A stretch of DNA of 64,000 nucleotides, taken from NCBI GenBank assembly GCA_035646535.1, contig DASRPD010000098.1:33827-97826 (forward strand). Reading direction: 5' to 3'. This document shows positions 1-64,000 of the stretch, in pieces. Within the stretch, counting starts at the first letter, position 1. Each line of letters starts with the position of its first letter. The position numbers were made by a program, and so were the translations under genes. Source of the stretch: Acidimicrobiia bacterium. GTDB lineage: Bacteria > Actinomycetota > Acidimicrobiia > IMCC26256 > JANYLB01. Below the pieces are notes generated by a model. It was given only the letters and a program-made list of their open reading frames with translations, did no database searches and was not told where the DNA came from.

Positions 1-261
1 GCACAAGATGTGGCAGGCCCCGAAGGTCGCGTAGGTCCGCTCCGCCAGCTCCTCCACCGACGTCGGGTCGGTCACGTCGGTGGGGACACCGATGACCGCG
101 CCGCGGGGAGCGAGCTCGGACACCGTCTCGTCCAGGAGGTCCGGCTGCACGTCGGCGATGACGACCTTGGCTCCTTCTGCGAGGAGCTCCTCCGCGAGCG
201 CGCGACCGATGCCCCCCGCGCCGCCGGTGACGACTGCGACCTTGTCGTTGAGATCCCTCAT
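1..261 (-). CDS. short-chain dehydrogenase/reductase (SDR), N-terminal 87 codons; the 3' part lies outside the window
   Basis: Reverse translation from ATG (261-259) gives MRDLNDKVAVVTGGAGGIGRALAEELLAEGAKVVIADV..., the TGxxxGxG dinucleotide-binding motif of classical SDRs. A GGAGGGG Shine-Dalgarno sits at 270-264. It is absent from the ORF track because it runs off the edge. Confidence 0.8.
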   Translation of the reverse strand, partial: MRDLNDKVAVVTGGAGGIGRALAEELLAEGAKVVIADVQPDLLDETVSELAPRGAVIGVPTDVTDPTSVEELAERTYATFGACHILC

Positions 262-307
262 CGCCCCTCCGCGACCCTCTCGTTCCCGCTTTCCGAATCT
301 GTTTCAA

Positions 308-404
308 GAATTTCATGACGGCGGCGCGCCCGTCAACTGCCCCGAGGGCGGTCCGCGCGAGCCGGAACCTGGCCCCGAGGGATTTCGAAGGTATTCTGAA
401 ATTC
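308..404. promoter_or_regulatory. candidate operator/promoter region of the divergent SDR and TetR genes
   Basis: This is an AT-richer patch in the 144-bp divergent gap. GAATTTCA (308-315) recurs as its reverse complement TGAAATTC (397-404). There is a TTCGAA palindrome at 384-389. TATTCT (392-397, TANNNT type) ends 8 nt before the TetR ATG. Confidence 0.3.
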
Positions 405-405
405 C

Positions 406-1137
406 ATGGCCCCGCCTCCCGCCAAGACGCGCGATCGTTCCGCGGCCGGCGACCCGGCTCCCTCCGAGCGGCGGCGGGTGGGTCGGCCCCCCAAGCTGGA
501 CCGGCAGATGATCGCCGAGGCCGCGCACGAGCTCGGCCTGAGCGGACTCACGATGAAGGCGGTGGCCGACCGGCTCGGGGTCAGCGTGCCCGGTCTGTAT
601 CACCACATCGAAGGCAAGGGCGATCTCATGCGGCTCGCGGCCGAGTACTCCGCGGGCCGGATCGAGCTCCCCGAGGATCGCGGACAGCACTGGGCGGTCT
701 GGCTCTGCGAGTGGGCCCGCTACAACCGCGCGGCCTTCATGGCCCAACCGGAGCTGCTCAAGCAGTTCATCGAGGGTGCCGTGAGCACCGACCGCACCGC
801 GGCCACGATCGAGATCGTGCTCGCGAAGCTGGGCCGGGACGGGTTCTCGGTCGCGGAGGCCTGGCGCGCGTACGGCACGATCAGCGACTTCGCCGTGGGC
901 GCAGCCGTGATCGGGCTGCGCGAGCGGCGGGCCTCCGAGCAGGGGAGGCCCGCGATCGCGGAGTTCCACCGGGTGCTGGCCCAGAGCGGTCCGGAGGACT
1001 TCCCGCAGCTACGCAGGATGCTCCCCGAGCTCTCGGTCGACGTCGGCGACGCGTTCGGTGAGCGGTTGCTGCTCGTCATCCGCGGCCTGTGCGAGGATCG
1101 GGGCGAGCGCTGGTCGACGGTTCGGGCCAAGCTCTGA
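406..1137 (+). CDS. TetR/AcrR-family transcriptional regulator
   Basis: 243-aa ORF. The N-terminal HTH GRPPKLDRQMIAEAAHELGLSGLTMKAVADRLGVSVPGLYHHI is typical of TetR_N. The gene is divergent to the SDR gene. Confidence 0.85.
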   Translation: MAPPPAKTRDRSAAGDPAPSERRRVGRPPKLDRQMIAEAAHELGLSGLTMKAVADRLGVSVPGLYHHIEGKGDLMRLAAEYSAGRIELPEDRGQHWAVWLCEWARYNRAAFMAQPELLKQFIEGAVSTDRTAATIEIVLAKLGRDGFSVAEAWRAYGTISDFAVGAAVIGLRERRASEQGRPAIAEFHRVLAQSGPEDFPQLRRMLPELSVDVGDAFGERLLLVIRGLCEDRGERWSTVRAKL

Positions 1138-1167
1138 CGCGCAGCGGACATGGCCTGAGGCGCCCGG

Positions 1168-1911
1168 TCAGGCGAGAGCGTTGAGCACCGATGCCACCTC
1201 GTCGGAATCCGTCACCGAAGGGATATGACCGCCATCGATCTCGACGATCGCCGGCGGTCGAGGCAGTCGGCTGATCATCGTCTCCTGGAGGTCGACGGGG
1301 ATGGGACGGTCGCGCAGGTTCTTGATCCAGGTGATGCCGACCTCAGGCACGCCCTTCCATGTCACCGGCTGGAAGTACAGGTTGAACGAGTCGGGCACGC
1401 GCCGCTGCGGGTCCATCATGAAGGTCACCAGGTCGTCGGGCAGTGGGTCTCCTCCGAACGAGGTACGAATCTGAGCGGGATCTGGCTCGCGCATCCCGTC
1501 GAGGCTCGTGATCGCGGTGTCGGTCTCGCGGGCTTGTGCCATCGCGGCGCGGCATCCGTCGGCATGGCGGGGCTTCATGCAGTCGAGTCCCGTACCGCCA
1601 TCGGGCGGTACCGATGCCGAGGACAAGACGATGTGTCGGCATCGGGACCCGAGGTGGCGAGCGACACCCGGGACGCACAACCCGCCGGACGAGTGGGCCA
1701 TCACGACGGCCGCGTCGTCGAGAGCGCTCCGCTCGATTGCATCGCACACCGCGCCGACGCAGTCGTCGATGGTGAGGCTCATCAGGTCGGAGGGATGTTC
1801 CCGACGACCGGGTAGGTCCGGCGCGAGAACGCTTCGGTGCAGCAGGGGGCGCAGTCGGTCCCAGTAGGCGCCCGTGCTCGAGTTGCCGTGGATCAGGACG
1901 AAGCTCGTCAT
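1168..1911 (-). CDS. alpha/beta-fold hydrolase
   Basis: I moved the start to MTSFVLIHGNSS (ATG 1911) inside the 303-aa ORF. It has an HG oxyanion motif, the nucleophile elbow AHSSGG and a C-terminal His (DGGHIP). An ATGA overlap (1908-1911) links it to the upstream ligase gene. Confidence 0.8.
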   Translation of the reverse strand: MTSFVLIHGNSSTGAYWDRLRPLLHRSVLAPDLPGRREHPSDLMSLTIDDCVGAVCDAIERSALDDAAVVMAHSSGGLCVPGVARHLGSRCRHIVLSSASVPPDGGTGLDCMKPRHADGCRAAMAQARETDTAITSLDGMREPDPAQIRTSFGGDPLPDDLVTFMMDPQRRVPDSFNLYFQPVTWKGVPEVGITWIKNLRDRPIPVDLQETMISRLPRPPAIVEIDGGHIPSVTDSDEVASVLNALA

Positions 1912-3536
1912 CGCTTCTCGTAGGTGATCCCGGAGTCGTCGACGCACCAGGTGCTCGTCGTGACCCCCTCTTCTCGGAGCACCCGCTTCAGCACCCGGCC
2001 GACGGGGCTCCGAGGGAGCTCGTCGCGGTACTCGATGTAGCGCGGGAGCGCGAAGTACGGCAGCTCGTCGATGCACCACCGGAACAGTGCTTCCTCGCTG
2101 AGCGTCGAACCGGCTGCGCGTGTGGCGCTGATCTTCAGATCGTCCTCACCGAACTCGCTCGGCACCGCGTGGACGACCACGTCGGCGAGGCCACCGTGGC
2201 GCATGATGATGCGCTCGACCTCGAAGCTGGCAATGTTCTCCCCCCGACGTCGCAGATAGTCGGCCTTGCGGTCGACGAAGAAGAGATAGCCCTCGTCATC
2301 GATGCGACCGATGTCTCCGGAGTGGAACCACAGGTTGCGGCAGGCCTCGACGGTTGCCTCGGGGCGGCCCCAATAGCCCTCGAACATCGCCTGGGGGCGC
2401 TTGGGCCTGAACACGATCTCGCCCTCGGTGTTCGGAGGCCGCTCGTCGTCGGCATCGTCGAAGATGCGGACGTCGAAGTACTCGGAGTTGACAACGCCGG
2501 CTGCGTTGGGCTTGTTCTTGACCCCGGGTGGTTGCCACGACACGAGGGATGCCTCGGTCAGGCCGTAGGCACCGCTGAAAGTGTCGACGCCGAACCGTGT
2601 CCGCAGGGTCGTCTCGATCTCTTCCGGCAGGGGAGCGGCTCCGATCATCCGCAGGGTCGCGTTGGCTTCGGGCGCGCCGGAGCCGGGCATCTCCGGGCGG
2701 TCCTCGTCGTGGGCGATCAGGTAGGCCATCGTCCCCAGCGTCGAGGTGATCGTCGCTCCCGTGCGGTTGATCTCGGGCCAGAAGCCGGACACCGAGAACT
2801 TCCGGTCGATCGCGCCACGGCCTCCGAAGATCAGCGGCCCGAGCACGGCGGTGACCAGCGCGTTGTAGTGGAAGAGCGGGAGGGGGGTCCACACCACATC
2901 GTCGGGCCGCCGGCCCCAGCAATGCCCGATCTGGCGCGAGAGGATCTCATGATAGTTGTGGCTCAGCATGCAGCCCTTGCTGAGCCCGGTCGTACCACCG
3001 GTGTAGATGAACGTGCCGAGATCCGACGGGTGGACATCGGCCGGGCTCGCCGGGTCGAGCTGGAACAGCGCGTCCCAGCTGTGCGACGAGACCGATGGGG
3101 AGTCGCTCGGGCCCTCGCCGATGATGATCACATGCTCGAGGTTCTCGATCTCCGGAGCGACCCGGAGTGCCCGCTCGGCGAGGTCACCCTGGATGATGAG
3201 GACCCGCGAGCCCGAGTCGGCGAGCTGGTGGCGGAGGTAGTCGCCCTTGTACGCGGTGTTGACCGGGACAGCTACCGCGCCGCACCACACGATGCCCCAC
3301 CACGTCAGGAGTGCTTCCGGGCTGTTCTCGATCAGCGAGGAGACCCGGTCGCCTTTGCGGACGCCGAGATCGGTGAGGGCGGTCGCGATCCGGCCGGCGC
3401 GGTCGGCGACCTCTGCGGCGGAGAGCTGGGTACCGACGATGTCGAGATAGGGGTCGTCGGGCCCGGACCGCAACCTGCGGTCGATGAGCTGGAGAAGCGT
3501 GTGCTGGTCCTCGCGGATCCAGACGCTGTCGTTCAT
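1908..3536 (-). CDS. AMP-dependent acyl-CoA synthetase/ligase
   Basis: 542-aa ORF with adenylate-forming motifs FIYTGGTTGLSKGCMLSH, SGAYGLTEAS, WFHSGDIGRIDDEGYLFFVDRKAD and C-terminal LPRSPVGRVLKR. Confidence 0.9.
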   Translation of the reverse strand: MNDSVWIREDQHTLLQLIDRRLRSGPDDPYLDIVGTQLSAAEVADRAGRIATALTDLGVRKGDRVSSLIENSPEALLTWWGIVWCGAVAVPVNTAYKGDYLRHQLADSGSRVLIIQGDLAERALRVAPEIENLEHVIIIGEGPSDSPSVSSHSWDALFQLDPASPADVHPSDLGTFIYTGGTTGLSKGCMLSHNYHEILSRQIGHCWGRRPDDVVWTPLPLFHYNALVTAVLGPLIFGGRGAIDRKFSVSGFWPEINRTGATITSTLGTMAYLIAHDEDRPEMPGSGAPEANATLRMIGAAPLPEEIETTLRTRFGVDTFSGAYGLTEASLVSWQPPGVKNKPNAAGVVNSEYFDVRIFDDADDERPPNTEGEIVFRPKRPQAMFEGYWGRPEATVEACRNLWFHSGDIGRIDDEGYLFFVDRKADYLRRRGENIASFEVERIIMRHGGLADVVVHAVPSEFGEDDLKISATRAAGSTLSEEALFRWCIDELPYFALPRYIEYRDELPRSPVGRVLKRVLREEGVTTSTWCVDDSGITYEKR

Positions 3537-3820
3537 GGGGCATGCCCTTCGTTCCGTGGCTGCGGCGAGATCACGTGCCGCTCATCCTGCCTCATGGCGC
3601 CGTGTATGGCCCCTGGCACGTGGCGCCTTCTCGAAGTACATTTCGTAATGTTGTCCAGGACGTCCCGATCCGGGGGAACACGCGGTACGGGGATCGCCCA
3701 GCTCCCACCAAGGAGAACAGGGGGATCCGCCTGCACTGCGAGTTGTCGAAGCCGCGCTCTTCGGACCCGGCCACGGCGATCGAGCCGGTCGGGGCGCACG
3801 CCACACGGAGTGGAGGAATC

Positions 3821-4156
3821 ATGCCCAGAGGTGTTCTCGTCGTGTACACGGCGCCGGCCGAGGGCGGTGAGGTCGAGTTCAACCGCTGGTACGACGAGCT
3901 GCACGTGCCGCAGCTGGTCGCCCTGCCGGGGTTCAAGTCCGGGACGCGGTACAAGGTCTCGGAGCAACAGGTCAGGCCAGGCGATCCACCGGGCCCGTAC
4001 CTCGCGCTGTACGAGGTCGAGGGCGACGATCTCCACGATGTGGTGGGCGGCATCGGGCGTGGCTTCGCCGACGGATCCATCACCCGAACGGACTCTTCCT
4101 CGCCCTCCAGCTCACTGACCTTGTTCGAACAGGTCTCCGAACGCCAGGACGCCTGA
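3821..4156 (+). CDS. small conserved hypothetical protein; the dimeric alpha/beta-barrel-like (ABM/DUF4286-like) family is a guess
   Basis: ATG 3821 is preceded by GGAGGAA (3812-3818). The protein begins MPRGVLVVYTAPAEGGEVEFNRWYDELHVPQLVALPGF... The upstream part of the 204-aa track ORF is Arg/Pro noise. Confidence 0.6.
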   Translation: MPRGVLVVYTAPAEGGEVEFNRWYDELHVPQLVALPGFKSGTRYKVSEQQVRPGDPPGPYLALYEVEGDDLHDVVGGIGRGFADGSITRTDSSSPSSSLTLFEQVSERQDA

Positions 4157-4182
4157 CGCTGCAATTCACCGAAAGGGGCCCC

Positions 4183-4971
4183 ATGGAATCGTGGATAGGC
4201 CAATACTGCATCTACGTCACCGACCTGGAGAGGGCCGTTGCGTTCTACGAGCTCCTCGGGTTGGAGTGCACGAGCCGGACCGAGATCCCCAACGTGGCCG
4301 AGGCGATCGTCGAGAATTCGAACAAGGGCGCCAAGCTCCAGCTGGCGCAGAAGCTCGACAGCGATGAACCCATCCGAATGGGCAACGCCTTCTGGAAGCT
4401 CTACGTGGCGACCAACGACATCGAGAAGATGTACAGCGATGCGATCGGCTCCGGGTCCAAGTCGGTCACGGCGCCGGCGCGAGGCGACCGGTGGCCCATG
4501 ACGATCGGCTTCATCGAGGACCCCGACGGCTACATGGTCGAGCTCACGCAGCGTCATCCGTGGAAGGACGGCGACGACACGACGTATTCGTGGCTCAACC
4601 AGTACTGCGTCTACGTCAGCGATCTGGAGAGGACGATCGCGTTCTACGAGACGCTGGGGTTGAGCTGTACGAGTCGGACCGAGATCCCAAACGTGGCCGA
4701 GGCGATCCTCGAGAACCCCGCCCAGGGCGGCAAGATCCAGCTCGCGCAGAAGCTCGACAGCAGCGAACCCATCGACATGGGTACCGCGATGTGGAAGCTC
4801 TACGTCAACACCGACGACTGTACGGCCCTGCACGACAAGGCCGTCGCGGCCGGTTACACGTCGGTCGTGGCCCCGATGAGCCCCGAACGCTGGCCGGTGA
4901 CGATCTCGTTCGTGGCTGATCCCGACGGCTACCAAGTGGAGCTGGTGGAGCGCCACGGCCAACCGGCTTGA
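4183..4971 (+). CDS. two-domain VOC (glyoxalase/bleomycin-resistance/dioxygenase) family protein
   Basis: 262-aa ORF made of two homologous halves (QYCIYVTDLERAVAFYELLGL... / QYCVYVSDLERTIAFYETLGL...). Each half ends in DPDGY.VEL, the typical VOC beta-alpha-beta-beta-beta module. Confidence 0.85.
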   Translation: MESWIGQYCIYVTDLERAVAFYELLGLECTSRTEIPNVAEAIVENSNKGAKLQLAQKLDSDEPIRMGNAFWKLYVATNDIEKMYSDAIGSGSKSVTAPARGDRWPMTIGFIEDPDGYMVELTQRHPWKDGDDTTYSWLNQYCVYVSDLERTIAFYETLGLSCTSRTEIPNVAEAILENPAQGGKIQLAQKLDSSEPIDMGTAMWKLYVNTDDCTALHDKAVAAGYTSVVAPMSPERWPVTISFVADPDGYQVELVERHGQPA

Positions 4972-5040
4972 CGGTCATCACTCCGACCTGGCTGGTCGGC
5001 GACTCCGCGGGCGTGCTCGAGGGTTCGTGTCCTCAGGCGG

Positions 5041-5400
5041 TCACGCCGGCGCGGGAACAACGGTCTGGTCGCCGTAGACCTCATCGTGGGATGGACCGAT
5101 CCGCTGGACGAGTGGGGCGAGCGCGGCGCGGTCGACGCCGTACACCTCGGCCGCGGTCTCGCCGAGGATCCGGCGCGTCTCGTCCTCGGGTGCGTCGTGG
5201 AAGCGCTCCCGTATCCAATGGCGCGTGTAGGGAAACGTTCCCTCCGGGTGCGGAAGGTCGTTGCCCCACAGGAGATTGCCGACTCCGATGAGGTGGCGGC
5301 GCTCGATGTCCTCGACGCCCGGCGTCGACGCCGCAAGGAAGCACTGACGGTTGAAGTACTGGCGGGCCCCTCGAGGCCACGATCGCGTTTTCCTCGCTCG
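5041..5400 (-). pseudogene. 3' remnant of an amidohydrolase-2 (ACMSD-like) gene; the 5' two-thirds are missing
   Basis: The reverse frame is bounded by TGA at 5403-5401 and stop at 5043-5041. It reads ...ARQYFNRQCFLAASTPGVEDIERRHLIGVGNLLWGNDLPHPEGTFPYTRHWIRERF...RRILGETAAEVYGVD... This aligns with the C-termini of the intact paralogs at 29773-30996 and 46539-47774 (..ICFETDYPHTDTTWPNS..LRGNAIKML). There is no start codon and no N-terminal HxH region. Confidence 0.7.
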
Positions 5401-5417
5401 TCATCACCCAGATCGAC

Positions 5418-5633
5418 GTGACACCGCGTGTGCTGCCCTACGTCGAGTGCCCGAGCGCGGCGGCGAGCGCGGCGCGCCTCGCCGGTCAGGACCTCGACGC
5501 CCTGCGCGAACGGGTCCGCGCCGACTTCGTCGGTACGACGACGTGCACCCACCTCAACGATCTCCTGCGTAGTCTCGAAGACGTGCGCGCCTTGTGGGCT
5601 GTTTACCGAGATGGCGGAGACGGAGTCGGCTGA
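5418..5633 (+). pseudogene. C-terminal fragment of a DUF2889-like protein (71 codons); possibly still translated
   Basis: The GTG-started ORF reads PYVECPSAAASAARLAGQDLDALRERVRADFVGTTTCTHLNDLLRSLEDV. I recall the CP...G..CTHL..LL pattern from the C-terminal third of DUF2889 proteins. Its stop overlaps the next ATG (TGATG at 5631-5635). Confidence 0.4.
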
Positions 5634-6574
5634 TGAGCGCCCATCCGATCGAGTTCGGTATCTACGTCCCGCAGGTCGCATTCGACTACCCGGACATGGT
5701 TCATCGCGCCCGCCGGTGCGAGTCACTCGGATTCGCGTCGCTGTGGTTGTACGACCATCTGTGGGCGCCGGGACTGCCCGCCGCACCGTCGCTCGAGGGC
5801 TGGACCTTGGCGACCGCGCTCCTGACCGAGACGACCAGCCTGCGGGTCGGTCACATGGTGTTGTGCAACAACTTCCGCCATCCGGCGTTGCTGGCCCGCA
5901 TGGCGACCACGCTCGATGTGATCTCCAACGGCCGGTTGGACATCGGCATCGGCAGCGGCTCGGTCGCCGACGAGCACGACCAGACCGGGCTCGCCTGGGG
6001 AAGCATCGCCGAGCGCTCCGAGCGGCTCGGTGAGGCGCTCGAGATCCTGACCCGCATGTTCGACGGCGGTCCGACCACGTTCGAGGGGGAGCACTACCAG
6101 CTGCGTGACGTCCCGAACCTGCCGCGGCCGGTCCAGCAGCCTCGCCCACCGATCGTGGTCGGTGGGGCGGGGGAGCGGTACACGTTGCCGTTGGTGGCGC
6201 GCTACGCGGACGTGTGGAACGTTCCGACCTACGCGCTGGGTGAGCTCCCGGAGAAGATCGCGGCACTGCGTCGAGCGTGTGAGCGCATCGGTCGCGATCC
6301 CGACGAGATTCGGTACTCGATCGAGGCTGTGCTGGCCCTCGCTCCCGACGAGCCATCACTCGCCGATGTCCGTCGCCTGGCGGAACGTCGGTTCGGTGGG
6401 CCTGGCTTCGGACTCGACGAAGGCGGCCTGGTCGGCACGCCGGCGACGGTGATCGACCGGGTGGGCGAGCTCTCCGGCCTCGGTTTCAGCCACTTCGTGT
6501 TCTTCACTCACGACCGCGCCGCGGACGCCACGCTCGAGCTCCTCGCGACCGACGTCCTCCCTGCCTTTCGCTGA
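5633..6574 (+). CDS. luciferase-like monooxygenase (LLM) class flavin/F420-type oxidoreductase
   Basis: Start at MSAHPIEFGIYVPQ (ATG 5633). It has the SLWLYDHL, LCNNFRHPALLARMATTLDVISNGRLDIGIGSG and PPIVVGGAGE blocks typical of LLM-class enzymes usually annotated F420-dependent in Actinobacteria. Confidence 0.85.
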   Translation: MSAHPIEFGIYVPQVAFDYPDMVHRARRCESLGFASLWLYDHLWAPGLPAAPSLEGWTLATALLTETTSLRVGHMVLCNNFRHPALLARMATTLDVISNGRLDIGIGSGSVADEHDQTGLAWGSIAERSERLGEALEILTRMFDGGPTTFEGEHYQLRDVPNLPRPVQQPRPPIVVGGAGERYTLPLVARYADVWNVPTYALGELPEKIAALRRACERIGRDPDEIRYSIEAVLALAPDEPSLADVRRLAERRFGGPGFGLDEGGLVGTPATVIDRVGELSGLGFSHFVFFTHDRAADATLELLATDVLPAFR

Positions 6575-6647
6575 CCGATGCGCCCGTGCGGTTCCCTCGG
6601 GGTGGTGGCACGAGAAGGCTCACCCGGACCGGCTGTAGCGAGCCCGC

Positions 6648-6669
6648 AGAGATCTCTAGTATCGAGATC
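6648..6669 (+). promoter_or_regulatory. palindrome/hairpin plus TANNNT box abutting the first start codon of the CGSC cassette (possible leaderless promoter/operator)
   Basis: AGAGATCTCT is a perfect 10-bp palindrome (6648-6657). GATCTC (6651-6656) can pair with GAGATC (6664-6669). TAGTAT (6657-6662) ends 7 nt before ATG 6670. There is no Shine-Dalgarno. Confidence 0.35.
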
Positions 6670-7221
6670 ATGACTGCATGGCCGACCATCACCGTGGTGT
6701 CACCCACTGCGCCGCCGATCCCCATCGAGCAGGCACCGACCTTCACCGTCGACCGGCCGCTGGCGGGCCTGCGAGCTGGGATCCGAACCGACTCGGCGTG
6801 GCGATCGTGGCAGCTGATCGCCGGGCTCTGGGCCGACTGGCTCGAGCGCGATGGCGCGACCGTGGAGACCGTCGAGACCAAGGGAATGGTGGGTGACCTC
6901 GGAGCGACGGACCGCAAGCACATCGACGACCTCGCCGCGGTCACCGACTTCGGCATCGTCGGCCTGGGCACCTGCGGGTCGTGTACGTCGTTCACGATCG
7001 CCGACGCCGTCGCGATCGAAGACCACGACAAGCCGGTGATCGCGCTCGTGACCGAAGAGTTCGCAACCCACGGTCGGAACATGGCCAACCATCTCGGTCA
7101 CGGCGGGCTCAAGACCCTCGTGCTGCCGTATCCACTCGAAGCCCGACCCGACGACGAGCTGGCCGCGATCGCCCTGGAGTACTACCCGCAGGCGCTCGAG
7201 CTGTTGGGGGTGACTGCATGA
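6670..7221 (+). CDS. CGSC-motif protein; resembles what I recall as the 'UGSC family (seleno)protein', here in the Cys version
   Basis: Start at MTAWPTITVV (ATG 6670). The motif GIVGLGTCGSCTSF has its CGSC codons at 6973-6984, followed by KPVIALVTEEFATHGRNMANHLGHGGLKTLVLPYPLE. There is no in-frame TGA. An ATGA overlap links it to the next gene. Confidence 0.55.
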   Translation: MTAWPTITVVSPTAPPIPIEQAPTFTVDRPLAGLRAGIRTDSAWRSWQLIAGLWADWLERDGATVETVETKGMVGDLGATDRKHIDDLAAVTDFGIVGLGTCGSCTSFTIADAVAIEDHDKPVIALVTEEFATHGRNMANHLGHGGLKTLVLPYPLEARPDDELAAIALEYYPQALELLGVTA

Positions 7222-8261
7222 CCGCGCTGCTCGCGGTCAGCGCCGATCCGCGCGCCTGGTACGAGCGGTCGCTCGAAGAGCACTTCGGCGATGGTGCGCC
7301 GCTGCTGGCGCCGACGCCCGAGGCCGTCGACGCGCTCGTCGATGCCGCGCCGTACCCGGCCGACCACGTGGTCGCGGTCCTGCCTCCGCGCAACGGAGTC
7401 GCGACCGTCGAGCTGCTCGCGGCCAATGCCGCGATGGCCGGCGCCGAGCCCGCCGCGTTCGGCGTGGTGGTCGCGGCGATCGAAGCCATGAGTGCCCCCG
7501 AATGGAATGCGTTCGGCCTCACCACGACGACGTCCAGCGTCGCGCCGATGCTGATCGTGAACGGGCCGCGCCGTGCCGAGCTCGGCATCGACTACCGCGC
7601 CGGGTGCATGGGTGGCGCCGCGGGCCGAGGCTCGATGACGATCGGCCGGGCGGTGTCGCTCGCGCTGCGCAACATCGGTGGCCAGCGCGCGGGCGAGACG
7701 TCTCGCACCGTGTTCGGCCAGCCCGCCCGTCTCGGGTTCTGCATCGCTGAGTGGGAGGAGCGCTCGCCCTGGCCGTCACTCGCCGAGCGGCGCGGCTACT
7801 CGGCGAGCCAGGACGTCGTCACCGTGCACGGGGGCAAGGGCACGTTCCCGATGGCTGACATCAACAACGACGCGGCGCGGGACCTGCTGTATCTCATCGC
7901 CAAGACGATCGCGTTCCCGCTCAACAACCAGTACCTCGGTGGCGGCGCGAACGGCGAGATCGTCGTGGCGATCAACCCGATGTGGGCCGAGCGCTTCGGC
8001 GCCGAGTTCGGCGATGTTGCCGATCTCCAGGCGTTCCTGCGCGAGCACGCTTCGCATCCCCTCGACCTCTGGCCCGAGGCGAATCAGGAGATCTTCCGTG
8101 ACAAGGGCCGTGTCGCCGACGACGGCCGGATGTACCTCGTGGAGCGACCGGACCAGATCGTGCCGATCGTCTGCGGCGGCCTCGGCAACCTCCACGCGGT
8201 CGCGCTGCCGAGCTTCTCCGAGAGTCAGATGCAGAGCGCGGTGGCGCTCGGAGCCGGTTGA
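7218..8261 (+). CDS. conserved hypothetical protein (347 aa), no family recognised
   Basis: Start at MTALLAVSADPRAW (ATG 7218, ATGA overlap at 7218-7221). Composition is coding-like and non-repetitive (…GCMGGAAGRGSMTIGRAVSLALRNIGG…GKGTFPMADINNDAARDLLYLIAKTIAFPLNNQYLGGG…). The upstream 79 codons of the track ORF are Arg-rich noise. Confidence 0.7.
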   Translation: MTALLAVSADPRAWYERSLEEHFGDGAPLLAPTPEAVDALVDAAPYPADHVVAVLPPRNGVATVELLAANAAMAGAEPAAFGVVVAAIEAMSAPEWNAFGLTTTTSSVAPMLIVNGPRRAELGIDYRAGCMGGAAGRGSMTIGRAVSLALRNIGGQRAGETSRTVFGQPARLGFCIAEWEERSPWPSLAERRGYSASQDVVTVHGGKGTFPMADINNDAARDLLYLIAKTIAFPLNNQYLGGGANGEIVVAINPMWAERFGAEFGDVADLQAFLREHASHPLDLWPEANQEIFRDKGRVADDGRMYLVERPDQIVPIVCGGLGNLHAVALPSFSESQMQSAVALGAG

Positions 8262-8262
8262 C

Positions 8263-8514
8263 GTGGACCAGGATGGTGTGACCGCCGCGGTCGATGAGAT
8301 CGCAGCGCTGCTGCGCGCCGATGGCGGCGACCTCGTCCTCGTCGACGCTGATCCCGCCCGGGCCCGGATCACGCTGCGCCTCGAGCTCGACGGCGTCGAG
8401 TGCCTGGACTGCATCCTCGCCCCCGACGCGCTCGCCGAGACCGTGACCCAAGCCGTGCACCGCCGCGTCCCCGAAGAGTTCGAGCTCGTCCTGCACGACC
8501 CCCGCCGCGGGTAA
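8263..8514 (+). CDS. NifU C-terminal (Nfu)-like small protein with a single CxxC
   Basis: GTG 8263 lies 2 nt after the preceding stop. The protein reads VDQDGVTAAVDEIAALLRADGGDLVLVDADPARARITLRLELDGVECLDCILAPDALAETVTQAV, matching the Nfu/NifU_C pattern (..DGGD..lv......v.v.l.G.C..C...). Confidence 0.6.
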   Translation: MDQDGVTAAVDEIAALLRADGGDLVLVDADPARARITLRLELDGVECLDCILAPDALAETVTQAVHRRVPEEFELVLHDPRRG

Positions 8515-8597
8515 CGCCGGCCGGGCGATCCACCCGCCCGCTGTCGCCATCCCCTACCGGCACCTTGGAGACGCGGCGCACGCCGTTCTGTCCGCGC

Positions 8598-8647
8598 GTT
8601 CTGGGACGGTCAACCGCTCGCGAAGAGCGCGAGAACCGTCGTTCTGG
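8598..8647. repeat. 36-nt hairpin flanked by 7-bp direct repeats GTTCTGG; likely bidirectional terminator or miniature repeat element
   Basis: The element is GTTCTGG (8598-8604), then GACGGT..CTCGCG-aagag-CGCGAG.ACCGTC (8605-8640), then GTTCTGG (8641-8647). Further GTTCTG copies lie at 8585-8590 and 8658-8663. It sits between convergent genes ending at 8514 and 8699. Confidence 0.4.
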
Positions 8648-8698
8648 GCGCGCGCCTGTTCTGGCCGACCACGGACTAGAGCCCGTCGTCCGCCGTGC

Positions 8699-9370
8699 TT
8701 ACCGCCGCCAGAAGAGTAGGTGCGTAACGCCGCTGGGGCTGGGCACGGACTCGAGGTGGAACCGGTCGAGCAGGTCCTCGTGGGAGGTCCAGAGTCGCTC
8801 CCCTCGGCCGATCTCGATCGGCGCGACGGCGACATGGATGGTGTCGATGAGATCCGCCTCGAGGAACTGCCGAACAGTGGCGACGCCGCCTCCAACCCGT
8901 ACGTCCTTCCCCTCAGCGGCGTCCTTGGCTTGCCGCAACGCCTCCGCGGGCGTCGCATCGAGAAAGTGGAACGTGGTGTCGGCCAGCGTGAAGCTGGGTC
9001 GGTGATGGTGGGTGAGGACGAACACGGGGGTGTGGAAGGGCGGGGTGTCTCCCCACCACCCCTTCCAGTCGAGGTTCTCCCACGGGCCACGCTGCGGCCC
9101 GAACTTGTTGCGGCCCATGATCTCGGCACCGATGTTCCGCGTGAAGTCGCGAGTGAAGTAGTCGTCCAGCCCTCGGGATCCGCCGGGCTCGGTTCGGTTC
9201 GGCCAGCTCGCGGTGGCGCCCGCCCACGAGGCCAGGTCGGCCGGGAGGCGGGCGACGCCACCACCTCGGCGGTCGGCATGTCCGAAGGGCGCCTCGAGGC
9301 TCTGGCCTTCGCCAGCGCCGAACCCGTCCATCGACACGCAGAAGTTCTGCACTCGCAGCAGTTGAGACAT
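8699..9370 (-). CDS. dihydrofolate-reductase-like (RibD C-terminal domain) family protein
   Basis: Start at MSQLLRVQNFCVSMDGFGAG (ATG 9370, GAGGA upstream). The C-terminus VRVGGGVATVRQFLEADLIDTIHVAVAPIEIGRGERLW is typical of the RibD_C/DHFR-like family. Confidence 0.75.
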   Translation of the reverse strand: MSQLLRVQNFCVSMDGFGAGEGQSLEAPFGHADRRGGGVARLPADLASWAGATASWPNRTEPGGSRGLDDYFTRDFTRNIGAEIMGRNKFGPQRGPWENLDWKGWWGDTPPFHTPVFVLTHHHRPSFTLADTTFHFLDATPAEALRQAKDAAEGKDVRVGGGVATVRQFLEADLIDTIHVAVAPIEIGRGERLWTSHEDLLDRFHLESVPSPSGVTHLLFWRR

Positions 9371-9495
9371 TCCTCGATCCTTTCTCGATCTGTGCGTACG
9401 CCGTTTTGGGATGGTCTGCATGGTCCGTCGGGGACGGATGACCCCGTCGAGACGTGCCGCGTCGCCGGCGTTCGGGTCACGGCCATCGTGAAGGT

Positions 9496-9984
9496 TCAGG
9501 CGACCCCGAGATGGCGAGCGAGCTTGTGCATCGTCTGCAGACCGAGTTCGACAGCGCCGAAGCCGATTTTTGCGTCTCGCTGCTCGACGGTTGGGTGGAG
9601 CTGTCGCAGGGTCAGCACCGTCTTTCCGTCGGCTTGTTCGTCGAGGGTGATCGTCACTCGGAAGCGTGCCGGGTCATCGTCGGCGTCGGAGCCGTGATCC
9701 AGGACCAGCCTTTCGCTTGGAACGACCTCGAGGTATTCGAAGCGATTCGTGAACACGGTGCCGTCTCCGGAGGTCATGTCGAAGCACGCTCGGCCGCCCG
9801 GGCGCACGTCCATCTCTCGGACTGTGCAGGTGAAGCCCTCGGGGCCAAACCATTGGCAGAAGGCATCTGCATCGGTCCACGCGGCGAACACAGCTTCGCG
9901 TGCGGCGTCAAGAACTCGAACGAGGACGATCTCACGGTCGAGAGCCCACGTCGTCGGGTCGGTGATGGTCGGGGTACTGCTCAT
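9496..9984 (-). CDS. SRPBCC / Aha1-domain (activator of Hsp90 ATPase homolog-like) protein
   Basis: Start at MSSTPTITDP (ATG 9984), with an ATGA overlap to arsR. The blocks REIVLVRVLDAAREAVFAAWTDADAFCQWFGPEGFT...VFTNRFEYLEVVPSERLV are typical of AHSA1/SRPBCC proteins paired with ArsR regulators. Confidence 0.75.
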   Translation of the reverse strand: MSSTPTITDPTTWALDREIVLVRVLDAAREAVFAAWTDADAFCQWFGPEGFTCTVREMDVRPGGRACFDMTSGDGTVFTNRFEYLEVVPSERLVLDHGSDADDDPARFRVTITLDEQADGKTVLTLRQLHPTVEQRDAKIGFGAVELGLQTMHKLARHLGVA

Positions 9985-10346
9985 GACTTCTCCAATGTCG
10001 GTGGGGATGCGGTTCGGTCCGACGTGCGCCGGAGGTGCGCATCCAGGCGGTCGAGACGCTGCTCCCATGCAGCTCGGGTGTGCTCGGCCCATGCGGCGAT
10101 CTCGACCAAAGGCTCCGGCCGCAGCTGGCATGGCCGCCGTTGGCCATCTCGGCCGCGACTGATCAGACCCGCCTGTTCGAGGACCTTCAGATGACGGGAG
10201 ATGGCCGGAAGACTGATCGGGAAGGGTTCGGCCAACTCGAGCACCGTTGCCTCACCGTCGGCCAGCCGACGCACGATCGAGCGCCGCGTGGGGTCCGACA
10301 AGGCGGCGAAGACGACGTCGAACGGATCGGGGACCGTCACGGGCAT
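9981..10346 (-). CDS. ArsR/SmtB-family transcriptional regulator
   Basis: 121-aa ORF. FAALSDPTRRSIVRRLADGEATVLELAEPFPISLPAISRHLKVLEQAGLI is the canonical ArsR wHTH. GGAGGGA is present upstream. Confidence 0.9.
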   Translation of the reverse strand: MPVTVPDPFDVVFAALSDPTRRSIVRRLADGEATVLELAEPFPISLPAISRHLKVLEQAGLISRGRDGQRRPCQLRPEPLVEIAAWAEHTRAAWEQRLDRLDAHLRRTSDRTASPPTLEKS

Positions 10347-10383
10347 CGTTGCTGTCCCTCCGGCTGATACTTCACAGAGTCGT

Positions 10384-10412
10384 TATTTAACAGAATGCCT
10401 ACATATAGTCAA
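10384..10412 (-). promoter_or_regulatory. sigma70-type promoter of the arsR-SRPBCC operon
   Basis: The reverse strand reads TTGACT (10412-10407), a 17-nt spacer, then TAAATA (10389-10384). This is followed about 30 nt later by GGAGGGA and ATG 10346. It lies in the most AT-rich patch of the region. Confidence 0.6.
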
Positions 10413-10615
10413 TGGGCGGCCGGCGTGTCGACGCGGCACATCGCTCCAAAGTGCCGTACTGGGCGCACAACCCCGCGAGCACCAACGGTGGCTGGTGACC
10501 TCAGGACGCGCCCGAGTCGGCGATCTGCTCGCTGTCAAGCCCGCCGGTCGATGTCCCAGAACGCGCGGCGCCGCTTCAGGAGCGTGCCCACCAACGCCGG
10601 ATCCGGGCCGTGGTC

Positions 10616-10960
10616 CTAACCGGGAAGGTCGAGGAGCACGGCGATCGCCTCACGAAGCTGTGCGACCACGGCGGGCCCAACGTTCCCGCGCGTCGCGGCG
10701 ATACGGCTCGGGGACACGGCTCGAAGGTGTTGGCATTGCGCGGCGGAGGTCTCCTGCAGCCCGTTCGCGGTATCGGGATCGATCACGATCTCTGAGCCGA
10801 ACGGCCGGATCGTGGATGTGAGTGGAACGACATGGACGACCGAGGGGGTGGCGTCGAGGACGCGCTGAGCCGTCACCAAGACCGCGGGGTGGAGAAACCC
10901 AGCCTCCCGTCCCTCGGGGACCCCCAGCTCGAGATCGACGACGTCACCCGAGGTCGGCAT
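10616..10960 (-). CDS. mazF: PemK/MazF-family type II toxin (endoribonuclease)
   Basis: 114-aa ORF with GDVVDLELGVPEGREAGFLHPAVLVTAQ...VVPLTST..., the SH3-like PemK signature. It overlaps the upstream antitoxin ORF by 17 nt. Confidence 0.8.
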   Translation of the reverse strand: MPTSGDVVDLELGVPEGREAGFLHPAVLVTAQRVLDATPSVVHVVPLTSTIRPFGSEIVIDPDTANGLQETSAAQCQHLRAVSPSRIAATRGNVGPAVVAQLREAIAVLLDLPG

Positions 10961-11138
10961 CGAGCCAGGCAGTCTCGTCTTTGCGCAGGGGAGTGTTCAG
11001 CTCGTCGCCGATGCGGTCCTGGCGGAGGGCTCGAACCGCCAAGGAGACGGTGTTGCCGACGGTGGTGTTCAGCTCGGCCGCGAGCCGCTTGAGCTCCTCG
11101 TGCGTCGAGACATCGATCCTGACGCTCGTGCTCTGCAT
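10944..11138 (-). CDS. ribbon-helix-helix-type antitoxin partner of MazF
   Basis: MQSTSVRIDVSTHEELKRLAAELNTTVGNTVSLAVRALRQDR shows an RHH pattern. I prefer ATG 11138 over ATG 11150 because TATGCT (11151-11146) lies 7 nt upstream, a leaderless geometry. Confidence 0.65.
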   Translation of the reverse strand: MQSTSVRIDVSTHEELKRLAAELNTTVGNTVSLAVRALRQDRIGDELNTPLRKDETAWLDADLG

Positions 11139-11305
11139 GCAGATCAGCATACACCTCGCACCGTCCCGGATCGCCGGCTATGCGTCCCGACGCACTCGTG
11201 AGCCGATCGGCACTTCGAGGACACCCGAATCGGGGTCTTCAGCCCGCATTGTGGGCGAAACCTTCTGCCGATTCTCGTCTCGGGGACCGGTGTATCGGCC
11301 GGTGG

Positions 11306-11878
11306 TCATACGGCAGTCCCGGTGCCGGCGTCCCACACCGCGAGGAGCGCGTCCACATCGGCCTCGTCGTGCAGCTGCTCGGCGGGGTCGCGCGTGAACC
11401 TGTCGGCGCGCAGAAGCCTGCTGCCCCGCTGGGCGCGCTTCGGTGTTGGCGCGCCCGTAGTGTCGATGCGCTGGAGCGCGAGCACGAACCCGGCCAGGTC
11501 GACCGCCAGCTGGCACAGGTCGACCGGGCCGTCGGGCTTCGGGTTCTCCCCCTCGAGCCACGGCGAGACGTACCAGCGGAAGGAGTAGCCGTCGGCGGGA
11601 TCACCCAGCGCGAGCGGCGCCGGCACCTCGATCGGGAGGTGCGCCGCGAGCCTCGGGAGCCACCGGCTCTCCTTCTCCCCCTGCTGTTCCGCCCACCCGA
11701 TCTTCGGGAGGCGCACCGACCGGTCGTCGCCGAGCCGGAAGATTGCGTGGTCGGTGCCCCACGCCTCGACGCGAGTCAGCGCAAGGTCGGCGAGCGGTGG
11801 GAGCTGGGTCGCGAGCAGACGACGCACGAGCGCGTCGTCGACGTCGACCTCGTCGTCGTGCATCCGCGGGACCACCAC
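11306..11878 (-). pseudogene. truncated aminoglycoside/choline-kinase-type phosphotransferase (N-lobe only)
   Basis: The 190-aa ORF has the APH-type N-terminal region (DALVRRLLATQLPPLADL..EAWGTDHAIFRLGDDRSVRLPK...YVSPWLEGEN). It stops before the catalytic HGDxxxxN / DxD motifs. The 155 nt downstream (11151-11305) contain no matching frame. Confidence 0.6.
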
Positions 11879-12008
11879 GGTCGCTCATTCCAACGTCGGG
11901 CCTGGTCGGCGTCAATCCAATTTCGGTCAGTCGACGACGCCGTGATGGTCCGTGTGTCTCCTCACGCCGGCTCGGTGCTGCCGTTCCCGCCGAACGCCGG
12001 CGTTGTGG

Positions 12009-12851
12009 CTACCTCTGTGCGGGTGTTGCGGCGGCCCGGGCGTCGGCTACCAAGGCGACCATCGCCTGGCGGACCTGTTCGCCGGTGCTGCATTCCTGCG
12101 GGAAGCCGACACGGACCGCGGCACGACCGGCCGGGCTGACCGCGATCATCTCGAAGCCGTAGCGATCAACCGCGGACATGATGGCCTCGGTGGTGTCGGG
12201 TCGCTCGAGGAGGTGACGGCAGAACAAGACCTGCGCCTCAGCGTGGTCCGCGTTCATGTGCTCGATGATCCCTGCCGCCGCGCCGGTGAGCGGATCGGGT
12301 TCCGCCTCGGCGTACCCGGCCGCGTCGACCCAGCTCATCCGCCCGTAGCCACCCACGTAGCGGATGGACTGTACGTCGAGGCGGTAGAAGGTGAAGTCAC
12401 CGAAGTCGATGTAGTACGCCGATGCGGGGTTGGCCGCGAGGTACCGGTCGCGCGCGGTGGGGCGGTCGTCCTCGGCCACGGTCGAGAGCAGACCCAGCAA
12501 CGTGACTCTCCCGCTGGCGAGCGGGTCGGCCCCGTCGGGTACCGGTTCGGTCACCAACAGACTCGCCCGCGGGTCGCGGATCGCGTTTTGGGTGTGTTCG
12601 GCCATGAGGCTGACGAAGAAGAGCGGGTTCCCGCGATCGTCGAGGCCGTAGCTGGCAACTGAGCCGTACGGGTAGCCCGGCGGATCGGCGGCAAGCGTGG
12701 AGAGTGCCCCCCGGCTCGCCGAGGCGACGAGGGTGCGGCAGCGTTCGGCATGGGTGGGCTCGGGCGGTGGAGGCTCGCCCGGCCGCGCACTCGGCGCGGT
12801 ACCGCCCTCGTCGCCGGTGGGAACCTGGTGCCCGGTCGGTCGTTCGTTCAT
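12009..12851 (-). CDS. HugZ-like pyridoxamine-5'-phosphate-oxidase-fold + DUF2470 protein (heme-utilisation/heme-oxygenase-like)
   Basis: 280-aa ORF. ARTLVASASRGALSTLAADPPGYPYGSVASYGLDDRGNPLFFVSLMAEHTQN is the PNPOx split barrel. The C-terminal IIEHMNADHAEA is the DUF2470 motif. Confidence 0.75.
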   Translation of the reverse strand: MNERPTGHQVPTGDEGGTAPSARPGEPPPPEPTHAERCRTLVASASRGALSTLAADPPGYPYGSVASYGLDDRGNPLFFVSLMAEHTQNAIRDPRASLLVTEPVPDGADPLASGRVTLLGLLSTVAEDDRPTARDRYLAANPASAYYIDFGDFTFYRLDVQSIRYVGGYGRMSWVDAAGYAEAEPDPLTGAAAGIIEHMNADHAEAQVLFCRHLLERPDTTEAIMSAVDRYGFEMIAVSPAGRAAVRVGFPQECSTGEQVRQAMVALVADARAAATPAQR

Positions 12852-12917
12852 AGCGCCAAGCTACGGGGTGGCCGAGGGCTCGGTGTGCCGGCCGTTATCC
12901 GGAACGCCGGCGGTGTG

Positions 12918-13847
12918 TCAGCGAAGCAGTTCGATGACCTTGGCCATCGGCTCGAGATCCTTTTCGAACACGGTGATGTAGGAGATGCCCAGATGCTCCC
13001 GCTGCACTCGCAACTGCTCGGCAATCTGGGGCTCGGCGCCGATCAGCACGTAAGGCGACGACAGGACATCGTCGACGGCGAGCGACGGAAGCAACGGCTG
13101 GATCTCCGATGCGACGGCGCTTCGTTTCGGGGTCAACGTGACGCCCTGGACGAGCGTGCTGAGCTCGAGCTGGGCGAAGCGGTCCCCGGCCGTCGACCGG
13201 ACCCACTCGACCTGCGCCGCGAGACCTCCGTCGGTGAAGTGCGTCGGGTTCACCCGCTGTTGGCCCTCCACCTGACTGAAGCCGGTGAAGCTCACGATGT
13301 CAGCGAGACGGGCGGCGGTGGCAAGAACCTTGGGGCCGTTGCCGCCGATCAGCAGTGGAATCGGCGCCTGCACCGGAGGTGGGAAGCAGCGGTGGGTCTC
13401 GATCCGATAGTGCCGGCCGGTGAACGAGACCTCCTCACCGGTCCAGAGCCGGCGGAGGATCTCCGCCGACTCGGCCATCCGCGCCACACGTACTTCCGGA
13501 GCCTCGAAGGCAATGCCGACTTCGGTGTACTCGTGCTGCATGTGTCCAGCACCCAGCCCGAGCTCGAGACGACCGTCGGTCAACAGGTCGACCGTCGCCG
13601 CCTCACGAGCTAAGAGCACCGGATGACGGAAGTCGTTGTTGAGCACCAACGTCCCGACCCGCAGACGATTCGTCGCTTCAGCAGCCGTGACGAGCGCACT
13701 CAGAGGCGAGAGCATTCCCTCCGCCACATGGTCACCCACCAGCAGCGTGTCGAACCCGAGCGCCTCCGCCCGTCGCGCCTTCTCGCGCCACTCCACCCGA
13801 CTCGATGCTCCCGAGATCGAAACGCCGAACCGGAACGCCGCAGACAC
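12918..13847 (-). CDS. LLM-class flavin/F420-type oxidoreductase (second copy)
   Basis: 309-aa ORF with FDTLLVGDHV, LVLNNDFRHPVLLAREAATVDLLTDGRLELGLGAG and PIPLLIGGNGPK. Confidence 0.85.
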   Translation of the reverse strand: MSAAFRFGVSISGASSRVEWREKARRAEALGFDTLLVGDHVAEGMLSPLSALVTAAEATNRLRVGTLVLNNDFRHPVLLAREAATVDLLTDGRLELGLGAGHMQHEYTEVGIAFEAPEVRVARMAESAEILRRLWTGEEVSFTGRHYRIETHRCFPPPVQAPIPLLIGGNGPKVLATAARLADIVSFTGFSQVEGQQRVNPTHFTDGGLAAQVEWVRSTAGDRFAQLELSTLVQGVTLTPKRSAVASEIQPLLPSLAVDDVLSSPYVLIGAEPQIAEQLRVQREHLGISYITVFEKDLEPMAKVIELLR

Positions 13848-13919
13848 GTCAAGATCATTGCAGCCCCACCGCCCCCGAACGTCGCTTCCGGGCTTGGGCC
13901 GAGGTGGGAGGTGGAATGC

Positions 13920-14372
13920 TCAGGCGCTGGCGAAGTGATGGCGGGCGAGCTCGGCCAAGCGTTCAACGTCGACAAGTTCGGGTGCCTGACCGGTCTCGAA
14001 CATCGCGACCTGCAACGCGGGTCCGTGCTTGCCGAAGGCGGTCATCTGTCCTTTGGTGATCGGCTGCACCACGTAGTGGATGTGTACGGGCACTCCGCCG
14101 GCGTGGGACCAGGGGCAGTTGTAGACCTGGTCGGCATCGACGAGGTCTCGCGCAACGGTTGACGCGCGCTGCAGCAGTGGGCCGAGCTCGGTGGTCTCGC
14201 CACCGGACAGTTCCGCGACGGCGGTCACGTGGCGCTCGGGCTTGACGATCAGGGTGCCGGGTCCGAGCGGCCCAATGCAGTGCTCGACGAGCCAGTGGTC
14301 GGTCCTGTGGATGAGCCCGCCCGGTAAGAACCGTCGACCGTCGGACAGCTCGCACGCCACACACTCACCCAT
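13920..14372 (-). CDS. HIT (histidine triad)-like family protein
   Basis: 150-aa ORF. It has an N-terminal CxxC (CVAC) and GTLIVKPERHV. The degenerate triad GGVPVHIHYVVQP is H-x-H-x-Y instead of HxHxH. Confidence 0.6.
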   Translation of the reverse strand: MGECVACELSDGRRFLPGGLIHRTDHWLVEHCIGPLGPGTLIVKPERHVTAVAELSGGETTELGPLLQRASTVARDLVDADQVYNCPWSHAGGVPVHIHYVVQPITKGQMTAFGKHGPALQVAMFETGQAPELVDVERLAELARHHFASA

Positions 14373-14583
14373 CGCCGAAGCATCCCATGTCGCGGTGGCC
14401 GGGACGTCGGTGGTGAGCCCATCAGGACGCGAACGCGAGCGTCACCAAACGCCGGCTGTGGGGCGAGGCGGCCTGCTTTGCGCGGTATGACAGTAGGAGA
14501 CCCGCCGGTGCGCGCGACAAGACCTGAATCCTCGATCTTCCACGTCGTGTGCCTCGCCTCGCGGATTCCGCCCTTGCTCAACC

Positions 14584-14603
14584 GTTACCGTGTCCGGTAA
14601 CAT
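14584..14603 (+). promoter_or_regulatory. perfect palindrome (operator candidate) overlapping a TANNNT box directly upstream of the DUF4160 gene
   Basis: GTTACCG (14584-14590), tgtc, CGGTAAC (14595-14601). TAACAT (14598-14603) ends 6 nt before GTG 14610. There is no Shine-Dalgarno. Confidence 0.5.
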
Positions 14604-14609
14604 CTTGCA

Positions 14610-14804
14610 GTGCCAAAGATCGGCCGCGGTGGCTTCGTCTTCCTTGCCTGGGCGGGTGACCACAGCCCACGGCACGTGCACGTGTATCGGGACGGGACGC
14701 TCGTCGTGAAGTGGGACCTCGACAATTGGCAGCCCATGAAGGGGCAAGCGTCGGCGCGTCTCCAGCGACTTCCGAGCGAACTGGTGGAAGAGGGACGGCT
14801 ATGA
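14610..14804 (+). CDS. DUF4160-family small protein (toxin-antitoxin-like pair, component 1)
   Basis: 64-aa ORF. FVFLAWAGDHSPRHVHVYRDGTLVVKWDL matches the DUF4160 core (..H.PpHvHv...g). Its stop overlaps the next ATG (ATGA at 14801-14804). Confidence 0.7.
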   Translation: MPKIGRGGFVFLAWAGDHSPRHVHVYRDGTLVVKWDLDNWQPMKGQASARLQRLPSELVEEGRL

Positions 14805-15283
14805 AGGTTCTGAGCGTGGAGGCCAACAATCGCAGGCACCTCTTCGAGGTCCGAACGCGAAGGCAGGGCTTCGTGTTCCCCTACGCCAAGGCCGACCCGG
14901 CTCCATCCGCCGGCGATCGGGTTGCCGAGGCCTTCGTGGACCCAGAGCTCGGTCGTGAAGCGTTTACGTTTCGGCTCGCTTCAGGCGCCGAGGGCAGCGT
15001 GCATGTCGACGCCGTCCTCGAGTACAACGAGGACCCGTCACACATGGCTGATCTTGTTCTGTACCGCCTGACCCGGGAGGCACGAACACGCTTCGACAAG
15101 TCGGGTCTGTCGACTCGCGAGGTCGCGCGATCGCTCGGGACGTCTCCGACTCAGCTCTACCGTCTCCTCGACCCGACGAACTACACCAAGTCCCTGCGAC
15201 AGCTCATGGCGCTGCTGTACCTGCTCGGCTGTGACGTCGACGTCGAGGTCAAGGAGCGGCGGCAAGGTCGTGCTGCCTCCTGA
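14801..15283 (+). CDS. DUF2442-like N-domain fused to a C-terminal XRE-type HTH (pair component 2)
   Basis: Start at MKVLSVEANNRRHLFEV (ATG 14801). The C-terminal LSTREVARSLGTSPTQLYRLLDPTNYTKSLRQLMALLYLLG is an HTH_3-like segment. Confidence 0.6.
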   Translation: MKVLSVEANNRRHLFEVRTRRQGFVFPYAKADPAPSAGDRVAEAFVDPELGREAFTFRLASGAEGSVHVDAVLEYNEDPSHMADLVLYRLTREARTRFDKSGLSTREVARSLGTSPTQLYRLLDPTNYTKSLRQLMALLYLLGCDVDVEVKERRQGRAAS

Positions 15284-15412
15284 ACTGGTGGGGGTCGTTC
15301 ATCGGCATCGTTACTGCCGCCACCTGGCTCACCGGTTCCCGGCGCGCTCAGCCCCGGGTCGATCCACTGAGCAACTGCTACCTCGCCCGGGCTGGTACGG
15401 GCGCGCCGGGGG

Positions 15413-16138
15413 TCACGCGTCGTCAACCTTGGCGACGTAGACGGTGCTGGCGGATTCGCCGCCCGTGTAGAAGTTCGCGAAGGTGATGACGTGCGCCTCG
15501 CAGGACGCGAAGACTTCTTTGACGACGGCGATGGAGTCGCGGTCGGGCGGGTCATCGGACCACAGCCCGAAGACGCCCCCCGGGTGGAGGCGGCCGGCGA
15601 GGCGCGCCAGCCCCTCCGGCTCGTAGAAGGGGGCATGGCTGGGATGCAGGAGGTGCCGGGGCGTGTGGTCGATGTCCACGAGAATGGCGTGGCACCGGTC
15701 GGGCGCGTGGGGACCGAAGCTGGAGCCTCCGCCAACCATCGCGAAGAAGTCTCCGTTGATCAGGTGGCATCGCGGATCCGAGGTCAACACGGTGGCGAGC
15801 GGGAGCAGGTCCTGCTGGTGCCACTCGATCACCTCGCTCAACGCCTCGACAACGCGTACGGAGCGCACTCGGGGATCCTCCAAGACAGCTCGCGCCGTGT
15901 AGCCGAGACCGAGGCCGCCCACGACGACGTCGACGTCGATGTCGGTACCCGGTAGCTCGGCGAGCGCAAGCTTGGCGAGCTCGATCTCAGCGACCGTGAA
16001 CAGGCTCGACATGAGGAACTCGTCGTCCAGCTTTACCTCGTAGACGTCGATCAGGAGCGTTGGCTCCAGCCTTCGCCGCACGGTGATCTCACCCATCGGT
16101 GTCTGGCGGCGGTCGATCTCCTCGAAACGCGCACTCAT
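15413..16138 (-). CDS. spermidine-synthase-like class I SAM-dependent methyl/aminopropyl-transferase
   Basis: Start at MSARFEEIDRRQTPMGEI (ATG 16138). It has VVVGGLGLGYTARAVLEDPRVRSVRVVE (SAM motif I) and ILVDIDHTP. Confidence 0.7.
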   Translation of the reverse strand: MSARFEEIDRRQTPMGEITVRRRLEPTLLIDVYEVKLDDEFLMSSLFTVAEIELAKLALAELPGTDIDVDVVVGGLGLGYTARAVLEDPRVRSVRVVEALSEVIEWHQQDLLPLATVLTSDPRCHLINGDFFAMVGGGSSFGPHAPDRCHAILVDIDHTPRHLLHPSHAPFYEPEGLARLAGRLHPGGVFGLWSDDPPDRDSIAVVKEVFASCEAHVITFANFYTGGESASTVYVAKVDDA

Positions 16139-16293
16139 GTGTTTGCTGGCTCCATCGCGGGCACCGTACACACCCGCGGCAGTCCCACTCGGCTGGCCTT
16201 CGACCCTGCGAGCGCGTCGAGGACGGTCGTGCGGGTGCGGTTCGCACCGGGAGAGCGCGGGTTCGAGGTACAGGCCGCCGAGGCCTACCCGGG

Positions 16294-16683
16294 CTAGCGA
16301 ACCTCGACGCCGGGAAGGTCGCGGAACGCGGTGCGGTCCGCGCTGACGACCGTACGATCGAACGCTTTCGCGGTCGCGGCGATGATCAGGTCGTGAGCAC
16401 CGCGCGGCTTGCCCTGGGAGCGGACTTCGACGAGAAGCTCGGCATGGGCCTCCGCGACCTCGACGTCGTAGTCGAGCACCGGGATGGTGGCGACGATGTC
16501 TTCGACGTAAGCGCTTCTCGCGGCTTTGTGCTTGCGCTTGGCGAGGAGGGCACCCACGCGGAGCTCCGCGATCGTGACAGCTGATATTGCGATGTCGTCA
16601 TCGTCGTCGATGGCGTGGTCGAGCTTGTCGCCGGCGCGCTCGGCGTCGATGAGGAAGGTGGTGTCGAACAGGAGCCGAGTCAC
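16294..16683 (-). CDS. vapC: PIN-domain VapC-type toxin
   Basis: 129-aa ORF. LLFDTTFLIDAER supplies the first acidic residue, followed by ISAVTIAELRVG and GAHDLIIAATA...VVSADR. An ATGA overlap links it to the antitoxin. Confidence 0.85.
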   Translation of the reverse strand: MTRLLFDTTFLIDAERAGDKLDHAIDDDDDIAISAVTIAELRVGALLAKRKHKAARSAYVEDIVATIPVLDYDVEVAEAHAELLVEVRSQGKPRGAHDLIIAATAKAFDRTVVSADRTAFRDLPGVEVR

Positions 16684-16922
16684 GATCGCTCCTCGATCTC
16701 GACGAGCGATCGGATCTCGTTGAGGTCATTCGCCCAGACCGGGTCGGGTCGGTGTCGGCGCAACAGTGCCTTCACGTCTGTGCCGAGTCCGCGGTTCATC
16801 GGTTCGAGGTGGGCGATCGCTCTGCCGCGCCGCACGATCGTGAAGTGCTCGCCGCGATGCTCGATGGCGTCGAGGAGGTCAGCGAAGTTCCGAGCCGCGT
16901 CCGTGGCCGTGATGTCGGACAT
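16680..16922 (-). CDS. Phd/YefM-type antitoxin
   Basis: 80-aa ORF. ITATDAARNFADLLDAIEHRGEHFTIVRRGRAIAHL is the typical Phd/YefM N-terminus. TAATCT (16934-16929) lies 6 nt upstream of the ATG and there is no SD. Confidence 0.8.
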   Translation of the reverse strand: MSDITATDAARNFADLLDAIEHRGEHFTIVRRGRAIAHLEPMNRGLGTDVKALLRRHRPDPVWANDLNEIRSLVEIEERS

Positions 16923-17023
16923 GACATCAGATTATCAGAGTCACCCTCCCTGCGATCCCTGCTTCGACCGGGCCCCTACCTGGACAGTCCACCAAGAGGT
17001 TCGGCCGAGGGGGATGAGCGTCG

Positions 17024-18805
17024 ATGAGCGAGACTCGCGCCATGACCGAGTCGTCCCTGGCGTCGCTGCTGATGGCGAGCGCGGTGACGGAGCTGGCCGG
17101 GCCGCGTTCGTACGCTCGTGGGCTCGGCTACCACCACGACGGTCGGGTCGAGCTGGGAGCTGTGGGGGAGCATCGAGTCGACTCGGTCGTGCGGGGCACG
17201 ATGCCGTACCACGTCGCGCTCTGGGCCGACGACGGCGTGGTCGCGTGGTCGTGTTCGTGCCCGATGGGCGACGCCGGCAACTTCTGCAAACACTGTGTCG
17301 CCGTCGCACTGGTCGTGTTCGAGGGTGCAAGCACCGACGCGCCGAAGCGACCTGCCCCGACGAAGGATCGGAAGAAGAGACCTCCCGAAGTCGACGTGCA
17401 GGTGTTCGTCGAGTCCCTGGATGCCGCCGAGTTGGTTGACCTGGTCATGGGGCAGGTCAAAGGCGATTGGCGGCTCCGGGAACGATTGGTCGCCCGTGCC
17501 GCGGCGGAGGCGGGGACCGGGATCGACGTACGGCAGTGGCGAAAGCGGCTGGACGGAGTGTTCGCGCCCTACGGAGACTTCGTCGCCTACCAGGAGGCCG
17601 AAGGCTGGGCCGGGGAAGTCGGCGAGGTGATTGACGCGCTCGTCGAGCTGGTCGACGCGGGTCACCAGGACGCGGTGATCGGACTGGCGGAGCACGCGCA
17701 CGGGCTCGCCGACGCCGCGATGCAGTACGTGGACGATTCCGATGGCTCGCTCACCGACATCTCTGCTCGTCTCGGCGAGCTGCACCTACGAGCCTGTGAG
17801 CTCGGCACTCCGGACCGGGTGGAGCTCGCCCGCCGGTTGGTGAACCTGGAACTGACATCGGAGCTCGACGCGTTCCACCGTGGCGCGGCGACCTACGCCG
17901 ACGTGCTCGGGCCCGAGGGTCTCGAGGAGTATGCGCGGCTGGTGGAGCCCAGGTGGCGCGATCTCGATGAGCGGTCGACGGACGATGAGTGGTCGACCGA
18001 TCGCTTCCAGGTCCGAGAAGCAATGATCGGCATCGCGCTCGCGAGTGGCGACCCCGACGAGCTGATCAGGGTGAAACAGCAGGACCTGCGCTCGCCGGGC
18101 GACTACCTGGAGGTTGCGGAGCAGCTCCGATCCCCGGGCCGTCTCGACGACGCGGCCGAGTGGGCGCGCCGCGGGCTCGACGCGTACGCGAAGCGATCGT
18201 GGCAGACGGGAAGGCTGCGAGAGTTTCTGGCCGAGCTCCTGCGGGAAACCGACGATCTCGATAGCGCGATCGAGCTGTTCTGGGACGCGTTCGAGATGCA
18301 TCCAGGCCTCGATGCCTACCGGCGGCTGCTCAGCGAAGCGGACCTCGCCGGCCCGCACGACGAGTGGTCCCGGCGCGCGATCGAGACGCTGCGAGGACGA
18401 GTTGGTGAGCGCCGGCCCGAGGAGGCGACGGCTCGGTCGACGATGACGCCGACACCAGCCGTGGCCCTGATCGAGATCCTGCTGTTCGAGGGTGACATCG
18501 AGGCCGCGTGGGTGATCGCAGTGGACCATGGGTGCGCGCCACGATTGTGGTTGACCCTGGCCCGGGCACGGGAGGACGACCACCCCGAGGAGGTCATCCC
18601 GATCTACGAACGCGAAGTGTTCGACCAGATCGAGACCAAGAAGAACCACGGCTACCGCACCGCTGTCGACCTCCTCGCACGCATTCGCGCTGCCGCTGAC
18701 CGTGCCGGTCGACCCGAACGATTCGATCAGGTGCTCGGCGAGGTCCGCACACGCCACAAGGCGAAACGCAACCTCATGGCCTTGCTCAATGAGCGAGATT
18801 GGTGA
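17024..18805 (+). CDS. SWIM zinc-finger protein with a long helical-repeat C-terminal region
   Basis: 593-aa ORF. WSCSCPMGDAGNFCKHCVAVAL is the CxCx(n)CxH SWIM motif. The remainder is alpha-helical and TPR/HEAT-like, ending ...RTRHKAKRNLMALLNERDW. Confidence 0.8.
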   Translation: MSETRAMTESSLASLLMASAVTELAGPRSYARGLGYHHDGRVELGAVGEHRVDSVVRGTMPYHVALWADDGVVAWSCSCPMGDAGNFCKHCVAVALVVFEGASTDAPKRPAPTKDRKKRPPEVDVQVFVESLDAAELVDLVMGQVKGDWRLRERLVARAAAEAGTGIDVRQWRKRLDGVFAPYGDFVAYQEAEGWAGEVGEVIDALVELVDAGHQDAVIGLAEHAHGLADAAMQYVDDSDGSLTDISARLGELHLRACELGTPDRVELARRLVNLELTSELDAFHRGAATYADVLGPEGLEEYARLVEPRWRDLDERSTDDEWSTDRFQVREAMIGIALASGDPDELIRVKQQDLRSPGDYLEVAEQLRSPGRLDDAAEWARRGLDAYAKRSWQTGRLREFLAELLRETDDLDSAIELFWDAFEMHPGLDAYRRLLSEADLAGPHDEWSRRAIETLRGRVGERRPEEATARSTMTPTPAVALIEILLFEGDIEAAWVIAVDHGCAPRLWLTLARAREDDHPEEVIPIYEREVFDQIETKKNHGYRTAVDLLARIRAAADRAGRPERFDQVLGEVRTRHKAKRNLMALLNERDW

Positions 18806-18925
18806 CGTCGTGCCTGCCCGACCCACCGGCGCGGCGCCGTCGACCATCGTCGACGTTCTCCGCGGTTCGACGCCGATGGGGGATCTCGAGGACTTCCTGA
18901 TCGAGGACCTGATCCCAGTGTCGGA

Positions 18926-19354
18926 TCAGCGGTCGAGCGTCTCGTATCCGATGCCGAGGTCCACGCAACACTGCCGGATCCCGGGTCCGTCGTCGCGCGC
19001 CGAGACGAGGAGGCGCGCGTCGAGCTCGCGGGTGGCCGCGACCGCCTCGGCCCCGAGTGTCGACAGGCCGCTGAAGTCGGCGACGAGCTCGCCCATCGTC
19101 CAGGCGAGCTCGTGCATCGGGACGACGGCGATGTCGTCGGGCAGCGCGATCAGTCCGGAGATCAGGGCACGCCGCTCCGCGATGCCCCAGCCGCGTAGGA
19201 GCGCGCCCTCCGGAGCGCGCGCCGCGCTCTTGCACAGTCGGGCGTACCAGAGATTCGTGGTCGCGACGCTCTCGCGCGCGAGAGCCTGGACGAGCGCGTC
19301 GTCTCGGCGAGCGAGCCAGTCGCGAAGGAGGTGATCGTCGAGGACGACGGTCAC
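18926..19354 (-). CDS. PIN-like toxin (second VapC-type module)
   Basis: 142-aa ORF with MTVVLDDHLL..., TTNLWYARL and AEAVAATRELDARLLVSARD. It has a 4-nt ATGA overlap with an AbrB-type antitoxin gene. Confidence 0.6.
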   Translation of the reverse strand: MTVVLDDHLLRDWLARRDDALVQALARESVATTNLWYARLCKSAARAPEGALLRGWGIAERRALISGLIALPDDIAVVPMHELAWTMGELVADFSGLSTLGAEAVAATRELDARLLVSARDDGPGIRQCCVDLGIGYETLDR

Positions 19355-19584
19355 GCCGTGGCGAGGTCCGGGTCGTCGTCGGCGGCGACGGCGGCGTAGT
19401 GCGCGTCGGTCGGGAGGATCTCATCGAGGAGGTTGCGGGCTTCGCCGGCGGGCACCGTGAGCACGCCGAAGCCGAGGTCGATGATGTCGACCTGTCCACC
19501 GCGGTCCAGCCGCCAGCGGCGACGAACCGCGGCAGGAAGGCTCATCTGACCCGATGCAGACACGCGGAACGTCTCGGTTGTCAT
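19351..19584 (-). CDS. AbrB/SpoVT-type antitoxin
   Basis: 77-aa ORF. FRVSASGQMSLPAAVRRRWRLDRGGQVDIIDLGFGVLTVP is the swapped-hairpin AbrB/MazE fold pattern. A GAGGTGA SD is present upstream. Confidence 0.75.
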   Translation of the reverse strand: MTTETFRVSASGQMSLPAAVRRRWRLDRGGQVDIIDLGFGVLTVPAGEARNLLDEILPTDAHYAAVAADDDPDLATA

Positions 19585-19595
19585 CGCTCACCTCG

Positions 19596-19627
19596 ACACT
19601 TGGTGAAATCTCTCGTTTACCAAGTGT
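19596..19627. promoter_or_regulatory. perfect 9-bp inverted repeat (operator candidate) upstream of the AbrB-PIN module
   Basis: ACACTTGGT (19596-19604), a 14-nt AT-rich spacer, then ACCAAGTGT (19619-19627). It starts 12 nt upstream of the antitoxin ATG (19584). Confidence 0.5.
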
Positions 19628-19749
19628 AGGTCAGCGAGCGAGGCTCCTTCGCGTATTGGTGGTCGGCGAGCTGTGCGACGGGAAGGTGCTCCCTCTCGGA
19701 CCGGAACCGGCCGGGAACTTCAAGCTGCGAAGTCGACCGGGCCGGCCCG

Positions 19750-19869
19750 CGACGGGTTCCGGTCCTGCCGACACCGTGCCGGGCTCTCGATGACCGCGCG
19801 ACTGCGGGGCAGACCACCGCCTCCGCAGTGGTGCGGACAGCGCTCCGTCGCTACCTGAAGGTCAGTTGA
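19750..19869 (+). pseudogene. possible remnant of a CopG/RHH antitoxin (no start codon)
   Basis: The frame reads RRVPVLPTPCRALDDRATAGQTTASAVVRTALRRYLKVS*, which has an RHH-like ..v.Lp....LD..A...g.s.SavvR.ALrrYL pattern. The open frame (from 19630) contains no ATG, GTG or TTG. Confidence 0.3.
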
Positions 19870-19979
19870 CTCGGCCGAGCCAACCGCAGGGTTCTTGGCG
19901 CATGGTTGTGAGCACCTGCGCGCGAGTTCAGCGACGGCGCTGTGGGTCCTGACGAGCCTCCGGTGAACTGGGTGTCCCG

Positions 19980-20150
19980 ATGTCTGCATTGATCGAGATC
20001 GTCGACTACCAGCCCCGCTGGGTGACGCAGTTCGGCGAAGTGGCGGACACGTTGCGCAGGGCGATGGCCGACGACGTCGTGCGTATCGATCACATTGGTT
20101 CGACCGCGGTACCGGGACTCGCCGCGAAGGATGTCATCGGTGCGTCTTGA
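19980..20150 (+). pseudogene. GrpB-family (UPF0157) gene, intact only for the first 56 codons
   Basis: MSALIEIVDYQPRWVTQFGEVADTLRRAMADDVVRIDHIGSTAVPGLAAKDVI is the conserved GrpB N-terminus, then a premature TGA. Weak GrpB-like strings in other frames (..REHPDAA.. / ..ERHKTPTERR..) up to about 20460 suggest in-situ decay with frameshifts. Confidence 0.6.
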
Positions 20151-20450
20151 CGCAGTCGCCCGGGACCGGGTCGAGCATGCTCAGCTGCTGGAAGCTCCTC
20201 ATTGAACAGCACAAACCTACCAAGATCAGCGGTGGTTGGTTGGTTTGAGTGGTTTCCTGGGTGAGATTCGCTGCCGCTCGATGTCGGAGCGTCACGCACC
20301 GAACGACCCTGCCGCCGAGGGGAAAGACTGTGCTGTCCGAACGCGGGATTCGGGAACATCCCGACGCTGCCTCATCGAGAGGCACAAGACGCCCACCGAG
20401 CGCCGCGTGGTCGCGGGTCCGTTGCGCGCAGGTACGTTCGCAACGTGGGC

Positions 20451-20933
20451 TCAGCGCGCGGTGCTGGGCAGGGGCGACGCCGGGAGGACTCGCACGACAT
20501 CCAGCGGCAGCCGCTCCCCGTTCTCGAACGCCTCGATTGCGAGCTCGATGTGTGAGCCACGCAACTTCCGGTCGCGGGACAGCGAGGCGATCTCGTCGTT
20601 GGTGAAGTAGCAGACCTCCGGGTGGGCCGGTGTGGTGGTGATCGTTCCTCCGACCACGTGGGAGGCGAACACGAAGTTGACGACGCCGAAGCCCTCGCTC
20701 GTCCTCGGGCACTGGTATATGCCGACCAGGTGGTCGACGACGACGTCCAACCTGGTCTCTTCGTTCGCCTCCCGCACGGCGGCTTCGACCAGCGTTTCGC
20801 CGACCTCCGGTTTGCCCGCGGGCAGATTGAACCGAGAACGTGCCGATGGCTTCGCTTCTCTCACGCGGACCGGCTCGCGCCGCCGGCCCTGGTGCCGTCG
20901 GGCTGGGACGGGCAGGATCGAGGAATGGACCAT
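20451..20933 (-). CDS. NUDIX hydrolase
   Basis: The C-terminal 160 codons of the 349-aa track ORF. The Nudix box is LPAGKPEVGETLVEAAVREANEETRL. The start (ATG 20933) is uncertain because it would overlap the divergent gene's start by 9 nt. Confidence 0.7.
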   Translation of the reverse strand: MVHSSILPVPARRHQGRRREPVRVREAKPSARSRFNLPAGKPEVGETLVEAAVREANEETRLDVVVDHLVGIYQCPRTSEGFGVVNFVFASHVVGGTITTTPAHPEVCYFTNDEIASLSRDRKLRGSHIELAIEAFENGERLPLDVVRVLPASPLPSTAR

Positions 20934-21578
20934 GAGGGGCTCGAGCCGTTCTTCGAGGCGTGCGAGCTCGCGTCGCGAGTCATGAACGACCACGCCGTGG
21001 CCCACAGTTGGGGCGACCCGAGTGCTCTGGATGGGTTCACCGTCGGGGGCATCGCCGCTCACCTGTACGCGGCGACGAGACGGTTCGAGGTCGCACTCGA
21101 TGAAGATGTCGCGGAACGCCCGCAGGTGGTTGACCTGCCGGCGTTCTACGGCCTCAACCGGGTGAACGATCCGGGCGAGCTGACCGCCGGGTGGCATCCG
21201 CTGCTCCGAGAGGACGCCGAACGACGCGCCGCGCACGGTCCCGAGGCCGTTGCGGAACGGTTCGGTGCCGTCGTTGCTCGTCTGCAGAACCGCCTTCGTG
21301 CCGAATCCCCAGAGCGACTCATTCCAGTGTGGACGATCGCTGATGGGGCCACGCCGCTCAGGGTGTACGTGGCCACTCGGGTCGTGGAGCTGGTTGTGCA
21401 CGCCGACGATCTCGCGGTCAGCGTCAATCTCGAGGCCTTGGCGATCCCGCGCTCGGCCGCCTTGGTGGTTCTCGACGTCTTCGTCGAGATGGCTCGGCAC
21501 AGAAGCGGCGATCTCGACGTGATCCGCGCGTTCGCTCGCCGCGAACGCGCCGGAGAGGACGCGCTCCGCGTCCTGTAG
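20925..21578 (+). CDS. mycothiol-dependent maleylpyruvate-isomerase-N-terminal (MDMPI_N / DinB-like) domain protein
   Basis: Start at MDHEGLEPFFEA (ATG 20925). SWGDPSALDGFTVGGIAAHLYAATRRF and VATRVVELVVHADDL are typical of the actinobacterial MDMPI/DinB_2 family. Confidence 0.65.
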   Translation: MDHEGLEPFFEACELASRVMNDHAVAHSWGDPSALDGFTVGGIAAHLYAATRRFEVALDEDVAERPQVVDLPAFYGLNRVNDPGELTAGWHPLLREDAERRAAHGPEAVAERFGAVVARLQNRLRAESPERLIPVWTIADGATPLRVYVATRVVELVVHADDLAVSVNLEALAIPRSAALVVLDVFVEMARHRSGDLDVIRAFARRERAGEDALRVL

Positions 21579-21662
21579 CGCGCGCTGTCCCGTTCGCCAC
21601 GAAACACGGCGACCATCTCCAATCCATCGGCGCGGCCTCCCAGACTTGTCCCGATCGTTGGG

Positions 21663-21779
21663 TCAACGCGTTGGTCGTCGGGAGCTGAGGACGCAGAACT
21701 CGTTTCCTTCGGGGTCAGCGAGCACGCTCCAGGGCTGTTCGCCTTGGCCGACGTTGGTTCGGACCGCCCCCAGCGGGCG
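21663..21779 (-). pseudogene. C-terminal remnant of a VOC/glyoxalase-family gene
   Basis: The reverse frame ends ...VGQGEQPWSVLADPEGNEFCVLSSRRPTR*, where DPEGNEFCV is a hallmark VOC C-terminus. The upstream part of the 151-aa track ORF is antisense noise opposite the 21798 gene. Confidence 0.5.
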
Positions 21780-21797
21780 CGGCGCGCGCAGGGCATC

Positions 21798-22202
21798 ATG
21801 GCGGACGTGGAACGGGGGAACAGGCTCGTGACGGTCGTGATCGAGGTCGCCGACCTGGACAGGTCGGCGCAGCTGTATCGCGATGGCTTCGGGGTGGATC
21901 TTCACCTCGCGGATCACGGTGGTGCTGGCCATGGTGAGGACGATCGTTGGGTCAGCGGCCGTCATGCGGCGACGTCGTGGAAGGAAAGATCGTTTCTCCA
22001 CTTCGCGCTCTACCAGTCGAAGGGAGCACCGACATCGGGCGCCCAGCTGAGCTTCGGAGTTGACGACATCGCCGCAGCACATCGTGTAGCGATCGATGCC
22101 GGAGCGGTGGTCGTCCATGAGCCGCGGCGAGAGCCATGGGGCACGAGCGCGCGCTACCGGGACTACGACGGCAACGTGGTGGAACTGACTCAGCCTGGGT
22201 GA
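21798..22202 (+). CDS. VOC (glyoxalase/bleomycin-resistance) family protein
   Basis: Start at MADVERGNRLVTVVIEVADLDRSAQLYRDGFGV (ATG 21798). The C-terminus ARYRDYDGNVVELTQ fits VOC. Confidence 0.75.
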   Translation: MADVERGNRLVTVVIEVADLDRSAQLYRDGFGVDLHLADHGGAGHGEDDRWVSGRHAATSWKERSFLHFALYQSKGAPTSGAQLSFGVDDIAAAHRVAIDAGAVVVHEPRREPWGTSARYRDYDGNVVELTQPG

Positions 22203-22216
22203 GCGACAATGGCGTG

Positions 22217-22546
22217 ATGGCGTCGCTTCTTGTCATCTCTGGCCCGCCCGGCGCGGGCAGCTCGACGGTCGCGCGTGCTCTCGCTGAGAGGATCGAACCG
22301 AGCGTGCTCGTTGACGGCGACGCGTTCTTCGCGTTTGTCGCTCGCGGCGCGGTGTCACCGTGGCTTGCCGAGGCTCGCGACCAGAACGAGGTCGTCACTC
22401 GCGCCGCGGCGTCCGCCGCGGCGTGAGTGACGATCGACGAACGGCACGTGCTCATCGATCCGCCCGATGAAGTCGATGCTGTCGCGGATCGGATCTTGGC
22501 GGCGGTCGACCGCGAGACGCTGGTGTATCGCAGCCGTTCGTCGTGA
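22217..22546 (+). pseudogene. P-loop kinase/AAA-type ATPase gene with an in-frame TGA and apparent internal deletion
   Basis: MASLLVISGPPGAGSSTVARALAERI (Walker A) ...VLVDGDAFF..., then TGA at 22424-22426. The same frame continues VTIDERHVLIDPPDEVDAVADRILAAVDRETLVYRS* to 22546. The total is only 110 codons, so the core (lid/Walker B region) is missing. Confidence 0.55.
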
Positions 22547-22562
22547 GAACGATGGAGCGAAG

Positions 22563-22588
22563 TGTCACCGAACGCCTCCTCGGTGACA
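22563..22588. terminator. stem-loop between convergent genes (9-bp stem, 8-nt loop)
   Basis: TGTCACCGA (22563-22571), acgcctcc, TCGGTGACA (22580-22588). A second small hairpin AGGGA-tgt-TCCCT follows at about 22603-22615. Confidence 0.45.
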
Positions 22589-22641
22589 GGGCCGGCGCTT
22601 CACAGGGATGTTCCCTCGCCGTGAGGTGGCCCGGATTCGAA

Positions 22642-25613
22642 TCAGCGACCGTCGCCGGTCAACACGGCGATCTGCTGCTCGACGAAGTTGACGATCTCAC
22701 TGTCCTTCATGGATGCACCCTGGCGTACTGCGTCGGCGAAGGCGGCCGGTCCCAGCAGCGATCGCAATTGATCGACGCTGTCGGAGAGCCGCTCGGCGTC
22801 AGCTGGTTCGAATGGCAGCGCGTGTGATGCACCGACCGCGGTGAGCGACCCGTGCAGGACGGCCGCGGCCTCGAATGCTCCGAGGTCGACGAGGATCCCG
22901 AGCACTCGACGCAACGACAGCCATTGGTTGGCCCAGTCGCCACCTCGGTACCACGTGTCGACGACGTCGGCGTAGCCGATCAGCGCGGTCATGTGCTCAC
23001 CGTGTTTCGCCCTGAGCCAGTGGACCTCGGTGAGGGCGAAGGCTTCGATCCAACGGTTGCCGGCCTCGGCGGCCACCAGACTGGCTCGCTCGAGGTACGA
23101 GAGCGCCTCGCTCGGGTCGGTGCGCTCGAGAGCAAGTCCGAGGGCGTAATCGGCCTGGGCATGCGCAGTTGGTGACTGGGCTGCGTCCGCCGCGGCCCTG
23201 GCCTCGCGGGCGAGCACGGCGCCGCGGCTCCCAGCTCCGACGCTGGTCTCGGCCACGGATCGCATGTACAGGCCGTGAGCGATTCGAGCCGTGGAGCCGG
23301 ATCGCCGGGCCGAGTCCAGCATCCGATCCATCCAGGCCAACCCTTCGTCGACCCGTTCCATGTAGAAGAACGTGTTGCCCAGGACCCGCTCGGGGAGACC
23401 ACTGTCGGACGTCTCGGTCTTGCCCTCGGCCTCGAGGGCTTGGTGGGCGAGGCTGATTGCTGCCTCCATGTCGCCCCGTACGAAACGGCCGTAGGCCGAC
23501 ACAGCCAGCGCGACCGGCCGATCAGGGTGGTCGCTGGCGCCAGGGAGACGTGCCGACGCGTCGGCCCAACTCGCGACCTCGTACTGGACGCGCCTGAACG
23601 CGAACTCCCACAGTGAAGCGACGAGTCGCAGCGCGCTGTGGGCGTCATCCCGGCGGAGCGCGGTGAGGTGCGCCGCCCGGAGGTTGTCGAAGTCCCGATC
23701 GAGTGCGACCGACCACGACGGCTCATCGGGGCTGTCCAGGCCGGCAGCCCCGCGTTCTGCCAGGTCGAGGAACCAGCTGAGGTGACGATCCTCGACGTCC
23801 TCGAGGATCCCGCGCTCAGCCAGACGATCGAGACCGAACTCGCGCAACGGCTCAAGAAGACGGTACCGAGGCGGACCCGGATCGACGAGCACGACCATTG
23901 ACTTGTCGACGAGGCCGGCGAGTGTGCCAACCGTGGGCGAGTCCTGCGGTCCAATCAGACAGACTGCCTCGGCCGCCGGTAGGTCGAAGCCTCCCGCGAA
24001 GACCGCCAACTGCTCGAAGACCTTCTGCTCCTGAGGTTCGAGGAGGTCGTGGGACCACTCGACGAGGTGGTGAAGCGTGCGTTGACGTCCATCGGCACCG
24101 CGCTGGGTCTGGCCGAGCAACTCGATCCGCTGGTGCAGACGTGCCGCGAGCGTGTCGATACCCATGCTTCGTACCCTGGCCGCCGCAAGCTCCAGGGCCA
24201 GGGGGAGGCCGTCGAGTCGGCGGCAGATCTCGGCGACGACCGCGGCGTTGTCGTCGGTCAGCGTGAACCCGCGGGTTGCGGCGTCGGCGCGGGACGCGAA
24301 GAGCTCCACCGCGGCCGAGCTTCGAATCTCGCCGGCCAGCACGGCATCCGAGGTCGGCAACGACAGCGGGGCGAGGACCTCGACGTACTCCCCGGCCAGG
24401 CCGAGAGGCTCCCTGCTCGTGGCGAGGATCCTGAGTCGGGGACACGACGAGCGGAGACGGTCGACGAGGGGGCGAGGGTGTCGGTGACGTGTTCACAGTT
24501 GTCGAGCACCAGCATGCAGTTCGTCGAGGCGAGGTGCTCCTCGATCGTGGACTCGATGGTCCGGTACTGACGCTGTTGGATGTCGAGGGCGTGCGCGATG
24601 ACCTGCGCGGCTCCCGACGGGTCCCGGAGCGGTGCGAACTCGACCACTGTCACACCATCGTCGAACGCATCCATGACGCCGCCGGCGACGCGCATGGCCA
24701 GCCTGGTCTTGCCGACCCCTCCGGGCCCGGTCACCGTCATCAGCGGCTGATCCCGGAGGGCTTCGGACAGGGCGAGCACATCAGGATCGCGACCGATGAA
24801 CGAGGTCGCCCCCATCAGCTGGGGGACGAGAATGCTCGCGGCTCGAAGTTTGGTGGACGGCTCGCCCGTGGAGTGAAGAGAGGGGTCGTCAGCCAGGATT
24901 CTCACCTCGAGCTCGCGCACCGCCGGCGACAGATCGAGGCCCAGCTCCTGTCCGAGCATCTCGCGGAGCTTGCCGACCCGACGGAGTGCCTCACCCTGTC
25001 GGCCCGTGCGGTACAGGGCCAAGATCAGCAGGCGCCAGTAGCACTCCCGAAGCGGGTGGAGACTCACCAGTGCTTCGAGCTCACCCACCATCGGCGCAGG
25101 ATCGCCGGTTGCCATCCTGGCGTCGGCCCACTGATCGGTTGCCACCAGCCGGAGCTCGTCGAGACGCACCGCCTCGCCGTGCACCTCGGCGAGGTCCGCG
25201 TACTGTCCGAAGGCTGGTCCGTGCCACAGGGCGAGCGCTGACTCGAGCACCGGAACGGACTCGTGAGCACCGAGGGTGTGGCCTCGGGCGAGCAGTGCCT
25301 CGAAGCGGTCCGCGTCGAGTCCGCCGTCGGGCGTGTCCAGCCGATAGCCGGCGGAATCGAGCGTGATCGAGAATCCCGGAGGGAGCGCCGCTCGGAGGCG
25401 CGAGACCTGACTCTGTACCGTCGCCTTCGCCGACTTCGGCGGCCCCTCACCCCACAGCGTCTCGATCAGCCGATCAGAAGACACCGGATTGTGCCGGTGC
25501 GCGATGAGGACCGACAGCAGTTGCTGCGCCTTCGGCCCACCGAGTGGGCGCGGCGCACCCTCAGCCCACAGCACGAGCCCCCCGAGCACTCGCAGCTCCG
25601 TGGGTCCCGTCAT
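22642..25613 (-). pseudogene. AfsR/SARP-type regulator (OmpR-like wHTH + BTAD + NB-ARC P-loop + TPR), split by a frameshift at a G5/C5 run
   Basis: The N-terminal ORF starts at MTGPTELRVLGG (ATG 25613). It reads ..LIETLWGEGPPKSAKATVQSQVSRLR.. (wHTH), BTAD, then GPGGVGKTRLA...LVLDNCEHVTDTLAP and turns to nonsense. The homology continues in the frame one base off: LVDRLRSSCPRLRILATSREPLGLAGE..., which is the 572-aa ORF 22642-24360 with TPR repeats. The junction is at GGGGG 24468-24472. Confidence 0.8.
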
Positions 25614-25635
25614 CGGCTCAGCCTCCCGCGCTGTC

Positions 25636-25694
25636 TGCTTGCAGTCCGCTTGCAATTGGCCGCCGGCTTCGCACGCGCATTGCGAGCCATTTGC
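25636..25694 (+). promoter_or_regulatory. phased direct heptamer repeats (SARP-box-like) in the divergent intergenic region
   Basis: GCTTGCA lies at 25636-25642 and 25647-25653, an 11-bp phase. ATTGCGA (25678-25684) and ATTTGCA (25688-25694) have TTGC cores 11 bp apart. A degenerate GCTTCGCA lies at 25665-25672. Confidence 0.5.
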
Positions 25695-25776
25695 AGGGTG
25701 GGTCCTTCATCATCGCCTCACTGATGGCTCGTCAGCGAGCCACAGTCGCTCACCGACAACAACGGAGGTCCGAGCC

Positions 25777-26373
25777 ATGACGTGGAAGCTGTCCGGAAGC
25801 TACTTCGAGTCCTGCAACTGCGAGGCGGCGTGCCCGTGCGCGTTCCTTGGTCCGCCGACGACGGGGGTGTGCACTGCGATCATCGGATGGCACATCGAAA
25901 ACGGTGAGTACGAGGGACTGCAGCTCGACGGGCTCAACGTGGCCTTGGCTGTGGACTCGCCGGGGCACATGGCCACGACCGAGTGGCGGGCGGCCGTGTA
26001 CCTCGACGATCGGGCCTCCGAGGAGCAGACAGCCGCGCTCGGCGCCATCTTCTCCGGCGCTGCCGGGGGACACCCGGCCGTCCTGGGCTCCTACATCGGC
26101 GAGGTACTGGGCGTCGCCACCGCACCGATCACCTTCGAAGGTGACGACGCGTCGCGGGCGATGCGGATCGGCGACGTGGCTGACGTGAAGATCACCGCGA
26201 TGGAAGGCCAGGGCGGAGCCCAGGTCACGATCGCCAATCACCCCTTGGCAGTTGCTCCCGGCCAAGAGGTGGTCGCGGCTCGGGCAGATCACCTCCGGTT
26301 CACCGATCACGGCTACGAATGGGAGCTGTCGGAGAGCAACGGCTTCTTCTCGCCCTTCAAGTACGAGGGATGA
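25777..26373 (+). CDS. DUF1326-family protein
   Basis: Start at MTWKLSGSYFESCNCEAACPCAF (ATG 25777, ACGGAGG SD at 25762-25768). The Cys-rich N-terminal CNC..ACPC motif is characteristic of DUF1326. Confidence 0.75.
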   Translation: MTWKLSGSYFESCNCEAACPCAFLGPPTTGVCTAIIGWHIENGEYEGLQLDGLNVALAVDSPGHMATTEWRAAVYLDDRASEEQTAALGAIFSGAAGGHPAVLGSYIGEVLGVATAPITFEGDDASRAMRIGDVADVKITAMEGQGGAQVTIANHPLAVAPGQEVVAARADHLRFTDHGYEWELSESNGFFSPFKYEG

Positions 26374-26374
26374 G

Positions 26375-27142
26375 ATGAGAGCGTTGCTCGCACCCCCGAC
26401 TGCGAGGACTCGGCTGTTCGTGGCCGCGGGTCTCGTGTTCGTCGTCGTGCTGTCCTGGGCCTACCTCATCTTCCTCAGCGCCCGCATGGGCGACATGCAG
26501 TCGCCGTTTGCCATGCCGATGACCTCTGCCTGGACGGGTCAGGACGTCGTGCTCATGTGGACGATGTGGGCGGTGATGATGGCCGGGATGATGCTCCCGT
26601 CGGCGGCACCGATGATCGGCGCCTATGCGACGACCGTCCGATCGGACACCCCCGGGCTTCACGGCTCCACCGCATTGTTCGTGGCCGGCTACCTCGCTGC
26701 CTGGAGCGGCTTCGCCGCGCTGGCGACCGGCGCCCAGTGGGTGCTGCACGACGCCGCACTCGTCAATGCCATGGGGGTCTCCACGAGCAGTTGGCTCGGC
26801 GGCCTGCTGTTGCTGGCGGCGGGTGCCTACCAGTTCACGAGGGTCAAAGATGCGTGTCTTCGGCAGTGCCGGACGCCCCTTGGATTCCTCCTCAACGAGT
26901 GGCGCGATGGCCAACGTGGCGCGGTCGTCATGGGTGTGCGCCACGGGGCGGTCTGCGTCGGGTGCTGCTGGGCACTGATGACGCTCTTGTTCGTGCTCGG
27001 CGTCATGAACCTGTGGTGGATCGCGCTCGTGGCCGCGGTGGTCCTGCTCGAGAAGATCCTTCCGAGTCGGGCGATCAGCCACGCGCTCGGAGCCTCGTTG
27101 ATGGTCTGGGGCGCTGCGCTCGTGATGGGGCTCGGCTCATGA
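26375..27142 (+). CDS. DUF2182-family predicted metal-binding integral membrane protein
   Basis: ATG 26375 lies 1 nt after the DUF1326 stop. It has multiple TM helices, Met-rich segments (MWTMWAVMMAGMMLPSAAPM) and a CVGCCW motif. Confidence 0.75.
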   Translation: MRALLAPPTARTRLFVAAGLVFVVVLSWAYLIFLSARMGDMQSPFAMPMTSAWTGQDVVLMWTMWAVMMAGMMLPSAAPMIGAYATTVRSDTPGLHGSTALFVAGYLAAWSGFAALATGAQWVLHDAALVNAMGVSTSSWLGGLLLLAAGAYQFTRVKDACLRQCRTPLGFLLNEWRDGQRGAVVMGVRHGAVCVGCCWALMTLLFVLGVMNLWWIALVAAVVLLEKILPSRAISHALGASLMVWGAALVMGLGS

Positions 27143-27293
27143 GCGCCCGCCCCTTTCCCGTCGGGTGATGGAGGAGACGCATCTCGAGCGTGCCCCGCGA
27201 GGGCGGGTCGACACCTCCTGGAAGCGAACACGACGCTGCTCACCCGGCTCTTCGCGAACAACAGCGCGACACGTCACACCGAGAGGGAGAGAG

Positions 27294-28187
27294 TCAGGTC
27301 GGCGGTGGGTCCTCACGGTGGAGCCAATCCAACAAGTCCGTCGGAGCCAGATGCTCGGCGCGTGCCTGGTAGTCGGCGAGCTCGCGCTCGGAGAGCACCT
27401 CTCGGGCAGCGCCGGACGAACCGCGGCGAAAGAACCGCGCGGGGGACTTGAGGACTCCTGCGGCGTCGGGGGCCAACTGGTCGGCACGAGCTCGCATCCG
27501 CTCGAAGCGCGCCGCGCGCACGAGATCGGGCCACCTCGCCTCGTCGACATGGATGTGGAGCAGTCTCGCGAGGCGGCGCATCTGGCCTTCGAGATCAGCC
27601 GACAGATCGTCGTAGTGCACGAGAACGATGTTCGGCTGGTCGCGACGGGCCCACGCGTCGGACAGGTGCCACAGCACTCCAGCAAGGGAGTCCATCTGCT
27701 CGCGCGGGCTTCCCTGCCAGTTGATCCACGCAACCAGCCACTCGCGAAGCGGCGGCCGAGCGGACGCCGGCGATGGGGGTCGGTCCCGGCCGGTGAGCTC
27801 GCGCATCCGCTCGCGATCGAGGTTGTCGCCCTGGTGGTACAGCGACACTGCCATGTCCAACGGGTGGCGCGCCACCACGATGTAGGTGGCGCGCGGGTCC
27901 AGCGGCACACCGTCGAGCGGCGTGTGGGTCTTCACGAACCGCCGGTGCCCCTGCGCGTCGAGGTGAGCCAAGACGTCGTCGCGTGGAGCCCCGAGCCAGT
28001 CCAACCACGGGGAGAGCTCGGCCAACGGCGCGGGCAGGTCCTCGGTCTGGAACACCAACAGCGCGCAGATCATCTGCACCCAGGTCGTGCCGCTCTTGGA
28101 CCGCGTGCTGATCACGATGTCGCCCGGCCGGAACGAGAACCCCGCCCACCGAGCACTGTCCTCGTCCGCGGAGCGGTATCGGGACAT
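27294..28187 (-). CDS. PAPS-dependent sulfotransferase-domain protein
   Basis: 297-aa ORF. ISTRSKSGTTWVQ is the 5'-PSB loop, and VVARHPLDMAVS is 3'-PB-like. Confidence 0.8.
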   Translation of the reverse strand: MSRYRSADEDSARWAGFSFRPGDIVISTRSKSGTTWVQMICALLVFQTEDLPAPLAELSPWLDWLGAPRDDVLAHLDAQGHRRFVKTHTPLDGVPLDPRATYIVVARHPLDMAVSLYHQGDNLDRERMRELTGRDRPPSPASARPPLREWLVAWINWQGSPREQMDSLAGVLWHLSDAWARRDQPNIVLVHYDDLSADLEGQMRRLARLLHIHVDEARWPDLVRAARFERMRARADQLAPDAAGVLKSPARFFRRGSSGAAREVLSERELADYQARAEHLAPTDLLDWLHREDPPPT

Positions 28188-28205
28188 CGCCCGACCGTGT
28201 CTCTA

Positions 28206-28577
28206 CTACTCGGGGTTGTGGCAGACGACCTCGACGTTGTTGCCGTCGGGATCACGGACGAACGCGCCGAAATAGTTGGGGTGGTACTCGGGCCAGACTC
28301 GCGGTTCGTGCAGCACATCAGCGCCGGCGCTCACGGCGGCGTCGAAGGACGCGTGGACCGCTCCCCGGTCGCCGGCCGTGAGCGCGATGTGGGACTCACG
28401 GAACCCCTCACCGCTTGCCCGCGGGCCGATCCAGAAGTCCGGCATCGGCGCGACACCGAAGCCGATGACCTCACCGAAGTCCATGACGCGCGTTCCGCCG
28501 ATCGGCGCAAGAAATGCGTCGTAGAACGCGGCACTCGCCGCCACATCGGCGCACTGAATCGAGACATGATCGAGCAT
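28206..28577 (-). CDS. VOC/glyoxalase family protein
   Basis: 123-aa ORF with MLDHVSIQCADVAASAAFYDAFL... and FVRDPDGNNVEVVCH. Confidence 0.85.
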   Translation of the reverse strand: MLDHVSIQCADVAASAAFYDAFLAPIGGTRVMDFGEVIGFGVAPMPDFWIGPRASGEGFRESHIALTAGDRGAVHASFDAAVSAGADVLHEPRVWPEYHPNYFGAFVRDPDGNNVEVVCHNPE

Positions 28578-28688
28578 GGCGAAACCCTATCCGCCGCCGA
28601 TTCATCTCCTTTGGCGTCGTAGGGCATGGATAATTCATGGCCTGCGACGCCAAAGCGATGGTTCGGTACGTCCGAGCCCGACGCGGGA

Positions 28689-29747
28689 CTACCGGGACGG
28701 GTCGACCGCTTGGAGCGCGCCGCCCGCGGCGGCCGAGGCGCGCATGGCATCGAGGACGCGCATACCGGCGACGCCGTCGGTGAACGTGGCGGGCGCGACC
28801 GGGCCCGGTTCGCCGCCGTCGATCGCGGTGTAGAACGCACGGGCCAGCGCGGTGTACGGCTCGAGCTCCATCGCCATCCACCGGTGCTCCGAGTCGGCGT
28901 CGGCCTCGACTGGTGTTGCGGTGACGAGCTCGTGTTCGCCGGTCGCGTCGGCGAGCACGACCCGGTCACCCTTGACGACGATGGTTCCCTCGGTTCCGGT
29001 CACGCTTGTCAGGCCTACGACGTTCGGCGTCCACGCGGCGGCGCACTGCTGCAACACGCCCTCGGCGCCGTTCACCGTCGTGAGTCGGGCGACGAAGGAG
29101 TCCTCGACGCCTCGGTCGAGCGCGGACACCGTCGGCAGGGTCGCGCTGACGCTCTCGATCTCGCCGAGCCAGGTGCGGAGTTGATCCACGGCGTGTGATC
29201 CGGACGCGCCGAGCCAGCCGCCACCCGCGGCCGCGTCGTACCACCAGTCGGCGAACAGCTCCGTCGGACCGGAGAGCAGATTGATCGAGCTGACCACGGT
29301 GAAGGTTCGTGGTTCGCCGATGCGGCCTTCGCCGATCACCCGGGCCACCGCCGACTGCGCCGCGGCGAAGCGGAACTCGTGGCCGACCAGATGGACGACC
29401 CCGGCGCGCTCGGCCGCCACGAGCATCGACGATGCCTCGGTGGCGTCGATGGCGAAGGGCTTCTCGCACAGCACGTGACGGCCCGCCGCGATCGCCTGGA
29501 GCGCGAGTGGCGCATGGGTCGCGGGTGGGGTGGCGATGCTCACGGCGTCGATACCCGGGAGTGCGAGCGCGTCTGCCAGCGTCGTGCACGGGTGGCCGAC
29601 CTCGGCGCGTGCCGCCCGTCGAGCCGTCTTGTCGGTGTCGCGTCCGATCAGCGCGCGCACCTCGAAGCCCGCGGCTCGGAGCGCGGGCACGTGGACGCGA
29701 CGCCCGAAGCCGGTGCCGACGACCGCGACCCCCGGAGGCCGGCTCAT
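28689..29747 (-). CDS. Gfo/Idh/MocA-family NAD(P)-dependent oxidoreductase
   Basis: 352-aa ORF. VAVVGTGFGRRVHVPAL is the Rossmann motif and HVLCEKPFA is the EKP motif. Confidence 0.85.
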   Translation of the reverse strand: MSRPPGVAVVGTGFGRRVHVPALRAAGFEVRALIGRDTDKTARRAARAEVGHPCTTLADALALPGIDAVSIATPPATHAPLALQAIAAGRHVLCEKPFAIDATEASSMLVAAERAGVVHLVGHEFRFAAAQSAVARVIGEGRIGEPRTFTVVSSINLLSGPTELFADWWYDAAAGGGWLGASGSHAVDQLRTWLGEIESVSATLPTVSALDRGVEDSFVARLTTVNGAEGVLQQCAAAWTPNVVGLTSVTGTEGTIVVKGDRVVLADATGEHELVTATPVEADADSEHRWMAMELEPYTALARAFYTAIDGGEPGPVAPATFTDGVAGMRVLDAMRASAAAGGALQAVDPSR

Positions 29748-29772
29748 CCGGCGGGCACCACCGGCACGTGGC

Positions 29773-30996
29773 TCAGACGCGGTCGAGCTCGAGCATCTTG
29801 ATCGCGTTGCCCCGCAGCACCTTGTACGCGACCTGCTCGTCGACGCCCACCAGCATCTTCTCGATGTACTCGTGCGAGTTCGGCCACGTCGTGTCGGTGT
29901 GCGGGTAGTCGGTCTCGAAGCAGATGTTGTCCTCGCCGACCTCGTCGAGCGAGCGCAGACCGTGGCGGTCCGCGGTGAAGCACCCGAAGATCCGCCCGTA
30001 GTAGTAGGTCGACGGCGGCTCGGGGATCCGCTCCTTGGAGTGGTGCCAGCTGTCGTGCTGGTCCCAGACGGTGTCGGCGCGTTCGAGGGCGTAGGGGATC
30101 CAGCCGATCTGGCCCTCGGAGTAGGCGAGCTTCAGCTTCGGGAACTGGATGAGCTTGGTCGAGAACAGCCAGTCCGCCAGCGACGCCATCGAGTTGTTGA
30201 ACGCGAGCGTGCCGCCGACGCCGGGAGGGGCGTCGGGCGACGCGGATGGGTTCGTGGACGACGAACCGATGTGCATGCACAGCGTCACGCCGTTGTCGTT
30301 GCAGACCTGAAACACCGGATCCCAACTGCCGCTGTGGATGCTCGGCAGGCCCAGGTGGGTGGGGATCTCGCTGAAGCAGAACGCGCGCACCCCGCGGTCC
30401 GCGTTGCGCTGGATCTCGAGCACGCACTCCTGGACATCCCACAGCGGCATGATGCACAGCGGGATGTTCATCCCACCCGACGGCGCACACCACTCCTCGA
30501 CCATCCAATCGTTGTACGCACGAACGCACGCCAGGCCGAGCTCCTTGTCCTCACCGTCGTAGAACGTCTGGCCGCAGAAGCGGGGGAAGGTGGGGAAGGG
30601 CAGCGAGCCGTCGACCCAGTTGGCCTTGAAGTCCTCGATCCGTGCGTCAACCTCGTAACAGCCCGGACGCATCTCGTCGTAGGTGAGGGCCGTCATGACC
30701 ATCTTCGTGCGGTCGAACTTGGAGAGGTCACCGCCGGGTGTTGCCTCGAGCGGGATGGCGACGAAGCGCTTGTTGACGTAGATGAGACGGTCCTCGTAGT
30801 ACCAGGCGTCGCCCCACATGCCGTTGGGGTCTTCGGTCATCTCGTAGCGAGCGCCGGGCTTCAGGCGGAAGTCTCCCCACTTCTTGCGCTCGACCCGGGG
30901 TCCCTTCGCGCGGTACTTCTTCGCCAGCCAGGATTGCCAGACGTGTGGCGGCTCGACGACGTGGTCATCGACGCTGATGATCTTCGGCAGCTCCAC
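29773..30996 (-). CDS. amidohydrolase-2 (ACMSD/metal-dependent hydrolase or decarboxylase) family protein, paralog A
   Basis: 407-aa ORF with IISVDDHVVEP (HxH-equivalent DxH), MHIGSSS and ICFETDYPHTDTTWP. It shares a clear residue-by-residue alignment with 46539-47774. Confidence 0.85.
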   Translation of the reverse strand: MELPKIISVDDHVVEPPHVWQSWLAKKYRAKGPRVERKKWGDFRLKPGARYEMTEDPNGMWGDAWYYEDRLIYVNKRFVAIPLEATPGGDLSKFDRTKMVMTALTYDEMRPGCYEVDARIEDFKANWVDGSLPFPTFPRFCGQTFYDGEDKELGLACVRAYNDWMVEEWCAPSGGMNIPLCIMPLWDVQECVLEIQRNADRGVRAFCFSEIPTHLGLPSIHSGSWDPVFQVCNDNGVTLCMHIGSSSTNPSASPDAPPGVGGTLAFNNSMASLADWLFSTKLIQFPKLKLAYSEGQIGWIPYALERADTVWDQHDSWHHSKERIPEPPSTYYYGRIFGCFTADRHGLRSLDEVGEDNICFETDYPHTDTTWPNSHEYIEKMLVGVDEQVAYKVLRGNAIKMLELDRV

Positions 30997-31111
30997 AACC
31001 AGCTCCTCGGCTCGGTCTCTGCTCCAAGTTCTCCCATTCTGACACGCGTGTCAGGTCGCGGGCGAGCGGAGACCTCGTGGGCCGCCGGCGCGCGTGGCGC
31101 ACGGCGACACG

Positions 31112-31963
31112 TCAGGGGTCCAGATGCAGCAGTGCGGTCGGGTTGGTGCAAGCCATCCGGCGGATCTCGGCTTCGGCGAGGCCCTCGGCGAAGAGGGCGT
31201 CGGCGTAGGTCTGCAGCCCCGGCGCGGGTCGGGGGTTGATCGCCTGGCCGAAGTCGGTCCCCAGGGTCACGCGATCGGTGCCGACCGCTGCGATGGTGGC
31301 GACCATGTCGGCCACCGAACGGGTCGCCAGTCCGCCGATGCAGGTCATCGCGCACAGCTCGATCCACGCGCCGGCCGCCGCGAGCTCGGCGCACTGGGCC
31401 GCGCTCAGGTTGGGGCCGGCCAGCTCCTCGGTCGCGTGGGTGACGAGCACCGTGCCGCGCGCCGCGAACTCGCGCACGACCGCGAAGTGCTCGGCCGCGC
31501 TGACGTGACCCGTGGCGAGGATCGCGTCGTGCTCGGCGACGAGGTCGAGCACCGCCCGCGTCTCGGCGAGCAGCTCACCGTCGTCGTCGGTCACCACGAT
31601 GCCGGGCCCGGGGATGCCGAGCTGGCCGGCGACGCCGTTCACGACGTCCTGTCGGCTCGACAGGGTGGGAAGCCAGACCACCCGTGCACCCAGAGCCAGC
31701 GCCACCTCCACCGCCGCGGGGTTGACTCCGCCCACCTCCCGGTCGCAGCAGATGCCGCCGATCACGCGCAGACCCTCGACCTGTTGGCCGACCGCCCACG
31801 CGAGCGACGCGGTGGGGAAGGCATGCGACTTGAGCACGATGGCCGCATGACCGGCCGCGGCGGCGTCGGTGGCCGCTTCGACCGCGTCGACCGACCGGGC
31901 GCGGTGCGGGTCGGGCCCGAAGTGGCAGTGCAGATCGGCGGCACCCGCGAGATCGACGCTCAT
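31112..31963 (-). CDS. amidohydrolase-superfamily-like TIM-barrel protein (DUF6282-like, by recollection)
   Basis: Start at MSVDLAGAADLHCHFGPDPH (ATG 31963). It has IVLKSHAFPTA, GGVNPAAVEVALALGARVVWLPT and ILATGH. The N-terminal 234 codons of the 518-aa track ORF are antisense noise. Confidence 0.65.
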   Translation of the reverse strand: MSVDLAGAADLHCHFGPDPHRARSVDAVEAATDAAAAGHAAIVLKSHAFPTASLAWAVGQQVEGLRVIGGICCDREVGGVNPAAVEVALALGARVVWLPTLSSRQDVVNGVAGQLGIPGPGIVVTDDDGELLAETRAVLDLVAEHDAILATGHVSAAEHFAVVREFAARGTVLVTHATEELAGPNLSAAQCAELAAAGAWIELCAMTCIGGLATRSVADMVATIAAVGTDRVTLGTDFGQAINPRPAPGLQTYADALFAEGLAEAEIRRMACTNPTALLHLDP

Positions 31964-31981
31964 GTCGATATCGTCGCACGC

Positions 31982-32929
31982 ATGGCGATTCACTACGAGC
32001 AGAGCTCCGGCCACGTCGTGCTCATCACCATCGACCGGCCCGAGGCCCGCAACGCAGCCGACATGGAGCATTTCAAGCTGCTGCGTGAAGCCTGGGACCG
32101 CTTCCGTGACGACGACGAAGCATGGGTCGCGATCGTCACCGGTGTCGGCGACGCGTTCTTCTCCGGAGCGGATCTGAAGCGCTACGTGCCCGAGATCACG
32201 AAGCTGCAACGCCAGATCAGCGAGCAGGGGCTGACCGAGATCGACGGGTACCGCCTCGACGACGGCGTGAAGGCGGTGCTGCGGAACTACGAGCTCCACA
32301 AGCCGGTGATCGCCGCGGTGAACGGCTTCTGCACCGCGGGCGGGATGGAGATGCTCGGCGGGACCGACATCCGGCTCGCCTGCCCCGAAGCACAATTCGC
32401 GGTCATGGAGCCCAAGCGGGGACTGTTCGCCGGTGGGGGAACGACGGTGCGCCTCCCGCGCCAGATTCCCTGGGCGGTCGCGATGGAGTTCCTGCTCTGC
32501 GCCGACCTCATCCCCGCGTCGCGCGCGTACGAGATGGGTCTGCTCAACGCGGTCGTCCCGGGCGACGAGCTCTTGGACGCGGCGCGGGGCTACGCGGCGC
32601 GCATCGTCGCCAACGCTCCCCTCGCGGTGCAAGCGACGAAGCAGTCCGCCCTCGGTGGCCTTTACCACGATGAGGAAGAGGTGAAGGTCCTCCGCCGGAC
32701 CGTGCGGGGTCTGCGTGACGTGCTCGTGGCGATCGATCCCGATGACCCGCAGACCGCCCGGGTCGCGATCGATGCTGCGGTTGCGCTGTTGGAGGGGGCC
32801 GGTCGGGGCCTGCGCAGCGCGTTCGAGCAGGAGGCGAAGCTCTCGTCGCGAATCTTCTCGACCGAAGACGCTCGAGAAGGCCCACTGGCCTTTGCCGAGA
32901 AGCGCCCTCCGGTCTGGAAGGCCCGCTGA
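31982..32929 (+). CDS. enoyl-CoA hydratase/isomerase (crotonase) family protein with a roughly 45-aa insertion near the C-terminus
   Basis: Start at MAIHYEQSSGHVVLITIDRPEARNA (ATG 31982). It has FFSGADLK and KPVIAAVNGFCTAGGMEM, with C-terminal EGPLAFAEKRPPVWK. Confidence 0.85.
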   Translation: MAIHYEQSSGHVVLITIDRPEARNAADMEHFKLLREAWDRFRDDDEAWVAIVTGVGDAFFSGADLKRYVPEITKLQRQISEQGLTEIDGYRLDDGVKAVLRNYELHKPVIAAVNGFCTAGGMEMLGGTDIRLACPEAQFAVMEPKRGLFAGGGTTVRLPRQIPWAVAMEFLLCADLIPASRAYEMGLLNAVVPGDELLDAARGYAARIVANAPLAVQATKQSALGGLYHDEEEVKVLRRTVRGLRDVLVAIDPDDPQTARVAIDAAVALLEGAGRGLRSAFEQEAKLSSRIFSTEDAREGPLAFAEKRPPVWKAR

Positions 32930-32943
32930 CGTTCTCGTCCCGA

Positions 32944-35010
32944 TCAGGCGCCGACGGTGACGAGCGTGTCGCCGTTGGTGCGCATCTCGGCCCGATCGGT
33001 CGGCCCGAGGACGAGGGCGGTGAACGGGTACTGGACAACGGCGGGTCCCCCGATCACCTGGCCGGGAGCCACGCCGAGTCCTTCGTACACCGCGGCGTCA
33101 TGCCATCCGTTGTCCACGTGGACGCGCCGGATCGCGATCGGCGAGACCTTCTCGTGACCGGCGGTCAGCTCGACGGGCCTGGGTTGGTCGACGAGTCCGG
33201 TGAGCACCAGCCGCACCCCGCGCACGCTGGGCTCCTGGGTACGTGCCTCGATGAGCCGGGCCGCCTCGTTGCGCTGGTGAAACGCCTCGACGGCGGCGGC
33301 GATCGCGTCGCGGGTGATGGGTTCACCCGGTGCCCGCTCGAAGGCCAACGTGGTGTCGAACGTCTGGCCCGGATAGACGAGGTTGACGAACCACTCGGCG
33401 CGGATGCGCTCGTCGGGGACACCGGCCGTACGCAGGTCGTCCAGCCCGCGGCGTTCGAGGCCATCGGCGAGCGCGCTGAGCCGATCGAGGTCGATCTCGC
33501 TCCACGGTGCCAACAGCGCGGCGGTGTCATCGACGACGTGGTCGGCGGTGAGCAGACCGAGCGCCGAGAAGCCCGGCGCGGCGCGCGGCACGAGTACCCG
33601 CCGAACGCCGAGCAGGCGTGCCTGGGTGGTCGCGTGGATACCGCCCATCCCGCCGAACGCGACCAGGTCGACGTCGCGGGGGTCGGCCCCCGCGAGCGAC
33701 AGCACCTTTCGGGTCGCGTCGCTCATGTGCGCGTCGACGAGGCGCACCGCTGCGAGCGCGACCGCTTCCGCGTCGAGCCCGAGCTCGGCGCCGACGCGGC
33801 CGAGCGCGGCGCGTGCCGCGTCGACGTCGAGATCCATCCGACCGCCCCAGAACCCGGCCGGGTCGAGCCGGCCGAGGACGAGATCCGCGTCGGTCACCGT
33901 CGGTTCCGTGCCGCCCCGCCCGTAGCTGACCGGTCCGGGCTCTGCACCCGCCGATCGAGGGCCGACCTGCAGCTGAGAGCGTTCGACGCGGATCACCGAT
34001 CCGCCGCCCGCGCCGATCGCGTGAATGTCGACCATCGGCGTGGCGATGCAGTACCGGTGCCGCCAATTCCAGTCCCGCTTGAGCTCCGGGCGCCCACCCC
34101 GGATCAGGCACACGTCATAGGACGTGCCCCCCATGTCGATGCTCACGACGTCACTCAGCCCCGCGGCTGCCGATGCCCTCGCCGCGGCGACGACTCCACC
34201 GGTCGGTCCCGATCCGATCGTCGTGACCGCTCTTCGGCCGATGACCGACGGTGTCGCCACCCCACCGGCCGCGCTCGCGACGAGCAGCTCCCGCGCGTAG
34301 CCCGCATCCTCGAGTCGAGCCTCCAGCCGGGCCAGGTACCGCACGATCGGCGGACCGACGTAGGCGTTGACGAGCGTCGTGCTGGTCCGCTCGAACTCGG
34401 GCGGCTTGGCGTAGACCTCGTGGGACAACGAGATCAGCTCGACGTCGGGATACTCCTCGCGGATGAGCTCGCGTGCGGCCAGCTCGTGGTCGGGGTTCAG
34501 GTAGGAGTGCAGGAAGACGACCGCAATCGACGTGATCCCGAAGGCCCGCAGGCGGCGGGCCGCGGCGCGCACCGCGGCTTCGTCCAGTGGGGTGTCGACC
34601 TCGCCCTCGGCGGTGATGCGCTCGGCCACCTCGAGGCGCACCCGCCGACGGGCGATCGGCTCCGGCCCGGCCAGCGTCGGGTCCCAGATGTCTTCCTTGT
34701 AGCAGCGGCGCATCTCGATCTCGTCGCGGAACCCCTCGGTGACGATGAGTCCGGTCGGCGCGCCCGACATCTGGATCATCGTGTTGTCGCCGGTCGTGGT
34801 GCCGTGCACGATCGCGTCGGTCCGGGCGAGCAGCTCGGCCGCGCCGCCGAGGCCGACCGAGGCCGCGAGCCGACCGATCCCCTCGAGCACGCCCTCGCTC
34901 TGGTCGTCCGGCGTCGTCGGGGTCTTCTCCAACGTGATCCCGCCGTCGGGGTCCAAGAGCACGAGATCCGTGAACGTGCCCCCGACGTCGATCCCGATGC
35001 GGTAGCTCAT
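32944..35010 (-). CDS. hyuA: hydantoinase/oxoprolinase A-type subunit (HyuA family, ATP-hydrolysing)
   Basis: Start at MSYRIGIDVGGTFTDLVLL (ATG 35010, ATGA overlap with hyuB). 688 aa. DMGGTSYD is present. Confidence 0.9.
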   Translation of the reverse strand: MSYRIGIDVGGTFTDLVLLDPDGGITLEKTPTTPDDQSEGVLEGIGRLAASVGLGGAAELLARTDAIVHGTTTGDNTMIQMSGAPTGLIVTEGFRDEIEMRRCYKEDIWDPTLAGPEPIARRRVRLEVAERITAEGEVDTPLDEAAVRAAARRLRAFGITSIAVVFLHSYLNPDHELAARELIREEYPDVELISLSHEVYAKPPEFERTSTTLVNAYVGPPIVRYLARLEARLEDAGYARELLVASAAGGVATPSVIGRRAVTTIGSGPTGGVVAAARASAAAGLSDVVSIDMGGTSYDVCLIRGGRPELKRDWNWRHRYCIATPMVDIHAIGAGGGSVIRVERSQLQVGPRSAGAEPGPVSYGRGGTEPTVTDADLVLGRLDPAGFWGGRMDLDVDAARAALGRVGAELGLDAEAVALAAVRLVDAHMSDATRKVLSLAGADPRDVDLVAFGGMGGIHATTQARLLGVRRVLVPRAAPGFSALGLLTADHVVDDTAALLAPWSEIDLDRLSALADGLERRGLDDLRTAGVPDERIRAEWFVNLVYPGQTFDTTLAFERAPGEPITRDAIAAAVEAFHQRNEAARLIEARTQEPSVRGVRLVLTGLVDQPRPVELTAGHEKVSPIAIRRVHVDNGWHDAAVYEGLGVAPGQVIGGPAVVQYPFTALVLGPTDRAEMRTNGDTLVTVGA

Positions 35011-36785
35011 GGCGATATCTCGGCTGCGGCCCGTGCGGTACGCATCTCGGCCCGTCGAGCTTCGGTGGCTTCCATGTCGACGGCCAGGTCCATCGCCTCG
35101 AGCGAACCGCTCACGACGACGCCGTAGTCGGCCGTGGCCGCGTCGGCCGAGACGTACTCGTCCCACACGTCGTCGAGCACCGCCTGGGGGTAGCGCAGCA
35201 GCGGGTCACCCCACCCCCCGCCGCCGCCGTACTCATAGACGAGTCGCTCGCCGGTCTCGAGCCGGAAGTCCGCGACGGTGGGCGCGACCTCCACCTCGTC
35301 GGGTGTGCCCGCCCGCAACAGCACCTTGTCGGGCGCGCCGGGGGCGCCGCCGGCGACACCGGGATGCAGGTGAATCCGGTTCACGACGTACTGGTTCAAC
35401 GAGGTCGGCGTGCGCACCTCCTTGATGAACAGTGAGCCGCACCCACCGCGCCACTGACCCGCGCCGGCGGAGTCGGTCCGGTAGTTGCGGCCGCGCAGGA
35501 TGTGCGGGAAGAGCATCTCGTTGATCTCGGCCGGCGCCTTGATGAGATTGCCGTTGCTCGTGCACAGCGCGCCCCACCCGTCCACGCCGCGCACGCCGTT
35601 CACCCAGCCGGCGTTGACCTCGCCGCCGTGATCGAAGAACGGCTGTCCGGAGCGGGGATCGACGTCACCCCACATCTGGCGGGGTGCGCCGTACTTGTAG
35701 GTCTGCGGCGAGCATCGGTCCGGGATGATCTGGCTCATCGCCAGCGTGATCGCGTCACCGACCTCGACGCCCGGGTGATGCGTGCCCGCGCTGACGGGTT
35801 TGCCCTCCACGGGGTTCACGCACGTTCCTTCGGGGATGCGCAGCTCCACACAGTCGAAGAACCCCTCGTTCTTCGGGATCGCCGGGTCCACCATCGACCC
35901 GAGCTGGGCGATCGTGTAGCCGCGGGTGTTGCCGTAGGTTGACCACGCGTTGATCTCGGGTCGGTCGTCGCTGCCGGCGAAGTCGACGATGAGCCGGTCG
36001 CCGTCGACGGTCACGGCGACGTGGACGTGGATGTCGGGGTTGCCCTGCGGGTCCGAGTCGACGTACACGTCGGCCGCATAGGTGCCGTCGGGCCAGGCGC
36101 GGATCTCCTCGGCGAAGCGGTCGTGGGCATCCGCGATGGTCGCGTCGACCGCGGCGCGCACTGCATCGGCGCCGTAGCGATCGACGATCGATTGGAGGCG
36201 TTCCACGCCGAGCTGCGCGGCGCCGAGCTGCGCACGCAGGTCGCCGACGAACCCGGGCATTCGGTTGTTGGCCCGCATGGTCAGCACGACATCGCGACGT
36301 TCCTGACCCCGTTCGATGATCTTGAGGAGGGGGTAACGGACTCCCTCGCTCCAGATGTCACGCGCGAAGACGTTGTAGCCGCCGGCCATTGCACCCCCGG
36401 TGTCGCCGTGGTGGCATTGGATGCTCGCGATGAGGAGCAGGTCGCCGCGCTCGTCGAACAGCGGCGCGAACACGTTCACGTCCGGAAGGTGCCCGCCGCC
36501 GTGATACGGGTCGTTGGCCACGATCACGTCACCCGGGTAGAGCTCGTCGCCGAAGAACTCCAACGCGAAGCGGACCGGCAGTGTGGACGACAACATGAAC
36601 TGCGGGATTCCGACCGACAGCGCCGCGAGGCGCCCTTGCCAGTCGAGGATCGTGGCGTTGCGTTCGTTCGACTGGTTGAGGATCGGCGTCGTTGCCGTGC
36701 GCGACACGTAGGTGGCCATCTCGAAGCAGATGGTCTCCATCGCGGAGCGCACGACCTCGACGGTGACGGGGTCGGTGCTGATCAC
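35007..36785 (-). CDS. hyuB: hydantoinase B/oxoprolinase-type subunit (HyuB family)
   Basis: GTG 36785 is preceded by GAGGAGG. The N-terminus VISTDPVTVEVVRSAMETICFEMATYVSRTA is canonical for HyuB. A GTGA overlap links it to the TetR stop. Confidence 0.9.
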   Translation of the reverse strand: MISTDPVTVEVVRSAMETICFEMATYVSRTATTPILNQSNERNATILDWQGRLAALSVGIPQFMLSSTLPVRFALEFFGDELYPGDVIVANDPYHGGGHLPDVNVFAPLFDERGDLLLIASIQCHHGDTGGAMAGGYNVFARDIWSEGVRYPLLKIIERGQERRDVVLTMRANNRMPGFVGDLRAQLGAAQLGVERLQSIVDRYGADAVRAAVDATIADAHDRFAEEIRAWPDGTYAADVYVDSDPQGNPDIHVHVAVTVDGDRLIVDFAGSDDRPEINAWSTYGNTRGYTIAQLGSMVDPAIPKNEGFFDCVELRIPEGTCVNPVEGKPVSAGTHHPGVEVGDAITLAMSQIIPDRCSPQTYKYGAPRQMWGDVDPRSGQPFFDHGGEVNAGWVNGVRGVDGWGALCTSNGNLIKAPAEINEMLFPHILRGRNYRTDSAGAGQWRGGCGSLFIKEVRTPTSLNQYVVNRIHLHPGVAGGAPGAPDKVLLRAGTPDEVEVAPTVADFRLETGERLVYEYGGGGGWGDPLLRYPQAVLDDVWDEYVSADAATADYGVVVSGSLEAMDLAVDMEATEARRAEMRTARAAAEISP

Positions 36786-37498
36786 GAGGCCTCCTCGGGA
36801 CCGGTTGTGGTCGCGGTCGCGTCGGGCTGGCGGTCTCGACCGGTGCCGAATGCCGACCACGTGAAGCGCAGCAGGTGGGCACGCGCCTGGTCGTAGGTGA
36901 CGAGCGCGCCGACCGCGCGCCGGTGGGCGAGCATGAGGAAGATCACCTGGATCGTCTCGGCGTCGAGCACGGAGCTCGCGTCGGGGAAGCTCCCGTCGGT
37001 CGTGCCCGCTTCGATCGCGCCGCGCAGCAGACGGACGATCGGCTCCTGGACCCGCTGGAACTCACTCGGACGGGTGTGCTGCAGGTACGGGCCCTCTCGC
37101 CAGAAGACCCGGACCCTCGCGGCGCGGCGAGGGTCGAACACGAGCTCGAGGCGATCATCGATCCACGCCGTGACGGCTTCGCGGCTCGAAGTAGTCGCGC
37201 GCATGCGGGCTCCGAGCGTCGCCTCGGATCGTAGGCTCTCGCGCTCCCAGATCGCGACGAGGAACTGGTCCTTCGACTCGAAGTGTCGGTAGAACGCGCG
37301 CGTGCCGACGCCGGCTTCGGTCAGCACGTCTTGGAGGGTGAGTCGCGTGATGCCCTCGCGTTGCAGGACGTCGATGCCCGCGTCGAGCAGGTGGTGCAGC
37401 TCCCCTTCGGCTTCGGCGACGCGACGGCGACCCGCGGCCGCGTCGCTCTCGGTCGGGCCGGACGGGAACGGTTGTGGCGGTGCGGTGAGGCGGGTCAC
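36782..37498 (-). CDS. TetR-family regulator embedded inside the operon
   Basis: 238-aa ORF. LTLQDVLTEAGVGTRAFYRHFESKDQFL is the TetR HTH. Its GTG start (37498) overlaps the ligase stop as GTGA, and its stop overlaps the hyuB GTG as GTGA. Confidence 0.85.
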   Translation of the reverse strand: MTRLTAPPQPFPSGPTESDAAAGRRRVAEAEGELHHLLDAGIDVLQREGITRLTLQDVLTEAGVGTRAFYRHFESKDQFLVAIWERESLRSEATLGARMRATTSSREAVTAWIDDRLELVFDPRRAARVRVFWREGPYLQHTRPSEFQRVQEPIVRLLRGAIEAGTTDGSFPDASSVLDAETIQVIFLMLAHRRAVGALVTYDQARAHLLRFTWSAFGTGRDRQPDATATTTGPEEAS

Positions 37499-39012
37499 GG
37501 CGTCGTCCCTTCAGACGCGAGGAACTGTGCCACGACGTCTCGGCGTACGAGCTTGCCGGTGTCGGTCAGGGGCAGCTCGTCGACGAAGCGGATCTCTTCG
37601 GGAGCCTTGGCGCTGCGCAGCGCCGCGCGGACGAAGTCGGTGAGCTGCGTCTCGGTCGGTGTCGCACCCGGCCGCGTCACGACAGCCGCGGCGATCCGCT
37701 GACCCCACTCCTCGTCGGGCAGACCCACGACGGCGGCGTCGGCGACGCCGCCGTGGCGGCGCAGCACCTCCTCGATCTCGGCCGGCGCGATGTTCTCGCC
37801 GCCTCGGATGATCGTGTCGTCGGCGCGGCCCTCGATGAACAGGTACCCGTCGTCATCGACCCAGGCGCGGTCGCGTGTGGCGAACCATCCGGCCTCGTCG
37901 ACCGTCGCGCCGAGGCCTCGGTACTCGCCGGAGACCTGTTCGCCCCGGACCCACAGGTCACCGGTCTGACCGGCGCCGACCAGGTCACCGGCGTCGTCGC
38001 GGATCTCGATCTCGATGCCGGGTACGACCACGCCCGCCGAGCCGAGCCGAGCGCGCACGGCCGGGTCGTCGCTCGCCAGGGCGTCGCGGTGCTCGTCCGG
38101 TCCGAGCACCGAGATCGTCGAGCTCGTCTCGGTGAGCCCGTAGGCGTTGACGAAGTCGGTGTCCGGGAAGTGCCCCAGGGCCCGTTCGATCACGGTGGCG
38201 GGCATCGGCGCCCCGCCGTAGGCGAGGGTACGTAGCTGCGGCGGCGGCATGGTTCCGGTCGCGTCGAGGTGGTCAACGATCCGGGACAACATCGTCGGCA
38301 CGATGAGCGCGTGGGTGACGGACTCGCGGGTCGCGAGGTCGAGCCAGGCGGCGGGGTCGAAGTTGGCAAGGTGCACGACGCGCCGACCCGCGTAGAGATT
38401 CGTGATTGTGTTCGACACGCCGGCGATGTGGTACGGCGGGACGCTCACGAGGCTCGCGGCGTCCTCATCGGCGTTGGAGAACTCCACCGTCGTCATGACG
38501 TACGCGGCCAGATGGCGATGCCGCAGCACCGCGGCCTTGGGTGCTGCGGTCGTACCGCTCGTGAACAGCAGCAGGGCGGTCGCGTCGGGGTCGCCGTTGC
38601 TTGGCGCGGGTGGACCTTCGGACCAGGCATCGGGCACCGAGGTCGCAAACGAGTCGGTGGTCATCGCCGGGGCGTCGACGTCGGCGACGAGTGAAGCGAG
38701 CGCCGGGTCGTGGACGATGACCGGGTGTTCGAGATCGGCGATGAGGGCGGCGATCTGCTCCGGCGTCTGGCGGTAGTTGAGTGGCACCAGCGGTATCCCG
38801 GCGCGAGCCGCGGCGAACAGCGCGATGGGGAAGGCCGGGCCGTTGGTGCCGACGAACACGAGGTGGCCGGCGTCGAGCGCCGCGAGCCGTTCCGCTCCGA
38901 CCTCGGACCGGGCGGCGAGATCCTCACCAGTCAGCCCGCCGTCGCGCGGCCCGAACGCGACGCGCGAGCCGTGCCCGGAGACCGCCATGTCCAACAGCAG
39001 GTCGAGGTGCAC
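37495..39012 (-). CDS. AMP-dependent acyl-CoA ligase
   Basis: 505-aa ORF (GTG 39012) with LLFTSGTTAAPKAAVLRH, NAYGLTETSS, DGYLFIEGRADDTIIRGGENI and LPLTDTGKLVRR. Confidence 0.9.
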   Translation of the reverse strand: MHLDLLLDMAVSGHGSRVAFGPRDGGLTGEDLAARSEVGAERLAALDAGHLVFVGTNGPAFPIALFAAARAGIPLVPLNYRQTPEQIAALIADLEHPVIVHDPALASLVADVDAPAMTTDSFATSVPDAWSEGPPAPSNGDPDATALLLFTSGTTAAPKAAVLRHRHLAAYVMTTVEFSNADEDAASLVSVPPYHIAGVSNTITNLYAGRRVVHLANFDPAAWLDLATRESVTHALIVPTMLSRIVDHLDATGTMPPPQLRTLAYGGAPMPATVIERALGHFPDTDFVNAYGLTETSSTISVLGPDEHRDALASDDPAVRARLGSAGVVVPGIEIEIRDDAGDLVGAGQTGDLWVRGEQVSGEYRGLGATVDEAGWFATRDRAWVDDDGYLFIEGRADDTIIRGGENIAPAEIEEVLRRHGGVADAAVVGLPDEEWGQRIAAAVVTRPGATPTETQLTDFVRAALRSAKAPEEIRFVDELPLTDTGKLVRRDVVAQFLASEGTTP

Positions 39013-39015
39013 GGG

Positions 39016-39336
39016 TCAGTCCGAGGAGGGGAGGGGCTTGGCACCCTTGATCGGTAGCGGCGTGCCGTTGCACGCGAGCGACCCGTCGCCCGCTTTCGCG
39101 CAGAGCAGCTCCAGGCCGGTCTCGTCGCTCGCGTAGCGCTTGCCGAGCAGCGTCGGATTGTCGGAGTCCGTGGCGTCGGCGCCAAGCGTGCCGGAGTGCG
39201 CGTCGGGTCCGTCGGCCGGCACCATGGCCACCCCGCCACAGGTGATCTCGACCGGTTGGGAGGGTGCGCGGATCACGACGACCTCGGTCGCGCAGACGAC
39301 GCTGGCCAGCTTCGTTCCTGGCTCGAGGTCGGTCAC
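39016..39336 (-). CDS. small conserved hypothetical protein (106 aa, 4 Cys)
   Basis: GTG 39336 forms a GTGA overlap with the CoA-transferase stop. The protein reads VTDLEPGTKLASVVCATEVVVIRAPSQPVEITCGG...LLGKRYASDETGLELLCAKAGDGSLACNGTPLPIKGAKPLPSSD. Its stop lies 3 nt before the ligase GTG. Confidence 0.6.
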   Translation of the reverse strand: MTDLEPGTKLASVVCATEVVVIRAPSQPVEITCGGVAMVPADGPDAHSGTLGADATDSDNPTLLGKRYASDETGLELLCAKAGDGSLACNGTPLPIKGAKPLPSSD

Positions 39337-40553
39337 AGGATCGCTCCCGACGTCTTGAGCTCGATGATCTCGTCCCACGAGTAGCCGAGCTCGAGCATCA
39401 GCTCGTCGGTGTGCTCACCGTGTTCCGGTGCGGCGGTCAGCTGGTGCGGCTGTTCGTCGAACTGCACGGGCGCGCCGACGAGGCTGAGATCGTTGCCTTG
39501 CGCGTCGGTGACCGGGCACAGGTAGCCGTTGGCGATCACCTGCTTGTCGTCATACAGCTCCGGCACCTTCTGTACCGGCGCCCAGACGCCTTCCATCGTC
39601 TCGAGCGCGTCGCGCCACTCGGCGAATGACTTGGACGCGAACGTGTCGGTGATCTCGGCTACGCAGGCCTTCCGATTGTCCGCCCGAACCTTCGCGTCAC
39701 GGTACCGCTCGTCGTCGATGAGATCGGTCCGGCCGAGATGGGTGCAGAAGTCGCTCCAGAACCGGTCGCTCTCCATCATGTTCAGGAAGATCCAGCGACC
39801 GTCGCCGGTGCGGTAGTTGCCGACGAGCGGGTTGGCCGCCGTGTTGTTGGCGAAGCGGGGAATGTCATCGAGTCCGAGCACGCCGCTCATCACGACGTCG
39901 GGTTGCAGTTGCCACATCGCGGTGTTCAGGAGTGACGTGTCGACCACCGCGGCGTGCCCGGTTCGCTCACGCTGGTAGAGCGCGGCGGAGATACCCGCGG
40001 CGATCGCGAGCCCTCCCATCACGTCGCCGATCGCGGGTCGCATCCCGGCCGGCAGGTCCGAATCCGCGGGGCGGAGCGTGTCGCCCATGCCGCCGCGCGC
40101 CCAGAATGACGCGCCGTCGTAGCCACCCTTGGTGGCGTCGGGACCCTTGGCGCCCTGGCCGTGACCGCGCACGTAGATGATGTTCGGATTGGCGGCCCGG
40201 ATGTGCTCGACGTCGATCTGCATGCGGGTCCGCGCGTCGGGCAGGAAGTTGGTGAGGAACACGTCCGCGGTCTTGGCCAGCCGGTAGATCAGCTCGCGCC
40301 CCTCGTCGGTGTGGAGGTCGATCCCGATGCTGCGCTTGCCTCGGTTGGGGAACTGGATCATGAAGTCGGCGCCATCGCCGGACGCGCCGGGCATCACGCC
40401 GAGCGTGGCCAGGCCCCGCTGGGGGTCGCCGGTCTCGGGATGCTCGACCTTCAGCACGTCCGCGCCCCAGTCGGCGAGGATCGCGCCGGCTGCGGGCACG
40501 AAGGTCCAGAAGGCGACCTCGAGCACGCGCGTCCCATGCAGAATGCTGGTCAT
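39333..40553 (-). CDS. family III CoA-transferase (CaiB/BaiF type)
   Basis: 406-aa ORF. GTRVLEVAFWTFVPAAGAILADWGADVLKVEHPETGDP is the typical N-terminus. NFLP and GHG are present. Confidence 0.9.
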   Translation of the reverse strand: MTSILHGTRVLEVAFWTFVPAAGAILADWGADVLKVEHPETGDPQRGLATLGVMPGASGDGADFMIQFPNRGKRSIGIDLHTDEGRELIYRLAKTADVFLTNFLPDARTRMQIDVEHIRAANPNIIYVRGHGQGAKGPDATKGGYDGASFWARGGMGDTLRPADSDLPAGMRPAIGDVMGGLAIAAGISAALYQRERTGHAAVVDTSLLNTAMWQLQPDVVMSGVLGLDDIPRFANNTAANPLVGNYRTGDGRWIFLNMMESDRFWSDFCTHLGRTDLIDDERYRDAKVRADNRKACVAEITDTFASKSFAEWRDALETMEGVWAPVQKVPELYDDKQVIANGYLCPVTDAQGNDLSLVGAPVQFDEQPHQLTAAPEHGEHTDELMLELGYSWDEIIELKTSGAIL

Positions 40554-40577
40554 GAAGGCTTCCCCTCTCGCAGGACC

Positions 40578-40593
40578 GGAAACGTAGTTTTCG
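40578..40593. promoter_or_regulatory. imperfect palindrome in the AT-richest patch upstream of the CoA-transferase operon (TetR operator candidate)
   Basis: GGAAACGTAGTTTTCG has GAAA..N7..TTTC arms and contains AAC-N3-GTT. It lies 25-40 nt upstream of ATG 40553. Confidence 0.3.
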
Positions 40594-40690
40594 TTCGAGC
40601 CGTCGGCAACCCCAGCCGGTCGGGTGTCTTCCCACGCGCCTTGCCCGGCGTGCGGTCAGCGGTGCGAAAGCATGGATTTCACGTCGGGTT

Positions 40691-42106
40691 TCAGGTCGGC
40701 GGCCCGGGCTCGGACGGACCGTGGACGATGTGCCCGCCCAGCAGCGTGAGGCGCACCGACTCCGCCCGAGGAGCGGCGAGCATCGCGGGCACCCCGACCG
40801 ACAGGAGGCAGAGGTCGGCGGGCGCGCCCACGGCGACCGAGCGCGGCCGTGCGGGCTCGTCGGCGGGGCCGAGGAACAGGTCCAGCGCGCGGCGGGTCGA
40901 GATCGTCTCTTCGCCGCCGAGCACCCGTCCGGCGCGGGTCCGGCGCGTCGTGGCGCCCGCAATCGCCGCCCACGGGTCGAGGCTGCCGAACGGCGCGTCG
41001 GAACCGGCGGCCAGGGCCACCCCGGCCTCGAGGAGGCGCCGGCAGGGAAAGAGGTCGTTCCGGTCGGCGGTCTCGACCTGTTCGAGGTACGCGTCGCCGC
41101 GCTCGACCACGAACGACGGTTGGGTGACGACGATCAGGTCCTGCGCCGCGAGCGTGCCCACCAGCTCGTGGGGTATCACGCCGCCGTGCTCGATCCGGTC
41201 GCCGGGTCGGGTCTGGGTCTCGCCGAGCGCGCTGAGTGCGACGACGAGCTCGGCGAGCGTGGCGCAGTGGAATGCGACCGCTCGTCCGTCGGCGCGTGCC
41301 GCGCGGATCGAACCCACGACGCGATCGATGTCGAGGTCTTCGGACTCGTCGACGACGACCTTCACGGGCCCGATCGTGACGCCGTGGTGGTGCGCCGAGC
41401 CGGTCCCCGGCGGAGTCATGGCGAGGATCCGACATCGAAGCGCGCCGGAGACACGCGCCTCGGCCAGCGCGGTCAGGACCGTCGCGTCGTTGGTGGCGGT
41501 CGCGTCGGTGACCCCGGTGACCCCGAACGCGGCGAGGCACCGACCGAGCGGGCCCAGATCCGGAAGGGCCGAGGGGAGCCTCCCGCGAAGCCACAGGTCG
41601 CTCCGGTACAGCCGGCCGGTGGGCGAGCCGAGCGGGTCGCGCTCGAGACCGGGCGGGCCATCGTGCTCGGCCCGGAGCGAGCCGAGCGCGGCGTGGTTGA
41701 ACAGCCACAGCCGCCCCGAACGGTGCTGGATCCGGATCGGGCAGTCGTCGCGCAGGGCGTCGAGCGCGTCCGCGTCGGGCAGGCCCATGACGGACTCGTG
41801 GTACCCGACGCCCCGTATCCAGCCAGCTCGGCCGGGCCGGGCGGCCCGGAGGCGGGCCGCGAGCCCATCACGATCGGCGACATCCGGAGGCCCGCACCGG
41901 ACCGACTCGAGCGCCGCGGCCGCGGCGAGCAGGTGGACGTGGTGATCGTACAATCCGGGGATCAACGCGCCGGCGCGACCGTCGATGACGTCGTCGAAGC
42001 GGTCGCGATCGAGACCGGCGGCGACCCCGACGATCCGATCGCCGATCACACCGACGTCAACTCGGCGGCCGTCGAGCAGCTCGACATCCGCGAGGAGAAC
42101 GCTCAT
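40691..42106 (-). CDS. Amidohydrolase_3-type metal-dependent hydrolase
   Basis: Start at MSVLLADVELLDGRRVDV (ATG 42106). IPGLYDHHVHLL is the HxH motif, with HCAT and AAGSDAPF also present. The N-terminal 178 codons of the track ORF are noise. Confidence 0.8.
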   Translation of the reverse strand: MSVLLADVELLDGRRVDVGVIGDRIVGVAAGLDRDRFDDVIDGRAGALIPGLYDHHVHLLAAAAALESVRCGPPDVADRDGLAARLRAARPGRAGWIRGVGYHESVMGLPDADALDALRDDCPIRIQHRSGRLWLFNHAALGSLRAEHDGPPGLERDPLGSPTGRLYRSDLWLRGRLPSALPDLGPLGRCLAAFGVTGVTDATATNDATVLTALAEARVSGALRCRILAMTPPGTGSAHHHGVTIGPVKVVVDESEDLDIDRVVGSIRAARADGRAVAFHCATLAELVVALSALGETQTRPGDRIEHGGVIPHELVGTLAAQDLIVVTQPSFVVERGDAYLEQVETADRNDLFPCRRLLEAGVALAAGSDAPFGSLDPWAAIAGATTRRTRAGRVLGGEETISTRRALDLFLGPADEPARPRSVAVGAPADLCLLSVGVPAMLAAPRAESVRLTLLGGHIVHGPSEPGPPT

Positions 42107-42169
42107 GGCGGAAGGGTAGGTTCGACCACGACCGGTCCGCGTACGACCCGGGGGAGGTGACCGGAATCG

Positions 42170-43198
42170 ATGGCGCTGGCGACCGAACGTGACCTCGAAG
42201 AGCTCAGGGCCGGGCTGGTCCGATGGCTCGGCGCGCGACGAGCCACCGACGTCGTCGTGACCGGAATCGAGCGACCGTCGGTCGGTCACTCGAGCGAGAC
42301 CCTCCTCGTCGACTACGAGTGGCGCGCCGACGGAGAGACCGACACCGACCATGTCGTCGTCCGGCTCCCGCCGGCGAGCGGTGGGACGTTCCCCGACTTC
42401 GACCTGACCGCGCAGGCCGCAGCCCAGGCGGCCGCGGGAACCGCCGGCGTGGCGGTGGCCGAACCGACAACCGTCGAGCCCGACGCGAGATGGCTCGGCG
42501 CGCCGTTCATGACGATGCCCCGAGTCGAGGGTCACATCATCGGACCGTCGAGCCCGCACGACCCGTGGCTCGCCGCCCTCGGCGCCCGCGACCAGGCGCG
42601 GCTCCACGACGGGTTCATCGCGACGCTGGGTGCGATCCATCGCGCCGACGCCGATCGGGCGCGCCGTGACGGCGTCGCGGTGCGGGACCTCGCGGCCGAG
42701 CTCGACTATTGGGACGACTACCTCACGTGGTCGTCACCGGGAGCACCGGTCGAGACACTCGTTCTCGCGACAGACTGGTGCCGCGACCATCGCCCCGCCA
42801 CCGACCCGCCGCCGTGCCTGTTGTGGGGTGACGCACGACTCGGCAACGTGATCTTCGCCGACGACCTCACCCCGGCCGCGGTGCTCGACTGGGACATGGC
42901 GAGCATCGGTGCGCCCGAGCACGACCTCGCGTGGTTCCTCACCCTGGAAGCAACCGTCGAGCACGTGACGGGTGCGCGGGTGGCCGGGTTTCCCGGTCGA
43001 GCCGAGACGATCGAGTCCTACGAGCGCGACTTGGGTCGGCCGGTCCGGGACTTCGAATGGTTCGAGACCTTCGCCCAGCTTCGGGCCACCGCGATCATGA
43101 CCCGGATCGGCTACCTGCACGCCGCAGTCGGCGGCACAGGATTGGTACCGATTGCCGATAACCCGGTGCTCGACCTGCTGCGCGAGCGGCTGCGATGA
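42170..43198 (+). CDS. phosphotransferase (APH/choline-kinase fold) family protein
   Basis: 342-aa ORF. CLLWGDARLGNVIF is catalytic-loop-like and VLDWDMASIGAPEHDLAWF is the DxD region. This is the type often linked to acyl-CoA metabolism genes. Confidence 0.8.
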   Translation: MALATERDLEELRAGLVRWLGARRATDVVVTGIERPSVGHSSETLLVDYEWRADGETDTDHVVVRLPPASGGTFPDFDLTAQAAAQAAAGTAGVAVAEPTTVEPDARWLGAPFMTMPRVEGHIIGPSSPHDPWLAALGARDQARLHDGFIATLGAIHRADADRARRDGVAVRDLAAELDYWDDYLTWSSPGAPVETLVLATDWCRDHRPATDPPPCLLWGDARLGNVIFADDLTPAAVLDWDMASIGAPEHDLAWFLTLEATVEHVTGARVAGFPGRAETIESYERDLGRPVRDFEWFETFAQLRATAIMTRIGYLHAAVGGTGLVPIADNPVLDLLRERLR

Positions 43199-44841
43199 CA
43201 GCAACCGTCGCCGACCTGCTCGCCCAGCGAGGTGACGACGAGTCACTCGGTCTCGTCGCCGGTGACGAGTGCTGGAGCTGGGCCGAGGTCGTGGGCGAGT
43301 CGAGACGGTATGCCGCGGCGCTGGCCGGGCTGCGCGGCGACGGTCCCTTCCATGTCGGCATCCTGGCCGAGAACACGCCCGAGTTCCTGTTCACCATGTT
43401 CGGCGCGGCGCTTGCCGGCGCGGTCACCGTCGGTGTCAACTCGACCCGTCGCGGCGCCGAGCTCGCGCGTGACATCACCCACACGGATTGTCGGATCATC
43501 GCCACCGAGGCCGGCCAGGTCGACCTGCTCACCGGGCTGGATCTCAACGACGCCGAGATCGTGAGCATCGACGCACCCCGCTGGGCCGAGCTGCTCGCGA
43601 GGGGCGAACACGCGGCGCAGCCGGCGGCCACCGTCGCGGCTGACGACCTGTTCGTCCTGCTGTTCACCTCCGGGTCGACCGGCGCGCCGAAGGCGGTACG
43701 GATGACCCACGGCCGCGCCACTCGCGCCGCGCTGGCCGCGACGTGGTTCACCGCTGACTCGGTGCTGTACTGCACGATGCCGCTGTTCCACGGCAACTCG
43801 CTCAACGCGATCGTGTTCCCCGCGCTGGCCACGGGCGCGACCATCGCACTGCGCCGCCGGTTCTCGGCGTCGGAGTTCCTCCCGGATTGCCGGCGCTACC
43901 ACGCCACGTTCTTCAGCACCGTGGGCCGCGCGCTCGCGTACGTGCTCGCGACACCCGAGCACCCCGACGATCGAGAGCACGAGGTGCAGTACGGCTTGTC
44001 ACCCGAGGCGTCTCCCACCGACATGGCGGCGTTCACTCGGCGCTTCGGGATACCGCTCGTCGCCGGGTACGGGTCGAGCGAGAACGCCATCGTCATGGTC
44101 CCCGCGCCGGGCCAACCGAAGGACGCGCTGGGCGTGCCCCAGGAAGGCATCGACGCCGCCATCATCGACCCCGACACCGGTGCCGAAGCCGCAACCGCGC
44201 GTCTCGACTCCGACGGCCGTCTGCTCAACCCGACCGAAGCCATTGGCGAGATCGTCGGTCGCAACGTCGCTGATCGCTTCGAGGGCTACTACAACAACCC
44301 TGAGGCCGACGCCGAGCGCATTCGCGACGGTATGTACCTCTCGGGTGACCTCGGGTATCGGGACGGGCGGGGGTTGTTCTTCTTCGCCGGCCGGCGAGGG
44401 GAGTGGCTCCGCGTCGACGGCGAGAACTTCACGGCCGGTCTCGTCGAGCGTGTGCTCGGCCGCTTCCCGGGGGTGAGCGCGGTGGCGGTCTATGCCGTGC
44501 CCGACGAGCGCACCGCCGATGACCAGCCGATGGCAGCCGTCGAGCTCGTTGCCGACGCCGAGTTCGATGCCGAGGCCTTCACTCGGTTCTGTGCCGACGA
44601 GCCCGACCTCGGCACGAAGTGGGCTCCCCGTTACGTGCGGATCGGGCGCCTGCCCGTCGGTGGTACGAACAAGGTCGACCGGCGCGCGTTGCGCAGCGAG
44701 CGCTGGGAGAGCGCGGCTCCGGTGTGGTGGCGCCCGGATCGAACCTCGCCGTACCGACTCATGACCGACGATGATCGACGCGCGCTCGACGAGCAGTTCG
44801 AGGCCCACGGTCGCGCCGGCGCGCTCCGCCGGCCCGGATAG
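43195..44841 (+). CDS. AMP-dependent acyl-CoA synthetase
   Basis: 548-aa ORF with an ATGA overlap (43195-43198). Motifs are LLFTSGSTGAPKAVRMTH, AGYGSSENA and YLSGDLGYRDGRGLFFFAGRRGEWLRVDGENF. Confidence 0.9.
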   Translation: MTATVADLLAQRGDDESLGLVAGDECWSWAEVVGESRRYAAALAGLRGDGPFHVGILAENTPEFLFTMFGAALAGAVTVGVNSTRRGAELARDITHTDCRIIATEAGQVDLLTGLDLNDAEIVSIDAPRWAELLARGEHAAQPAATVAADDLFVLLFTSGSTGAPKAVRMTHGRATRAALAATWFTADSVLYCTMPLFHGNSLNAIVFPALATGATIALRRRFSASEFLPDCRRYHATFFSTVGRALAYVLATPEHPDDREHEVQYGLSPEASPTDMAAFTRRFGIPLVAGYGSSENAIVMVPAPGQPKDALGVPQEGIDAAIIDPDTGAEAATARLDSDGRLLNPTEAIGEIVGRNVADRFEGYYNNPEADAERIRDGMYLSGDLGYRDGRGLFFFAGRRGEWLRVDGENFTAGLVERVLGRFPGVSAVAVYAVPDERTADDQPMAAVELVADAEFDAEAFTRFCADEPDLGTKWAPRYVRIGRLPVGGTNKVDRRALRSERWESAAPVWWRPDRTSPYRLMTDDDRRALDEQFEAHGRAGALRRPG

Positions 44842-44851
44842 GAGGCGACTC

Positions 44852-46051
44852 ATGACGATCCCGCTCACGGAGCTGGACATCGATCCGAGCGTGCCCGGAT
44901 TCTTCCTCCGGCCGGACTACTACGACGTGCTGGGCCGCCTGCGTGCCGAGGCTCCACTGTTCGAGGCCACGCCCGGGACGCGCCTTGTGTCGCGCTACGA
45001 CGACATTCGCGAGATCAGCCGCGACCCCGGTCGGTTCTGTTCGAGTCGTGGCGTGCTCGTCAACGACCCGATGCGCGAAGGCCTCGCCATCGAGGGCTCG
45101 ATCCTGCACACCGATCCACCCCGCCACGGCGAGTACCGCCGCCTGCTCAATCGGGAGTTCACTCCACGAGCGGTCGGCGGGATGGAGCCGCGCATCCGGG
45201 CTCGGACCCGCGACCTGCTCGATGCCATCCCCCGGGGCGAGGAGGTCGATCTCGTCGATGTGCTCGCCGCGCCGCTTCCGGTCACGGTGATCGCCGATGT
45301 GCTCGGGGTCGCCGAGTCGGATCGGTCCGAGTTCCGGCGTTGGTCGGACGCGGCGATCGTCGCATCCGACGGGCGCGCGGATCTTCCCACCGAGGACGCG
45401 GTTGCGGTCGGCGAGCTCGTTTCGTTCCTCGGTGCGCTGGCGGAGGCGAAACGGGCCGATCCCGGTGACGACGTGGTGTCACTGCTCGTCGACCGCGAGA
45501 TCGGCGGCGCGCGACTCTCGCCCGGCGAGCTCATGACGTTCAACATGTCGCTCCTCGTGGCGGGCAACGAGACCACTCGCCACCTCATCTCGGGTGGGTT
45601 CCTCGCGCTGGCCGAACATCCGGACCAGCGGCGCCGCCTCGCGGCCGATCCGTCGTTGATGCCCGGAGCAGTCGAGGAGCTCCTGCGGTGGGTGACCCCC
45701 ATCCAGCAATTCGCCCGGACCGTCGTCGCCGACACGACCGTCGGCGGCGAGCAGGTGCGCGTGGGGGAGTACCTCGTGATGCTCTACGCCTCGGGCAATC
45801 GCGACGAAGCGGCCTTCGGGCCGACTGCCGCGGACTTCGACACCCTGCGACCGCTCAGCCCGCCGAACCTCGCGTTCGGTTTCGGTGAGCACCTGTGTCT
45901 CGGCGCGGCCCTGGCCCGGCTCGAGGCCCGCGTCGTGTTCGAAGAGGTGCTCGACCGGTTCGCCGACTTCGAGCTCGCCGGCCCCTCGACGTACCTGCCG
46001 TCGAGTCTCGTGCGTGGCCCCAGCTCGCTGCCGATCCGCTTCGCGCGCTAG
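44852..46051 (+). CDS. cytochrome P450
   Basis: Start at MTIPLTELDIDP (ATG 44852, GGAGG at 44841-44845). It has the I-helix AGNETT, EELLRW (ExxR) and the heme loop FGFGEHLCLGAALARLE. Confidence 0.9.
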   Translation: MTIPLTELDIDPSVPGFFLRPDYYDVLGRLRAEAPLFEATPGTRLVSRYDDIREISRDPGRFCSSRGVLVNDPMREGLAIEGSILHTDPPRHGEYRRLLNREFTPRAVGGMEPRIRARTRDLLDAIPRGEEVDLVDVLAAPLPVTVIADVLGVAESDRSEFRRWSDAAIVASDGRADLPTEDAVAVGELVSFLGALAEAKRADPGDDVVSLLVDREIGGARLSPGELMTFNMSLLVAGNETTRHLISGGFLALAEHPDQRRRLAADPSLMPGAVEELLRWVTPIQQFARTVVADTTVGGEQVRVGEYLVMLYASGNRDEAAFGPTAADFDTLRPLSPPNLAFGFGEHLCLGAALARLEARVVFEEVLDRFADFELAGPSTYLPSSLVRGPSSLPIRFAR

Positions 46052-46542
46052 CGCCGGGTCGCTACGGCGAGCTCGGTCTCCGCGTCGGCCTCCAGGGCAT
46101 CGAGCAGTCCGTCGAGCACGCGAGTCGTTGCGGGATGGAGGCCGGTCGAGTCGAGGTCGGCCTCCCAGCGATGGAGCTCGCGGTTCACGCGACGGACCAG
46201 GGTGTGGCCGCGCGCGGTCAACTCGACCGTGATGCGCCGCCGGTCGTCGGGATCGTCAGCGCGCTCCAGCCGGCCGGCGGCTTCGAGGCGGTCGAGGGTG
46301 AGGGTCATCCCTCCGGTCGTGCGGCCGAGCAGCTCGCAGATGCCGGTGGGCGTCCCTCGCCCATTCGGGGATCGGCGCACGACCGCGAGCACGAGGTAGT
46401 CCGCGGTCGAGATGGCGTTGCGGGCGGTGATCTCGTCGATCGCGTTCCGCAGGAGCATCTCGACGCGTACGAGCCGGGCGAGCAGCCCCGCGTCGGGCGG
46501 GAGGCCGAGCTCGTCCCAGGTGCCTCGCCGGTTCGACGTCAA
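46048..46542 (-). CDS. MarR-family transcriptional regulator
   Basis: wHTH ICELLGRTTGGMTLTLDRLEAAGRLERADDPDDRRRITVELT. I propose the start at TTG 46542, a TTGA overlap with the upstream amidohydrolase stop. ATG 46638 would overlap that gene by 100 nt. Confidence 0.75.
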   Translation of the reverse strand: MTSNRRGTWDELGLPPDAGLLARLVRVEMLLRNAIDEITARNAISTADYLVLAVVRRSPNGRGTPTGICELLGRTTGGMTLTLDRLEAAGRLERADDPDDRRRITVELTARGHTLVRRVNRELHRWEADLDSTGLHPATTRVLDGLLDALEADAETELAVATRR

Positions 46543-47774
46543 CGGTCGATGCCGAAGCGCGCCAGGCCGTAGCACGCGATCGCGTTGCCGCGCAGGAGCT
46601 GGTAGCACTCGCGCTCGTTCATCTGCGCGCTGGTGCACAGCTGATGGGCGATGGCGCGGGAGTCGGGGAAGCTCCCGTTGGGGTGCGGGAAGTCCGTCTC
46701 GAACACGATCGTGTCCATGCCGACCGCCTCACGACTGCGCAGCCCGTGCAGATCGTCGAAGATGCAGCCGAACACCCGGCCGCGGGCGTAGCTCGACGGC
46801 GGATTCGCCAGCTCGACGCCACCGACGTCTTCGTGCCAGACGCCGTCCATCCGTTCGAATTGGAACGGCATCCAGCCCACCTGACTCTCGGCGTAGGCGA
46901 GCTTGATGCGGGGGAAGCGTTCGAGGGTGCGGGACCAGATCCAATCGGCGAGCGACCCTTGGGCGTTCTGGGAGTTGAGTGACATCGACACCGCCAGCGG
47001 CGCGTCCGGGCTCGTGGTCGGCATGGAAGATGACGAGCCGATGTGCATCGACACGGTCGTGTCGGTCTCCTCACACGCCACCCAGAGCGGGTCCCACTCG
47101 CCGGTGTAGAGCGATGGGTAGCCCAGCTTGGACGGGTTCTCGCTGAACGCGATCGCGAAGCTTCCCTTCGTGGCGCAGCGCCGCACCTCGGCGGCGGCGA
47201 GCTTCGGATCCCACAGCGGCACGAGCGTGAGCGGTACGAGCCGGCCTCGTGCCGCGCCGCCGCACCACTCGTCGATCATCCAGTCGTTGTAGATCTGCAG
47301 GCACGCGAGCGCGAGCTCCTTGTCGGCGCGCTCGGCGAAGCCTTGGCCCGCGAAACGCGGGAAGGTGTTCGGGTAGTTGAGAGCAACGTCCACGTGGTTG
47401 GCGTCCATCGCCGCGAGGCGGGCCGATCGGTCGTAGGCCGACGGCTCGAAGTCCTCATAGATCGCGGGCAGGTTCGCGTGCTGCTCGCGCGGCAGGCTTC
47501 CTGCCGCGTGCAAGAGGCCCGTCGGGGCCACCAGGTCGTCGAAGAGCCAGACGTCGCACCACTGCCCGTCGGCGACGTCCCGCTGCAGGTCGAGCTGACC
47601 GCCGGTGAAGGACAACGCGATCCGCTCGCGCGACACCTGCGGGCCTTGGTCACGCCAGCGGGCCGGGAGCTCACGTTGCCAGAGGTCGCGCGGCTCGAGG
47701 ATGTGGTCATCGACCGAGATGATCCCGGGCAGGTCTGTCTCGGCCGGTGTCACCGATGCAACCGTGGCGGTCAT
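46539..47774 (-). CDS. amidohydrolase-2 family protein, paralog B
   Basis: Start at MTATVASVTPAETDLPGIISVDDHILEP (ATG 47774, GGGAAGGGA SD). It has MHIGSSSS and IVFETDFPHPNGSFP. The N-terminal 147 codons of the 558-aa track ORF are rejected. Confidence 0.85.
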   Translation of the reverse strand: MTATVASVTPAETDLPGIISVDDHILEPRDLWQRELPARWRDQGPQVSRERIALSFTGGQLDLQRDVADGQWCDVWLFDDLVAPTGLLHAAGSLPREQHANLPAIYEDFEPSAYDRSARLAAMDANHVDVALNYPNTFPRFAGQGFAERADKELALACLQIYNDWMIDEWCGGAARGRLVPLTLVPLWDPKLAAAEVRRCATKGSFAIAFSENPSKLGYPSLYTGEWDPLWVACEETDTTVSMHIGSSSSMPTTSPDAPLAVSMSLNSQNAQGSLADWIWSRTLERFPRIKLAYAESQVGWMPFQFERMDGVWHEDVGGVELANPPSSYARGRVFGCIFDDLHGLRSREAVGMDTIVFETDFPHPNGSFPDSRAIAHQLCTSAQMNERECYQLLRGNAIACYGLARFGIDR

Positions 47775-47850
47775 GGTCCCTTCCCTGTTCGACGCGGGTT
47801 CGTGCTCGACTCCGGATCGTCTCCCGTTCGCGCCCATGATAGCTTGGGAC

Positions 47851-47882
47851 AAAGTAACTCGCCACCAAAGTAACTCGCCACC
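47851..47882. repeat. perfect 16-bp tandem direct repeat (2 copies) in a divergent promoter region
   Basis: AAAGTAACTCGCCACC lies at 47851-47866 and again at 47867-47882. This is the lowest-GC patch between the amidohydrolase (start 47774, -) and the cupin gene (start 47922, +). Confidence 0.9.
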
Positions 47883-47894
47883 AGCGATCTGGTG
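47879..47894. promoter_or_regulatory. 6-4-6 inverted repeat overlapping the end of the tandem repeat (operator candidate, e.g. for the adjacent MarR)
   Basis: CACCAG (47879-47884), cgat, CTGGTG (47889-47894). Confidence 0.4.
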
Positions 47895-47921
47895 CACCCG
47901 ACACGGCGGAGGAGGACGCGC

Positions 47922-48434
47922 GTGACCGATCCGCCCAGTCCCAGGGCTCCCGGTGCTGCACCCGTGTTTCGCCACCTCGACGACCCCGACGTCCCCTGGC
48001 AGGCCGTGCGTTCGCAGCGCAACGCCGACGGTTCGGTCGCCCACGTCTGGGAGAAGTGGCTCTCGTTCTCCGCGGAGCCGCAGTACCTCTCGCTGTACGC
48101 GCGCTACGACCCCGGGATGATCGTCCGCCGCCACGGGCACTTCAGCCCGCACGTCGTGTTCGTTCTCGAAGGCACGGTGAGCTTCGGCGATCGTCTGTGT
48201 CCGGCGGGCACCCACGTGGAGCTGCCGCTCGGAGCCGCGTTCGGCCCCGTTGTCGCCGGGCCCGAGGGCGCGGTGATGTTCGAGGTGATGATGGGTGACC
48301 CGCGGTCATGGGGCGACGACCCGGAGGCGTTCCAACGAGTGCTCACCGAACGCGGCGTCGCAGTCCTGCCGGATCCTCCGCTCGAGCTCCCACCCTGGCT
48401 CGAGGATCTGCGCCGTCACTGGGTGACCGACTGA
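47922..48434 (+). CDS. cupin-fold protein
   Basis: GTG 47922 is preceded by GGAGGAGGA (47907-47915). RRHGHFSPHVVFVLEGTVSFGDRLCPAGTHVELP is a cupin-type beta-barrel motif. Confidence 0.6.
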   Translation: MTDPPSPRAPGAAPVFRHLDDPDVPWQAVRSQRNADGSVAHVWEKWLSFSAEPQYLSLYARYDPGMIVRRHGHFSPHVVFVLEGTVSFGDRLCPAGTHVELPLGAAFGPVVAGPEGAVMFEVMMGDPRSWGDDPEAFQRVLTERGVAVLPDPPLELPPWLEDLRRHWVTD

Positions 48435-48543
48435 GCTCGAGCCGCCACGACGGGCTCGCTGAACCGTCGGGTCATGCCCCCCGGGCGCGTCGCTGCCCGG
48501 ACCCGGCCGAGGCTCCTAAGCTCACCGGGCCGACGAACCGGGA

Positions 48544-49380
48544 GTGACTGTGGCTGACTTCGAGACGATCGTGTACGACGAGCGCGACGGCGTGGCGTGG
48601 GTGACGCTCAACCGCCCCGAGGTCCACAACGCGTTCAACCTCACGATGCAGGAAGAGCTGCGAGGCGTGTGGACGTCGCTGCGCCGCAACGACGACGTCC
48701 GCGCCGTCGTCCTGACCGGCGCGGGGGAGAAAGCCTTCTGCACGGGCATCGACCGCGCCGAGGCAATGGCCCACTTCACCGAAGGTCCCGATGTCGACAG
48801 TCGCTCGGGCGTCGGCAGCGGCTCGACGCCGTACATGTTCGACGACCCGGGCCGGAACATCTGCCCGAAGCAATGTGACCTCTGGAAGCCCGTCGTCGCG
48901 GCGGTCAACGGCATGGCGTGCGGCGGCGCGCTCTACATGCTCGGCGAGGTCGACATCATCATCGCCGCGGACACCGCCACGTTCTTCGACCCGCACGTCA
49001 CCTACGGCATGGTGTCGGGCTTCGAGTCGATCCACCTCCTCCAGAAGCTCCCGCTGGGTGAGACGCTGCGCCTCGCGCTCTTGGGCAACAGCGAGCGGAT
49101 GTCGGCCCAGCGGGCTTACGAGATGGGGCTCGTCTCCGAGCTCGCGCCGCTCGCCGAGCTGCCCGCGCGCGCCGCGTGGATCGCGGGTGAGATCGCGTCT
49201 GCGCCCCCGCTCGCGGTCCAGGGGACGCTGCGTTCGATCTGGGCCGGCCAGGAGCACACCTGGAAGCAGGCGCTCGAGCTCGCGTACACCTGGGTCGGAC
49301 TCGGCTCGGACCATGACAACCTCGCCGCGGGCCAGACCAGCTTCGCCGGCGGTCAGCGCAAGGAGTGGCGCCTCCGCTGA
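48544..49380 (+). CDS. enoyl-CoA hydratase/isomerase family protein
   Basis: 278-aa ORF with DGVAWVTLNRPEVHNAF, VVLTGAGEKAFCTGID and KPVVAAVNGMACGGALYM. It carries an unusual inserted loop (..GPDVDSRSGVGSGSTPYMFDDPGRNICPKQ..). Confidence 0.85.
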   Translation: MTVADFETIVYDERDGVAWVTLNRPEVHNAFNLTMQEELRGVWTSLRRNDDVRAVVLTGAGEKAFCTGIDRAEAMAHFTEGPDVDSRSGVGSGSTPYMFDDPGRNICPKQCDLWKPVVAAVNGMACGGALYMLGEVDIIIAADTATFFDPHVTYGMVSGFESIHLLQKLPLGETLRLALLGNSERMSAQRAYEMGLVSELAPLAELPARAAWIAGEIASAPPLAVQGTLRSIWAGQEHTWKQALELAYTWVGLGSDHDNLAAGQTSFAGGQRKEWRLR

Positions 49381-49438
49381 CTGCCCGCGGGCCATGGTGG
49401 TCGATCGGGTTCGGGCTGCGCGAGATCCGGCCCGAGCG

Positions 49439-50434
49439 TCAGGGTTCGGCCACGGCGTCGCCGAGCCCGGGGAACACCTTGGACACCTTGGCGAGGAGGT
49501 ATTCGCCGTAGGTGCCCGACCATTCGTGGGGGTTCGTGTGGTCCCACCGGGGGTGGGTCTCGAGGTCGCGGGCGGTGGGGCCCAGCGGGAGCGGGGCGAC
49601 CTCGACGTCCCAGCCCGGGTCGAAGAAGAACGGAGACGAGATGCGATCCCGGTCGATTGGCGGCCGGACCCGATGCGGGGTGGATCGATAGCGCCCGGCC
49701 GTCATTCGCTCCAGCATGTCGCCGAGGTTGCAGACGAACATGCCCGGAGTCGGCTCCACGGGCGCCCAACCATTCGGTCCGCGCACCTCGAGGCCTCCGG
49801 TGTCGTCTTGGACGAGCAGGGTCAGAAGCCCGTAGTCCGTGTGCTCGGCGACGCCCCAATGTGCCGCCTCGACCGTGCCGACCGGCGGGTAGTGAAAGAC
49901 CCGAAAGAGCGTCGTCGGATCGGCCGTGAGCTCTCGCGAGAAGAAGTCGTTGTCGAGGCCGAGCGCCAGCGCGAGCGCGCGCATCACCCGCTGGCCGAGC
50001 GCCGTCAGTTGGTCCATCACGTCGAGCACCGTGGCGCGCAGGCCTGCGGGGTGGACGGGAAACAGATTCGGTCCGTGGAGCGGGACGCCGGCCCGCACCC
50101 GCGGATCGTCGTGGGCGAGCTCCTCACCGAAGTAGATGCCTTCCTTGCCGTCGGGGACGCCGCTCGTGAGCTCACCGCCCGGGGGGAACCACCCGCGCCA
50201 TGCTCGACCGCCGCGCGCCATGGCGATCTCGGCCTTCTCCTCGGCGGGTCGGGCGAAGAACGCGCGCGCCTCGGTGTCGAGTCGTGCCAGCAGCTCGGGT
50301 GCGATGCCGTGCCCGACGACGCAGAAGAAGCCTCGGTCGCGACACGCGTCGTCGAGGGCTCGCACGGCGTCGTCGCGCCGGCGGCGCGGTCTGTCGAACT
50401 CGGCGAGGTCGACGAGAGGGATTCGCGCCATCAT
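49439..50434 (-). CDS. 2-oxoglutarate/Fe(II)-dependent oxygenase (isopenicillin-N-synthase-like)
   Basis: Start at MMARIPLVDLAEF (ATG 50434, GAGGAGG upstream). It has FFCVVGHGI, the HxD in GVAEHTDYGLLTLL, and the distal His/Arg in RYRSTPHRV. Confidence 0.85.
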   Translation of the reverse strand: MMARIPLVDLAEFDRPRRRRDDAVRALDDACRDRGFFCVVGHGIAPELLARLDTEARAFFARPAEEKAEIAMARGGRAWRGWFPPGGELTSGVPDGKEGIYFGEELAHDDPRVRAGVPLHGPNLFPVHPAGLRATVLDVMDQLTALGQRVMRALALALGLDNDFFSRELTADPTTLFRVFHYPPVGTVEAAHWGVAEHTDYGLLTLLVQDDTGGLEVRGPNGWAPVEPTPGMFVCNLGDMLERMTAGRYRSTPHRVRPPIDRDRISSPFFFDPGWDVEVAPLPLGPTARDLETHPRWDHTNPHEWSGTYGEYLLAKVSKVFPGLGDAVAEP

Positions 50435-50527
50435 GCTGCTCCGCCTCCTCGGTTGCCGGACGCGGCGGGTGAGCACCCCGAATGGCTACCGAGGGACGAA
50501 CGGTACTCGCGGCGGTAGGGTGCCGCC

Positions 50528-51349
50528 GTGTACGACACGCTCGCCATCGAGCGCCACGGTCCGGTCGGCTGGCTGGTCTTCGACCGCCCCGACCGGGCCA
50601 ACGCGATGGACGCGCGCATGCTGGCCGAGCTCGAGCCGGCATGGCGTGAGCTGAACGCCGACCCGGATGTGCGGGTCATCGTCAACACGGGTGCCGGCGC
50701 CGCGTTCCAGACCGGTCTCGACGTCGGCCAGCTCAGTCGTGACCCTGATGCATTGCGGGAACAGTCCCGGCGGACCCGGCGGGCCGAGCTGGCGCTGACG
50801 GCGTGGCACAACGGAGTCGACAAGCCGGTCATCGCGGCGGTGAACGGCGTCTGCGCCGGTGGTGGGCTCCACTTCGTTGCCGACGCCGACATCGTCATCG
50901 CGTCGTCGTCGGCGACGTTCTTGGATCCTCACGTGTCCGTCGGTCAGGTCAGCGCGTTCGAGACGATCGGGCTGGCCCGCAAGATGCCGGCAGAGGCGGT
51001 CATGCGGATGGCGCTGGTGGGCCGCCACGAACGGATCAGCGCGGCGCGTGCACACCAGCTCGGCATGGTCAGCGAGGTCGTGGATCCTCCCGAGGCACTT
51101 CGCGAGACGGCGCAGCGGCTCGGTGAGCTGATCGCCCAGAACTCTCCGGCCGCGCTCGCGGCGACGAAGCGGGCCCTGTGGGGCGCGCTCGAGGAGGGCC
51201 TCACCGACGCGTGTCGCACCGGCGCGCGCGAGCTCGCCTCCCTCTGGGGTCATCCGGATCGGCTGGAAGGGCCCGCCGCGTTCGCGGCGGGCCGGGCACC
51301 CGTCTGGCAGCCGCCGGCCGTCTCCGAGCGGGATCGGAGTGACCCATGA
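50528..51349 (+). CDS. enoyl-CoA hydratase/isomerase family protein
   Basis: 273-aa ORF (GTG start) with GPVGWLVFDRPDRANAM and KPVIAAVNGVCAGGGLHF. An ATGA overlap links it to the following P450. Confidence 0.85.
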   Translation: MYDTLAIERHGPVGWLVFDRPDRANAMDARMLAELEPAWRELNADPDVRVIVNTGAGAAFQTGLDVGQLSRDPDALREQSRRTRRAELALTAWHNGVDKPVIAAVNGVCAGGGLHFVADADIVIASSSATFLDPHVSVGQVSAFETIGLARKMPAEAVMRMALVGRHERISAARAHQLGMVSEVVDPPEALRETAQRLGELIAQNSPAALAATKRALWGALEEGLTDACRTGARELASLWGHPDRLEGPAAFAAGRAPVWQPPAVSERDRSDP

Positions 51350-52539
51350 TCGACCTCTACGACTCCGCGACCTACGAGCACGCGCCGCCGCACGCCGAGC
51401 TCGAGCGCCTTCGGCGGGAGGATCCGGTGCACTTCCAGCCCATGCCGGACGGCACCGGCTACTGGGCGGTGCTCCGCTACGCCGACCTGGTCAACGTGGC
51501 GCGCCACCCGAACCTCTACTCGGCCGAGCTCGGTGGCGTCGTGCTCGAGGACCTCCCCCCGGAATCACTCGCCATGATGCGCGACATGTTGCTCGCGATG
51601 GACCCACCGCGACACCTCGACCACCGCCGCAACATCGCCCCGCGGTTCACGCCGGCGGTCATCGGTCAGCTCGAGGGGCGGATCCGGACGATCTGCCGCT
51701 CGATCCTCTCCGGGATTGTCGACGGATCCGAAGTCGACTTCGTCCACGACGTGTGCGCGCACGTTCCTTCACAGGTCGTGGGCGAGCTCGTCGGGATCCC
51801 GCGCGAGGACTGGCCTCGTATCCACGCGTGGTCGGAGCGCAACTCCGGCGGCCAGGATCCCGAGATCGCGGCCGCCGACGCCGACGCGGCAATGTCGGCC
51901 ACCGTCGAGATGGCGATGTACGCGATCGAGCTCGCCGGTCGGCGTCGTGCCGAGCCGGCCGATGACCTCATCACCCATCTCCTGGGTTGCGAGGTCGACG
52001 GTCACACGATGACCGATGTCGAGCTCGGCAGCTTCTTCGTGCAGCTCGTCACCGCCGGCAACGACACCACCCGCACGATGCTTTCCTCCGGTCTGGCCGC
52101 GCTGTTGGAACACCCTGATCAGCTCGCCATCGTGCGGGGTGATCGGGCTTCGATTCCCGGGGCGGTCGAAGAGATCCTGCGGTGGGCCAACCCGCTGCAC
52201 TATTTCCGTCGCACCACGACCGCGGCGACCGAGCTCGCGGGCCGATCTATCGCCGCGGGCGACAAGGTGGCGATGATGTACACGTCCGCGAATCGCGACG
52301 ACGCGGTGTTCTCCGATCCTCACCGTTTCGACGTGCGACGCGATCCCAACCCGCACCTGTCGTTCGGTACCGGCGAGCACTTCTGCCTCGGCGTGCACCT
52401 CGCTCGGCTGGAGGGGCGCGTGTTCTTCGAGGAGCTGTTCGACGAGTTCCGCGCGATCGAGCTCGTGGGGACACCCCGCCGACAGCGTTCCAACCTCAAC
52501 AACGCCCTCAAGGTGCTGCCGGTACGCCTGAGTCGCTGA
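51346..52539 (+). CDS. cytochrome P450
   Basis: 397-aa ORF with AGNDTT, EEILRW and FGTGEHFCLGVHLARLE. Confidence 0.9.
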   Translation: MIDLYDSATYEHAPPHAELERLRREDPVHFQPMPDGTGYWAVLRYADLVNVARHPNLYSAELGGVVLEDLPPESLAMMRDMLLAMDPPRHLDHRRNIAPRFTPAVIGQLEGRIRTICRSILSGIVDGSEVDFVHDVCAHVPSQVVGELVGIPREDWPRIHAWSERNSGGQDPEIAAADADAAMSATVEMAMYAIELAGRRRAEPADDLITHLLGCEVDGHTMTDVELGSFFVQLVTAGNDTTRTMLSSGLAALLEHPDQLAIVRGDRASIPGAVEEILRWANPLHYFRRTTTAATELAGRSIAAGDKVAMMYTSANRDDAVFSDPHRFDVRRDPNPHLSFGTGEHFCLGVHLARLEGRVFFEELFDEFRAIELVGTPRRQRSNLNNALKVLPVRLSR

Positions 52540-52554
52540 CCGCCCCGGCTAGGG

Positions 52555-53904
52555 CTAGGGGGCCGGCGTCGTCGTGGTCGTCGTGGTCGTCGAGGTGGTG
52601 GTCGTCGTGGACGTCGTCGTGGTGGTCGGCGCGGTCGTCGACGTGGTCGATGACGAGGTCGTGGTGGTGGGTTCCGGTCCCGAGCTCACCTTGAGGATCA
52701 CGACGCTGTTGCGCGGCACGTCCGCGTTTGGCATCGGGGACTGAGCGAAGACGAGGTTCAGCCCGAAATCCTCGTTCGACTCGAGCTGCACCGACGGGCT
52801 CAGCTTGGCGCTGGTGATCTCCGCGACTGCCTCGGCGCGGGTCAGGCCCACCACGGGTGGGACGCTCACTCGGTTGGCGTCGCTCGCGTTGGTGTCACGA
52901 AACGCCCACCAGACGAGCCCACCGAGGACCAAGCCGAGCACGACGATCGCGGCAACGAGCCACGGCATCCGGCTCTTGCGGGTCGGCTCCGGGGTCGGTG
53001 TCTTGGCCGTCGGCAGCACGGTCGTCGGTGCCGCGGAGACCGGCGCAATGGCCGCCACGGTTGCGGGCTCGCTCAGGGGAACGTGCATCGTCGCCGAGAC
53101 GCGCCGCAGATCATTCGAGACCTCTCGCGCGCTGGCGTAGCGGCGCGTCGGATCTGTTTCGAGCAGTCGTTCGACGAGCGCGTCCAACGCGGGCGGGACT
53201 CCGGCCACCTTCGTCGAGGGTGCGGGTGGCTTGCCCGCGAGCTTCTGCTCGGTGAGCGCGACCGGGTCCGTGGCTGTGAACGGGGCGGCGCCGGTGATCG
53301 CCTCGTAGAGGACGATGCCGAGCGAGTAGAGGTCGCTGCGAGCATCGGCCGGTCGACCCTGGAGCTGTTCGGGAGCGGCGTAGCGGGCGGCGACGTCCGG
53401 CGCGATCTCGTAGCCGGCGAGTCCTGCGGTGGCGGTCCCGAAGTCCATGACCTTGACGCCGGCCTCCTCGGTGAGCAGGACGTCGGCGGGGCTCAACGAA
53501 CCGTGGACGGTTCCCGCTCGGTGCGCGGCGTCCAACCCGTCGGCGATGCCCATGCCGACCTCGGCCGACCGCCCGGGCGACAAGCGCGTCGACGTGGCGA
53601 GCGTGCTCGCGAGGTCAGAGCCGGGAACGTATTCCATGATGACGTACAGCGTTCCTGCGTCATCTCCCCAGTCGAACACCGTGACGACGTGAGGGTCCCG
53701 AACGGTTGCCGCCGCGGTGACCGCTTCTCGGAGCCGGGGGGCCACGGCGGGGTTGGCGGCGAGGCTCGGGGCGAGGACCTTGGCCGCCACCGTTCGGTCG
53801 AGCTCGCGGTCGTGGGCCAGGTACACCGCTGCGGTCGATGACTGCGAGAGAAGCTGTCGGAGCTCGTAGCGGCCGCCGAGCGCACCCGGGGGTGCCTGGG
53901 TCAT
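52555..53904 (-). CDS. transmembrane Ser/Thr protein kinase with one PASTA domain and a Thr/Ser-rich C-terminal tail
   Basis: The kinase core has GRYELRQLL..AAVYLAHD, HGSLSPADVLL and DFG. There is one TM segment (PWLVAAIVVLGLVLGGLVWW) and one PASTA domain (VPPVVGLTRAEAVAEITSAKL...VVILKVSSG). I prefer the start at ATG 53904 (MTQAPPGALGG). An in-frame GTG at 53928 is the alternative. Confidence 0.85.
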   Translation of the reverse strand: MTQAPPGALGGRYELRQLLSQSSTAAVYLAHDRELDRTVAAKVLAPSLAANPAVAPRLREAVTAAATVRDPHVVTVFDWGDDAGTLYVIMEYVPGSDLASTLATSTRLSPGRSAEVGMGIADGLDAAHRAGTVHGSLSPADVLLTEEAGVKVMDFGTATAGLAGYEIAPDVAARYAAPEQLQGRPADARSDLYSLGIVLYEAITGAAPFTATDPVALTEQKLAGKPPAPSTKVAGVPPALDALVERLLETDPTRRYASAREVSNDLRRVSATMHVPLSEPATVAAIAPVSAAPTTVLPTAKTPTPEPTRKSRMPWLVAAIVVLGLVLGGLVWWAFRDTNASDANRVSVPPVVGLTRAEAVAEITSAKLSPSVQLESNEDFGLNLVFAQSPMPNADVPRNSVVILKVSSGPEPTTTTSSSTTSTTAPTTTTTSTTTTTSTTTTTTTTPAP

Positions 53905-53924
53905 CGGGGTGCCTGGGTCATCGG
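53891..53924. repeat. perfect 17-bp tandem duplication spanning the kinase start codon
   Basis: GGTGCCTGGGTCATCGG lies at 53891-53907 and 53908-53924. On the coding strand this is CCGATGACCCAGGCACC x2, which duplicates the ATG. Confidence 0.9.
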
Positions 53925-54036
53925 GCACTCGACGCTAGCCGCCGCCCACCGCGACCGCTCGGACCAGAAACCGCGCCATGCCACCTACGCCACAGCGACG
54001 GCTCACGGCCCGTCGGGCCGGTCGGGAAGCGCGCGG

Positions 54037-54783
54037 CTAGTAGCGGCCGAGGATGCCGCGACGCGGCAGCTCTTCACCCACGAGCAGGTTCCGGCTGCAG
54101 TCGAGCCGCACCTGCATCACGAGGAACCCGGCGCCGAGCAGGACGAACAGCGTCGCGACGGCGGCGAGGAATCGGGTGTCGGCACCGGTGAGGGCCAGCG
54201 AGCCACTCTTCACGGTCGTGGCGGGCTTGGCCGCCGCCGTGCCGGCGGCCTGGGTGGATACCGGGTCGACGACCGGCTCGGTGTTGCCGGCGGGTGGGTT
54301 CTCACCGCCGGCCGAGATCACGGTCGGGTTGGTGGGCGCACAGTTGAACTCGGGGATGTGGAACGTGATGCTGCCGCCGCCCTCGACCTGCAGGGTGACG
54401 TCACGGCCCGGCGCGCGCGGGTCGGCGACCAGGTGCACGAGCATCCCCTTGCCCGCGGGTATCGGCCCGCCCGGCGTGTAGGTCACGCGCGCCTGCGGGT
54501 CCGAGACGAACACGCTGACCGGAGAGCTGTTGAAGTTGCGGACGTTGAGCCGCGAGTGCTGGTTCCCGTTGTCGCACATCTGCGAGTACAGGATGACGCG
54601 CACCCCGCTCACGGATTGCGTTCCCGGGTCGCTGCGCCGCGGTGTGCTCGCGCCGACCGGTGCAGCGAGCACAGAGAGTGCGAGCGCGCCGATCACAGCC
54701 GCGACGGATGTACGAACCAAGGCGACCAGCGTACGGGGACGCCGACCCCAAGCACCATCCATGGATCCTCCCGTATCGGACAT
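54037..54783 (-). CDS. secreted protein with a C-terminal LAxTG-like sorting signal
   Basis: 248-aa ORF. The signal peptide is RTLVALVRTSVAAVIGALALSVLAAPVGAS. The C-terminal LALTG is followed by a hydrophobic helix (FLAAVATLFVLLGAGFLVM) and a basic tail. Confidence 0.7.
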   Translation of the reverse strand: MSDTGGSMDGAWGRRPRTLVALVRTSVAAVIGALALSVLAAPVGASTPRRSDPGTQSVSGVRVILYSQMCDNGNQHSRLNVRNFNSSPVSVFVSDPQARVTYTPGGPIPAGKGMLVHLVADPRAPGRDVTLQVEGGGSITFHIPEFNCAPTNPTVISAGGENPPAGNTEPVVDPVSTQAAGTAAAKPATTVKSGSLALTGADTRFLAAVATLFVLLGAGFLVMQVRLDCSRNLLVGEELPRRGILGRY

Positions 54784-54875
54784 TACCCCCTCGTCATGCG
54801 TTTGTCATGGGTCGGGTGCCGTGATGGCGGCGACCCGCGTCGAGAGGCGGCAAAAACCGTGTCCTACCAACACCG

Positions 54876-56360
54876 ATGGACGTCATGACCGCGGCCCCGG
54901 GCCGGCCCCGGGCCGGGCTCGGGCCGGCCGATTGGCGAAACCTAGACTCCGCGGCCGTGCGAGGAATCGTGAGCGCGGCCGGGTACATCCCCTTCCGCCG
55001 CCTGGCCCGGGCCGACATCCGGGCAACGTTCGGTGCGGGCGGCGGTGCCGGCACCCGCTCGGTCGCGTCCTACGACCAGGACACGACGACGCTTGGGGTC
55101 GAGGCCGCCCGGCTCGTCCGGCGAGGCGGTAGCGACGGGGGCGGGGTGCCGGCGGTCGACGCGCTCTGGTTTGCGACCGCGAACCCCGCGTATCTCGACA
55201 AGACCAACGCGGCGGCCATCCATGCCGCGCTGCGCCTCGACACGGCGACGCCGGCGTTCGACTTCGGCGGCGCGCTGCGCTCCGGCATCGGCGCACTCCG
55301 TGCGGCTCTCGACGGCCGGGGCGCGACGCTCGTGGTGAGCTCGGACATGCGGACCGGGCTGCCCACGAGTCCGGATGAGTCCGCCGGGGGTGACGGCGCC
55401 GCCGCGATCCTCGTCGGCGACGACTCCGACGGCCCGCTCCTGGCTGAGTACCTCGGGGCTGCGTCGGCGACCGAGGAGTTCATCGACCGGTGGCGCACGC
55501 CCGGCGCGCTCCGTTCGAAGGCGTGGGAAGAGCGCTTCGGCGAGACGAAGTACGGCCCGCTCGGCGAGCGGGCCTGGCGCGAGGCGCTGGCGGCCGCCGG
55601 CATCGAGGCCGGCGACGTCGAGTCTGTCGTGGCCACGGGACTTCACGCCCGCGCGACGCGCGCGTTGGCCCGCATGCTCGGGGTCGACGCGACACGAGTC
55701 GTGGATGACCTCGCGACGACCGTCGGCAACACCGGCACCGCCCACGCGGGACTGTTGTTGGCGAGTGCGCTCGAGTTGGCGACGCCGGGACAAGTGATCG
55801 CGCTCGTCGGTCTCGCCGATGGGGTCGACGTGCTCATCTTCCGCGCGACCGATGCAGTCGTCCGACGGGTTCCGGCTCGGTCGGTGCAGTCCCAGATCGA
55901 CGAGGGCGCACCGGTCGCGTACGGCACGTTCCTCTCGTGGCGTCAGATGGTGGAGCTCGAACCGCCGCGGCGCCCCGAGCCGGCGCGGGTGTCGGCCGCG
56001 GCCGCCGGCCGATCGGAGGATTGGAAGTTCGGGTTCGTCGGTTCGCTCGACGAACACGGCACGCCACAGCTGCCGCCGGTGCCGGGCGCGAGGCGCGTAC
56101 CGATGGCGGACGCGCCGGCCACGATCGTCACGTTCACGGTTGATCGCCTCGCGTACTCGCCGAGTCCACCGATCGTGTTCGCCGTCGTCGATTTCGACGG
56201 TGGTGGACGGTTTCCGGTCGAGCTCACCGACGTCGACGCCGAGAAGGTCGCGATCGGTGACCGGGTCGAGATGACATTCCGGCGTCTGTCCACCGCGGAT
56301 GGCATCCACAACTACTTCTGGAAGGCGCGCCCGATCCCGGGTGCGTCCGAAGGGGAATGA
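54876..56360 (+). CDS. HMG-CoA-synthase-like (thiolase-fold) domain fused to a DUF35 OB-fold domain; the protein contains no cysteine
   Basis: HMGCS-like blocks are GIVSAAGYIPFRRL, SYDQDTTTLGVEAA, LWFATANPAYLDKTNAA, GDGAAAILVG and VGNTGTAHAGLLLASAL. The C-terminal OB fold is ATIVTFTVDRLAYSPSPPIVFAVVDFDGGGRFPVELTDV..IGDRVEMTF. The true start may be GTG 54957 or 54969. Confidence 0.75.
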   Translation: MDVMTAAPGRPRAGLGPADWRNLDSAAVRGIVSAAGYIPFRRLARADIRATFGAGGGAGTRSVASYDQDTTTLGVEAARLVRRGGSDGGGVPAVDALWFATANPAYLDKTNAAAIHAALRLDTATPAFDFGGALRSGIGALRAALDGRGATLVVSSDMRTGLPTSPDESAGGDGAAAILVGDDSDGPLLAEYLGAASATEEFIDRWRTPGALRSKAWEERFGETKYGPLGERAWREALAAAGIEAGDVESVVATGLHARATRALARMLGVDATRVVDDLATTVGNTGTAHAGLLLASALELATPGQVIALVGLADGVDVLIFRATDAVVRRVPARSVQSQIDEGAPVAYGTFLSWRQMVELEPPRRPEPARVSAAAAGRSEDWKFGFVGSLDEHGTPQLPPVPGARRVPMADAPATIVTFTVDRLAYSPSPPIVFAVVDFDGGGRFPVELTDVDAEKVAIGDRVEMTFRRLSTADGIHNYFWKARPIPGASEGE

Positions 56361-56371
56361 GGAGCGCCGTC

Positions 56372-57562
56372 ATGGGTTCGCACGGCATCAAGGATCGGGT
56401 CGCGATCGTCGGGATGGGATGCACGCGCTTCGGGGAGCGATTCGATTGTGGCCTCGATGATCTGATCATCGAAGCCGCGACCCAGACCTACGAACACGCC
56501 GGGATCGACCGCGACGACGTCGACGCGTACTGGTTCGGCACGGCCCAGAGCGGGATGAGCGGCATCACGCTGGCGCGGCCGCTGGGGCTCCAGGACAAGC
56601 CGGTGACCCGGGTCGAGAACTTCTGCGCGACCGGTTCGGAGGCGCTGCGCCAGGCCGCCTACGCCGTGGCCTCGGGCGCGTACGACGTGGCGATGGCCGT
56701 GGGCGCGGAGAAGGTCAAGGACAGCGGCTACGCGGGCCTGAACGCGTTTCCGGTCCCGTCCGACGGCACGGGTCGGACGCTCACCGCGGCCGCGATGTTC
56801 AGCATGGTCGCGCCCGCCTACGGCGAGAGGTACGGCGTGGACGAGGCGGCGATGCGCGAGGTCCTCGCGCGGATCGCGTGGAAGAACCACTACAACGGAG
56901 CGCGGAATCCGCTCGCGCAGTTCCGCAAGGAGCTGACGACCGAGCGGATTGCGGGCTCACCACCGGTGGCCGGTTTGCTGGGAGTGCTCGACTGCGCGGG
57001 TGTTGCCGACGGTGCGGCGGCGGCCATCGTGGTGCGAGCCGAGGACGCCCGGCGATACACCGATCGTCCGGTGTTCGTGAAGGCGCTCTCGTTCGTCGCC
57101 GGAAACGGCTCGGGTCTCGGCGACCCCGACTACGACTACACGCACTTCCCGGAGGTGGCTGTCAGCGCGCGCGACGCGTACGCACAGGCCGGCATCACCG
57201 ACCCGCGCGCCGAGCTCGCGATGGCCGAGGTCCACGATTGCTTCACGCCGACCGAGCTGGTCCTGATGGAAGACCTCGGTTTCTCGGCGCGCGGGAAGGC
57301 GTGGGAGGACGTGCTCGCCGGCGTGTTCGATCTCGACGGTGCCCTGCCGGTGAACCCGGACGGCGGGTTGAAGAGCTTCGGTCACCCCGTCGGTGCCTCC
57401 GGATTGCGCATGTTCTACGAATGCTGGCTCCAGCTGCGGGGAGAGGCACCGCCCGAGCGCCGGATCGTCGGCGAGCGGAGTCTCGCGTTGACGCACAACC
57501 TGGGTGGCTACCCGGGGGAGATGGTCAGCTTCGTGGGGATCGTGGGGAACCAGCCGGGCTAG
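56372..57562 (+). CDS. SCP-x / nonspecific lipid-transfer-type thiolase
   Basis: [22 protein letters not shown] is preceded by GAGGAG at 56360-65. The nucleophile context is [12 protein letters not shown], with HDCFT and GHPVGASG also present. An alternative ATG at 56357 forms an ATGA overlap with the upstream gene. Confidence 0.85.
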
Positions 57563-57568
57563 ATGCCG

Positions 57569-57761
57569 TTGGCAGGTGAGGGGCTGGTATTATGGATGGG
57601 TCTCGGCGAGCCGTCGGGTGAGTGGTCCCGCAACGGGCACGCCAGCTCTTCGCTTCTCAGTGAGATCTCGCGCCGCACATCGTGTGACGTGGGGAGTCGA
57701 GGCAATCTCAGAACGAAACGATTCAGCAACTGACGACTCAGCAACAGGGAGAGCAAAGAAA
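57569..57761 (+). promoter_or_regulatory. cspA promoter candidate and long (about 160 nt) lower-GC 5' UTR
   Basis: TTGGCA lies at 57569-57574 and TATTAT at 57588-57593; the 13-nt spacer is suboptimal. The UTR contains the direct repeat TCAGCAAC (57723-57730 and 57738-57745) and an AGGGAGAG SD. Confidence 0.4.
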
Positions 57762-57962
57762 ATGGCAACCGGATCAGTCAAGTGGTTCAACGCAGAAAAG
57801 GGCTACGGCTTCATTTCGCGTGAAGATGGTGACGACGTGTTCGTCCACTTCTCGGCCATCCAGGGGACGGGCTACCGCTCGCTGGACGAGGGTCAGAAGG
57901 TCGAGTTCGACGTCGCCCCAGGTCGCAAGGGCGAGGAAGCACAAAACGTCCGGATGGTCTGA
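57762..57962 (+). CDS. cspA: cold-shock protein (CspA family)
   Basis: [33 protein letters not shown] carries the RNP1 (KGYGFI) and RNP2 (VFVHF) motifs. 66 aa. Confidence 0.95.
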
Positions 57963-57991
57963 GCTGAGGGCGCCAAGCACGGGAGGGTCTG

Positions 57992-58270
57992 ATGGCCAGA
58001 AAGAGTCGAGCCACGTTCGCGAAGCGGGAGAAAGAACGCGCCCGTCAAGCCAAGCAGGCTGAGAAGCGTGCTCGGCGCCACCTGACTCCGGATCCGACGT
58101 CAGTGCCGATGCCCGAGCCCGTGCCTACGTTCAGCTTCGGTCCAGAGGAAGCGAACGCGGACGAGCCGGGCGTCGGCGCCGATGTCGATGTCGATACCGA
58201 TGTCGACATCGACGAGCCCAGTGCCGGAGCCGACGAGTCGGCCGCCGGCGTCGACGGATCGAGCGTCTGA
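57992..58270 (+). CDS. small bipartite charged protein (basic N-terminus, acidic C-terminus), hypothetical
   Basis: GGGAGGG lies 7 nt upstream of the ATG. MARKSRATFAKREKERARQAKQAEKRARR is followed by ..GADVDVDTDVDIDEPSAGADE.. Confidence 0.55.
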   Translation: MARKSRATFAKREKERARQAKQAEKRARRHLTPDPTSVPMPEPVPTFSFGPEEANADEPGVGADVDVDTDVDIDEPSAGADESAAGVDGSSV

Positions 58271-58291
58271 GGGAAACCGGTGCTGTCGTCC

Positions 58292-59848
58292 TCAGACGGA
58301 CGAGGGCTCCCGCGCCTCGAGCGGCTGCTCCGCGGCCCGGCCTGCCGGTAGGAACAGCGACGCGAGAAGCGCTATGCCCATCACGGCCGCCATGACGAAG
58401 AACACCACGCGGCACGATTGCGCGAAGTCGAGCTGCACGGCTTCGTAGAGCTTCTGCGCGGCCGCGCCTTTGCCCCCGAACCCCGAAGGTGCGCCGCCGG
58501 CCGACTGCGACAAGGCGCTCGCGACCTCATCGGCGCGGCTCTTCGAGAGACCCAGGTCGCCGAGCGACGACTCGACCTGCGACCGGTTCACCGAGATGAG
58601 GATCGTGCCGAGCACGGCCATCCCGAGGCTGGACCCGAAGTTGCGGACGGTCTGGGTGATGCCGGTCGCCTCTCCGTAGCTCAAGCGCGGCGCGCGGTTG
58701 AGCGCGTCGGTGTTCGCCGGGCTCAACATCAGACCGATGCCCGCGCCGGCGAGGACGATGAACGGCCACTGCGAGCCCAGGGACAGGTCGGTGAGCTTCC
58801 ATGCCCACAGGCCGAAACCCACCGCGGCGACGAGGTTGCCGAGGATGACTGCCGGGCGTGCCCCGACCTTGTCGAGGATGCGGCCGCCCACCTGCGAAGC
58901 AGGTGCGAAACCGGCGAAGAACACCAGGAGGTACAGGCCCGCGCTCGATGCTGAGTATCCGAGCGATATCTGGGAGTACATGCTCGCGAAGAAGAAGACC
59001 GGCACGAACGCGATCATCGAGATGAACAGCACGACGTTGTCGACGAAGAACGAACGACTGGCGAAGATGCGCATCTCGATGAGCGGCGACCTCGTGGCCA
59101 GCTCGACAACCACGAACACCACGAGAAGGGCCAGCCCACCGGCGATGCAGCCCCAGGTGGCCGGATTCGACCACCCCCATACGCTCGCCTGCTGCAGACC
59201 GAGGACGCTGATGCCCATGCCCGCGGCGATGAGGATCGCGCCGCGGAGGTCGAGGGGGGCTCGCTCGTAGCTGTCGTCGGGCTTGGACATCACCGTGAGG
59301 ACGAGCGCAATGATGCCGACTGGGACGTTGACCCAGAAGATCGCGCGCCAGTCCCACTCGCTGAGGAAGCCCCCCGCGAGTGGTCCGACCGACGTCAGGC
59401 CGCCGGCGACCGCGAAGAACACGGCAAGCGCGCGGCCGCGCTCTCGCACCGGGAACGCGCTCACCACGATCGCCAGGGCGGCCGGGTACATGATCGCCGC
59501 GCCTGCGCCCTGGACGACTCGGAACGTCACGATCCACCCCTCGGCGATGTCACCGGTGGGCGTGAGTCCACACATGATCGATGCCGAGACGAAGATGATC
59601 ATGCCGACGAACACCATCTTGCGGTGGCCGAGGGTGTCGGAGAGCCGGCCTCCCAGCGCGAACAGCGCCGCGAGCGCGAGCAGGTAGCCGTTCACGATCC
59701 ACTGCACGCCGGTCGCCGAGAGCGCGAGCTCCTTCTGAATCTCCGGAACCGCGATCGAGACGATCGTCATGTCGATCGAGGTCATCGCCACGGCAAAGAT
59801 CATCGCGACCAAGACGAGCTGTTTGCGAGGGTTCGCGGTCGTGGCCAA
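58292..59848 (-). CDS. MFS transporter (DHA2/EmrB-like, about 14 TMS)
   Basis: 518-aa ORF. MTIVSIAVPEIQKELALSATGVQWIVNGYLLALAALFALGGRLSDTLGHRK is the typical DHA2 N-terminus. It is hydrophobic throughout. Confidence 0.85.
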   Translation of the reverse strand: MATTANPRKQLVLVAMIFAVAMTSIDMTIVSIAVPEIQKELALSATGVQWIVNGYLLALAALFALGGRLSDTLGHRKMVFVGMIIFVSASIMCGLTPTGDIAEGWIVTFRVVQGAGAAIMYPAALAIVVSAFPVRERGRALAVFFAVAGGLTSVGPLAGGFLSEWDWRAIFWVNVPVGIIALVLTVMSKPDDSYERAPLDLRGAILIAAGMGISVLGLQQASVWGWSNPATWGCIAGGLALLVVFVVVELATRSPLIEMRIFASRSFFVDNVVLFISMIAFVPVFFFASMYSQISLGYSASSAGLYLLVFFAGFAPASQVGGRILDKVGARPAVILGNLVAAVGFGLWAWKLTDLSLGSQWPFIVLAGAGIGLMLSPANTDALNRAPRLSYGEATGITQTVRNFGSSLGMAVLGTILISVNRSQVESSLGDLGLSKSRADEVASALSQSAGGAPSGFGGKGAAAQKLYEAVQLDFAQSCRVVFFVMAAVMGIALLASLFLPAGRAAEQPLEAREPSSV

Positions 59849-59877
59849 GGTGGCGCTCCTCTGTGTCAGCCGGGACG

Positions 59878-60825
59878 CTAAGGCCGGCGCGCGGGACCGA
59901 CGGGGATGTCCAATGGGTCGAGAACCAGGCCGCGTAGGACGAACACGTACGTCGCCATACCCACGACCAGGAGGCCGAAGATGGCCGACGCGGACGCGAA
60001 GTACGCGGTGTCGACGTCGATCGCGTCGAGCCGGTCGAAACGGATGGCGATGGCGACGACCGCGGTTCCCACGAACGCGACGCCGAGGGCGATCGCGCCG
60101 AGGATCGCGACCACCGGACTGATGAGTGCGCGGCGCGACGGCTCGTCGGGCATCACCGCCGTGTCACCGCCATGGCGCCGCACCAGCCACGCCGACGCGA
60201 GCGATACCCACATGATCACCAGGAGGTAGCTGCCGAGCACGTCACTCGGTCGATGCCAGCCGGTGATGAGGACACCTTCACCGATCGCGAGTGCGTAGGC
60301 GCCGCCCGCCACCGCGACGACCCCGCGAGCCCGCCGGGGCGCCACCATCACGGCCGCCAGGGCCAGCGACGCCGCCACCGCGGTATGCCCGCTCGGGAAT
60401 GATGCAACGTCGCTCGTGCCGTCCGGGGGTATCAGCAACGGGCGGGTGAGGATCACTCGCTTGAGCACCTCCGCGGTGACGTCGGAGACGCCGATGACCA
60501 GCGCGGCGGCGACCGCGAGGTGCCCGCGCCCTCGGGCGAACGCGATCAGGACGATCGCGCCGCCGACGAGAGCGATGGATCCGACGTTGATCGTAGCGAG
60601 CACGGTCTTGGTGGCGTCCTGGACACGCGGTCGGTCGACTCGCACCTGGCGCTCGAGCGTGGCGGCATCGAGTCGTTGTCCCCACGCGGTCCGGACGGCC
60701 ACCGTGTAGAGGGCCGCGAACACCACGAGCGCGACAACGGCCAGTGCGACGAGCTGGTGCGTGCGCCGGCGCGCCGCGACCGGCGTGTCAGAGGCGACTG
60801 ATGTGTCGTGCACCGCGGCCATCAT
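59878..60825 (-). CDS. PAP2-family membrane phosphatase
   Basis: Start at MMAAVHD (ATG 60825). The PAP2 motifs KRVILTRP, PSGH and HRPSD are present. There are multiple TMS. It lies 29 nt upstream of the MFS gene. Confidence 0.75.
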   Translation of the reverse strand: MMAAVHDTSVASDTPVAARRRTHQLVALAVVALVVFAALYTVAVRTAWGQRLDAATLERQVRVDRPRVQDATKTVLATINVGSIALVGGAIVLIAFARGRGHLAVAAALVIGVSDVTAEVLKRVILTRPLLIPPDGTSDVASFPSGHTAVAASLALAAVMVAPRRARGVVAVAGGAYALAIGEGVLITGWHRPSDVLGSYLLVIMWVSLASAWLVRRHGGDTAVMPDEPSRRALISPVVAILGAIALGVAFVGTAVVAIAIRFDRLDAIDVDTAYFASASAIFGLLVVGMATYVFVLRGLVLDPLDIPVGPARRP

Positions 60826-60863
60826 GTTGCGTCGGCGATCGCCATCGCTGGATACTGGCCGGC

Positions 60864-62057
60864 ATGGAGTTCGATCCGTTCTCGAGCGACTTCTTCGACG
60901 ACCCGTACGAGACCTATCGCTGGCTGCGTGATCATGCTCCGGTGTACCGCAACGAGCGGTACGGCTTCTGGGCACTGTCGCGCTACGACGACGTCGTTGC
61001 GGCCCACCGTGACTGGGAGACGTTCAGCAGCTCGCACGGGGTCACGATCGACCAGCTCATCGACGAGCGGCGTACGACGGTCGACGAGAGCATCATCTTC
61101 CTCGACCCCCCGGAGCACGAGCGGCTTCGGCGACTCGTGAGTCGTGTCTTCACGCCGAAGGCGATGGCCGATCTCGAGCCGCTCGTGCGCACTCTCGTCC
61201 GCGGTCATGCCGACGCGATCGGCGATGCCACGTCGTTCGATCTGGTGGCGGACTTGGCGGCGCCCTTTCCCGTGGAGGTGATCTCCACGATCCTCGGCGT
61301 GCCCGAACCGGACCGCCAGCAGATCCGGCACTGGGCCGACGAGATGCTGCGCCGCGAGCCCGACAACCCCCAGCCGACGCAGGCGGGCATGGAGGCCGGG
61401 CTCCACATGATTGCCTACCTCCTCGATCTCACCGCCGAGAAACGCGCCCATCCGACCGACGACATGCTCAGCCAGCTCATCCTTGCCGACGTTCCCGATG
61501 ACGACGGAGGCACCTACCGCCTCACCGACGGGGAGGTGGCGTCCTTCGGCACGCTGCTCGCCGCAGCGGGCAGCGAGACCGTGACCAAGCTGATCGGCAG
61601 CGGGGCCGTCCTCTTCGCGCAACACCCCGATCAGTGGGAGAAGGTGCTGGCCGATCCGGACGCGCTCGGCGGCGCGATCGAAGAGATACTGCGCTACTGG
61701 GCGCCGTCGCAGTACCAAGGTCGCTTCACCCATTCGGCGGTGACGCTGCACGGCGTGACGATCCCTGCGGATTCTCCGGTGCTGTTGATCACGGGCGCGG
61801 CGAACCACGACGAGCGGGCCTACGCGGACCCGGATCGATTCGACATCGACCGGCCGTTGCAACTGTCGTTGGGGTTCGGCCACGGCATCCATTCCTGTCT
61901 CGGCGCGGCGCTGGCGCGACTGGAGAGCCGGGTCGCGTTCGAGGAGATTCGACAACGGTGGCCCCGCTACACGATCGACGAGGCGGGCCTCCGCCGGGTG
62001 CAGATGGCCAACGTGGCCGGCTTCTGCAACGTGCCGGCTCGTTCCGGGCCGAGCTGA
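60864..62057 (+). CDS. cytochrome P450
   Basis: Start at MEFDPFSSDFFDDPYETYRWLRD (ATG 60864). It has AAGSETV, EEILRY and FGHGIHSCLGAALARLE. Confidence 0.9.
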   Translation: MEFDPFSSDFFDDPYETYRWLRDHAPVYRNERYGFWALSRYDDVVAAHRDWETFSSSHGVTIDQLIDERRTTVDESIIFLDPPEHERLRRLVSRVFTPKAMADLEPLVRTLVRGHADAIGDATSFDLVADLAAPFPVEVISTILGVPEPDRQQIRHWADEMLRREPDNPQPTQAGMEAGLHMIAYLLDLTAEKRAHPTDDMLSQLILADVPDDDGGTYRLTDGEVASFGTLLAAAGSETVTKLIGSGAVLFAQHPDQWEKVLADPDALGGAIEEILRYWAPSQYQGRFTHSAVTLHGVTIPADSPVLLITGAANHDERAYADPDRFDIDRPLQLSLGFGHGIHSCLGAALARLESRVAFEEIRQRWPRYTIDEAGLRRVQMANVAGFCNVPARSGPS

Positions 62058-62101
62058 CCGACGCCGGCAGGCTTGGCCGAGCCAGACCCGCGACCGGAGC
62101 C

Positions 62102-62371
62102 TCAGCCGAAGATCCCCCAGAGGATCACGCCGACGTACATCGCGGCGAGGAGCCCCAACCCGCCGACGACCAGCACCTGGGCGATCTTCTTCTGGCGTCC
62201 ACCGCGACGGTTGATGCCGACCACGAAGCGCTGGAGCCTCTCGATCTGGCCCTCGAAGGTGAACGCCGCGTTCTCGGGGTCGGGCGATGGTCCCGGTGGC
62301 GCCTCTTCCGAGCTGTCCGACCCGTCAGGGCGAGAAGTGCCGTTGTCTTCGGCCGCGGGCTCGGGGTCCAC
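62102..62371 (-). CDS. small C-terminally membrane-anchored hypothetical protein
   Basis: The C-terminus reads ..FEGQIERLQRFVVGINRRGGRQKKIAQVLVVGGLGLLAAMYVGVILWGIFG. The start is uncertain. GTG 62371 is chosen so the gene does not overlap the DUF3039 gene. Confidence 0.4.
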   Translation of the reverse strand: MDPEPAAEDNGTSRPDGSDSSEEAPPGPSPDPENAAFTFEGQIERLQRFVVGINRRGGRQKKIAQVLVVGGLGLLAAMYVGVILWGIFG

Positions 62372-62433
62372 GGCCGCATCGTAGGCCCCGAGCCGGTGGA
62401 CGCCTGCGGCGGGGGTGGCGCTACGCTCGATGT

Positions 62434-62691
62434 GTGCCCGCGCAGACTGCAACTCCGGTCGAGACACCCACGGAGGCGCCCGTCGCGCGTCCTGTCCCGG
62501 TCGAAACCGATGGTGGTGAGCACGACCGGTTCGCCCATTACTGTCGCAAGGACGACATCGTGCGGGCAACCGTCACCGGCGAAGCCATCACCGCATTGTG
62601 CGGCAAGAAGTGGGTGCCGGTGCGCGACCCGTCGTCGTACCCGATCTGTCCGACCTGCAAGGAGCGCAAGGCCGCCGGCTGGACGCTCTGA
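62434..62691 (+). CDS. DUF3039-family protein (conserved actinobacterial)
   Basis: GGEHDRFAHYCRKDDIVRATVTGEAITALCGKKWVPVRDPSSYPICPTCKE is the hallmark DUF3039 block. The GTG 62434 start is a guess. Confidence 0.7.
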   Translation: MPAQTATPVETPTEAPVARPVPVETDGGEHDRFAHYCRKDDIVRATVTGEAITALCGKKWVPVRDPSSYPICPTCKERKAAGWTL

Positions 62692-62731
62692 TCCGCCGAT
62701 CCGCGTCGTGGCTGCACTACGGTCGCCGTTC

Positions 62732-63127
62732 GTGGGCGGAGCGTGCGTACGGCAGTTCTGTTCGGCCGTCGCGGCCGTACGGGTGGACTTCGATGGCCGC
62801 GCCCGTGTCGTGTGGATCGATGATCTCGGTGAGGGTCGGCCGGCGGCCGCCATGTGCCTGTGCCGGCATCACGCCGACACACTCCGGCCGCCCCGCAACT
62901 GGGAACTTCGTGATCTCCGGCCCTCGGGAGCTCCTGAGCCGCCCGAGCTGCGCGAACCGGCGGCGACGGCTGAGCCGGTGCCGACGGTCTCCTTCGATGC
63001 TCCGCCCACGCCGGCGATCGAGGAGCCCGTTGCCGGCTGGTCGCCCCGACTCTTCGCCTCAGTCGACGCCGGCCCCGTGCTCGACGCGAGATCGCCGCTG
63101 CTGAGCCGCGCGTTTCGCGGCATCTGA
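62732..63127 (+). CDS. DUF3499-family protein (conserved actinobacterial)
   Basis: This is the last 131 codons of the 497-aa track ORF: CVRQFCSAVAAVRVDFDGRARVVWIDDLGEGRPAAAMCLCRHHADTLRPPRNWELRDLR. It fits the C..C...A..tl.........LC..Ha..l..P.gW pattern. Confidence 0.6.
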   Translation: MGGACVRQFCSAVAAVRVDFDGRARVVWIDDLGEGRPAAAMCLCRHHADTLRPPRNWELRDLRPSGAPEPPELREPAATAEPVPTVSFDAPPTPAIEEPVAGWSPRLFASVDAGPVLDARSPLLSRAFRGI

Positions 63128-63205
63128 GCCGCGGGAGACACCTCACGCGCGTACGCGAGACTGGGCGACCTTCAGAAGGCTGCCCATGCATGCCGATTCA
63201 AATCC

Positions 63206-64000
63206 GTGAGATCTCGCGGGTTGCTCGGGGCTCTGTGCCTCATCGTCGCCCTTGTCACCGGCGTTGCCGTCGGTGGCCTGGGCGCGCGCGCCGGTGCGGC
63301 GCCCGGGGCAGCGTCGCAGCCTGCCGACGTCGGCGCCCGCGTGGCCCGCCTCGAGGCCGCGCTCGCGAGCGCCGAGGCGAATGCTCTGGCCATGGCAGCG
63401 CAACGAGATCGCACCGAAGCCGAGCTCCAGATCGCGCGTACTGAGCGCGGCCGGGCCGAGACCCGCTTGGCCGAGCTCGATCTCGCCCGCGCCCAGGCCG
63501 AAGACGAGCTCGAGCTCGCGGAGGACCGAGTGGCCGAGGTTGTGCGGTTGGCGTACGTCGGTGGCGGTGACGGCGTGGCGTTGCTCGCGGACTTCTTGGG
63601 CTCGGCCGACGCGACCGAGCTGGAACGTCGGAGGGTTCTGACGCGCAGCGTCGGCGACTCCCACGAGCAAGCCGTGCGTGACCTTCGTGCAGCTCGGCGC
63701 CAGGCTCGCCGCGCGGCAGCCGACGCGGAGGCGGCCCGTGAGGAGGTCGACCGGCGGGTTCGTCAGCTCGAGGACGGGCTGGCGGAGGCCACGGGAGCCG
63801 CGACGAGAGCGGAGACCGCCGCCTCCGTCGCCCGGTTCCAGTACGACCGGTGGGCTTCGGTGCGGTTCGGCCCGGCTACGCCGATCCTGGGCGTGTCGCG
63901 TCTCACCGGCCGAGAGCTCGCCCGCTGGTTCCGCGCCGAGCATCACAGCGCGCGCACGACAGTGTCTATCGACGAGCTGGCACAGATCTTCATCGAGGAA
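63206..64000 (+). CDS. secreted coiled-coil protein, probably the N-terminal part of a cell-wall hydrolase; continues beyond the window
   Basis: GTG 63206 gives VRSRGLLGALCLIVALVTGVAVGGLGARAGA (signal peptide). Long Ala/Glu/Arg coiled-coil heptads follow, then ..GPATPILGVSRLTGRELARWFRAE..SIDELAQIFIEE, which resembles the entry to a glucosaminidase/muramidase-type domain. It is absent from the ORF track because there is no stop in the window. Confidence 0.6.
   Translation, partial: MRSRGLLGALCLIVALVTGVAVGGLGARAGAAPGAASQPADVGARVARLEAALASAEANALAMAAQRDRTEAELQIARTERGRAETRLAELDLARAQAEDELELAEDRVAEVVRLAYVGGGDGVALLADFLGSADATELERRRVLTRSVGDSHEQAVRDLRAARRQARRAAADAEAAREEVDRRVRQLEDGLAEATGAATRAETAASVARFQYDRWASVRFGPATPILGVSRLTGRELARWFRAEHHSARTTVSIDELAQIFIEE

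Follow-up and report, generated by a model that had tools for sequence, protein, structure and literature searches.

Gene layout at the locus

The spacer described here lies between two divergent sets of genes in the window, by which we mean the whole 64-kb stretch of DNA that was analysed. On one side, on the minus strand, is a gene for a protein with Trans_reg_C and BTAD domains (sarp), and on the other side, on the plus strand, are the genes for DUF1326 and DUF2182; Pfam searches confirmed these flanking genes as the first-pass annotation had named them. The following genes and features were distinguished:

22642 to 24471, minus strand: C-terminal part of the SARP gene, with the rest of the NTPase/NOD domain and a TPR-like region, in a frame that differs from that of the N-terminal part
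24258 to 25613, minus strand: N-terminal ORF of the SARP gene, 451 aa, with the wHTH (Trans_reg_C), the BTAD and the start of the P-loop NTPase
24468 to 24472, minus strand: frameshift site in the SARP gene, a run of 5 C (GCC CCC TCG)
25764 to 25768, plus strand: Shine-Dalgarno sequence GGAGG, 8 nt 5' of the DUF1326 ATG, read directly
25777 to 26373, plus strand: DUF1326 gene, first in the putative target operon (Pfam PF07040, 2e-54)
26375 to 27142, plus strand: gene for a DUF2182/PpoB2-family membrane protein, second in the operon (Pfam PF09948, 7e-67)

The spacer between sarp and DUF1326 measures 163 bp. The DUF2182 gene starts 1 nt past the stop codon of DUF1326, the two are adjacent in every related locus, and the Shine-Dalgarno sequence ahead of DUF1326 is kept in the orthologues as (A/G)GAGG. 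No NCBIfam family was returned for DUF1326 or DUF2182. Synteny is confined to these three genes: sarp-DUF1326-DUF2182 alone is conserved, the window's flanking genes are missing from 15 orthologous loci, and neither a second regulator nor conserved flanking genes were found in the orthologous loci compared.

The SARP protein and its frameshift

In the N-terminal ORF of sarp, Pfam identified Trans_reg_C at residues 27-92 (8.3e-10) and BTAD at residues 99-240 (1.8e-33), with matches to nSTAND1/AAA_22 as well, and the window protein has the OmpR-type winged helix followed by a BTAD that characterises the SARP family. When residues 3-249 were compared with the PDB using phmmer, the best match was EmbR (2FEZ, 2.3e-36), and AfsR (8HVR) scored 4.1e-33. 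The start codon in the window aligns with the starts of seven orthologues, and the orthologous regulators are 54-72% identical in the N-terminal domain. Six complete orthologue ORFs are intact and encode 987-1001 aa, while a seventh (L015) runs off its contig. Residues 8-871 of the intact orthologue from locus L004 align to residues 28-918 of AfsR, but the same protein scores 152.8 bits against the AfsR equivalog model (NCBIfam NF053617), which has a cut-off of 1430; the window SARP is not an AfsR orthologue.

The window gene is split at 24468-24472 by a 1-nt frameshift into ORFs of 451 aa and 572 aa, the latter listed at 22642..24360. Its C-terminal part matches residues 382-986 of the 988-aa L004 orthologue with 75% identity over 605 aa, the two tblastn segments of the gene abut at the frameshift (frames -1 and -3), and one extra base at the C5 run would give back ...APLVDRLR..., which is the reading of the orthologues. 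An assembly error of the window was considered and rejected: the same frameshift context was found in three other assemblies that are 8, 4 and 0 SNPs from the window, and since four assemblies with small SNP differences carry it, we regard the frameshift as genuine. Programmed -1 slippage on the C5 run is thought unlikely, because the site is without a canonical slippery heptamer. The product of the window gene is likely to be a 451-aa protein that keeps the whole DNA-binding and activation domain.

Phased boxes in the sarp-DUF1326 spacer

Two pairs of heptamers had originally been noticed in the spacer. GCTTGCA is found at 25637 and, 11 bp on, at 25648, these being its sole two plus strand copies in the window, and ATTGCGA at 25679 is followed by ATTTGCA at 25689; the TTGC cores are at 25639, 25650, 25680 and 25691. 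The reported spacings of 11, 30 and 11 bp held, whereas the coordinates given with them were all 1 nt too low. Taken by itself, the exact GCTTGCA pair is weak evidence: the window holds 10 exact repeats of at least 7 nt at spacing 11, including one within DUF1326 (25784) at a distance of 150 bp, and in dinucleotide shuffles of the 163-bp spacer an exact pair arises with P=0.013 at spacing 11 and P=0.037 at spacings 10-12, before correction for the many spacers scanned. The exact pair alone is thus near chance, and it is only because of the conservation described below that the heptamer observation is significant.

Alignment of the orthologous intergenic regions revealed boxes in 17 of 17 spacers (the window and 16 others). 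The 11-bp phasing was upheld by this comparison, but the architecture is not one of two equivalent pairs three helical turns apart; it consists of 2+3 boxes in opposite orientations. The elements in the window are:

25620 to 25625, minus strand: -10-like hexamer GAGGCT of the predicted sarp promoter, 6 nt 5' of the sarp ATG
25634 to 25644, minus strand: box U2 (CTGCAAGCAGA), promoter-proximal, covering the first GCTTGCA
25645 to 25655, minus strand: box U1 (TTGCAAGCGGA), distal, covering the second GCTTGCA
25669 to 25679, plus strand: box D1 (TCGCACGCGCA), distal
25680 to 25690, plus strand: box D2 (TTGCGAGCCAT), middle, including ATTGCGA
25691 to 25701, plus strand: box D3 (TTGCAGGGTGG), promoter-proximal, including ATTTGCA
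25708 to 25713, plus strand: -10-like hexamer CATCAT of the predicted DUF1326 operon promoter, conserved, 6 nt past D3
25725 to 25742, plus strand: stem-loop TGGCTCG tcag CGAGCCA in the predicted DUF1326 5'UTR

Two points had been overlooked in the first reading, namely the third plus strand box (TCGCACG, 25669) and the better fit of the GCTTGCA pair to the opposite strand.

The DUF1326-facing triplet consists of three 11-nt plus strand units with the consensus yTGCAnGCGnn, which stand in an 11-nt register in all 17 loci. From the end of D3 it is exactly 6 nt to the -10-like hexamer in 17/17 loci (17 nt from the first base of D3), and the hexamer follows the pattern nAnnAT in 16 of them, the exception being L085 with GAAGCT. 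In an alignment of eight sequences, the T, G and C of D3 as well as A2 and the AT at positions 5-6 of the hexamer are invariant. When the 51 boxes were pooled, G3 was present in 50, C4 in 46 and G7 in 46, and position 2 was T in 41 and never G; the information content along the unit is 0.6, 1.3, 1.9, 1.5, 0.8, 0.2, 1.5, 0.4, 0.6, 0.3 and 0.0 bits. The first ~8 bp of the 11-bp unit are hence conserved and the last ~3 are not, and the boxes are arranged as direct repeats at the centre spacing of 11 bp or 22 bp known for SARP targets (25669/25680/25691 on the plus strand, 25655/25644 on the minus strand). Several orthologues (L020, L081-L084) have a degenerate middle box D2.

Given the predicted -10, the 3' repeat abuts this element and overlaps the -35/spacer region without a functional -35 hexamer. 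A sigma-70 consensus scan gave 0 sites, with no canonical -35 at 16-18 bp from CATCAT, and nothing was found in a scan for the terminator consensus. A single TTGCAx serving as the -35 hexamer was rejected on account of its spacing to the -10-like hexamer, which is 11 or 22 bp. Transcription of the DUF1326 operon is predicted to start at about 25720. The suggestion that SARP-type, 11-bp phased boxes lie near the -35 position is thus borne out by the 17 spacers and the fixed distance to the -10-like hexamer.

The GCTTGCA pair reads TGCAAGC on the minus strand. Scored with a matrix from the triplets of the other loci, the U pair of the window reaches 24.3 bits on the minus strand versus 11.4 on the plus strand, and with the plus strand triplet matrix, scores of the upstream pair in 12 of the 17 loci are about 19-26 bits for the minus strand and 5-15 for the plus strand. 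Reading the pair on the plus strand, in phase with the downstream pair, was rejected, since it yields no conserved G7 and these 5-15 bits; it also fails in L016, where the 11-bp spacing exists on the minus strand only. In most loci the order is minus strand doublet, 6 nt, -10-like hexamer, 6-7 nt and SARP start codon, and the doublet begins 39-42 nt ahead of that codon in the 13 loci listed. The hexamer (gAsACT/GAGGCT) is found 6-7 nt ahead of the start codon in most orthologues and also in more distant homologues. From U2 to the hexamer there are 8 nt in the window versus 6 nt in most orthologues, and the upstream doublet is degenerate or placed differently in L004, L016, L017 and L087. This order of doublet, hexamer and start codon implies a leaderless, autoregulated mRNA, with a predicted start at 25613. 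Autoregulation, raised as a possibility by the first-pass annotation, is accordingly supported by comparison, the minus strand doublet facing sarp's own start in most loci. The two predicted promoters are about 81 bp apart, measured from -10 to -10.

In the predicted 5'UTR of DUF1326, RNAalifold returned a 9-bp consensus helix at the stem-loop for 14 orthologues, with 85.7% of cells paired compared to at most 48% in slid controls and a covariation score reached by 0/500 shuffles. A Rfam scan of 25300-26100 at E<=1 found no known RNA family and gave four sub-threshold chance matches (mir-H1, snoRNAs).

Conservation and specificity of the boxes

The distances between TGC cores in 16 non-redundant orthologous spacers peak sharply at 11 (31 pairs, compared to 2 at 10 and 0 at 12), with a second peak at 22 (16 pairs). 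Leave-one-out triplet scores range from 17 to 32 bits, the maximum in 1000 shuffles being at most 18 bits, and in each of the 17 loci 0/1000 shuffles matched the observed triplet score. The window itself was scanned on both strands with a matrix built without its own boxes, and the three best tandem matches in the 64 kb all fell inside the spacer, with D1+D2 second (15.7 bits) and D2+D3 third (15.1 bits). Beyond the spacer, there was no match of at least 15 bits at spacing 11 on either strand, and the scan pointed to no further regulon members within the 64-kb window, the next best tandem match being 13.9 bits at 10770 (minus strand). The D boxes of the window are among the weaker ones, with 15-16 bits per pair and C replacing T at the second position of D1.

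In 0.9 Mb of fetched loci, the only other matches of at least 17 bits were directly upstream of homologous SARP genes, whose neighbours differ from DUF1326-DUF2182. Conversely, the boxes were found in 0 of 73 DUF1326 loci without this SARP clade, as opposed to 17 of 17 loci beside it. Homologues of 41-50% identity which keep the recognition helix T[VL]Q[SAV]x[VIL]SRLR also keep yTGCAAG boxes, and a distant SARP clade (34% identity) that lies upstream of DUF1326 operons has the helix SLRTYxSNLR and triple TTGAmn boxes. These comparisons support the view that the box sequence changes together with the recognition helix of the SARP. The proposed pairing of the SARP with DUF1326/DUF2182 as regulator and target gains support from both observations, the restriction of the boxes to loci where this clade adjoins and the joint change of box and helix.

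A model of back-to-back promoters

From comparative sequence analysis, on which the model rests throughout, we are fairly confident that the 163-bp spacer consists of back-to-back activator-dependent promoters that are both under the control of the adjacent large SARP. SARP protomers would bind side by side to the 11-nt direct-repeat boxes yTGCAnGCGnn, the first 8-9 nt of each box being specific and the last 2-3 free. D1-D3 (25669-25701) would stand in for the -35 of the DUF1326-DUF2182 operon, and D2 and D3 would cover -40 to -19 if transcription starts at about 25720, like the afs box with AfsR. U1-U2 (25655-25634) would sit likewise before the -10-like hexamer (25625-25620) of sarp, which would be subject to positive autoregulation from its leaderless mRNA. 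The regulator is pictured as a wHTH-BTAD with a STAND NTPase and a TPR-like region C-terminal to it, frameshifted in the window genome, and its NTPase/TPR part presumably senses a signal.

Among the alternatives, the one that survives best, although we hold it to be unlikely, accepts the boxes as genuine and assumes that the circuit is decaying in the window organism, where the regulator would be a pseudogene and the boxes relics without current function. The genuine frameshift in four assemblies, the U2 gap of 8 instead of 6 nt and the low D-box scores would all agree with such a decay. Against it, the 451-aa product has a complete wHTH-BTAD domain, and in AfsR, the NOD and TPR parts are inhibitory, such that the SARP domain on its own is a better activator than the whole protein (PMC10936776). 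Furthermore, the boxes in the window are still its three best tandem matches, and the downstream frame of 572 codons has stayed open, with 75% identity to the orthologue; any inactivation of the SARP would therefore be recent.

A second alternative is that another winged-helix protein encoded elsewhere, such as an OmpR/PhoB-type response regulator or another SARP, binds the boxes and that the adjacency of the SARP is incidental. PhoP-, GlnR- and MtrA-type response regulators likewise use 11-bp phased direct repeats, and some DUF1326 loci without a neighbouring SARP have other 11-bp phased repeats (GAACGC x2). We nevertheless consider this alternative quite improbable, as the boxes accompany the SARP clade in 17/17 spacers and are seen in 0/73 DUF1326 loci lacking it, recur ahead of homologous SARP genes with different neighbours and follow the SARP recognition helix in sequence, and no other regulator gene is syntenic.

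It is very improbable, thirdly, that one promoter or both are repressed or blocked by the bound SARP, or that the repeats are elements of an alternative sigma factor. The boxes do cover part of the -35 and spacer regions, so placed that a protein on them could occlude RNA polymerase, and at promoters so close to each other the arrays could interfere. On the other hand, the lack of a usable -35 hexamer, given the TTGCAx spacing and the absence of sigma-70-type sites from the scan, means that no activity would be expected of such a promoter unless an activator is present; the boxes occupy exactly the same position as in the AfsR activating complex, centred at -29.5; and in every characterised SARP the BTAD serves as an activation domain (PMC10936776, PMC10972967). 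An origin of the repeats by chance in GC-rich DNA, for which the other exact 7-mers and the shuffle probabilities of the single pair might have spoken, is already refuted by the sharp 11-bp peak, the outcome of the shuffles in every locus, and the 16 further loci that keep the boxes in place and in phase, with about 58% identity in the rest of their spacers.

Comparison with known systems

The model of two SARP-activated promoters has its closest precedent in AfsR of Streptomyces coelicolor (8HVR, 8K60, 8JKE), which, like the intact orthologues of the window SARP, combines a SARP domain with a STAND NTPase/NOD and a TPR-like part in ~990 aa. SARP targets carry repeats 11 or 22 bp apart beside the -10; in the afsS promoter, the afs box extends from -40 to -19, and of every 11-bp repeat AfsR contacts the initial 8 bp (PMC10936776). 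The window locus resembles the afs box in having 11-bp direct repeats with the first ~8 bp specific and the last 3 free, a weak -10, no usable -35, and a box pair that ends 6 bp before the -10 and would cover the same positions if transcription starts 7 nt past the hexamer. This match holds in the description by 11-nt units only, as the distance from the yTGCAnG heptamer to the -10 is 10 bp and the textbook value is 8 bp. The differences from AfsR are the box sequence (yTGCAnGCG), the three boxes at the target promoter with a divergent, predicted autoregulatory doublet, the target (the DUF1326-DUF2182 operon instead of afsS), the carriers (metagenome-assembled genomes of Acidimicrobiia-type and other Actinomycetota, not Streptomyces) and the NOD/TPR part, which is uncoupled by the frameshift in the window.

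The SARP-LAL regulators PimR, SanG and PolR (PMC5930380, PMC3367932) are also large SARPs with an NTPase domain, are often divergent from their targets, and use heptamers with 4-bp spacers, i.e. 11-bp units, with a triplet combined with a doublet operator; the PimR operator is a triplet plus doublet of the heptamer CGGCAAG (PMC5930380). This heptamer has GCAAG (5 of 7 positions) in common with yTGCAAG, but differs at positions 1-2 (CG versus yT), and the consensus of the window locus, yTGCAAG/yTGCAnG, falls outside the CGGCAAG operator class. Moreover, the two PimR operators both point towards one gene from a site 5' of the pimM -35, with a 3-bp spacer inside the doublet, whereas here the doublet is inverted and would serve the predicted leaderless promoter of the regulator itself, and the boxes extend over the -35 position. 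PimR targets are antibiotic pathway genes; those of the window locus are not. ActII-ORF4, DnrI and RedD (TCGAGXX) share direct heptamers one helical turn apart beside the -10 and are activators that substitute for the -35 element (PMC10936776), but they recognise another heptamer, have no NTPase/TPR sensor part and belong to antibiotic gene clusters. EmbR of Mycobacterium tuberculosis, the best-scoring solved structure, is a SARP with a non-antibiotic target, and differs in its C-terminal FHA domain, its control by the kinase PknH and an operator that is not a defined 2+3 box array.

On the side of the target, we know of no SARP control described for DmdEF/PpoB2 systems. The two Pfam families of the target genes, whose genes are always adjacent, also include DmdEF (DUF2182/DUF1326) of Roseobacters (PMC12992908) and PpoB2 of Marinomonas mediterranea (PMC2855505), but these systems are from Proteobacteria and are under DmdR control or part of a tyrosinase operon. 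DmdF (DUF1326) showed peroxidase activity (PMC12992908) and PpoB2 (DUF2182) passes copper to tyrosinase (PMC2855505); actinomycete homologues are stated to be phylogenetically distinct and unlinked to DMSP genes (PMC12992908).

Implications

As the mechanism of SARP boxes is already understood, the advance is incremental, but the target operon is barely studied. A weak observation in a single sequence has been turned into a precise regulatory model for DUF1326/DUF2182, families with almost no literature, which came up jointly in a single paper of the library searched. This model comprises five boxes, a -10 element and a predicted transcription start for each of the two promoters, and a defined consensus. 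It would place SARP boxes with AfsR-like geometry outside of Streptomyces and antibiotic clusters, in Acidimicrobiia-type and other uncultured Actinomycetota, and the two SARP clades at the same kind of operon would offer a natural example of co-variation between helix and box.

Tentatively, sarp-DUF1326-DUF2182 may be seen as a mobile, self-contained sensor-effector cassette of Actinomycetota, in which the STAND-type SARP would sense a signal via its NTPase/TPR part, amplify its own synthesis from the leaderless autoregulated promoter and turn on both DUF genes, and which the frameshift may have left, in the population sampled, with a sensor-less, possibly constitutive activator. Oxidative or metal stress would be a plausible signal, given the peroxidase activity of DmdF and the copper transfer by PpoB2. 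If this reading is true, DUF1326/DUF2182 would gain their first defined regulon and input route in Gram-positive bacteria, and the SARP would be a clear instance of one that acts outside secondary metabolism.

A conserved triplet of boxes faces the DUF1326-DUF2182 operon

The SARP-type regulator gene sarp and the DUF1326-DUF2182 operon diverge from a common spacer. As proposed in the first-pass annotation, Pfam searches identified a wHTH+BTAD regulator on the - strand (Trans_reg_C, 8e-10; BTAD, 2e-33; start of a P-loop NTPase domain, nSTAND1/AAA_22) and DUF1326 (2e-54) and DUF2182 (7e-67) as operon products, the latter being currently named PpoB2 'copper chaperone'. The 11-bp-phased heptamer repeats described in the spacer are present, but their true positions lie 1 nt further to the right than originally reported. 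The relevant features of the window are:

25614-25776, intergenic spacer between the divergent sarp and DUF1326 operon
25613, - strand, start codon (ATG) of sarp
25777, + strand, start of the two-gene operon
25637 and 25648, GCTTGCA, first repeat pair
25679 (ATTGCGA) and 25689 (ATTTGCA), second repeat pair
25639, 25650, 25680 and 25691, TTGC cores
25669-25679, + strand, box D1, TCGCACGCGCA
25680-25690, + strand, box D2
25691-25701, + strand, box D3
25708-25713, + strand, CATCAT, -10-like hexamer of the DUF1326 operon promoter
25655 to 25645, - strand, box U1, TTGCAAGCGGA
25644 to 25634, - strand, box U2, CTGCAAGCAGA
25625 to 25620, - strand, GAGGCT, -10-like hexamer of the sarp promoter
25725-25731 paired with 25736-25742, + strand, stem-loop TGGCTCG tcag CGAGCCA in the predicted 5'UTR of the DUF1326 operon
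24468-24472, - strand, C5 run (GCC CCC TCG), frameshift site at which homology changes frame

Taken alone, the repeat pair of the window barely exceeds chance. The probability of such a pair was 0.013 in dinucleotide-preserving shuffles of the spacer, or 0.037 when spacings of 10-12 were allowed, and would fail multiple-testing correction because the whole window had been scanned in the first pass. At spacing 11, the whole window holds 10 exact direct repeats that are 7 nt or longer. One of these, the 7-mer GGAAGCT within the DUF1326 coding sequence (25784-25801, + strand), illustrates that chance readily produces such pairs here.

Orthologous spacers were collected by scanning GTDB species representatives with the DUF1326 protein, which yielded 80 loci, seven of them with a divergent SARP whose N-terminal domain is 56-71% identical (L004, L006, L009, L015, L016, L017 and L020), and by searching metagenomes with aligned SARP N-terminal domains as the query, which yielded nine further loci (L081-L089). 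The spacers are well defined, since the regulator start codons align. The box architecture is conserved: all 17 spacers contain, on the + strand, three consecutive 11-nt units (D1-D2-D3, consensus yTGCAnGCGnn), followed after exactly 6 nt by a hexamer of the form nAnnAT, mainly CAyGAT (GAAGCT in L085), which lies 39-73 nt from the DUF1326 start codon. Conservation in the 51 units is highest at G3 (50/51), C4 and G7 (46/51 each) and T2 (41/51), and the final two positions carry no information. The second repeat pair corresponds to D2 and D3; the third box, D1, had been overlooked. In leave-one-out scoring, the triplets reached 17-32 bits, a score attained by 0 of 1000 shuffles of any spacer. 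A motif-free test on 16 loci counted 31 TGC-TGC pairs at a distance of 11, 2 at 10, 0 at 12 and 16 at 22.

A doublet on the opposite strand faces sarp

As the TGCA core is palindromic, the orientation of the upstream pair had to be tested, using a matrix built from + strand triplets only and omitting the scored locus. In 12 of the 17 loci, this pair scored about 19-26 bits on the - strand versus 5-15 bits on the + strand; L020 gave a tie. The GCTTGCA pair, read on the - strand as U1-U2, is thus assigned to the predicted sarp promoter. In most orthologues, the doublet ends 6 nt before a hexamer of the GAGACT/GACACT/CACACT type, and this hexamer precedes the start codon by 6-7 nt. The box-to-hexamer geometry is that of the DUF1326 promoter; in the window, 8 nt separate U2 from the hexamer. 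With this geometry, the predicted transcription start would coincide with the initial nucleotide of the start codon, so that the sarp mRNA would be leaderless. The two divergent arrays are 13-15 nt apart in 12 loci, with variable sequence in between, so that the five-box unit as a whole has a fixed geometry. About 81 bp separate the two -10-like hexamers.

In the fetched loci, the boxes accompany one SARP clade and its relatives

In order to assess specificity, both strands of the 64-kb window were scanned with a matrix built without the window. The three best tandem matches, the U pair (24.3 bits), D1-D2 (15.7 bits) and D2-D3 (15.1 bits), all lie in the spacer; no other site reached 15 bits at spacing 11 on either strand, and other spacings gave 0-1 such pairs. 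In 0.9 Mb of fetched loci, other tandem matches of at least 17 bits occurred only directly in front of more remote sarp homologues, with 41-50% identity and different neighbours. Homologues of this kind carry yTGCAAG doublets at L091 672; L097 1981; L102 2388; L116 1858-1868; L118 2379-2389; L130 2356; L135 518; and L094-L096 about 2437. In several of them, the two boxes end 6 nt before a -10-like hexamer that in turn precedes the start codon by 6-7 nt, and some have an additional divergent array facing an uncharacterised gene. Among DUF1326 loci without this SARP clade, 0 of 73 had a tandem match of at least 17 bits, which supports the suggested pairing of the SARP with DUF1326/DUF2182. The window's flanking genes (21798-22420 and 27294-29747: two glyoxalase-type genes, an AAA_17 gene, a sulfotransferase and a GFO/IDH/MocA oxidoreductase) are missing from 15 orthologous loci, so synteny is limited to sarp-DUF1326-DUF2182; these three genes seem to travel together as one module.

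A second, remote SARP clade (about 34% identity; L024, L033, L041, L043, L044, L052, L054 and L055) lies co-directional with and upstream of DUF1326-DUF2182(-DUF1326) operons, with three 11-bp phased TTGAmn boxes in the spacer, about 60-130 nt before DUF1326 begins. Its recognition helix is SLRTYxSNLR, compared to T[VL]Q[SAV]x[VIL]SRLR in the sarp clade and its remoter same-box relatives; the differing positions include the equivalents of T88 and R92, the base-contacting residues of the characterised SARP AfsR (PMC10936776). This clade offers an independent case of putative SARP control for this kind of operon. Where no SARP gene adjoins the DUF1326 operon (L003, L010, L014 and L018; L008, L011, L012 and L013), other repeats precede TAnnnT-like hexamers, about 40-70 nt upstream of DUF1326 in the first four. 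One type consists of GAACGC(T) repeated once at a distance of about 11 bp, the other of CGTTTGA/CGTGTGA direct plus inverted repeats; L014 has a divergent MerR-like gene. This suggests that other regulators serve this operon type where no SARP adjoins.

The target operon

DUF2182 is the PpoB2 family, and PpoB2 is needed for copper transfer to tyrosinase (PMC2855505). Roseobacters need a DUF2182/DUF1326 pair, DmdEF, in order to grow on DMSP, and peroxidase activity was shown for purified DmdF; the actinomycete homologues are phylogenetically distinct and without linkage to DMSP genes (PMC12992908). By analogy, an oxidative-stress or metal-related role is plausible. The literature searched contained no link between SARPs and these families. 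The stem-loop in the predicted 5'UTR has a consensus helix of 9 bp in 14 orthologues (85.7% of cells paired), with G-U pairs and compensatory changes; its covariation score exceeded all 500 shuffles, slid controls were at most 48% paired, and no Rfam family matched.

The regulator gene is split in the window

The six orthologues with complete ORFs encode sarp as a single ORF of 987-1001 aa (L015 extends beyond its contig end). The L004 protein aligned to AfsR over residues 8-871 and scored 153 bits against the AfsR equivalog, far below the cut-off of 1430. In the window, a 1-nt frameshift splits sarp into a 451-aa ORF, which covers wHTH-BTAD and the Walker A region, and a second ORF of 572 aa; one extra base at the C5 run would restore ...APLVDRLR.... 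An assembly artefact is ruled out, since three further assemblies with an identical DUF1326 protein (JGI 3300006792, ENA ERZ27294418 and Logan SRR5680860; L161-L163), with 8, 4 and 0 SNPs relative to the window across 8.6 kb, share the frameshift as well as the split gene calls (451 + 555 aa). The circuit in this organism may be decaying, which would fit two traits of the window, namely D boxes of comparatively low score and the 8-nt distance between U2 and the hexamer of the sarp promoter. The N-terminal product retains, however, a complete wHTH-BTAD domain, and full-length AfsR is less active than its isolated SARP domain, since NOD and TPR exert an inhibition that lasts until ATP is bound (PMC10936776). 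By this precedent, the truncated product may still activate, free of signal control.

Proposed mechanism

In published SARP promoters, repeats 11 or 22 bp apart adjoin the -10 element; the afs box of AfsR consists of two 11-bp repeats from -40 to -19 (centre -29.5), the contacts cover the first 8 bp of each repeat, and the promoter has poor -10 and -35 elements (PMC10936776). If the DUF1326 operon transcript begins 7 nt past the hexamer, at about 25720, D2-D3 occupy exactly -40 to -19, as in AfsR, and D1 -51 to -41. The operators of PimR-type large SARPs combine three and two copies of the heptamer CGGCAAG, separated by 4 bp (PMC5930380); the heptamer described here, yTGCAAG, has GCAAG in common with it. 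We infer binding by the SARP, the sign of regulation and the transcription starts: SARP protomers would bind side by side, standing in for the missing -35 contact, and the bound SARP would activate the DUF1326-DUF2182 operon and also its own gene. The initial proposal of 11-bp-phased SARP-type boxes near -35, with possible autoregulation, is thereby supported and sharpened to a back-to-back promoter model of 2+3 boxes with putative positive autoregulation. By analogy, the mechanism is that of known SARPs; new here are the box consensus, the target operon, the lineage and the split regulator.

Follow-up and report, generated by a model that had tools for sequence, protein, structure and literature searches.

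We identify a run of six, probably seven, catabolic genes tightly packed in the genome of an uncultured member of the Acidimicrobiia. We propose, with a probability of about one half, that they constitute one co-transcribed and translationally coupled catabolic operon with a common pathway, in the order Amidohydro_3?-CoA-transferase-small protein-ligase-TetR-HyuB-HyuA, put together in this lineage from three modules that elsewhere occur independently. This proposal builds on the demonstrable identities of the genes, their coupling, their module structure across genomes, the features that mark HyuBA as hydrolase-type, and the conserved pairing of the small protein with the ligase. The layout of the array has known precedents; its new element and most interesting part is the 106-aa protein, the near-constant upstream partner of such acyl-CoA ligases. 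The relevant features of the window, i.e. the entire 64,000-nucleotide stretch analyzed, are:

32944-35010, minus strand: HyuA-type (ATP-binding) subunit, 688 aa, ATG start; Pfam Hydant_A_N, Hydantoinase_A and Hydant_A_C
35007-36785, minus strand: HyuB-type (metal-site) subunit of a predicted ATP-dependent Hyd-type hydrolase, 592 aa, GTG start; Pfam PF02538 (Hydantoinase_B), E 3e-130
36782-37498, minus strand: TetR-family regulator, 238 aa, GTG start, overlapping both neighbors by 4 nt; Pfam TetR_N, residues 37-83
37495-39012, minus strand: ANL-superfamily acyl-CoA ligase, 505 aa, GTG start; Pfam PF00501 (AMP-binding) and PF13193
39016-39336, minus strand: uncharacterized beta-rich protein, 106 aa, GTG start; conserved upstream partner of the ligase, with an invariant KPLPSSD tail
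39333-40553, minus strand: family III (CaiB/BaiF/Frc-type) CoA-transferase, 406 aa, ATG start; full-length match to Pfam PF02515 (CoA_transf_3), E 2.3e-91
40554-40690, minus strand: 137-nt spacer with the sole AT-rich patch, from the sequence
40577-40593, no strand: imperfect palindrome CGGAAAC-GTA-GTTTTCG, unique in the window, 6/7 arm positions paired
40691-42106, minus strand: Amidohydro_3 metal-dependent hydrolase, 471 aa; Pfam PF07969, E 2.9e-34; gene called in L164

Re-reading of the sequence and the ORF translations recovered all six ORFs on the minus strand where the initial annotation had placed them, as well as its five junctions: GTGA at 39333-39336, 37495-37498 and 36782-36785, ATGA at 35007-35010, and the 3-nt gap (39013-39015) across which the ligase begins past the stop of the small gene without an SD sequence. 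That annotation had also pointed to the risk that reassigned start codons might undo the overlaps; upon checking, homology backs every start. The ligase begins with V-H-L-D-L-L-L-D-M-A, in agreement with the M/V-[HN]-L-x-L-L-L-[DE]-M-A conserved among its orthologs, on account of which GTG 39012 is favored over ATG 38988. The length of the small protein agrees with the 100-106 aa of its family, GTG 37498 is the sole in-frame start upstream of the TetR HTH, which begins at residue 37, and the Pfam matches of HyuB and HyuA open at residues 5 and 4 respectively. The ATG of the CoA-transferase is preceded, at a distance of 6 nt, by an SD-like GAGAGGGGA. Internal promoters or terminators separating the genes had been named as a further threat to the operon; a scan of the array, weak for a 69% GC actinobacterium, returned no terminator-like or sigma-70-like sites. 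The evidence supports a single co-directional, translationally coupled array. The same array recurs with 99.98% identity in three other assemblies (four in all), with a nonsense codon in the ligase in one assembly. Overlaps of 4 nt are ordinary in this genome, being found also in the nearby APH/AMP-binding and MarR/Amidohydro_2 pairs, and the surrounding 29-57 kb form a catabolic island with ECH, P450, Amidohydro_2, thiolase and 2OG-oxygenase genes.

We then compared 83 loci coding for the small protein and 80 coding for HyuB. The ligase, in whose translation the core motifs TSGTTAAPK, YGLTE and GK can be read, lies directly downstream of the small gene in 58 of the 83 loci, and its orthologs (45-70% identity) almost always have a small-family gene just upstream, with some members of the small family preceding a Mo-hydroxylase, ACAD or ECH instead. 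The family is large (no fewer than 1,323 clusters when grouped at 50% identity); among 212 homologs none is named and none has a Pfam domain, nor does the small protein itself match Pfam. Its KPLPSSD tail is invariant, and in every case the end of the domain coincides with the C-terminus of the protein. The AF2 model (pLDDT 88.9) found no fold match in the PDB. The earlier label "small Cys protein" is misleading, as just two of its four cysteines are conserved. Orthologs of the CoA-transferase occur in 12 of the 83 loci and those of Amidohydro_3 (at least 40% identity, within 10 kb of the cassette) in 21. The small protein and the ANL ligase form a widespread two-gene cassette with CoA-transferase and Amidohydro_3 orthologs often nearby. 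HyuA/B were found in none of these loci (0/83). Conversely, the hyuB-then-hyuA order is kept in 57 of the 80 HyuB loci, among which synteny with the small protein, CoA-transferase or TetR is essentially absent, marking hyuB-hyuA as a separate module that elsewhere never accompanies the cassette. The TetR gene belongs to neither module and is conserved with neither. What had been described as a six-gene operon stands as a contiguous coupled array, but it is no conserved unit: it is a lineage-specific mosaic that probably starts at Amidohydro_3.

As the modules never occur together outside one population, it is operon structure alone that argues for their functional linkage, and this leaves some room for an operon of convenience, in which rearrangement juxtaposed modules that are co-expressed but act on different substrates: for instance, HyuBA on a lactam or hydantoin in free form as a nitrogen source, and the small protein, ligase, CoA-transferase and amidohydrolase on an unrelated organic acid. 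Besides the lack of co-conservation, the highly variable neighbors of HyuBA orthologs and the confinement of the exact array to that population speak for it. However, the 4-nt overlaps flanking TetR join both halves translationally, and the enzyme set has published precedent in a single pathway (PMC5214803, PMC8360864). Moreover, orthologs of the HyuBA clade are found elsewhere amid ACADs, other ANL ligases and an SCP-x-type thiolase (all Pfam-confirmed), as well as what we judge from sequence to be an enoyl-CoA hydratase-like cluster; since these orthologs repeatedly adjoin other ANL ligases and ACADs, a link to CoA is usual in this clade. We accordingly regard the convenience scenario as rather unlikely.

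At the upstream end, the Amidohydro_3 gene is separated from the CoA-transferase by 137 nt and, on its other side, by 63 nt from a divergent operon (APH-ligase-P450). Because its orthologs travel with the small protein-ligase cassette, the unit probably begins one gene earlier than had been thought, and Amidohydro_3 is probably its first gene or at least a functional partner; the 137-nt gap makes its co-transcription less certain, and the gene order carries a question mark. The spacer contains a possible promoter, TTGCCG-N17-TACGTT, read by eye and overlapping the AT-rich patch; a scan with the sigma-70 consensus, again weak at this GC content, gave no match there. It matches no Rfam family and shows nothing out of the ordinary in its predicted RNA fold (z = 0.43). 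The palindrome at 40577-40593 had been put forward as the operator: the sequence is indeed present, but an equal or better one arises in 755 of 1000 shuffles of the spacer and in 92% of the 137-nt tiles of the window, and a repeat search of the window returned no inverted repeat at this position. With the palindrome at chance level, no operator is identifiable. The CoA-transferase itself meets no NCBIfam equivalog cut-off (best, succinate-glutarate CoA-transferase, 182 bits versus 750), and its nearest solved structures score at most 141 bits.

The position of the TetR gene within the array had been called unusual; it is instead a recognized arrangement (PMC3511530, PMC5397183). Of the TetR-family regulators in Streptomyces, about 15% belong to the co-transcribed type, for which the adjacent genes are the obvious candidate targets (PMC3511530). 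The nearest homologs of the present regulator share just 40-44% identity with it, and they too are encoded in coupling with ACAD or AMP-binding genes. The absence of a credible operator upstream and of conservation with either module would suit a TetR that does not regulate the array, being a passenger with a distant target or controlling only an internal hyuBA promoter. Against this stand the co-transcribed class (PMC3511530), the coupling of the closest homologs and the worked example of FadR in lcfA-fadR-fadB-etfBA (PMC5397183), which together make such a role improbable.

Both Hyu subunits have caprolactamase as their nearest solved structure, HyuB matching CapB (6YRA_B) with 230 bits and HyuA matching 6YRA_A with 414 bits. 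The HyuB metal ligands E41/H99/D102/H125 align with D41/H99/D102/H124 of CapB, with Glu as the first ligand as in acetone carboxylase where CapB has Asp, and HyuA retains the phosphate-binding motifs DVGGTFTD and DMGGTS (PMC8453981). Matches rank in the order caprolactamase, N-methylhydantoinase, acetophenone carboxylase and acetone carboxylase, and there are two subunits without a gamma-subunit gene. By the published criteria separating hydrolases from carboxylases (PMC5214803), HyuBA is of the two-subunit hydrolase (lactamase/hydantoinase) type, which renders carboxylation unlikely. The NCBIfam scores (525 and 264 versus caprolactamase cut-offs of 1000) place the pair outside any clade of known substrate, a test that the initial annotation had set. 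As to its "ring-opening or carboxylation" step, the view that holds up best is that an ATP-dependent Hyu-type enzyme feeds into CoA-thioester chemistry, while the hydrolase-type features speak against carboxylation. A ketone carboxylase, forming a beta-keto acid ATP-dependently for the ligase or transferase to convert to a CoA ester, as with acetophenone carboxylase and benzoylacetate-CoA ligase or with acetone carboxylase, has behind it the presence of such carboxylases in the family, the CoA ligase of the apc operon (PMC5214803) and Glu41 where acetone carboxylase has Glu89 (PMC8453981), but the missing gamma subunit, a small protein that is linked with the ligase and not with HyuBA, the Hyd-like lengths (592 and 688 aa; HyuB-type carboxylase chains have 684 aa in 5L9W_A and 776 aa in 5M45_A/5SVB_A) and Apc/Acx bit scores far below those of caprolactamase and N-methylhydantoinase make it very improbable.

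For the single catabolic operon that we prefer, we infer a reaction order, a substrate class, a ligand and an operator for TetR, and a role for the small protein. The ANL ligase with its small partner would turn a carboxylic acid bearing a lactam or cyclic amide into its CoA thioester. HyuA would then phosphorylate the amide carbonyl with ATP for hydrolysis at the HyuB metal site, opening the ring and generating a second carboxyl group. The family III CoA-transferase might shift CoA between the two carboxyls, or swap it with a free acid, letting beta-oxidation-type enzymes encoded nearby proceed, and the amidohydrolase, acting either earlier or later than this sequence, might take off an amide or N-acyl group. 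TetR would repress the upstream promoter until released by an acyl-CoA of the pathway, its mid-operon position affording negative autoregulation, as in the B. subtilis fadR operon.

The combination of Hyu, ligase and family III transferase had been noted as suggesting a CoA-thioester pathway with no obvious substrate; the combination is real, but the literature already knows it from the iaa operon for anaerobic indoleacetate degradation in Aromatoleum aromaticum/Azoarcus evansii, comprising the ANL CoA ligase IaaB, the family III CoA-transferase IaaL, which acts both intra- and intermolecularly, a predicted 2-oxoindoleacetyl-CoA gamma-lactamase of the Hyd branch with two subunits, and regulator genes within the cluster (PMC5214803, PMC8360864, PMC11659651). 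There, ring opening would yield the mono-CoA ester of a dicarboxylate, and both ligase and transferase are therefore needed. Our array shares these three enzyme types and the internal regulator; the likeness is one of gene types, and a B12 mutase (IaaGH), an IaaF-type decarboxylating ACAD and a Mo-enzyme are all missing from the window. It differs further in its additional small protein and Amidohydro_3, and in its actinobacterial as opposed to denitrifying betaproteobacterial host. In the B. subtilis operon lcfA-fadR-fadB-etfB-etfA, an ANL ligase is likewise followed directly by a TetR-family gene and then by catabolic genes, and the TetR-type FadR is set free by acyl-CoA, the ligase product (PMC5397183). 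However, the similarity of our TetR to the NCBIfam FadR model is weak (20 bits versus a cut-off of 200), and HyuBA takes the place of the downstream ECH/ETF. The Hyd-branch enzymes CapAB, N-methylhydantoinase and 5-oxoprolinase share the ATP motifs and the metal tetrad and provide the best sequence matches; CapAB of P. jessenii also consists of two subunits, and its capB-capA coding sequence has the same order, B preceding A (PMC8453981), although HyuBA falls far below the equivalog cut-offs and differs in its first metal ligand. CapAB is encoded amid aminotransferase and dehydrogenase genes, whereas the context of HyuBA is CoA metabolism. MbtH-like proteins are small partners of NRPS adenylation domains, encoded adjoining, and apparently needed by, the adenylate-forming enzyme, and LysW-type carriers are small proteins whose conserved C-terminal tail, flexible and acidic, has to be left free. 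As a small partner with a conserved C-terminal tail, the 106-aa protein resembles them by functional analogy only, differing in its lack of sequence or Pfam similarity to either and its beta-rich fold unmatched in the PDB. Its partner is an acyl-CoA ligase, where that of MbtH-like proteins is an NRPS A domain and that of LysW an ATP-grasp enzyme.

The six minus-strand genes at 32944-40553 of this window (68.8% GC) were read directly from the sequence and its translations, and both their coordinates and their junctions agree with the initial annotation: GTGA at 39333-39336 between the CoA-transferase and the 106-aa small protein, a gap of 3 nt (39013-39015) between the small protein and the ANL acyl-CoA ligase, GTGA at 37495-37498 between the ligase and TetR, GTGA at 36782-36785 between TetR and hyuB, and ATGA at 35007-35010 between hyuB and hyuA. 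Profile matches follow the same order, namely CoA_transf_3, no family for the small protein, AMP-binding with AMP-binding_C, TetR_N, Hydantoinase_B, and Hydant_A_N/Hydantoinase_A/Hydant_A_C. Reassignment of start codons, which had been named as a change that could abolish the overlaps, leaves them in place: the TetR gene has a single in-frame start upstream of its HTH, the Pfam matches begin at residue 5 of HyuB and residue 4 of HyuA, and the 106 aa of the small protein fall in the family range of 100-106 aa. The ligase N-terminus VHLDLLLDMA agrees with the conserved N-terminus of its orthologues, which favors GTG 39012 over ATG 38988 as the ligase start. A scan for terminator-like and sigma-70-like sites found none within the array, a kind of scan that is uninformative for a GC-rich phylum. 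The array recurs at 99.98% identity in three further assemblies from other samples, and a hypothetical protein labeled "MAG TPA: Acidimicrobiia bacterium" matches the small protein at 100% identity. In ENA ERZ27294418, one of these three assemblies, a G to T change at window position 38760 (position 10577 of L164, a near-identical assembly) makes ligase codon 85 a TAG stop instead of GAG (Glu85) and leaves two ORFs, of 84 aa and 389 aa, in place of the ligase; the change is an error of sequencing or else a variant within the population in which the ligase is knocked out. The array as originally observed is confirmed, while its interpretation is supported in part. The neighboring features are as follows.

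Features flanking the six-gene array (window positions)
31124-32929, plus strand: enoyl-CoA hydratase gene, 601 aa, with a crotonase domain only at residues ~296-509
40691-42106, minus strand: Amidohydro_3 gene, 471 aa, 137 nt upstream of the CoA-transferase gene
42170-46051, plus strand: APH, AMP-binding ligase and P450 operon, divergent from the Amidohydro_3 gene at a distance of 63 nt
46048-47774, minus strand: MarR and Amidohydro_2 genes, coupled to each other by 4 nt
47922-48434, plus strand: Cupin_7 (ChrR-like) gene
54876-57562, plus strand: gene for a 494-aa ACP_syn_III_C and ChsH2 OB-fold (DUF35-type) protein, with an SCP-x-type thiolase gene

We then considered the conservation of gene neighborhoods, using 80 genome loci surrounding small-protein homologues, two further contexts (counts given over 83), and 80 metagenome loci that surround orthologues of HyuB (63-81% identity). 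A ligase orthologue (at least 40%, mostly 45-67% identity) lies 3' of the small-protein gene on the same strand in 58 of the 83 loci, typically starting 3-21 nt after the small-protein stop. Near the small protein, CoA-transferase orthologues (at least 40% identity) occur in 12/83 loci and relatives of the Cupin_7 protein, whose gene is also present in the window, in 7/83. Amidohydro_3 orthologues (at least 40% identity) are no more than 10 kb from the small-protein/ligase pair in 21/83 loci, all in other genomes, so that functionally the window's Amidohydro_3 goes with the array's upstream half, irrespective of any promoter in the 137-nt spacer; the transcription unit is probably larger than six genes and includes it. 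Neither HyuA/HyuB nor a TetR of at least 40% identity occurs in any of the 83 loci. Around HyuB, both genes appear in hyuB-then-hyuA order in 57/80 loci, with otherwise variable neighbors. Those confirmed by Pfam comprise two kinds of acyl-CoA dehydrogenase, aldehyde dehydrogenase, an SCP-x-type thiolase, a D-aminoacylase-like Amidohydro_3 and other ANL ligases of only 30-35% identity; SDR-, P450- and enoyl-CoA hydratase-like clusters, judged from sequence, are also found nearby. This recurrence of CoA-metabolism genes around HyuBA orthologues supports the earlier suggestion that the Hyu clade feeds CoA-thioester chemistry. Given that the synteny of the small-protein/ligase cassette and that of HyuBA are kept apart in the compared loci, the six-gene order is specific to this lineage, and the array joins three elements: the cassette, with its transferase and amidohydrolase, the TetR, and the HyuBA module.

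Separately, a ~550-aa D-aminoacylase-like Amidohydro_3, of a subfamily different from that in the window, is encoded directly 5' of hyuB on the same strand in 8 HyuB loci (among them L088, L089, L094, L097, L100, L103 and L126), and the corresponding cluster is present in 15 HyuB loci overall. These neighborhoods hint at an amide hydrolase as a frequent partner of the HyuBA clade.

The small protein belongs to a large family: none of its 212 homologues in the 90% database is named or has a Pfam domain, and we recovered at least 1,323 representatives at 50% identity (E <= 1e-3) and at least 582 matches in one-genome-per-species contigs, from Acidimicrobiia, other Actinomycetota, Myxococcota and Gammaproteobacteria. 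Conservation is complete or almost so at G7, P25, C33-G-G, G65-K-R-Y, E76, L78, C79, G83, G85 and L87, and in a C-terminal K-P-L-P-S-S-D. Its earlier description as a small Cys protein needs to be narrowed: of the four cysteines in the window protein, C33 and C79 are conserved at 90% or more in 115 sequences, C15 is only the majority residue and C88 is not conserved. With just two cysteines conserved, a zinc-ribbon or Cys4 metal-binding role can be set aside; the zinc-ribbon and desulforedoxin Pfam models each gave sporadic sub-threshold matches to 2 of the 115 members. In every one of the best 150 of the 1,323 representatives the domain ends within 2 residues of the protein end, nearly always exactly there, and it stays C-terminal even in longer proteins; from this constant placement a free C-terminus seems to be required. 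An AlphaFold2 model from the 115 sequences is confident and beta-rich (pLDDT 88.9, pTM 0.81), with a variable loop at residues 41-60 and a tail of lower confidence, and a Foldseek search of the PDB with it returned no match (best E 0.43, TM <= 0.26).

In the cultured Nocardioides massiliensis and Actinocorallia herbida, both from loci selected by the ligase, the small gene lies 10 nt upstream of the ligase, and a Nocardia genome also pairs the two. One subfamily precedes a Mo-hydroxylase large subunit rather than a ligase (L002, L005-L007, L009, L015, L027): there the small gene (~10001-10315) ends in TAG and is followed within 4-10 nt by the gene for a stand-alone large subunit of 750 aa (Ald_Xan_dh_C/MoCoBD), with no Fer2 or FAD subunit genes seen beside it in L002. 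Still other members seem to be followed by ACAD- or ECH-like genes, as judged from the opening codons of the next ORF. A 2Fe-2S ferredoxin domain (Fer2) is fused N-terminal to the small domain in P0147 (L171 750-1454, L172 491-1195), a fusion found in one lineage on three short-read contigs, where an enoyl-CoA hydratase gene comes after it. The small protein and ligase of the window share a frame, separated by TGA-CCC, and programmed read-through is dismissed, as frames and gaps (mostly 3-21 nt) vary across loci; the apparent fusion of an ANL C-domain to the small domain in P0270 is a probable frameshift artefact, being on a fragmented long-read contig, and the 606-aa ligase P0287 is instead an internal duplication.

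Most economically, the small protein is read as serving the adjacent enzyme in an accessory or docking role; a carrier role for its tail is speculative. More tentatively, at odds of roughly three in ten, it may exemplify a new and widespread kind of protein dedicated to partnering adenylate-forming acyl-CoA ligases, as an accessory subunit or as a carrier/adaptor. As the former it could, by analogy, be an obligatory subunit with a role like that of the MbtH-like proteins; as the latter its free KPLPSSD-COOH tail could dock into the active site of the adjacent enzyme, or be acylated or adenylated there. Literature searches found no reports on the tail motif PLPSSD, nor any under a gene cluster of hydantoinase, CoA-transferase and CoA ligase. 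The ligase itself has PF00501 and PF13193, with the motifs TSGTTAAPK, YGLTE, TRD and TGK in its translation and the C-terminal catalytic Lys in place, and the CoA-transferase matches PF02515 over profile positions 1-366 of 366 (E 2.3e-91), placing it in family III (CaiB/BaiF/Frc); in NCBIfam no equivalog cut-off was reached by the ligase, and no substrate-specific one by the transferase.

HyuB (592 aa) matches PF02538 over profile positions 1-519 of 519, and HyuA (688 aa) matches PF01968, PF05378 and PF19278 and has the ATP motifs DVGGTFTD and DMGGTS. Weidenweber et al. separate hydrolases from carboxylases of this superfamily by the presence of two genes without a gamma subunit, by phylogeny and by subunit length (PMC5214803), and all three point to the Hyd (hydrolase) branch for HyuBA as predicted here. 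Only alpha and beta genes are present, flanked by the TetR gene on one side and the convergent ECH gene on the other, with no gamma (or alpha'/epsilon) subunit gene beside them. The 106-aa protein could be thought to stand in for the gamma subunit of a ketone carboxylase, a notion rejected because it is tied to the ligase and never to HyuBA in 163 loci. Among solved structures, caprolactamase CapA/CapB scores best (414 bits for HyuA and 230 for HyuB), followed by the fused N-methylhydantoinase (399 and 204), acetophenone carboxylase (288 and 95) and acetone carboxylase (236 and, against its alpha subunit, 52). The chain lengths resemble those of CapB and CapA (581 and 696 aa), the matched acetone carboxylase chains being longer at 776 aa (HyuB-type) and 717-727 aa (HyuA-type); both the longer subunits and the four-Cys gamma subunit of the acetone and acetophenone carboxylases are absent. 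The HyuB metal site is intact: E41/H99/D102/H125 aligns with the CapB ligands D41/H99/D102/H124 (PMC8453981), and its Glu at the first position, the residue of acetone carboxylase, is a small point in favor of a carboxylase. For the predicted hydrolase, the caprolactamase models also rank first in NCBIfam, with scores far below the equivalog cut-offs of NF050156/NF050157 (524.9 vs 1000 for alpha, 264 vs 1000 for beta), as are those for acetophenone carboxylase (ApcC 297 vs 1500, ApcD 101 vs 1500). Hence HyuBA is no equivalog of any characterized member, and the pair does not fall in a clade of known substrate; to fall squarely in such a clade, with the same gene context, is what the initial annotation had named as contrary to its proposal.

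The TetR gene (PF00440 at residues 37-83) overlaps both neighbors by 4 nt. Its position in mid-operon had been regarded as unusual, a view that does not hold, since this is a recognized class whose other instances include its nearest homologues and genes in a local census. It falls in the co-transcribed type, the second group of Ahn et al. 2012, defined by a distance of at most 35 bp to a same-strand neighbor (PMC3511530), here with a TetR_N HTH; in three Streptomyces genomes, co-transcription with neighbors applies to 15% of TetR-family regulators (PMC3511530). The nearest homologues, of only 40-44% identity, are coupled too, one lying between an ACAD gene, with a 1-nt overlap, and an AMP-binding gene, and another overlapping a following AMP-binding-like gene by 4 nt. 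A crude census with a simple ORF caller, over 2.29 Mb of fetched, mostly Acidimicrobiia DNA and biased by the choice of loci, covered 42 TetR-like genes with both neighbors called, of which 16 were divergent and 19 coupled to at least one same-strand neighbor, four of these 19, counting that of the window, being coupled on both sides; despite its bias, the census shows this arrangement to be no rarity in genomes of this kind. We also observed a recurrent double TetR (~440 aa, two TetR-like halves), encoded divergently a short way upstream of the small-protein/ligase cassette (L011, L029, L035, L041, L045, L060, L064; ~7500-9100, minus strand) and adjoining a gene for a 302-aa ECH-like protein; elsewhere in the Acidimicrobiia this may be what normally regulates the cassette.

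An imperfect palindrome upstream of the array had been put forward as the operator. The sequence CGGAAAC-GTA-GTTTTCG is indeed present at 40577-40593, but it is at chance level: of 1000 spacer shuffles, 755 contain a palindrome that equals or betters it, as do 92% of 137-nt window tiles; neither a second copy of the motif within the window nor, in the operator search, inverted repeats with a 6-nt seed were found. The AT-rich patch coincides by eye with a possible promoter, TTGCCG-N17-TACGTT, so that an operator there stays plausible but unsupported. A riboswitch or leader RNA in the spacer was discarded, with no Rfam match and an unremarkable RNA fold.

Several further features of the island deserve mention. 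The hyuA stop and that of the convergent ECH gene are 14 nt apart (32929-32944), with no terminator-like hairpin between them, and the N-terminal ~290 aa of the ECH protein, which have no Pfam match, reflect a domain that lacks annotation or else a start called too far upstream. The P450 and MarR stops overlap convergently by 4 nt, and the MarR/Amidohydro_2 pair is a second case of a regulator within an operon in this island. The Cupin_7 relatives, encoded in 7 other genomes at 4-10 kb from the cassette, are unusually close at 64-72% identity, making this the most conserved gene of the neighborhood. The gene for the 494-aa ACP_syn_III_C/ChsH2 protein is coupled to the SCP-x-type thiolase gene by a 4-nt overlap.

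The interest of this array, from an uncultured soil or freshwater member of the Acidimicrobiia, lies mainly in the unnamed cassette and the uncharacterized HyuBA clade. It exposes a large small-protein family whose members are almost always translationally coupled to one acyl-CoA ligase clade, a pairing testable in cultured Nocardia, Nocardioides and Actinocorallia; if the small protein is needed for ligase activity or specificity, annotation and heterologous expression of "fatty-acid-CoA ligase" genes would change. It also ties an abundant, uncharacterized clade of predicted ATP-dependent Hyd-type ring-opening enzymes, with orthologues of 63-81% identity on 80 metagenome contigs, to CoA-thioester metabolism. 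That certain Hyd enzymes have CoA-bound or carboxylated lactams as substrates, an idea resting until now chiefly on the anaerobic indoleacetate (iaa) system, gains support from this context.

As an operon the array is ordinary, its enzyme combination and its regulatory layout both having published precedents. The joint presence of ligase, family III transferase and HyuAB, at first deemed puzzling, is the core of the iaa operon, defined by an ANL ligase, a family III CoA-transferase and a Hyd-type lactamase in one cluster (PMC8360864, PMC5214803, PMC11659651). There IaaB is the ANL ligase and IaaL the family III CoA-transferase, which acts both inter- and intramolecularly (PMC8360864, PMC11659651), and the regulator genes iaaQ and iaaR sit within the cluster (PMC8360864). 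The window array shares this ligase, transferase and Hyd-type pair, but domains of the B12-dependent mutase IaaGH, the decarboxylating ACAD IaaF, the binding protein IaaM and the Mo-enzyme do not occur among the genes annotated at 12.9-62 kb of the window; because the mutase, an IaaF-type ACAD and the Mo-enzyme are absent among them, this is not an iaa operon. By analogy, the array plausibly works in an iaa-like manner: lactam opening on a CoA-activated acid would yield a dicarboxylate mono-thioester, on which the family III transferase would reposition or recycle CoA. For the regulator, the TetR-type FadR of B. subtilis, which comes off DNA upon acyl-CoA, is the second gene of lcfA-fadR-fadB-etfB-etfA, directly after the acyl-CoA ligase gene (PMC5397183), and the TetR gene of the window is likewise directly 3' of an acyl-CoA ligase gene; the likeness is one of operon architecture only, the cut-off for Bacillus-type FadR (NF053878) being missed at 20.1 bits vs 200. 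The array is, in short, iaa-like enzyme logic in a FadR-like regulatory layout.
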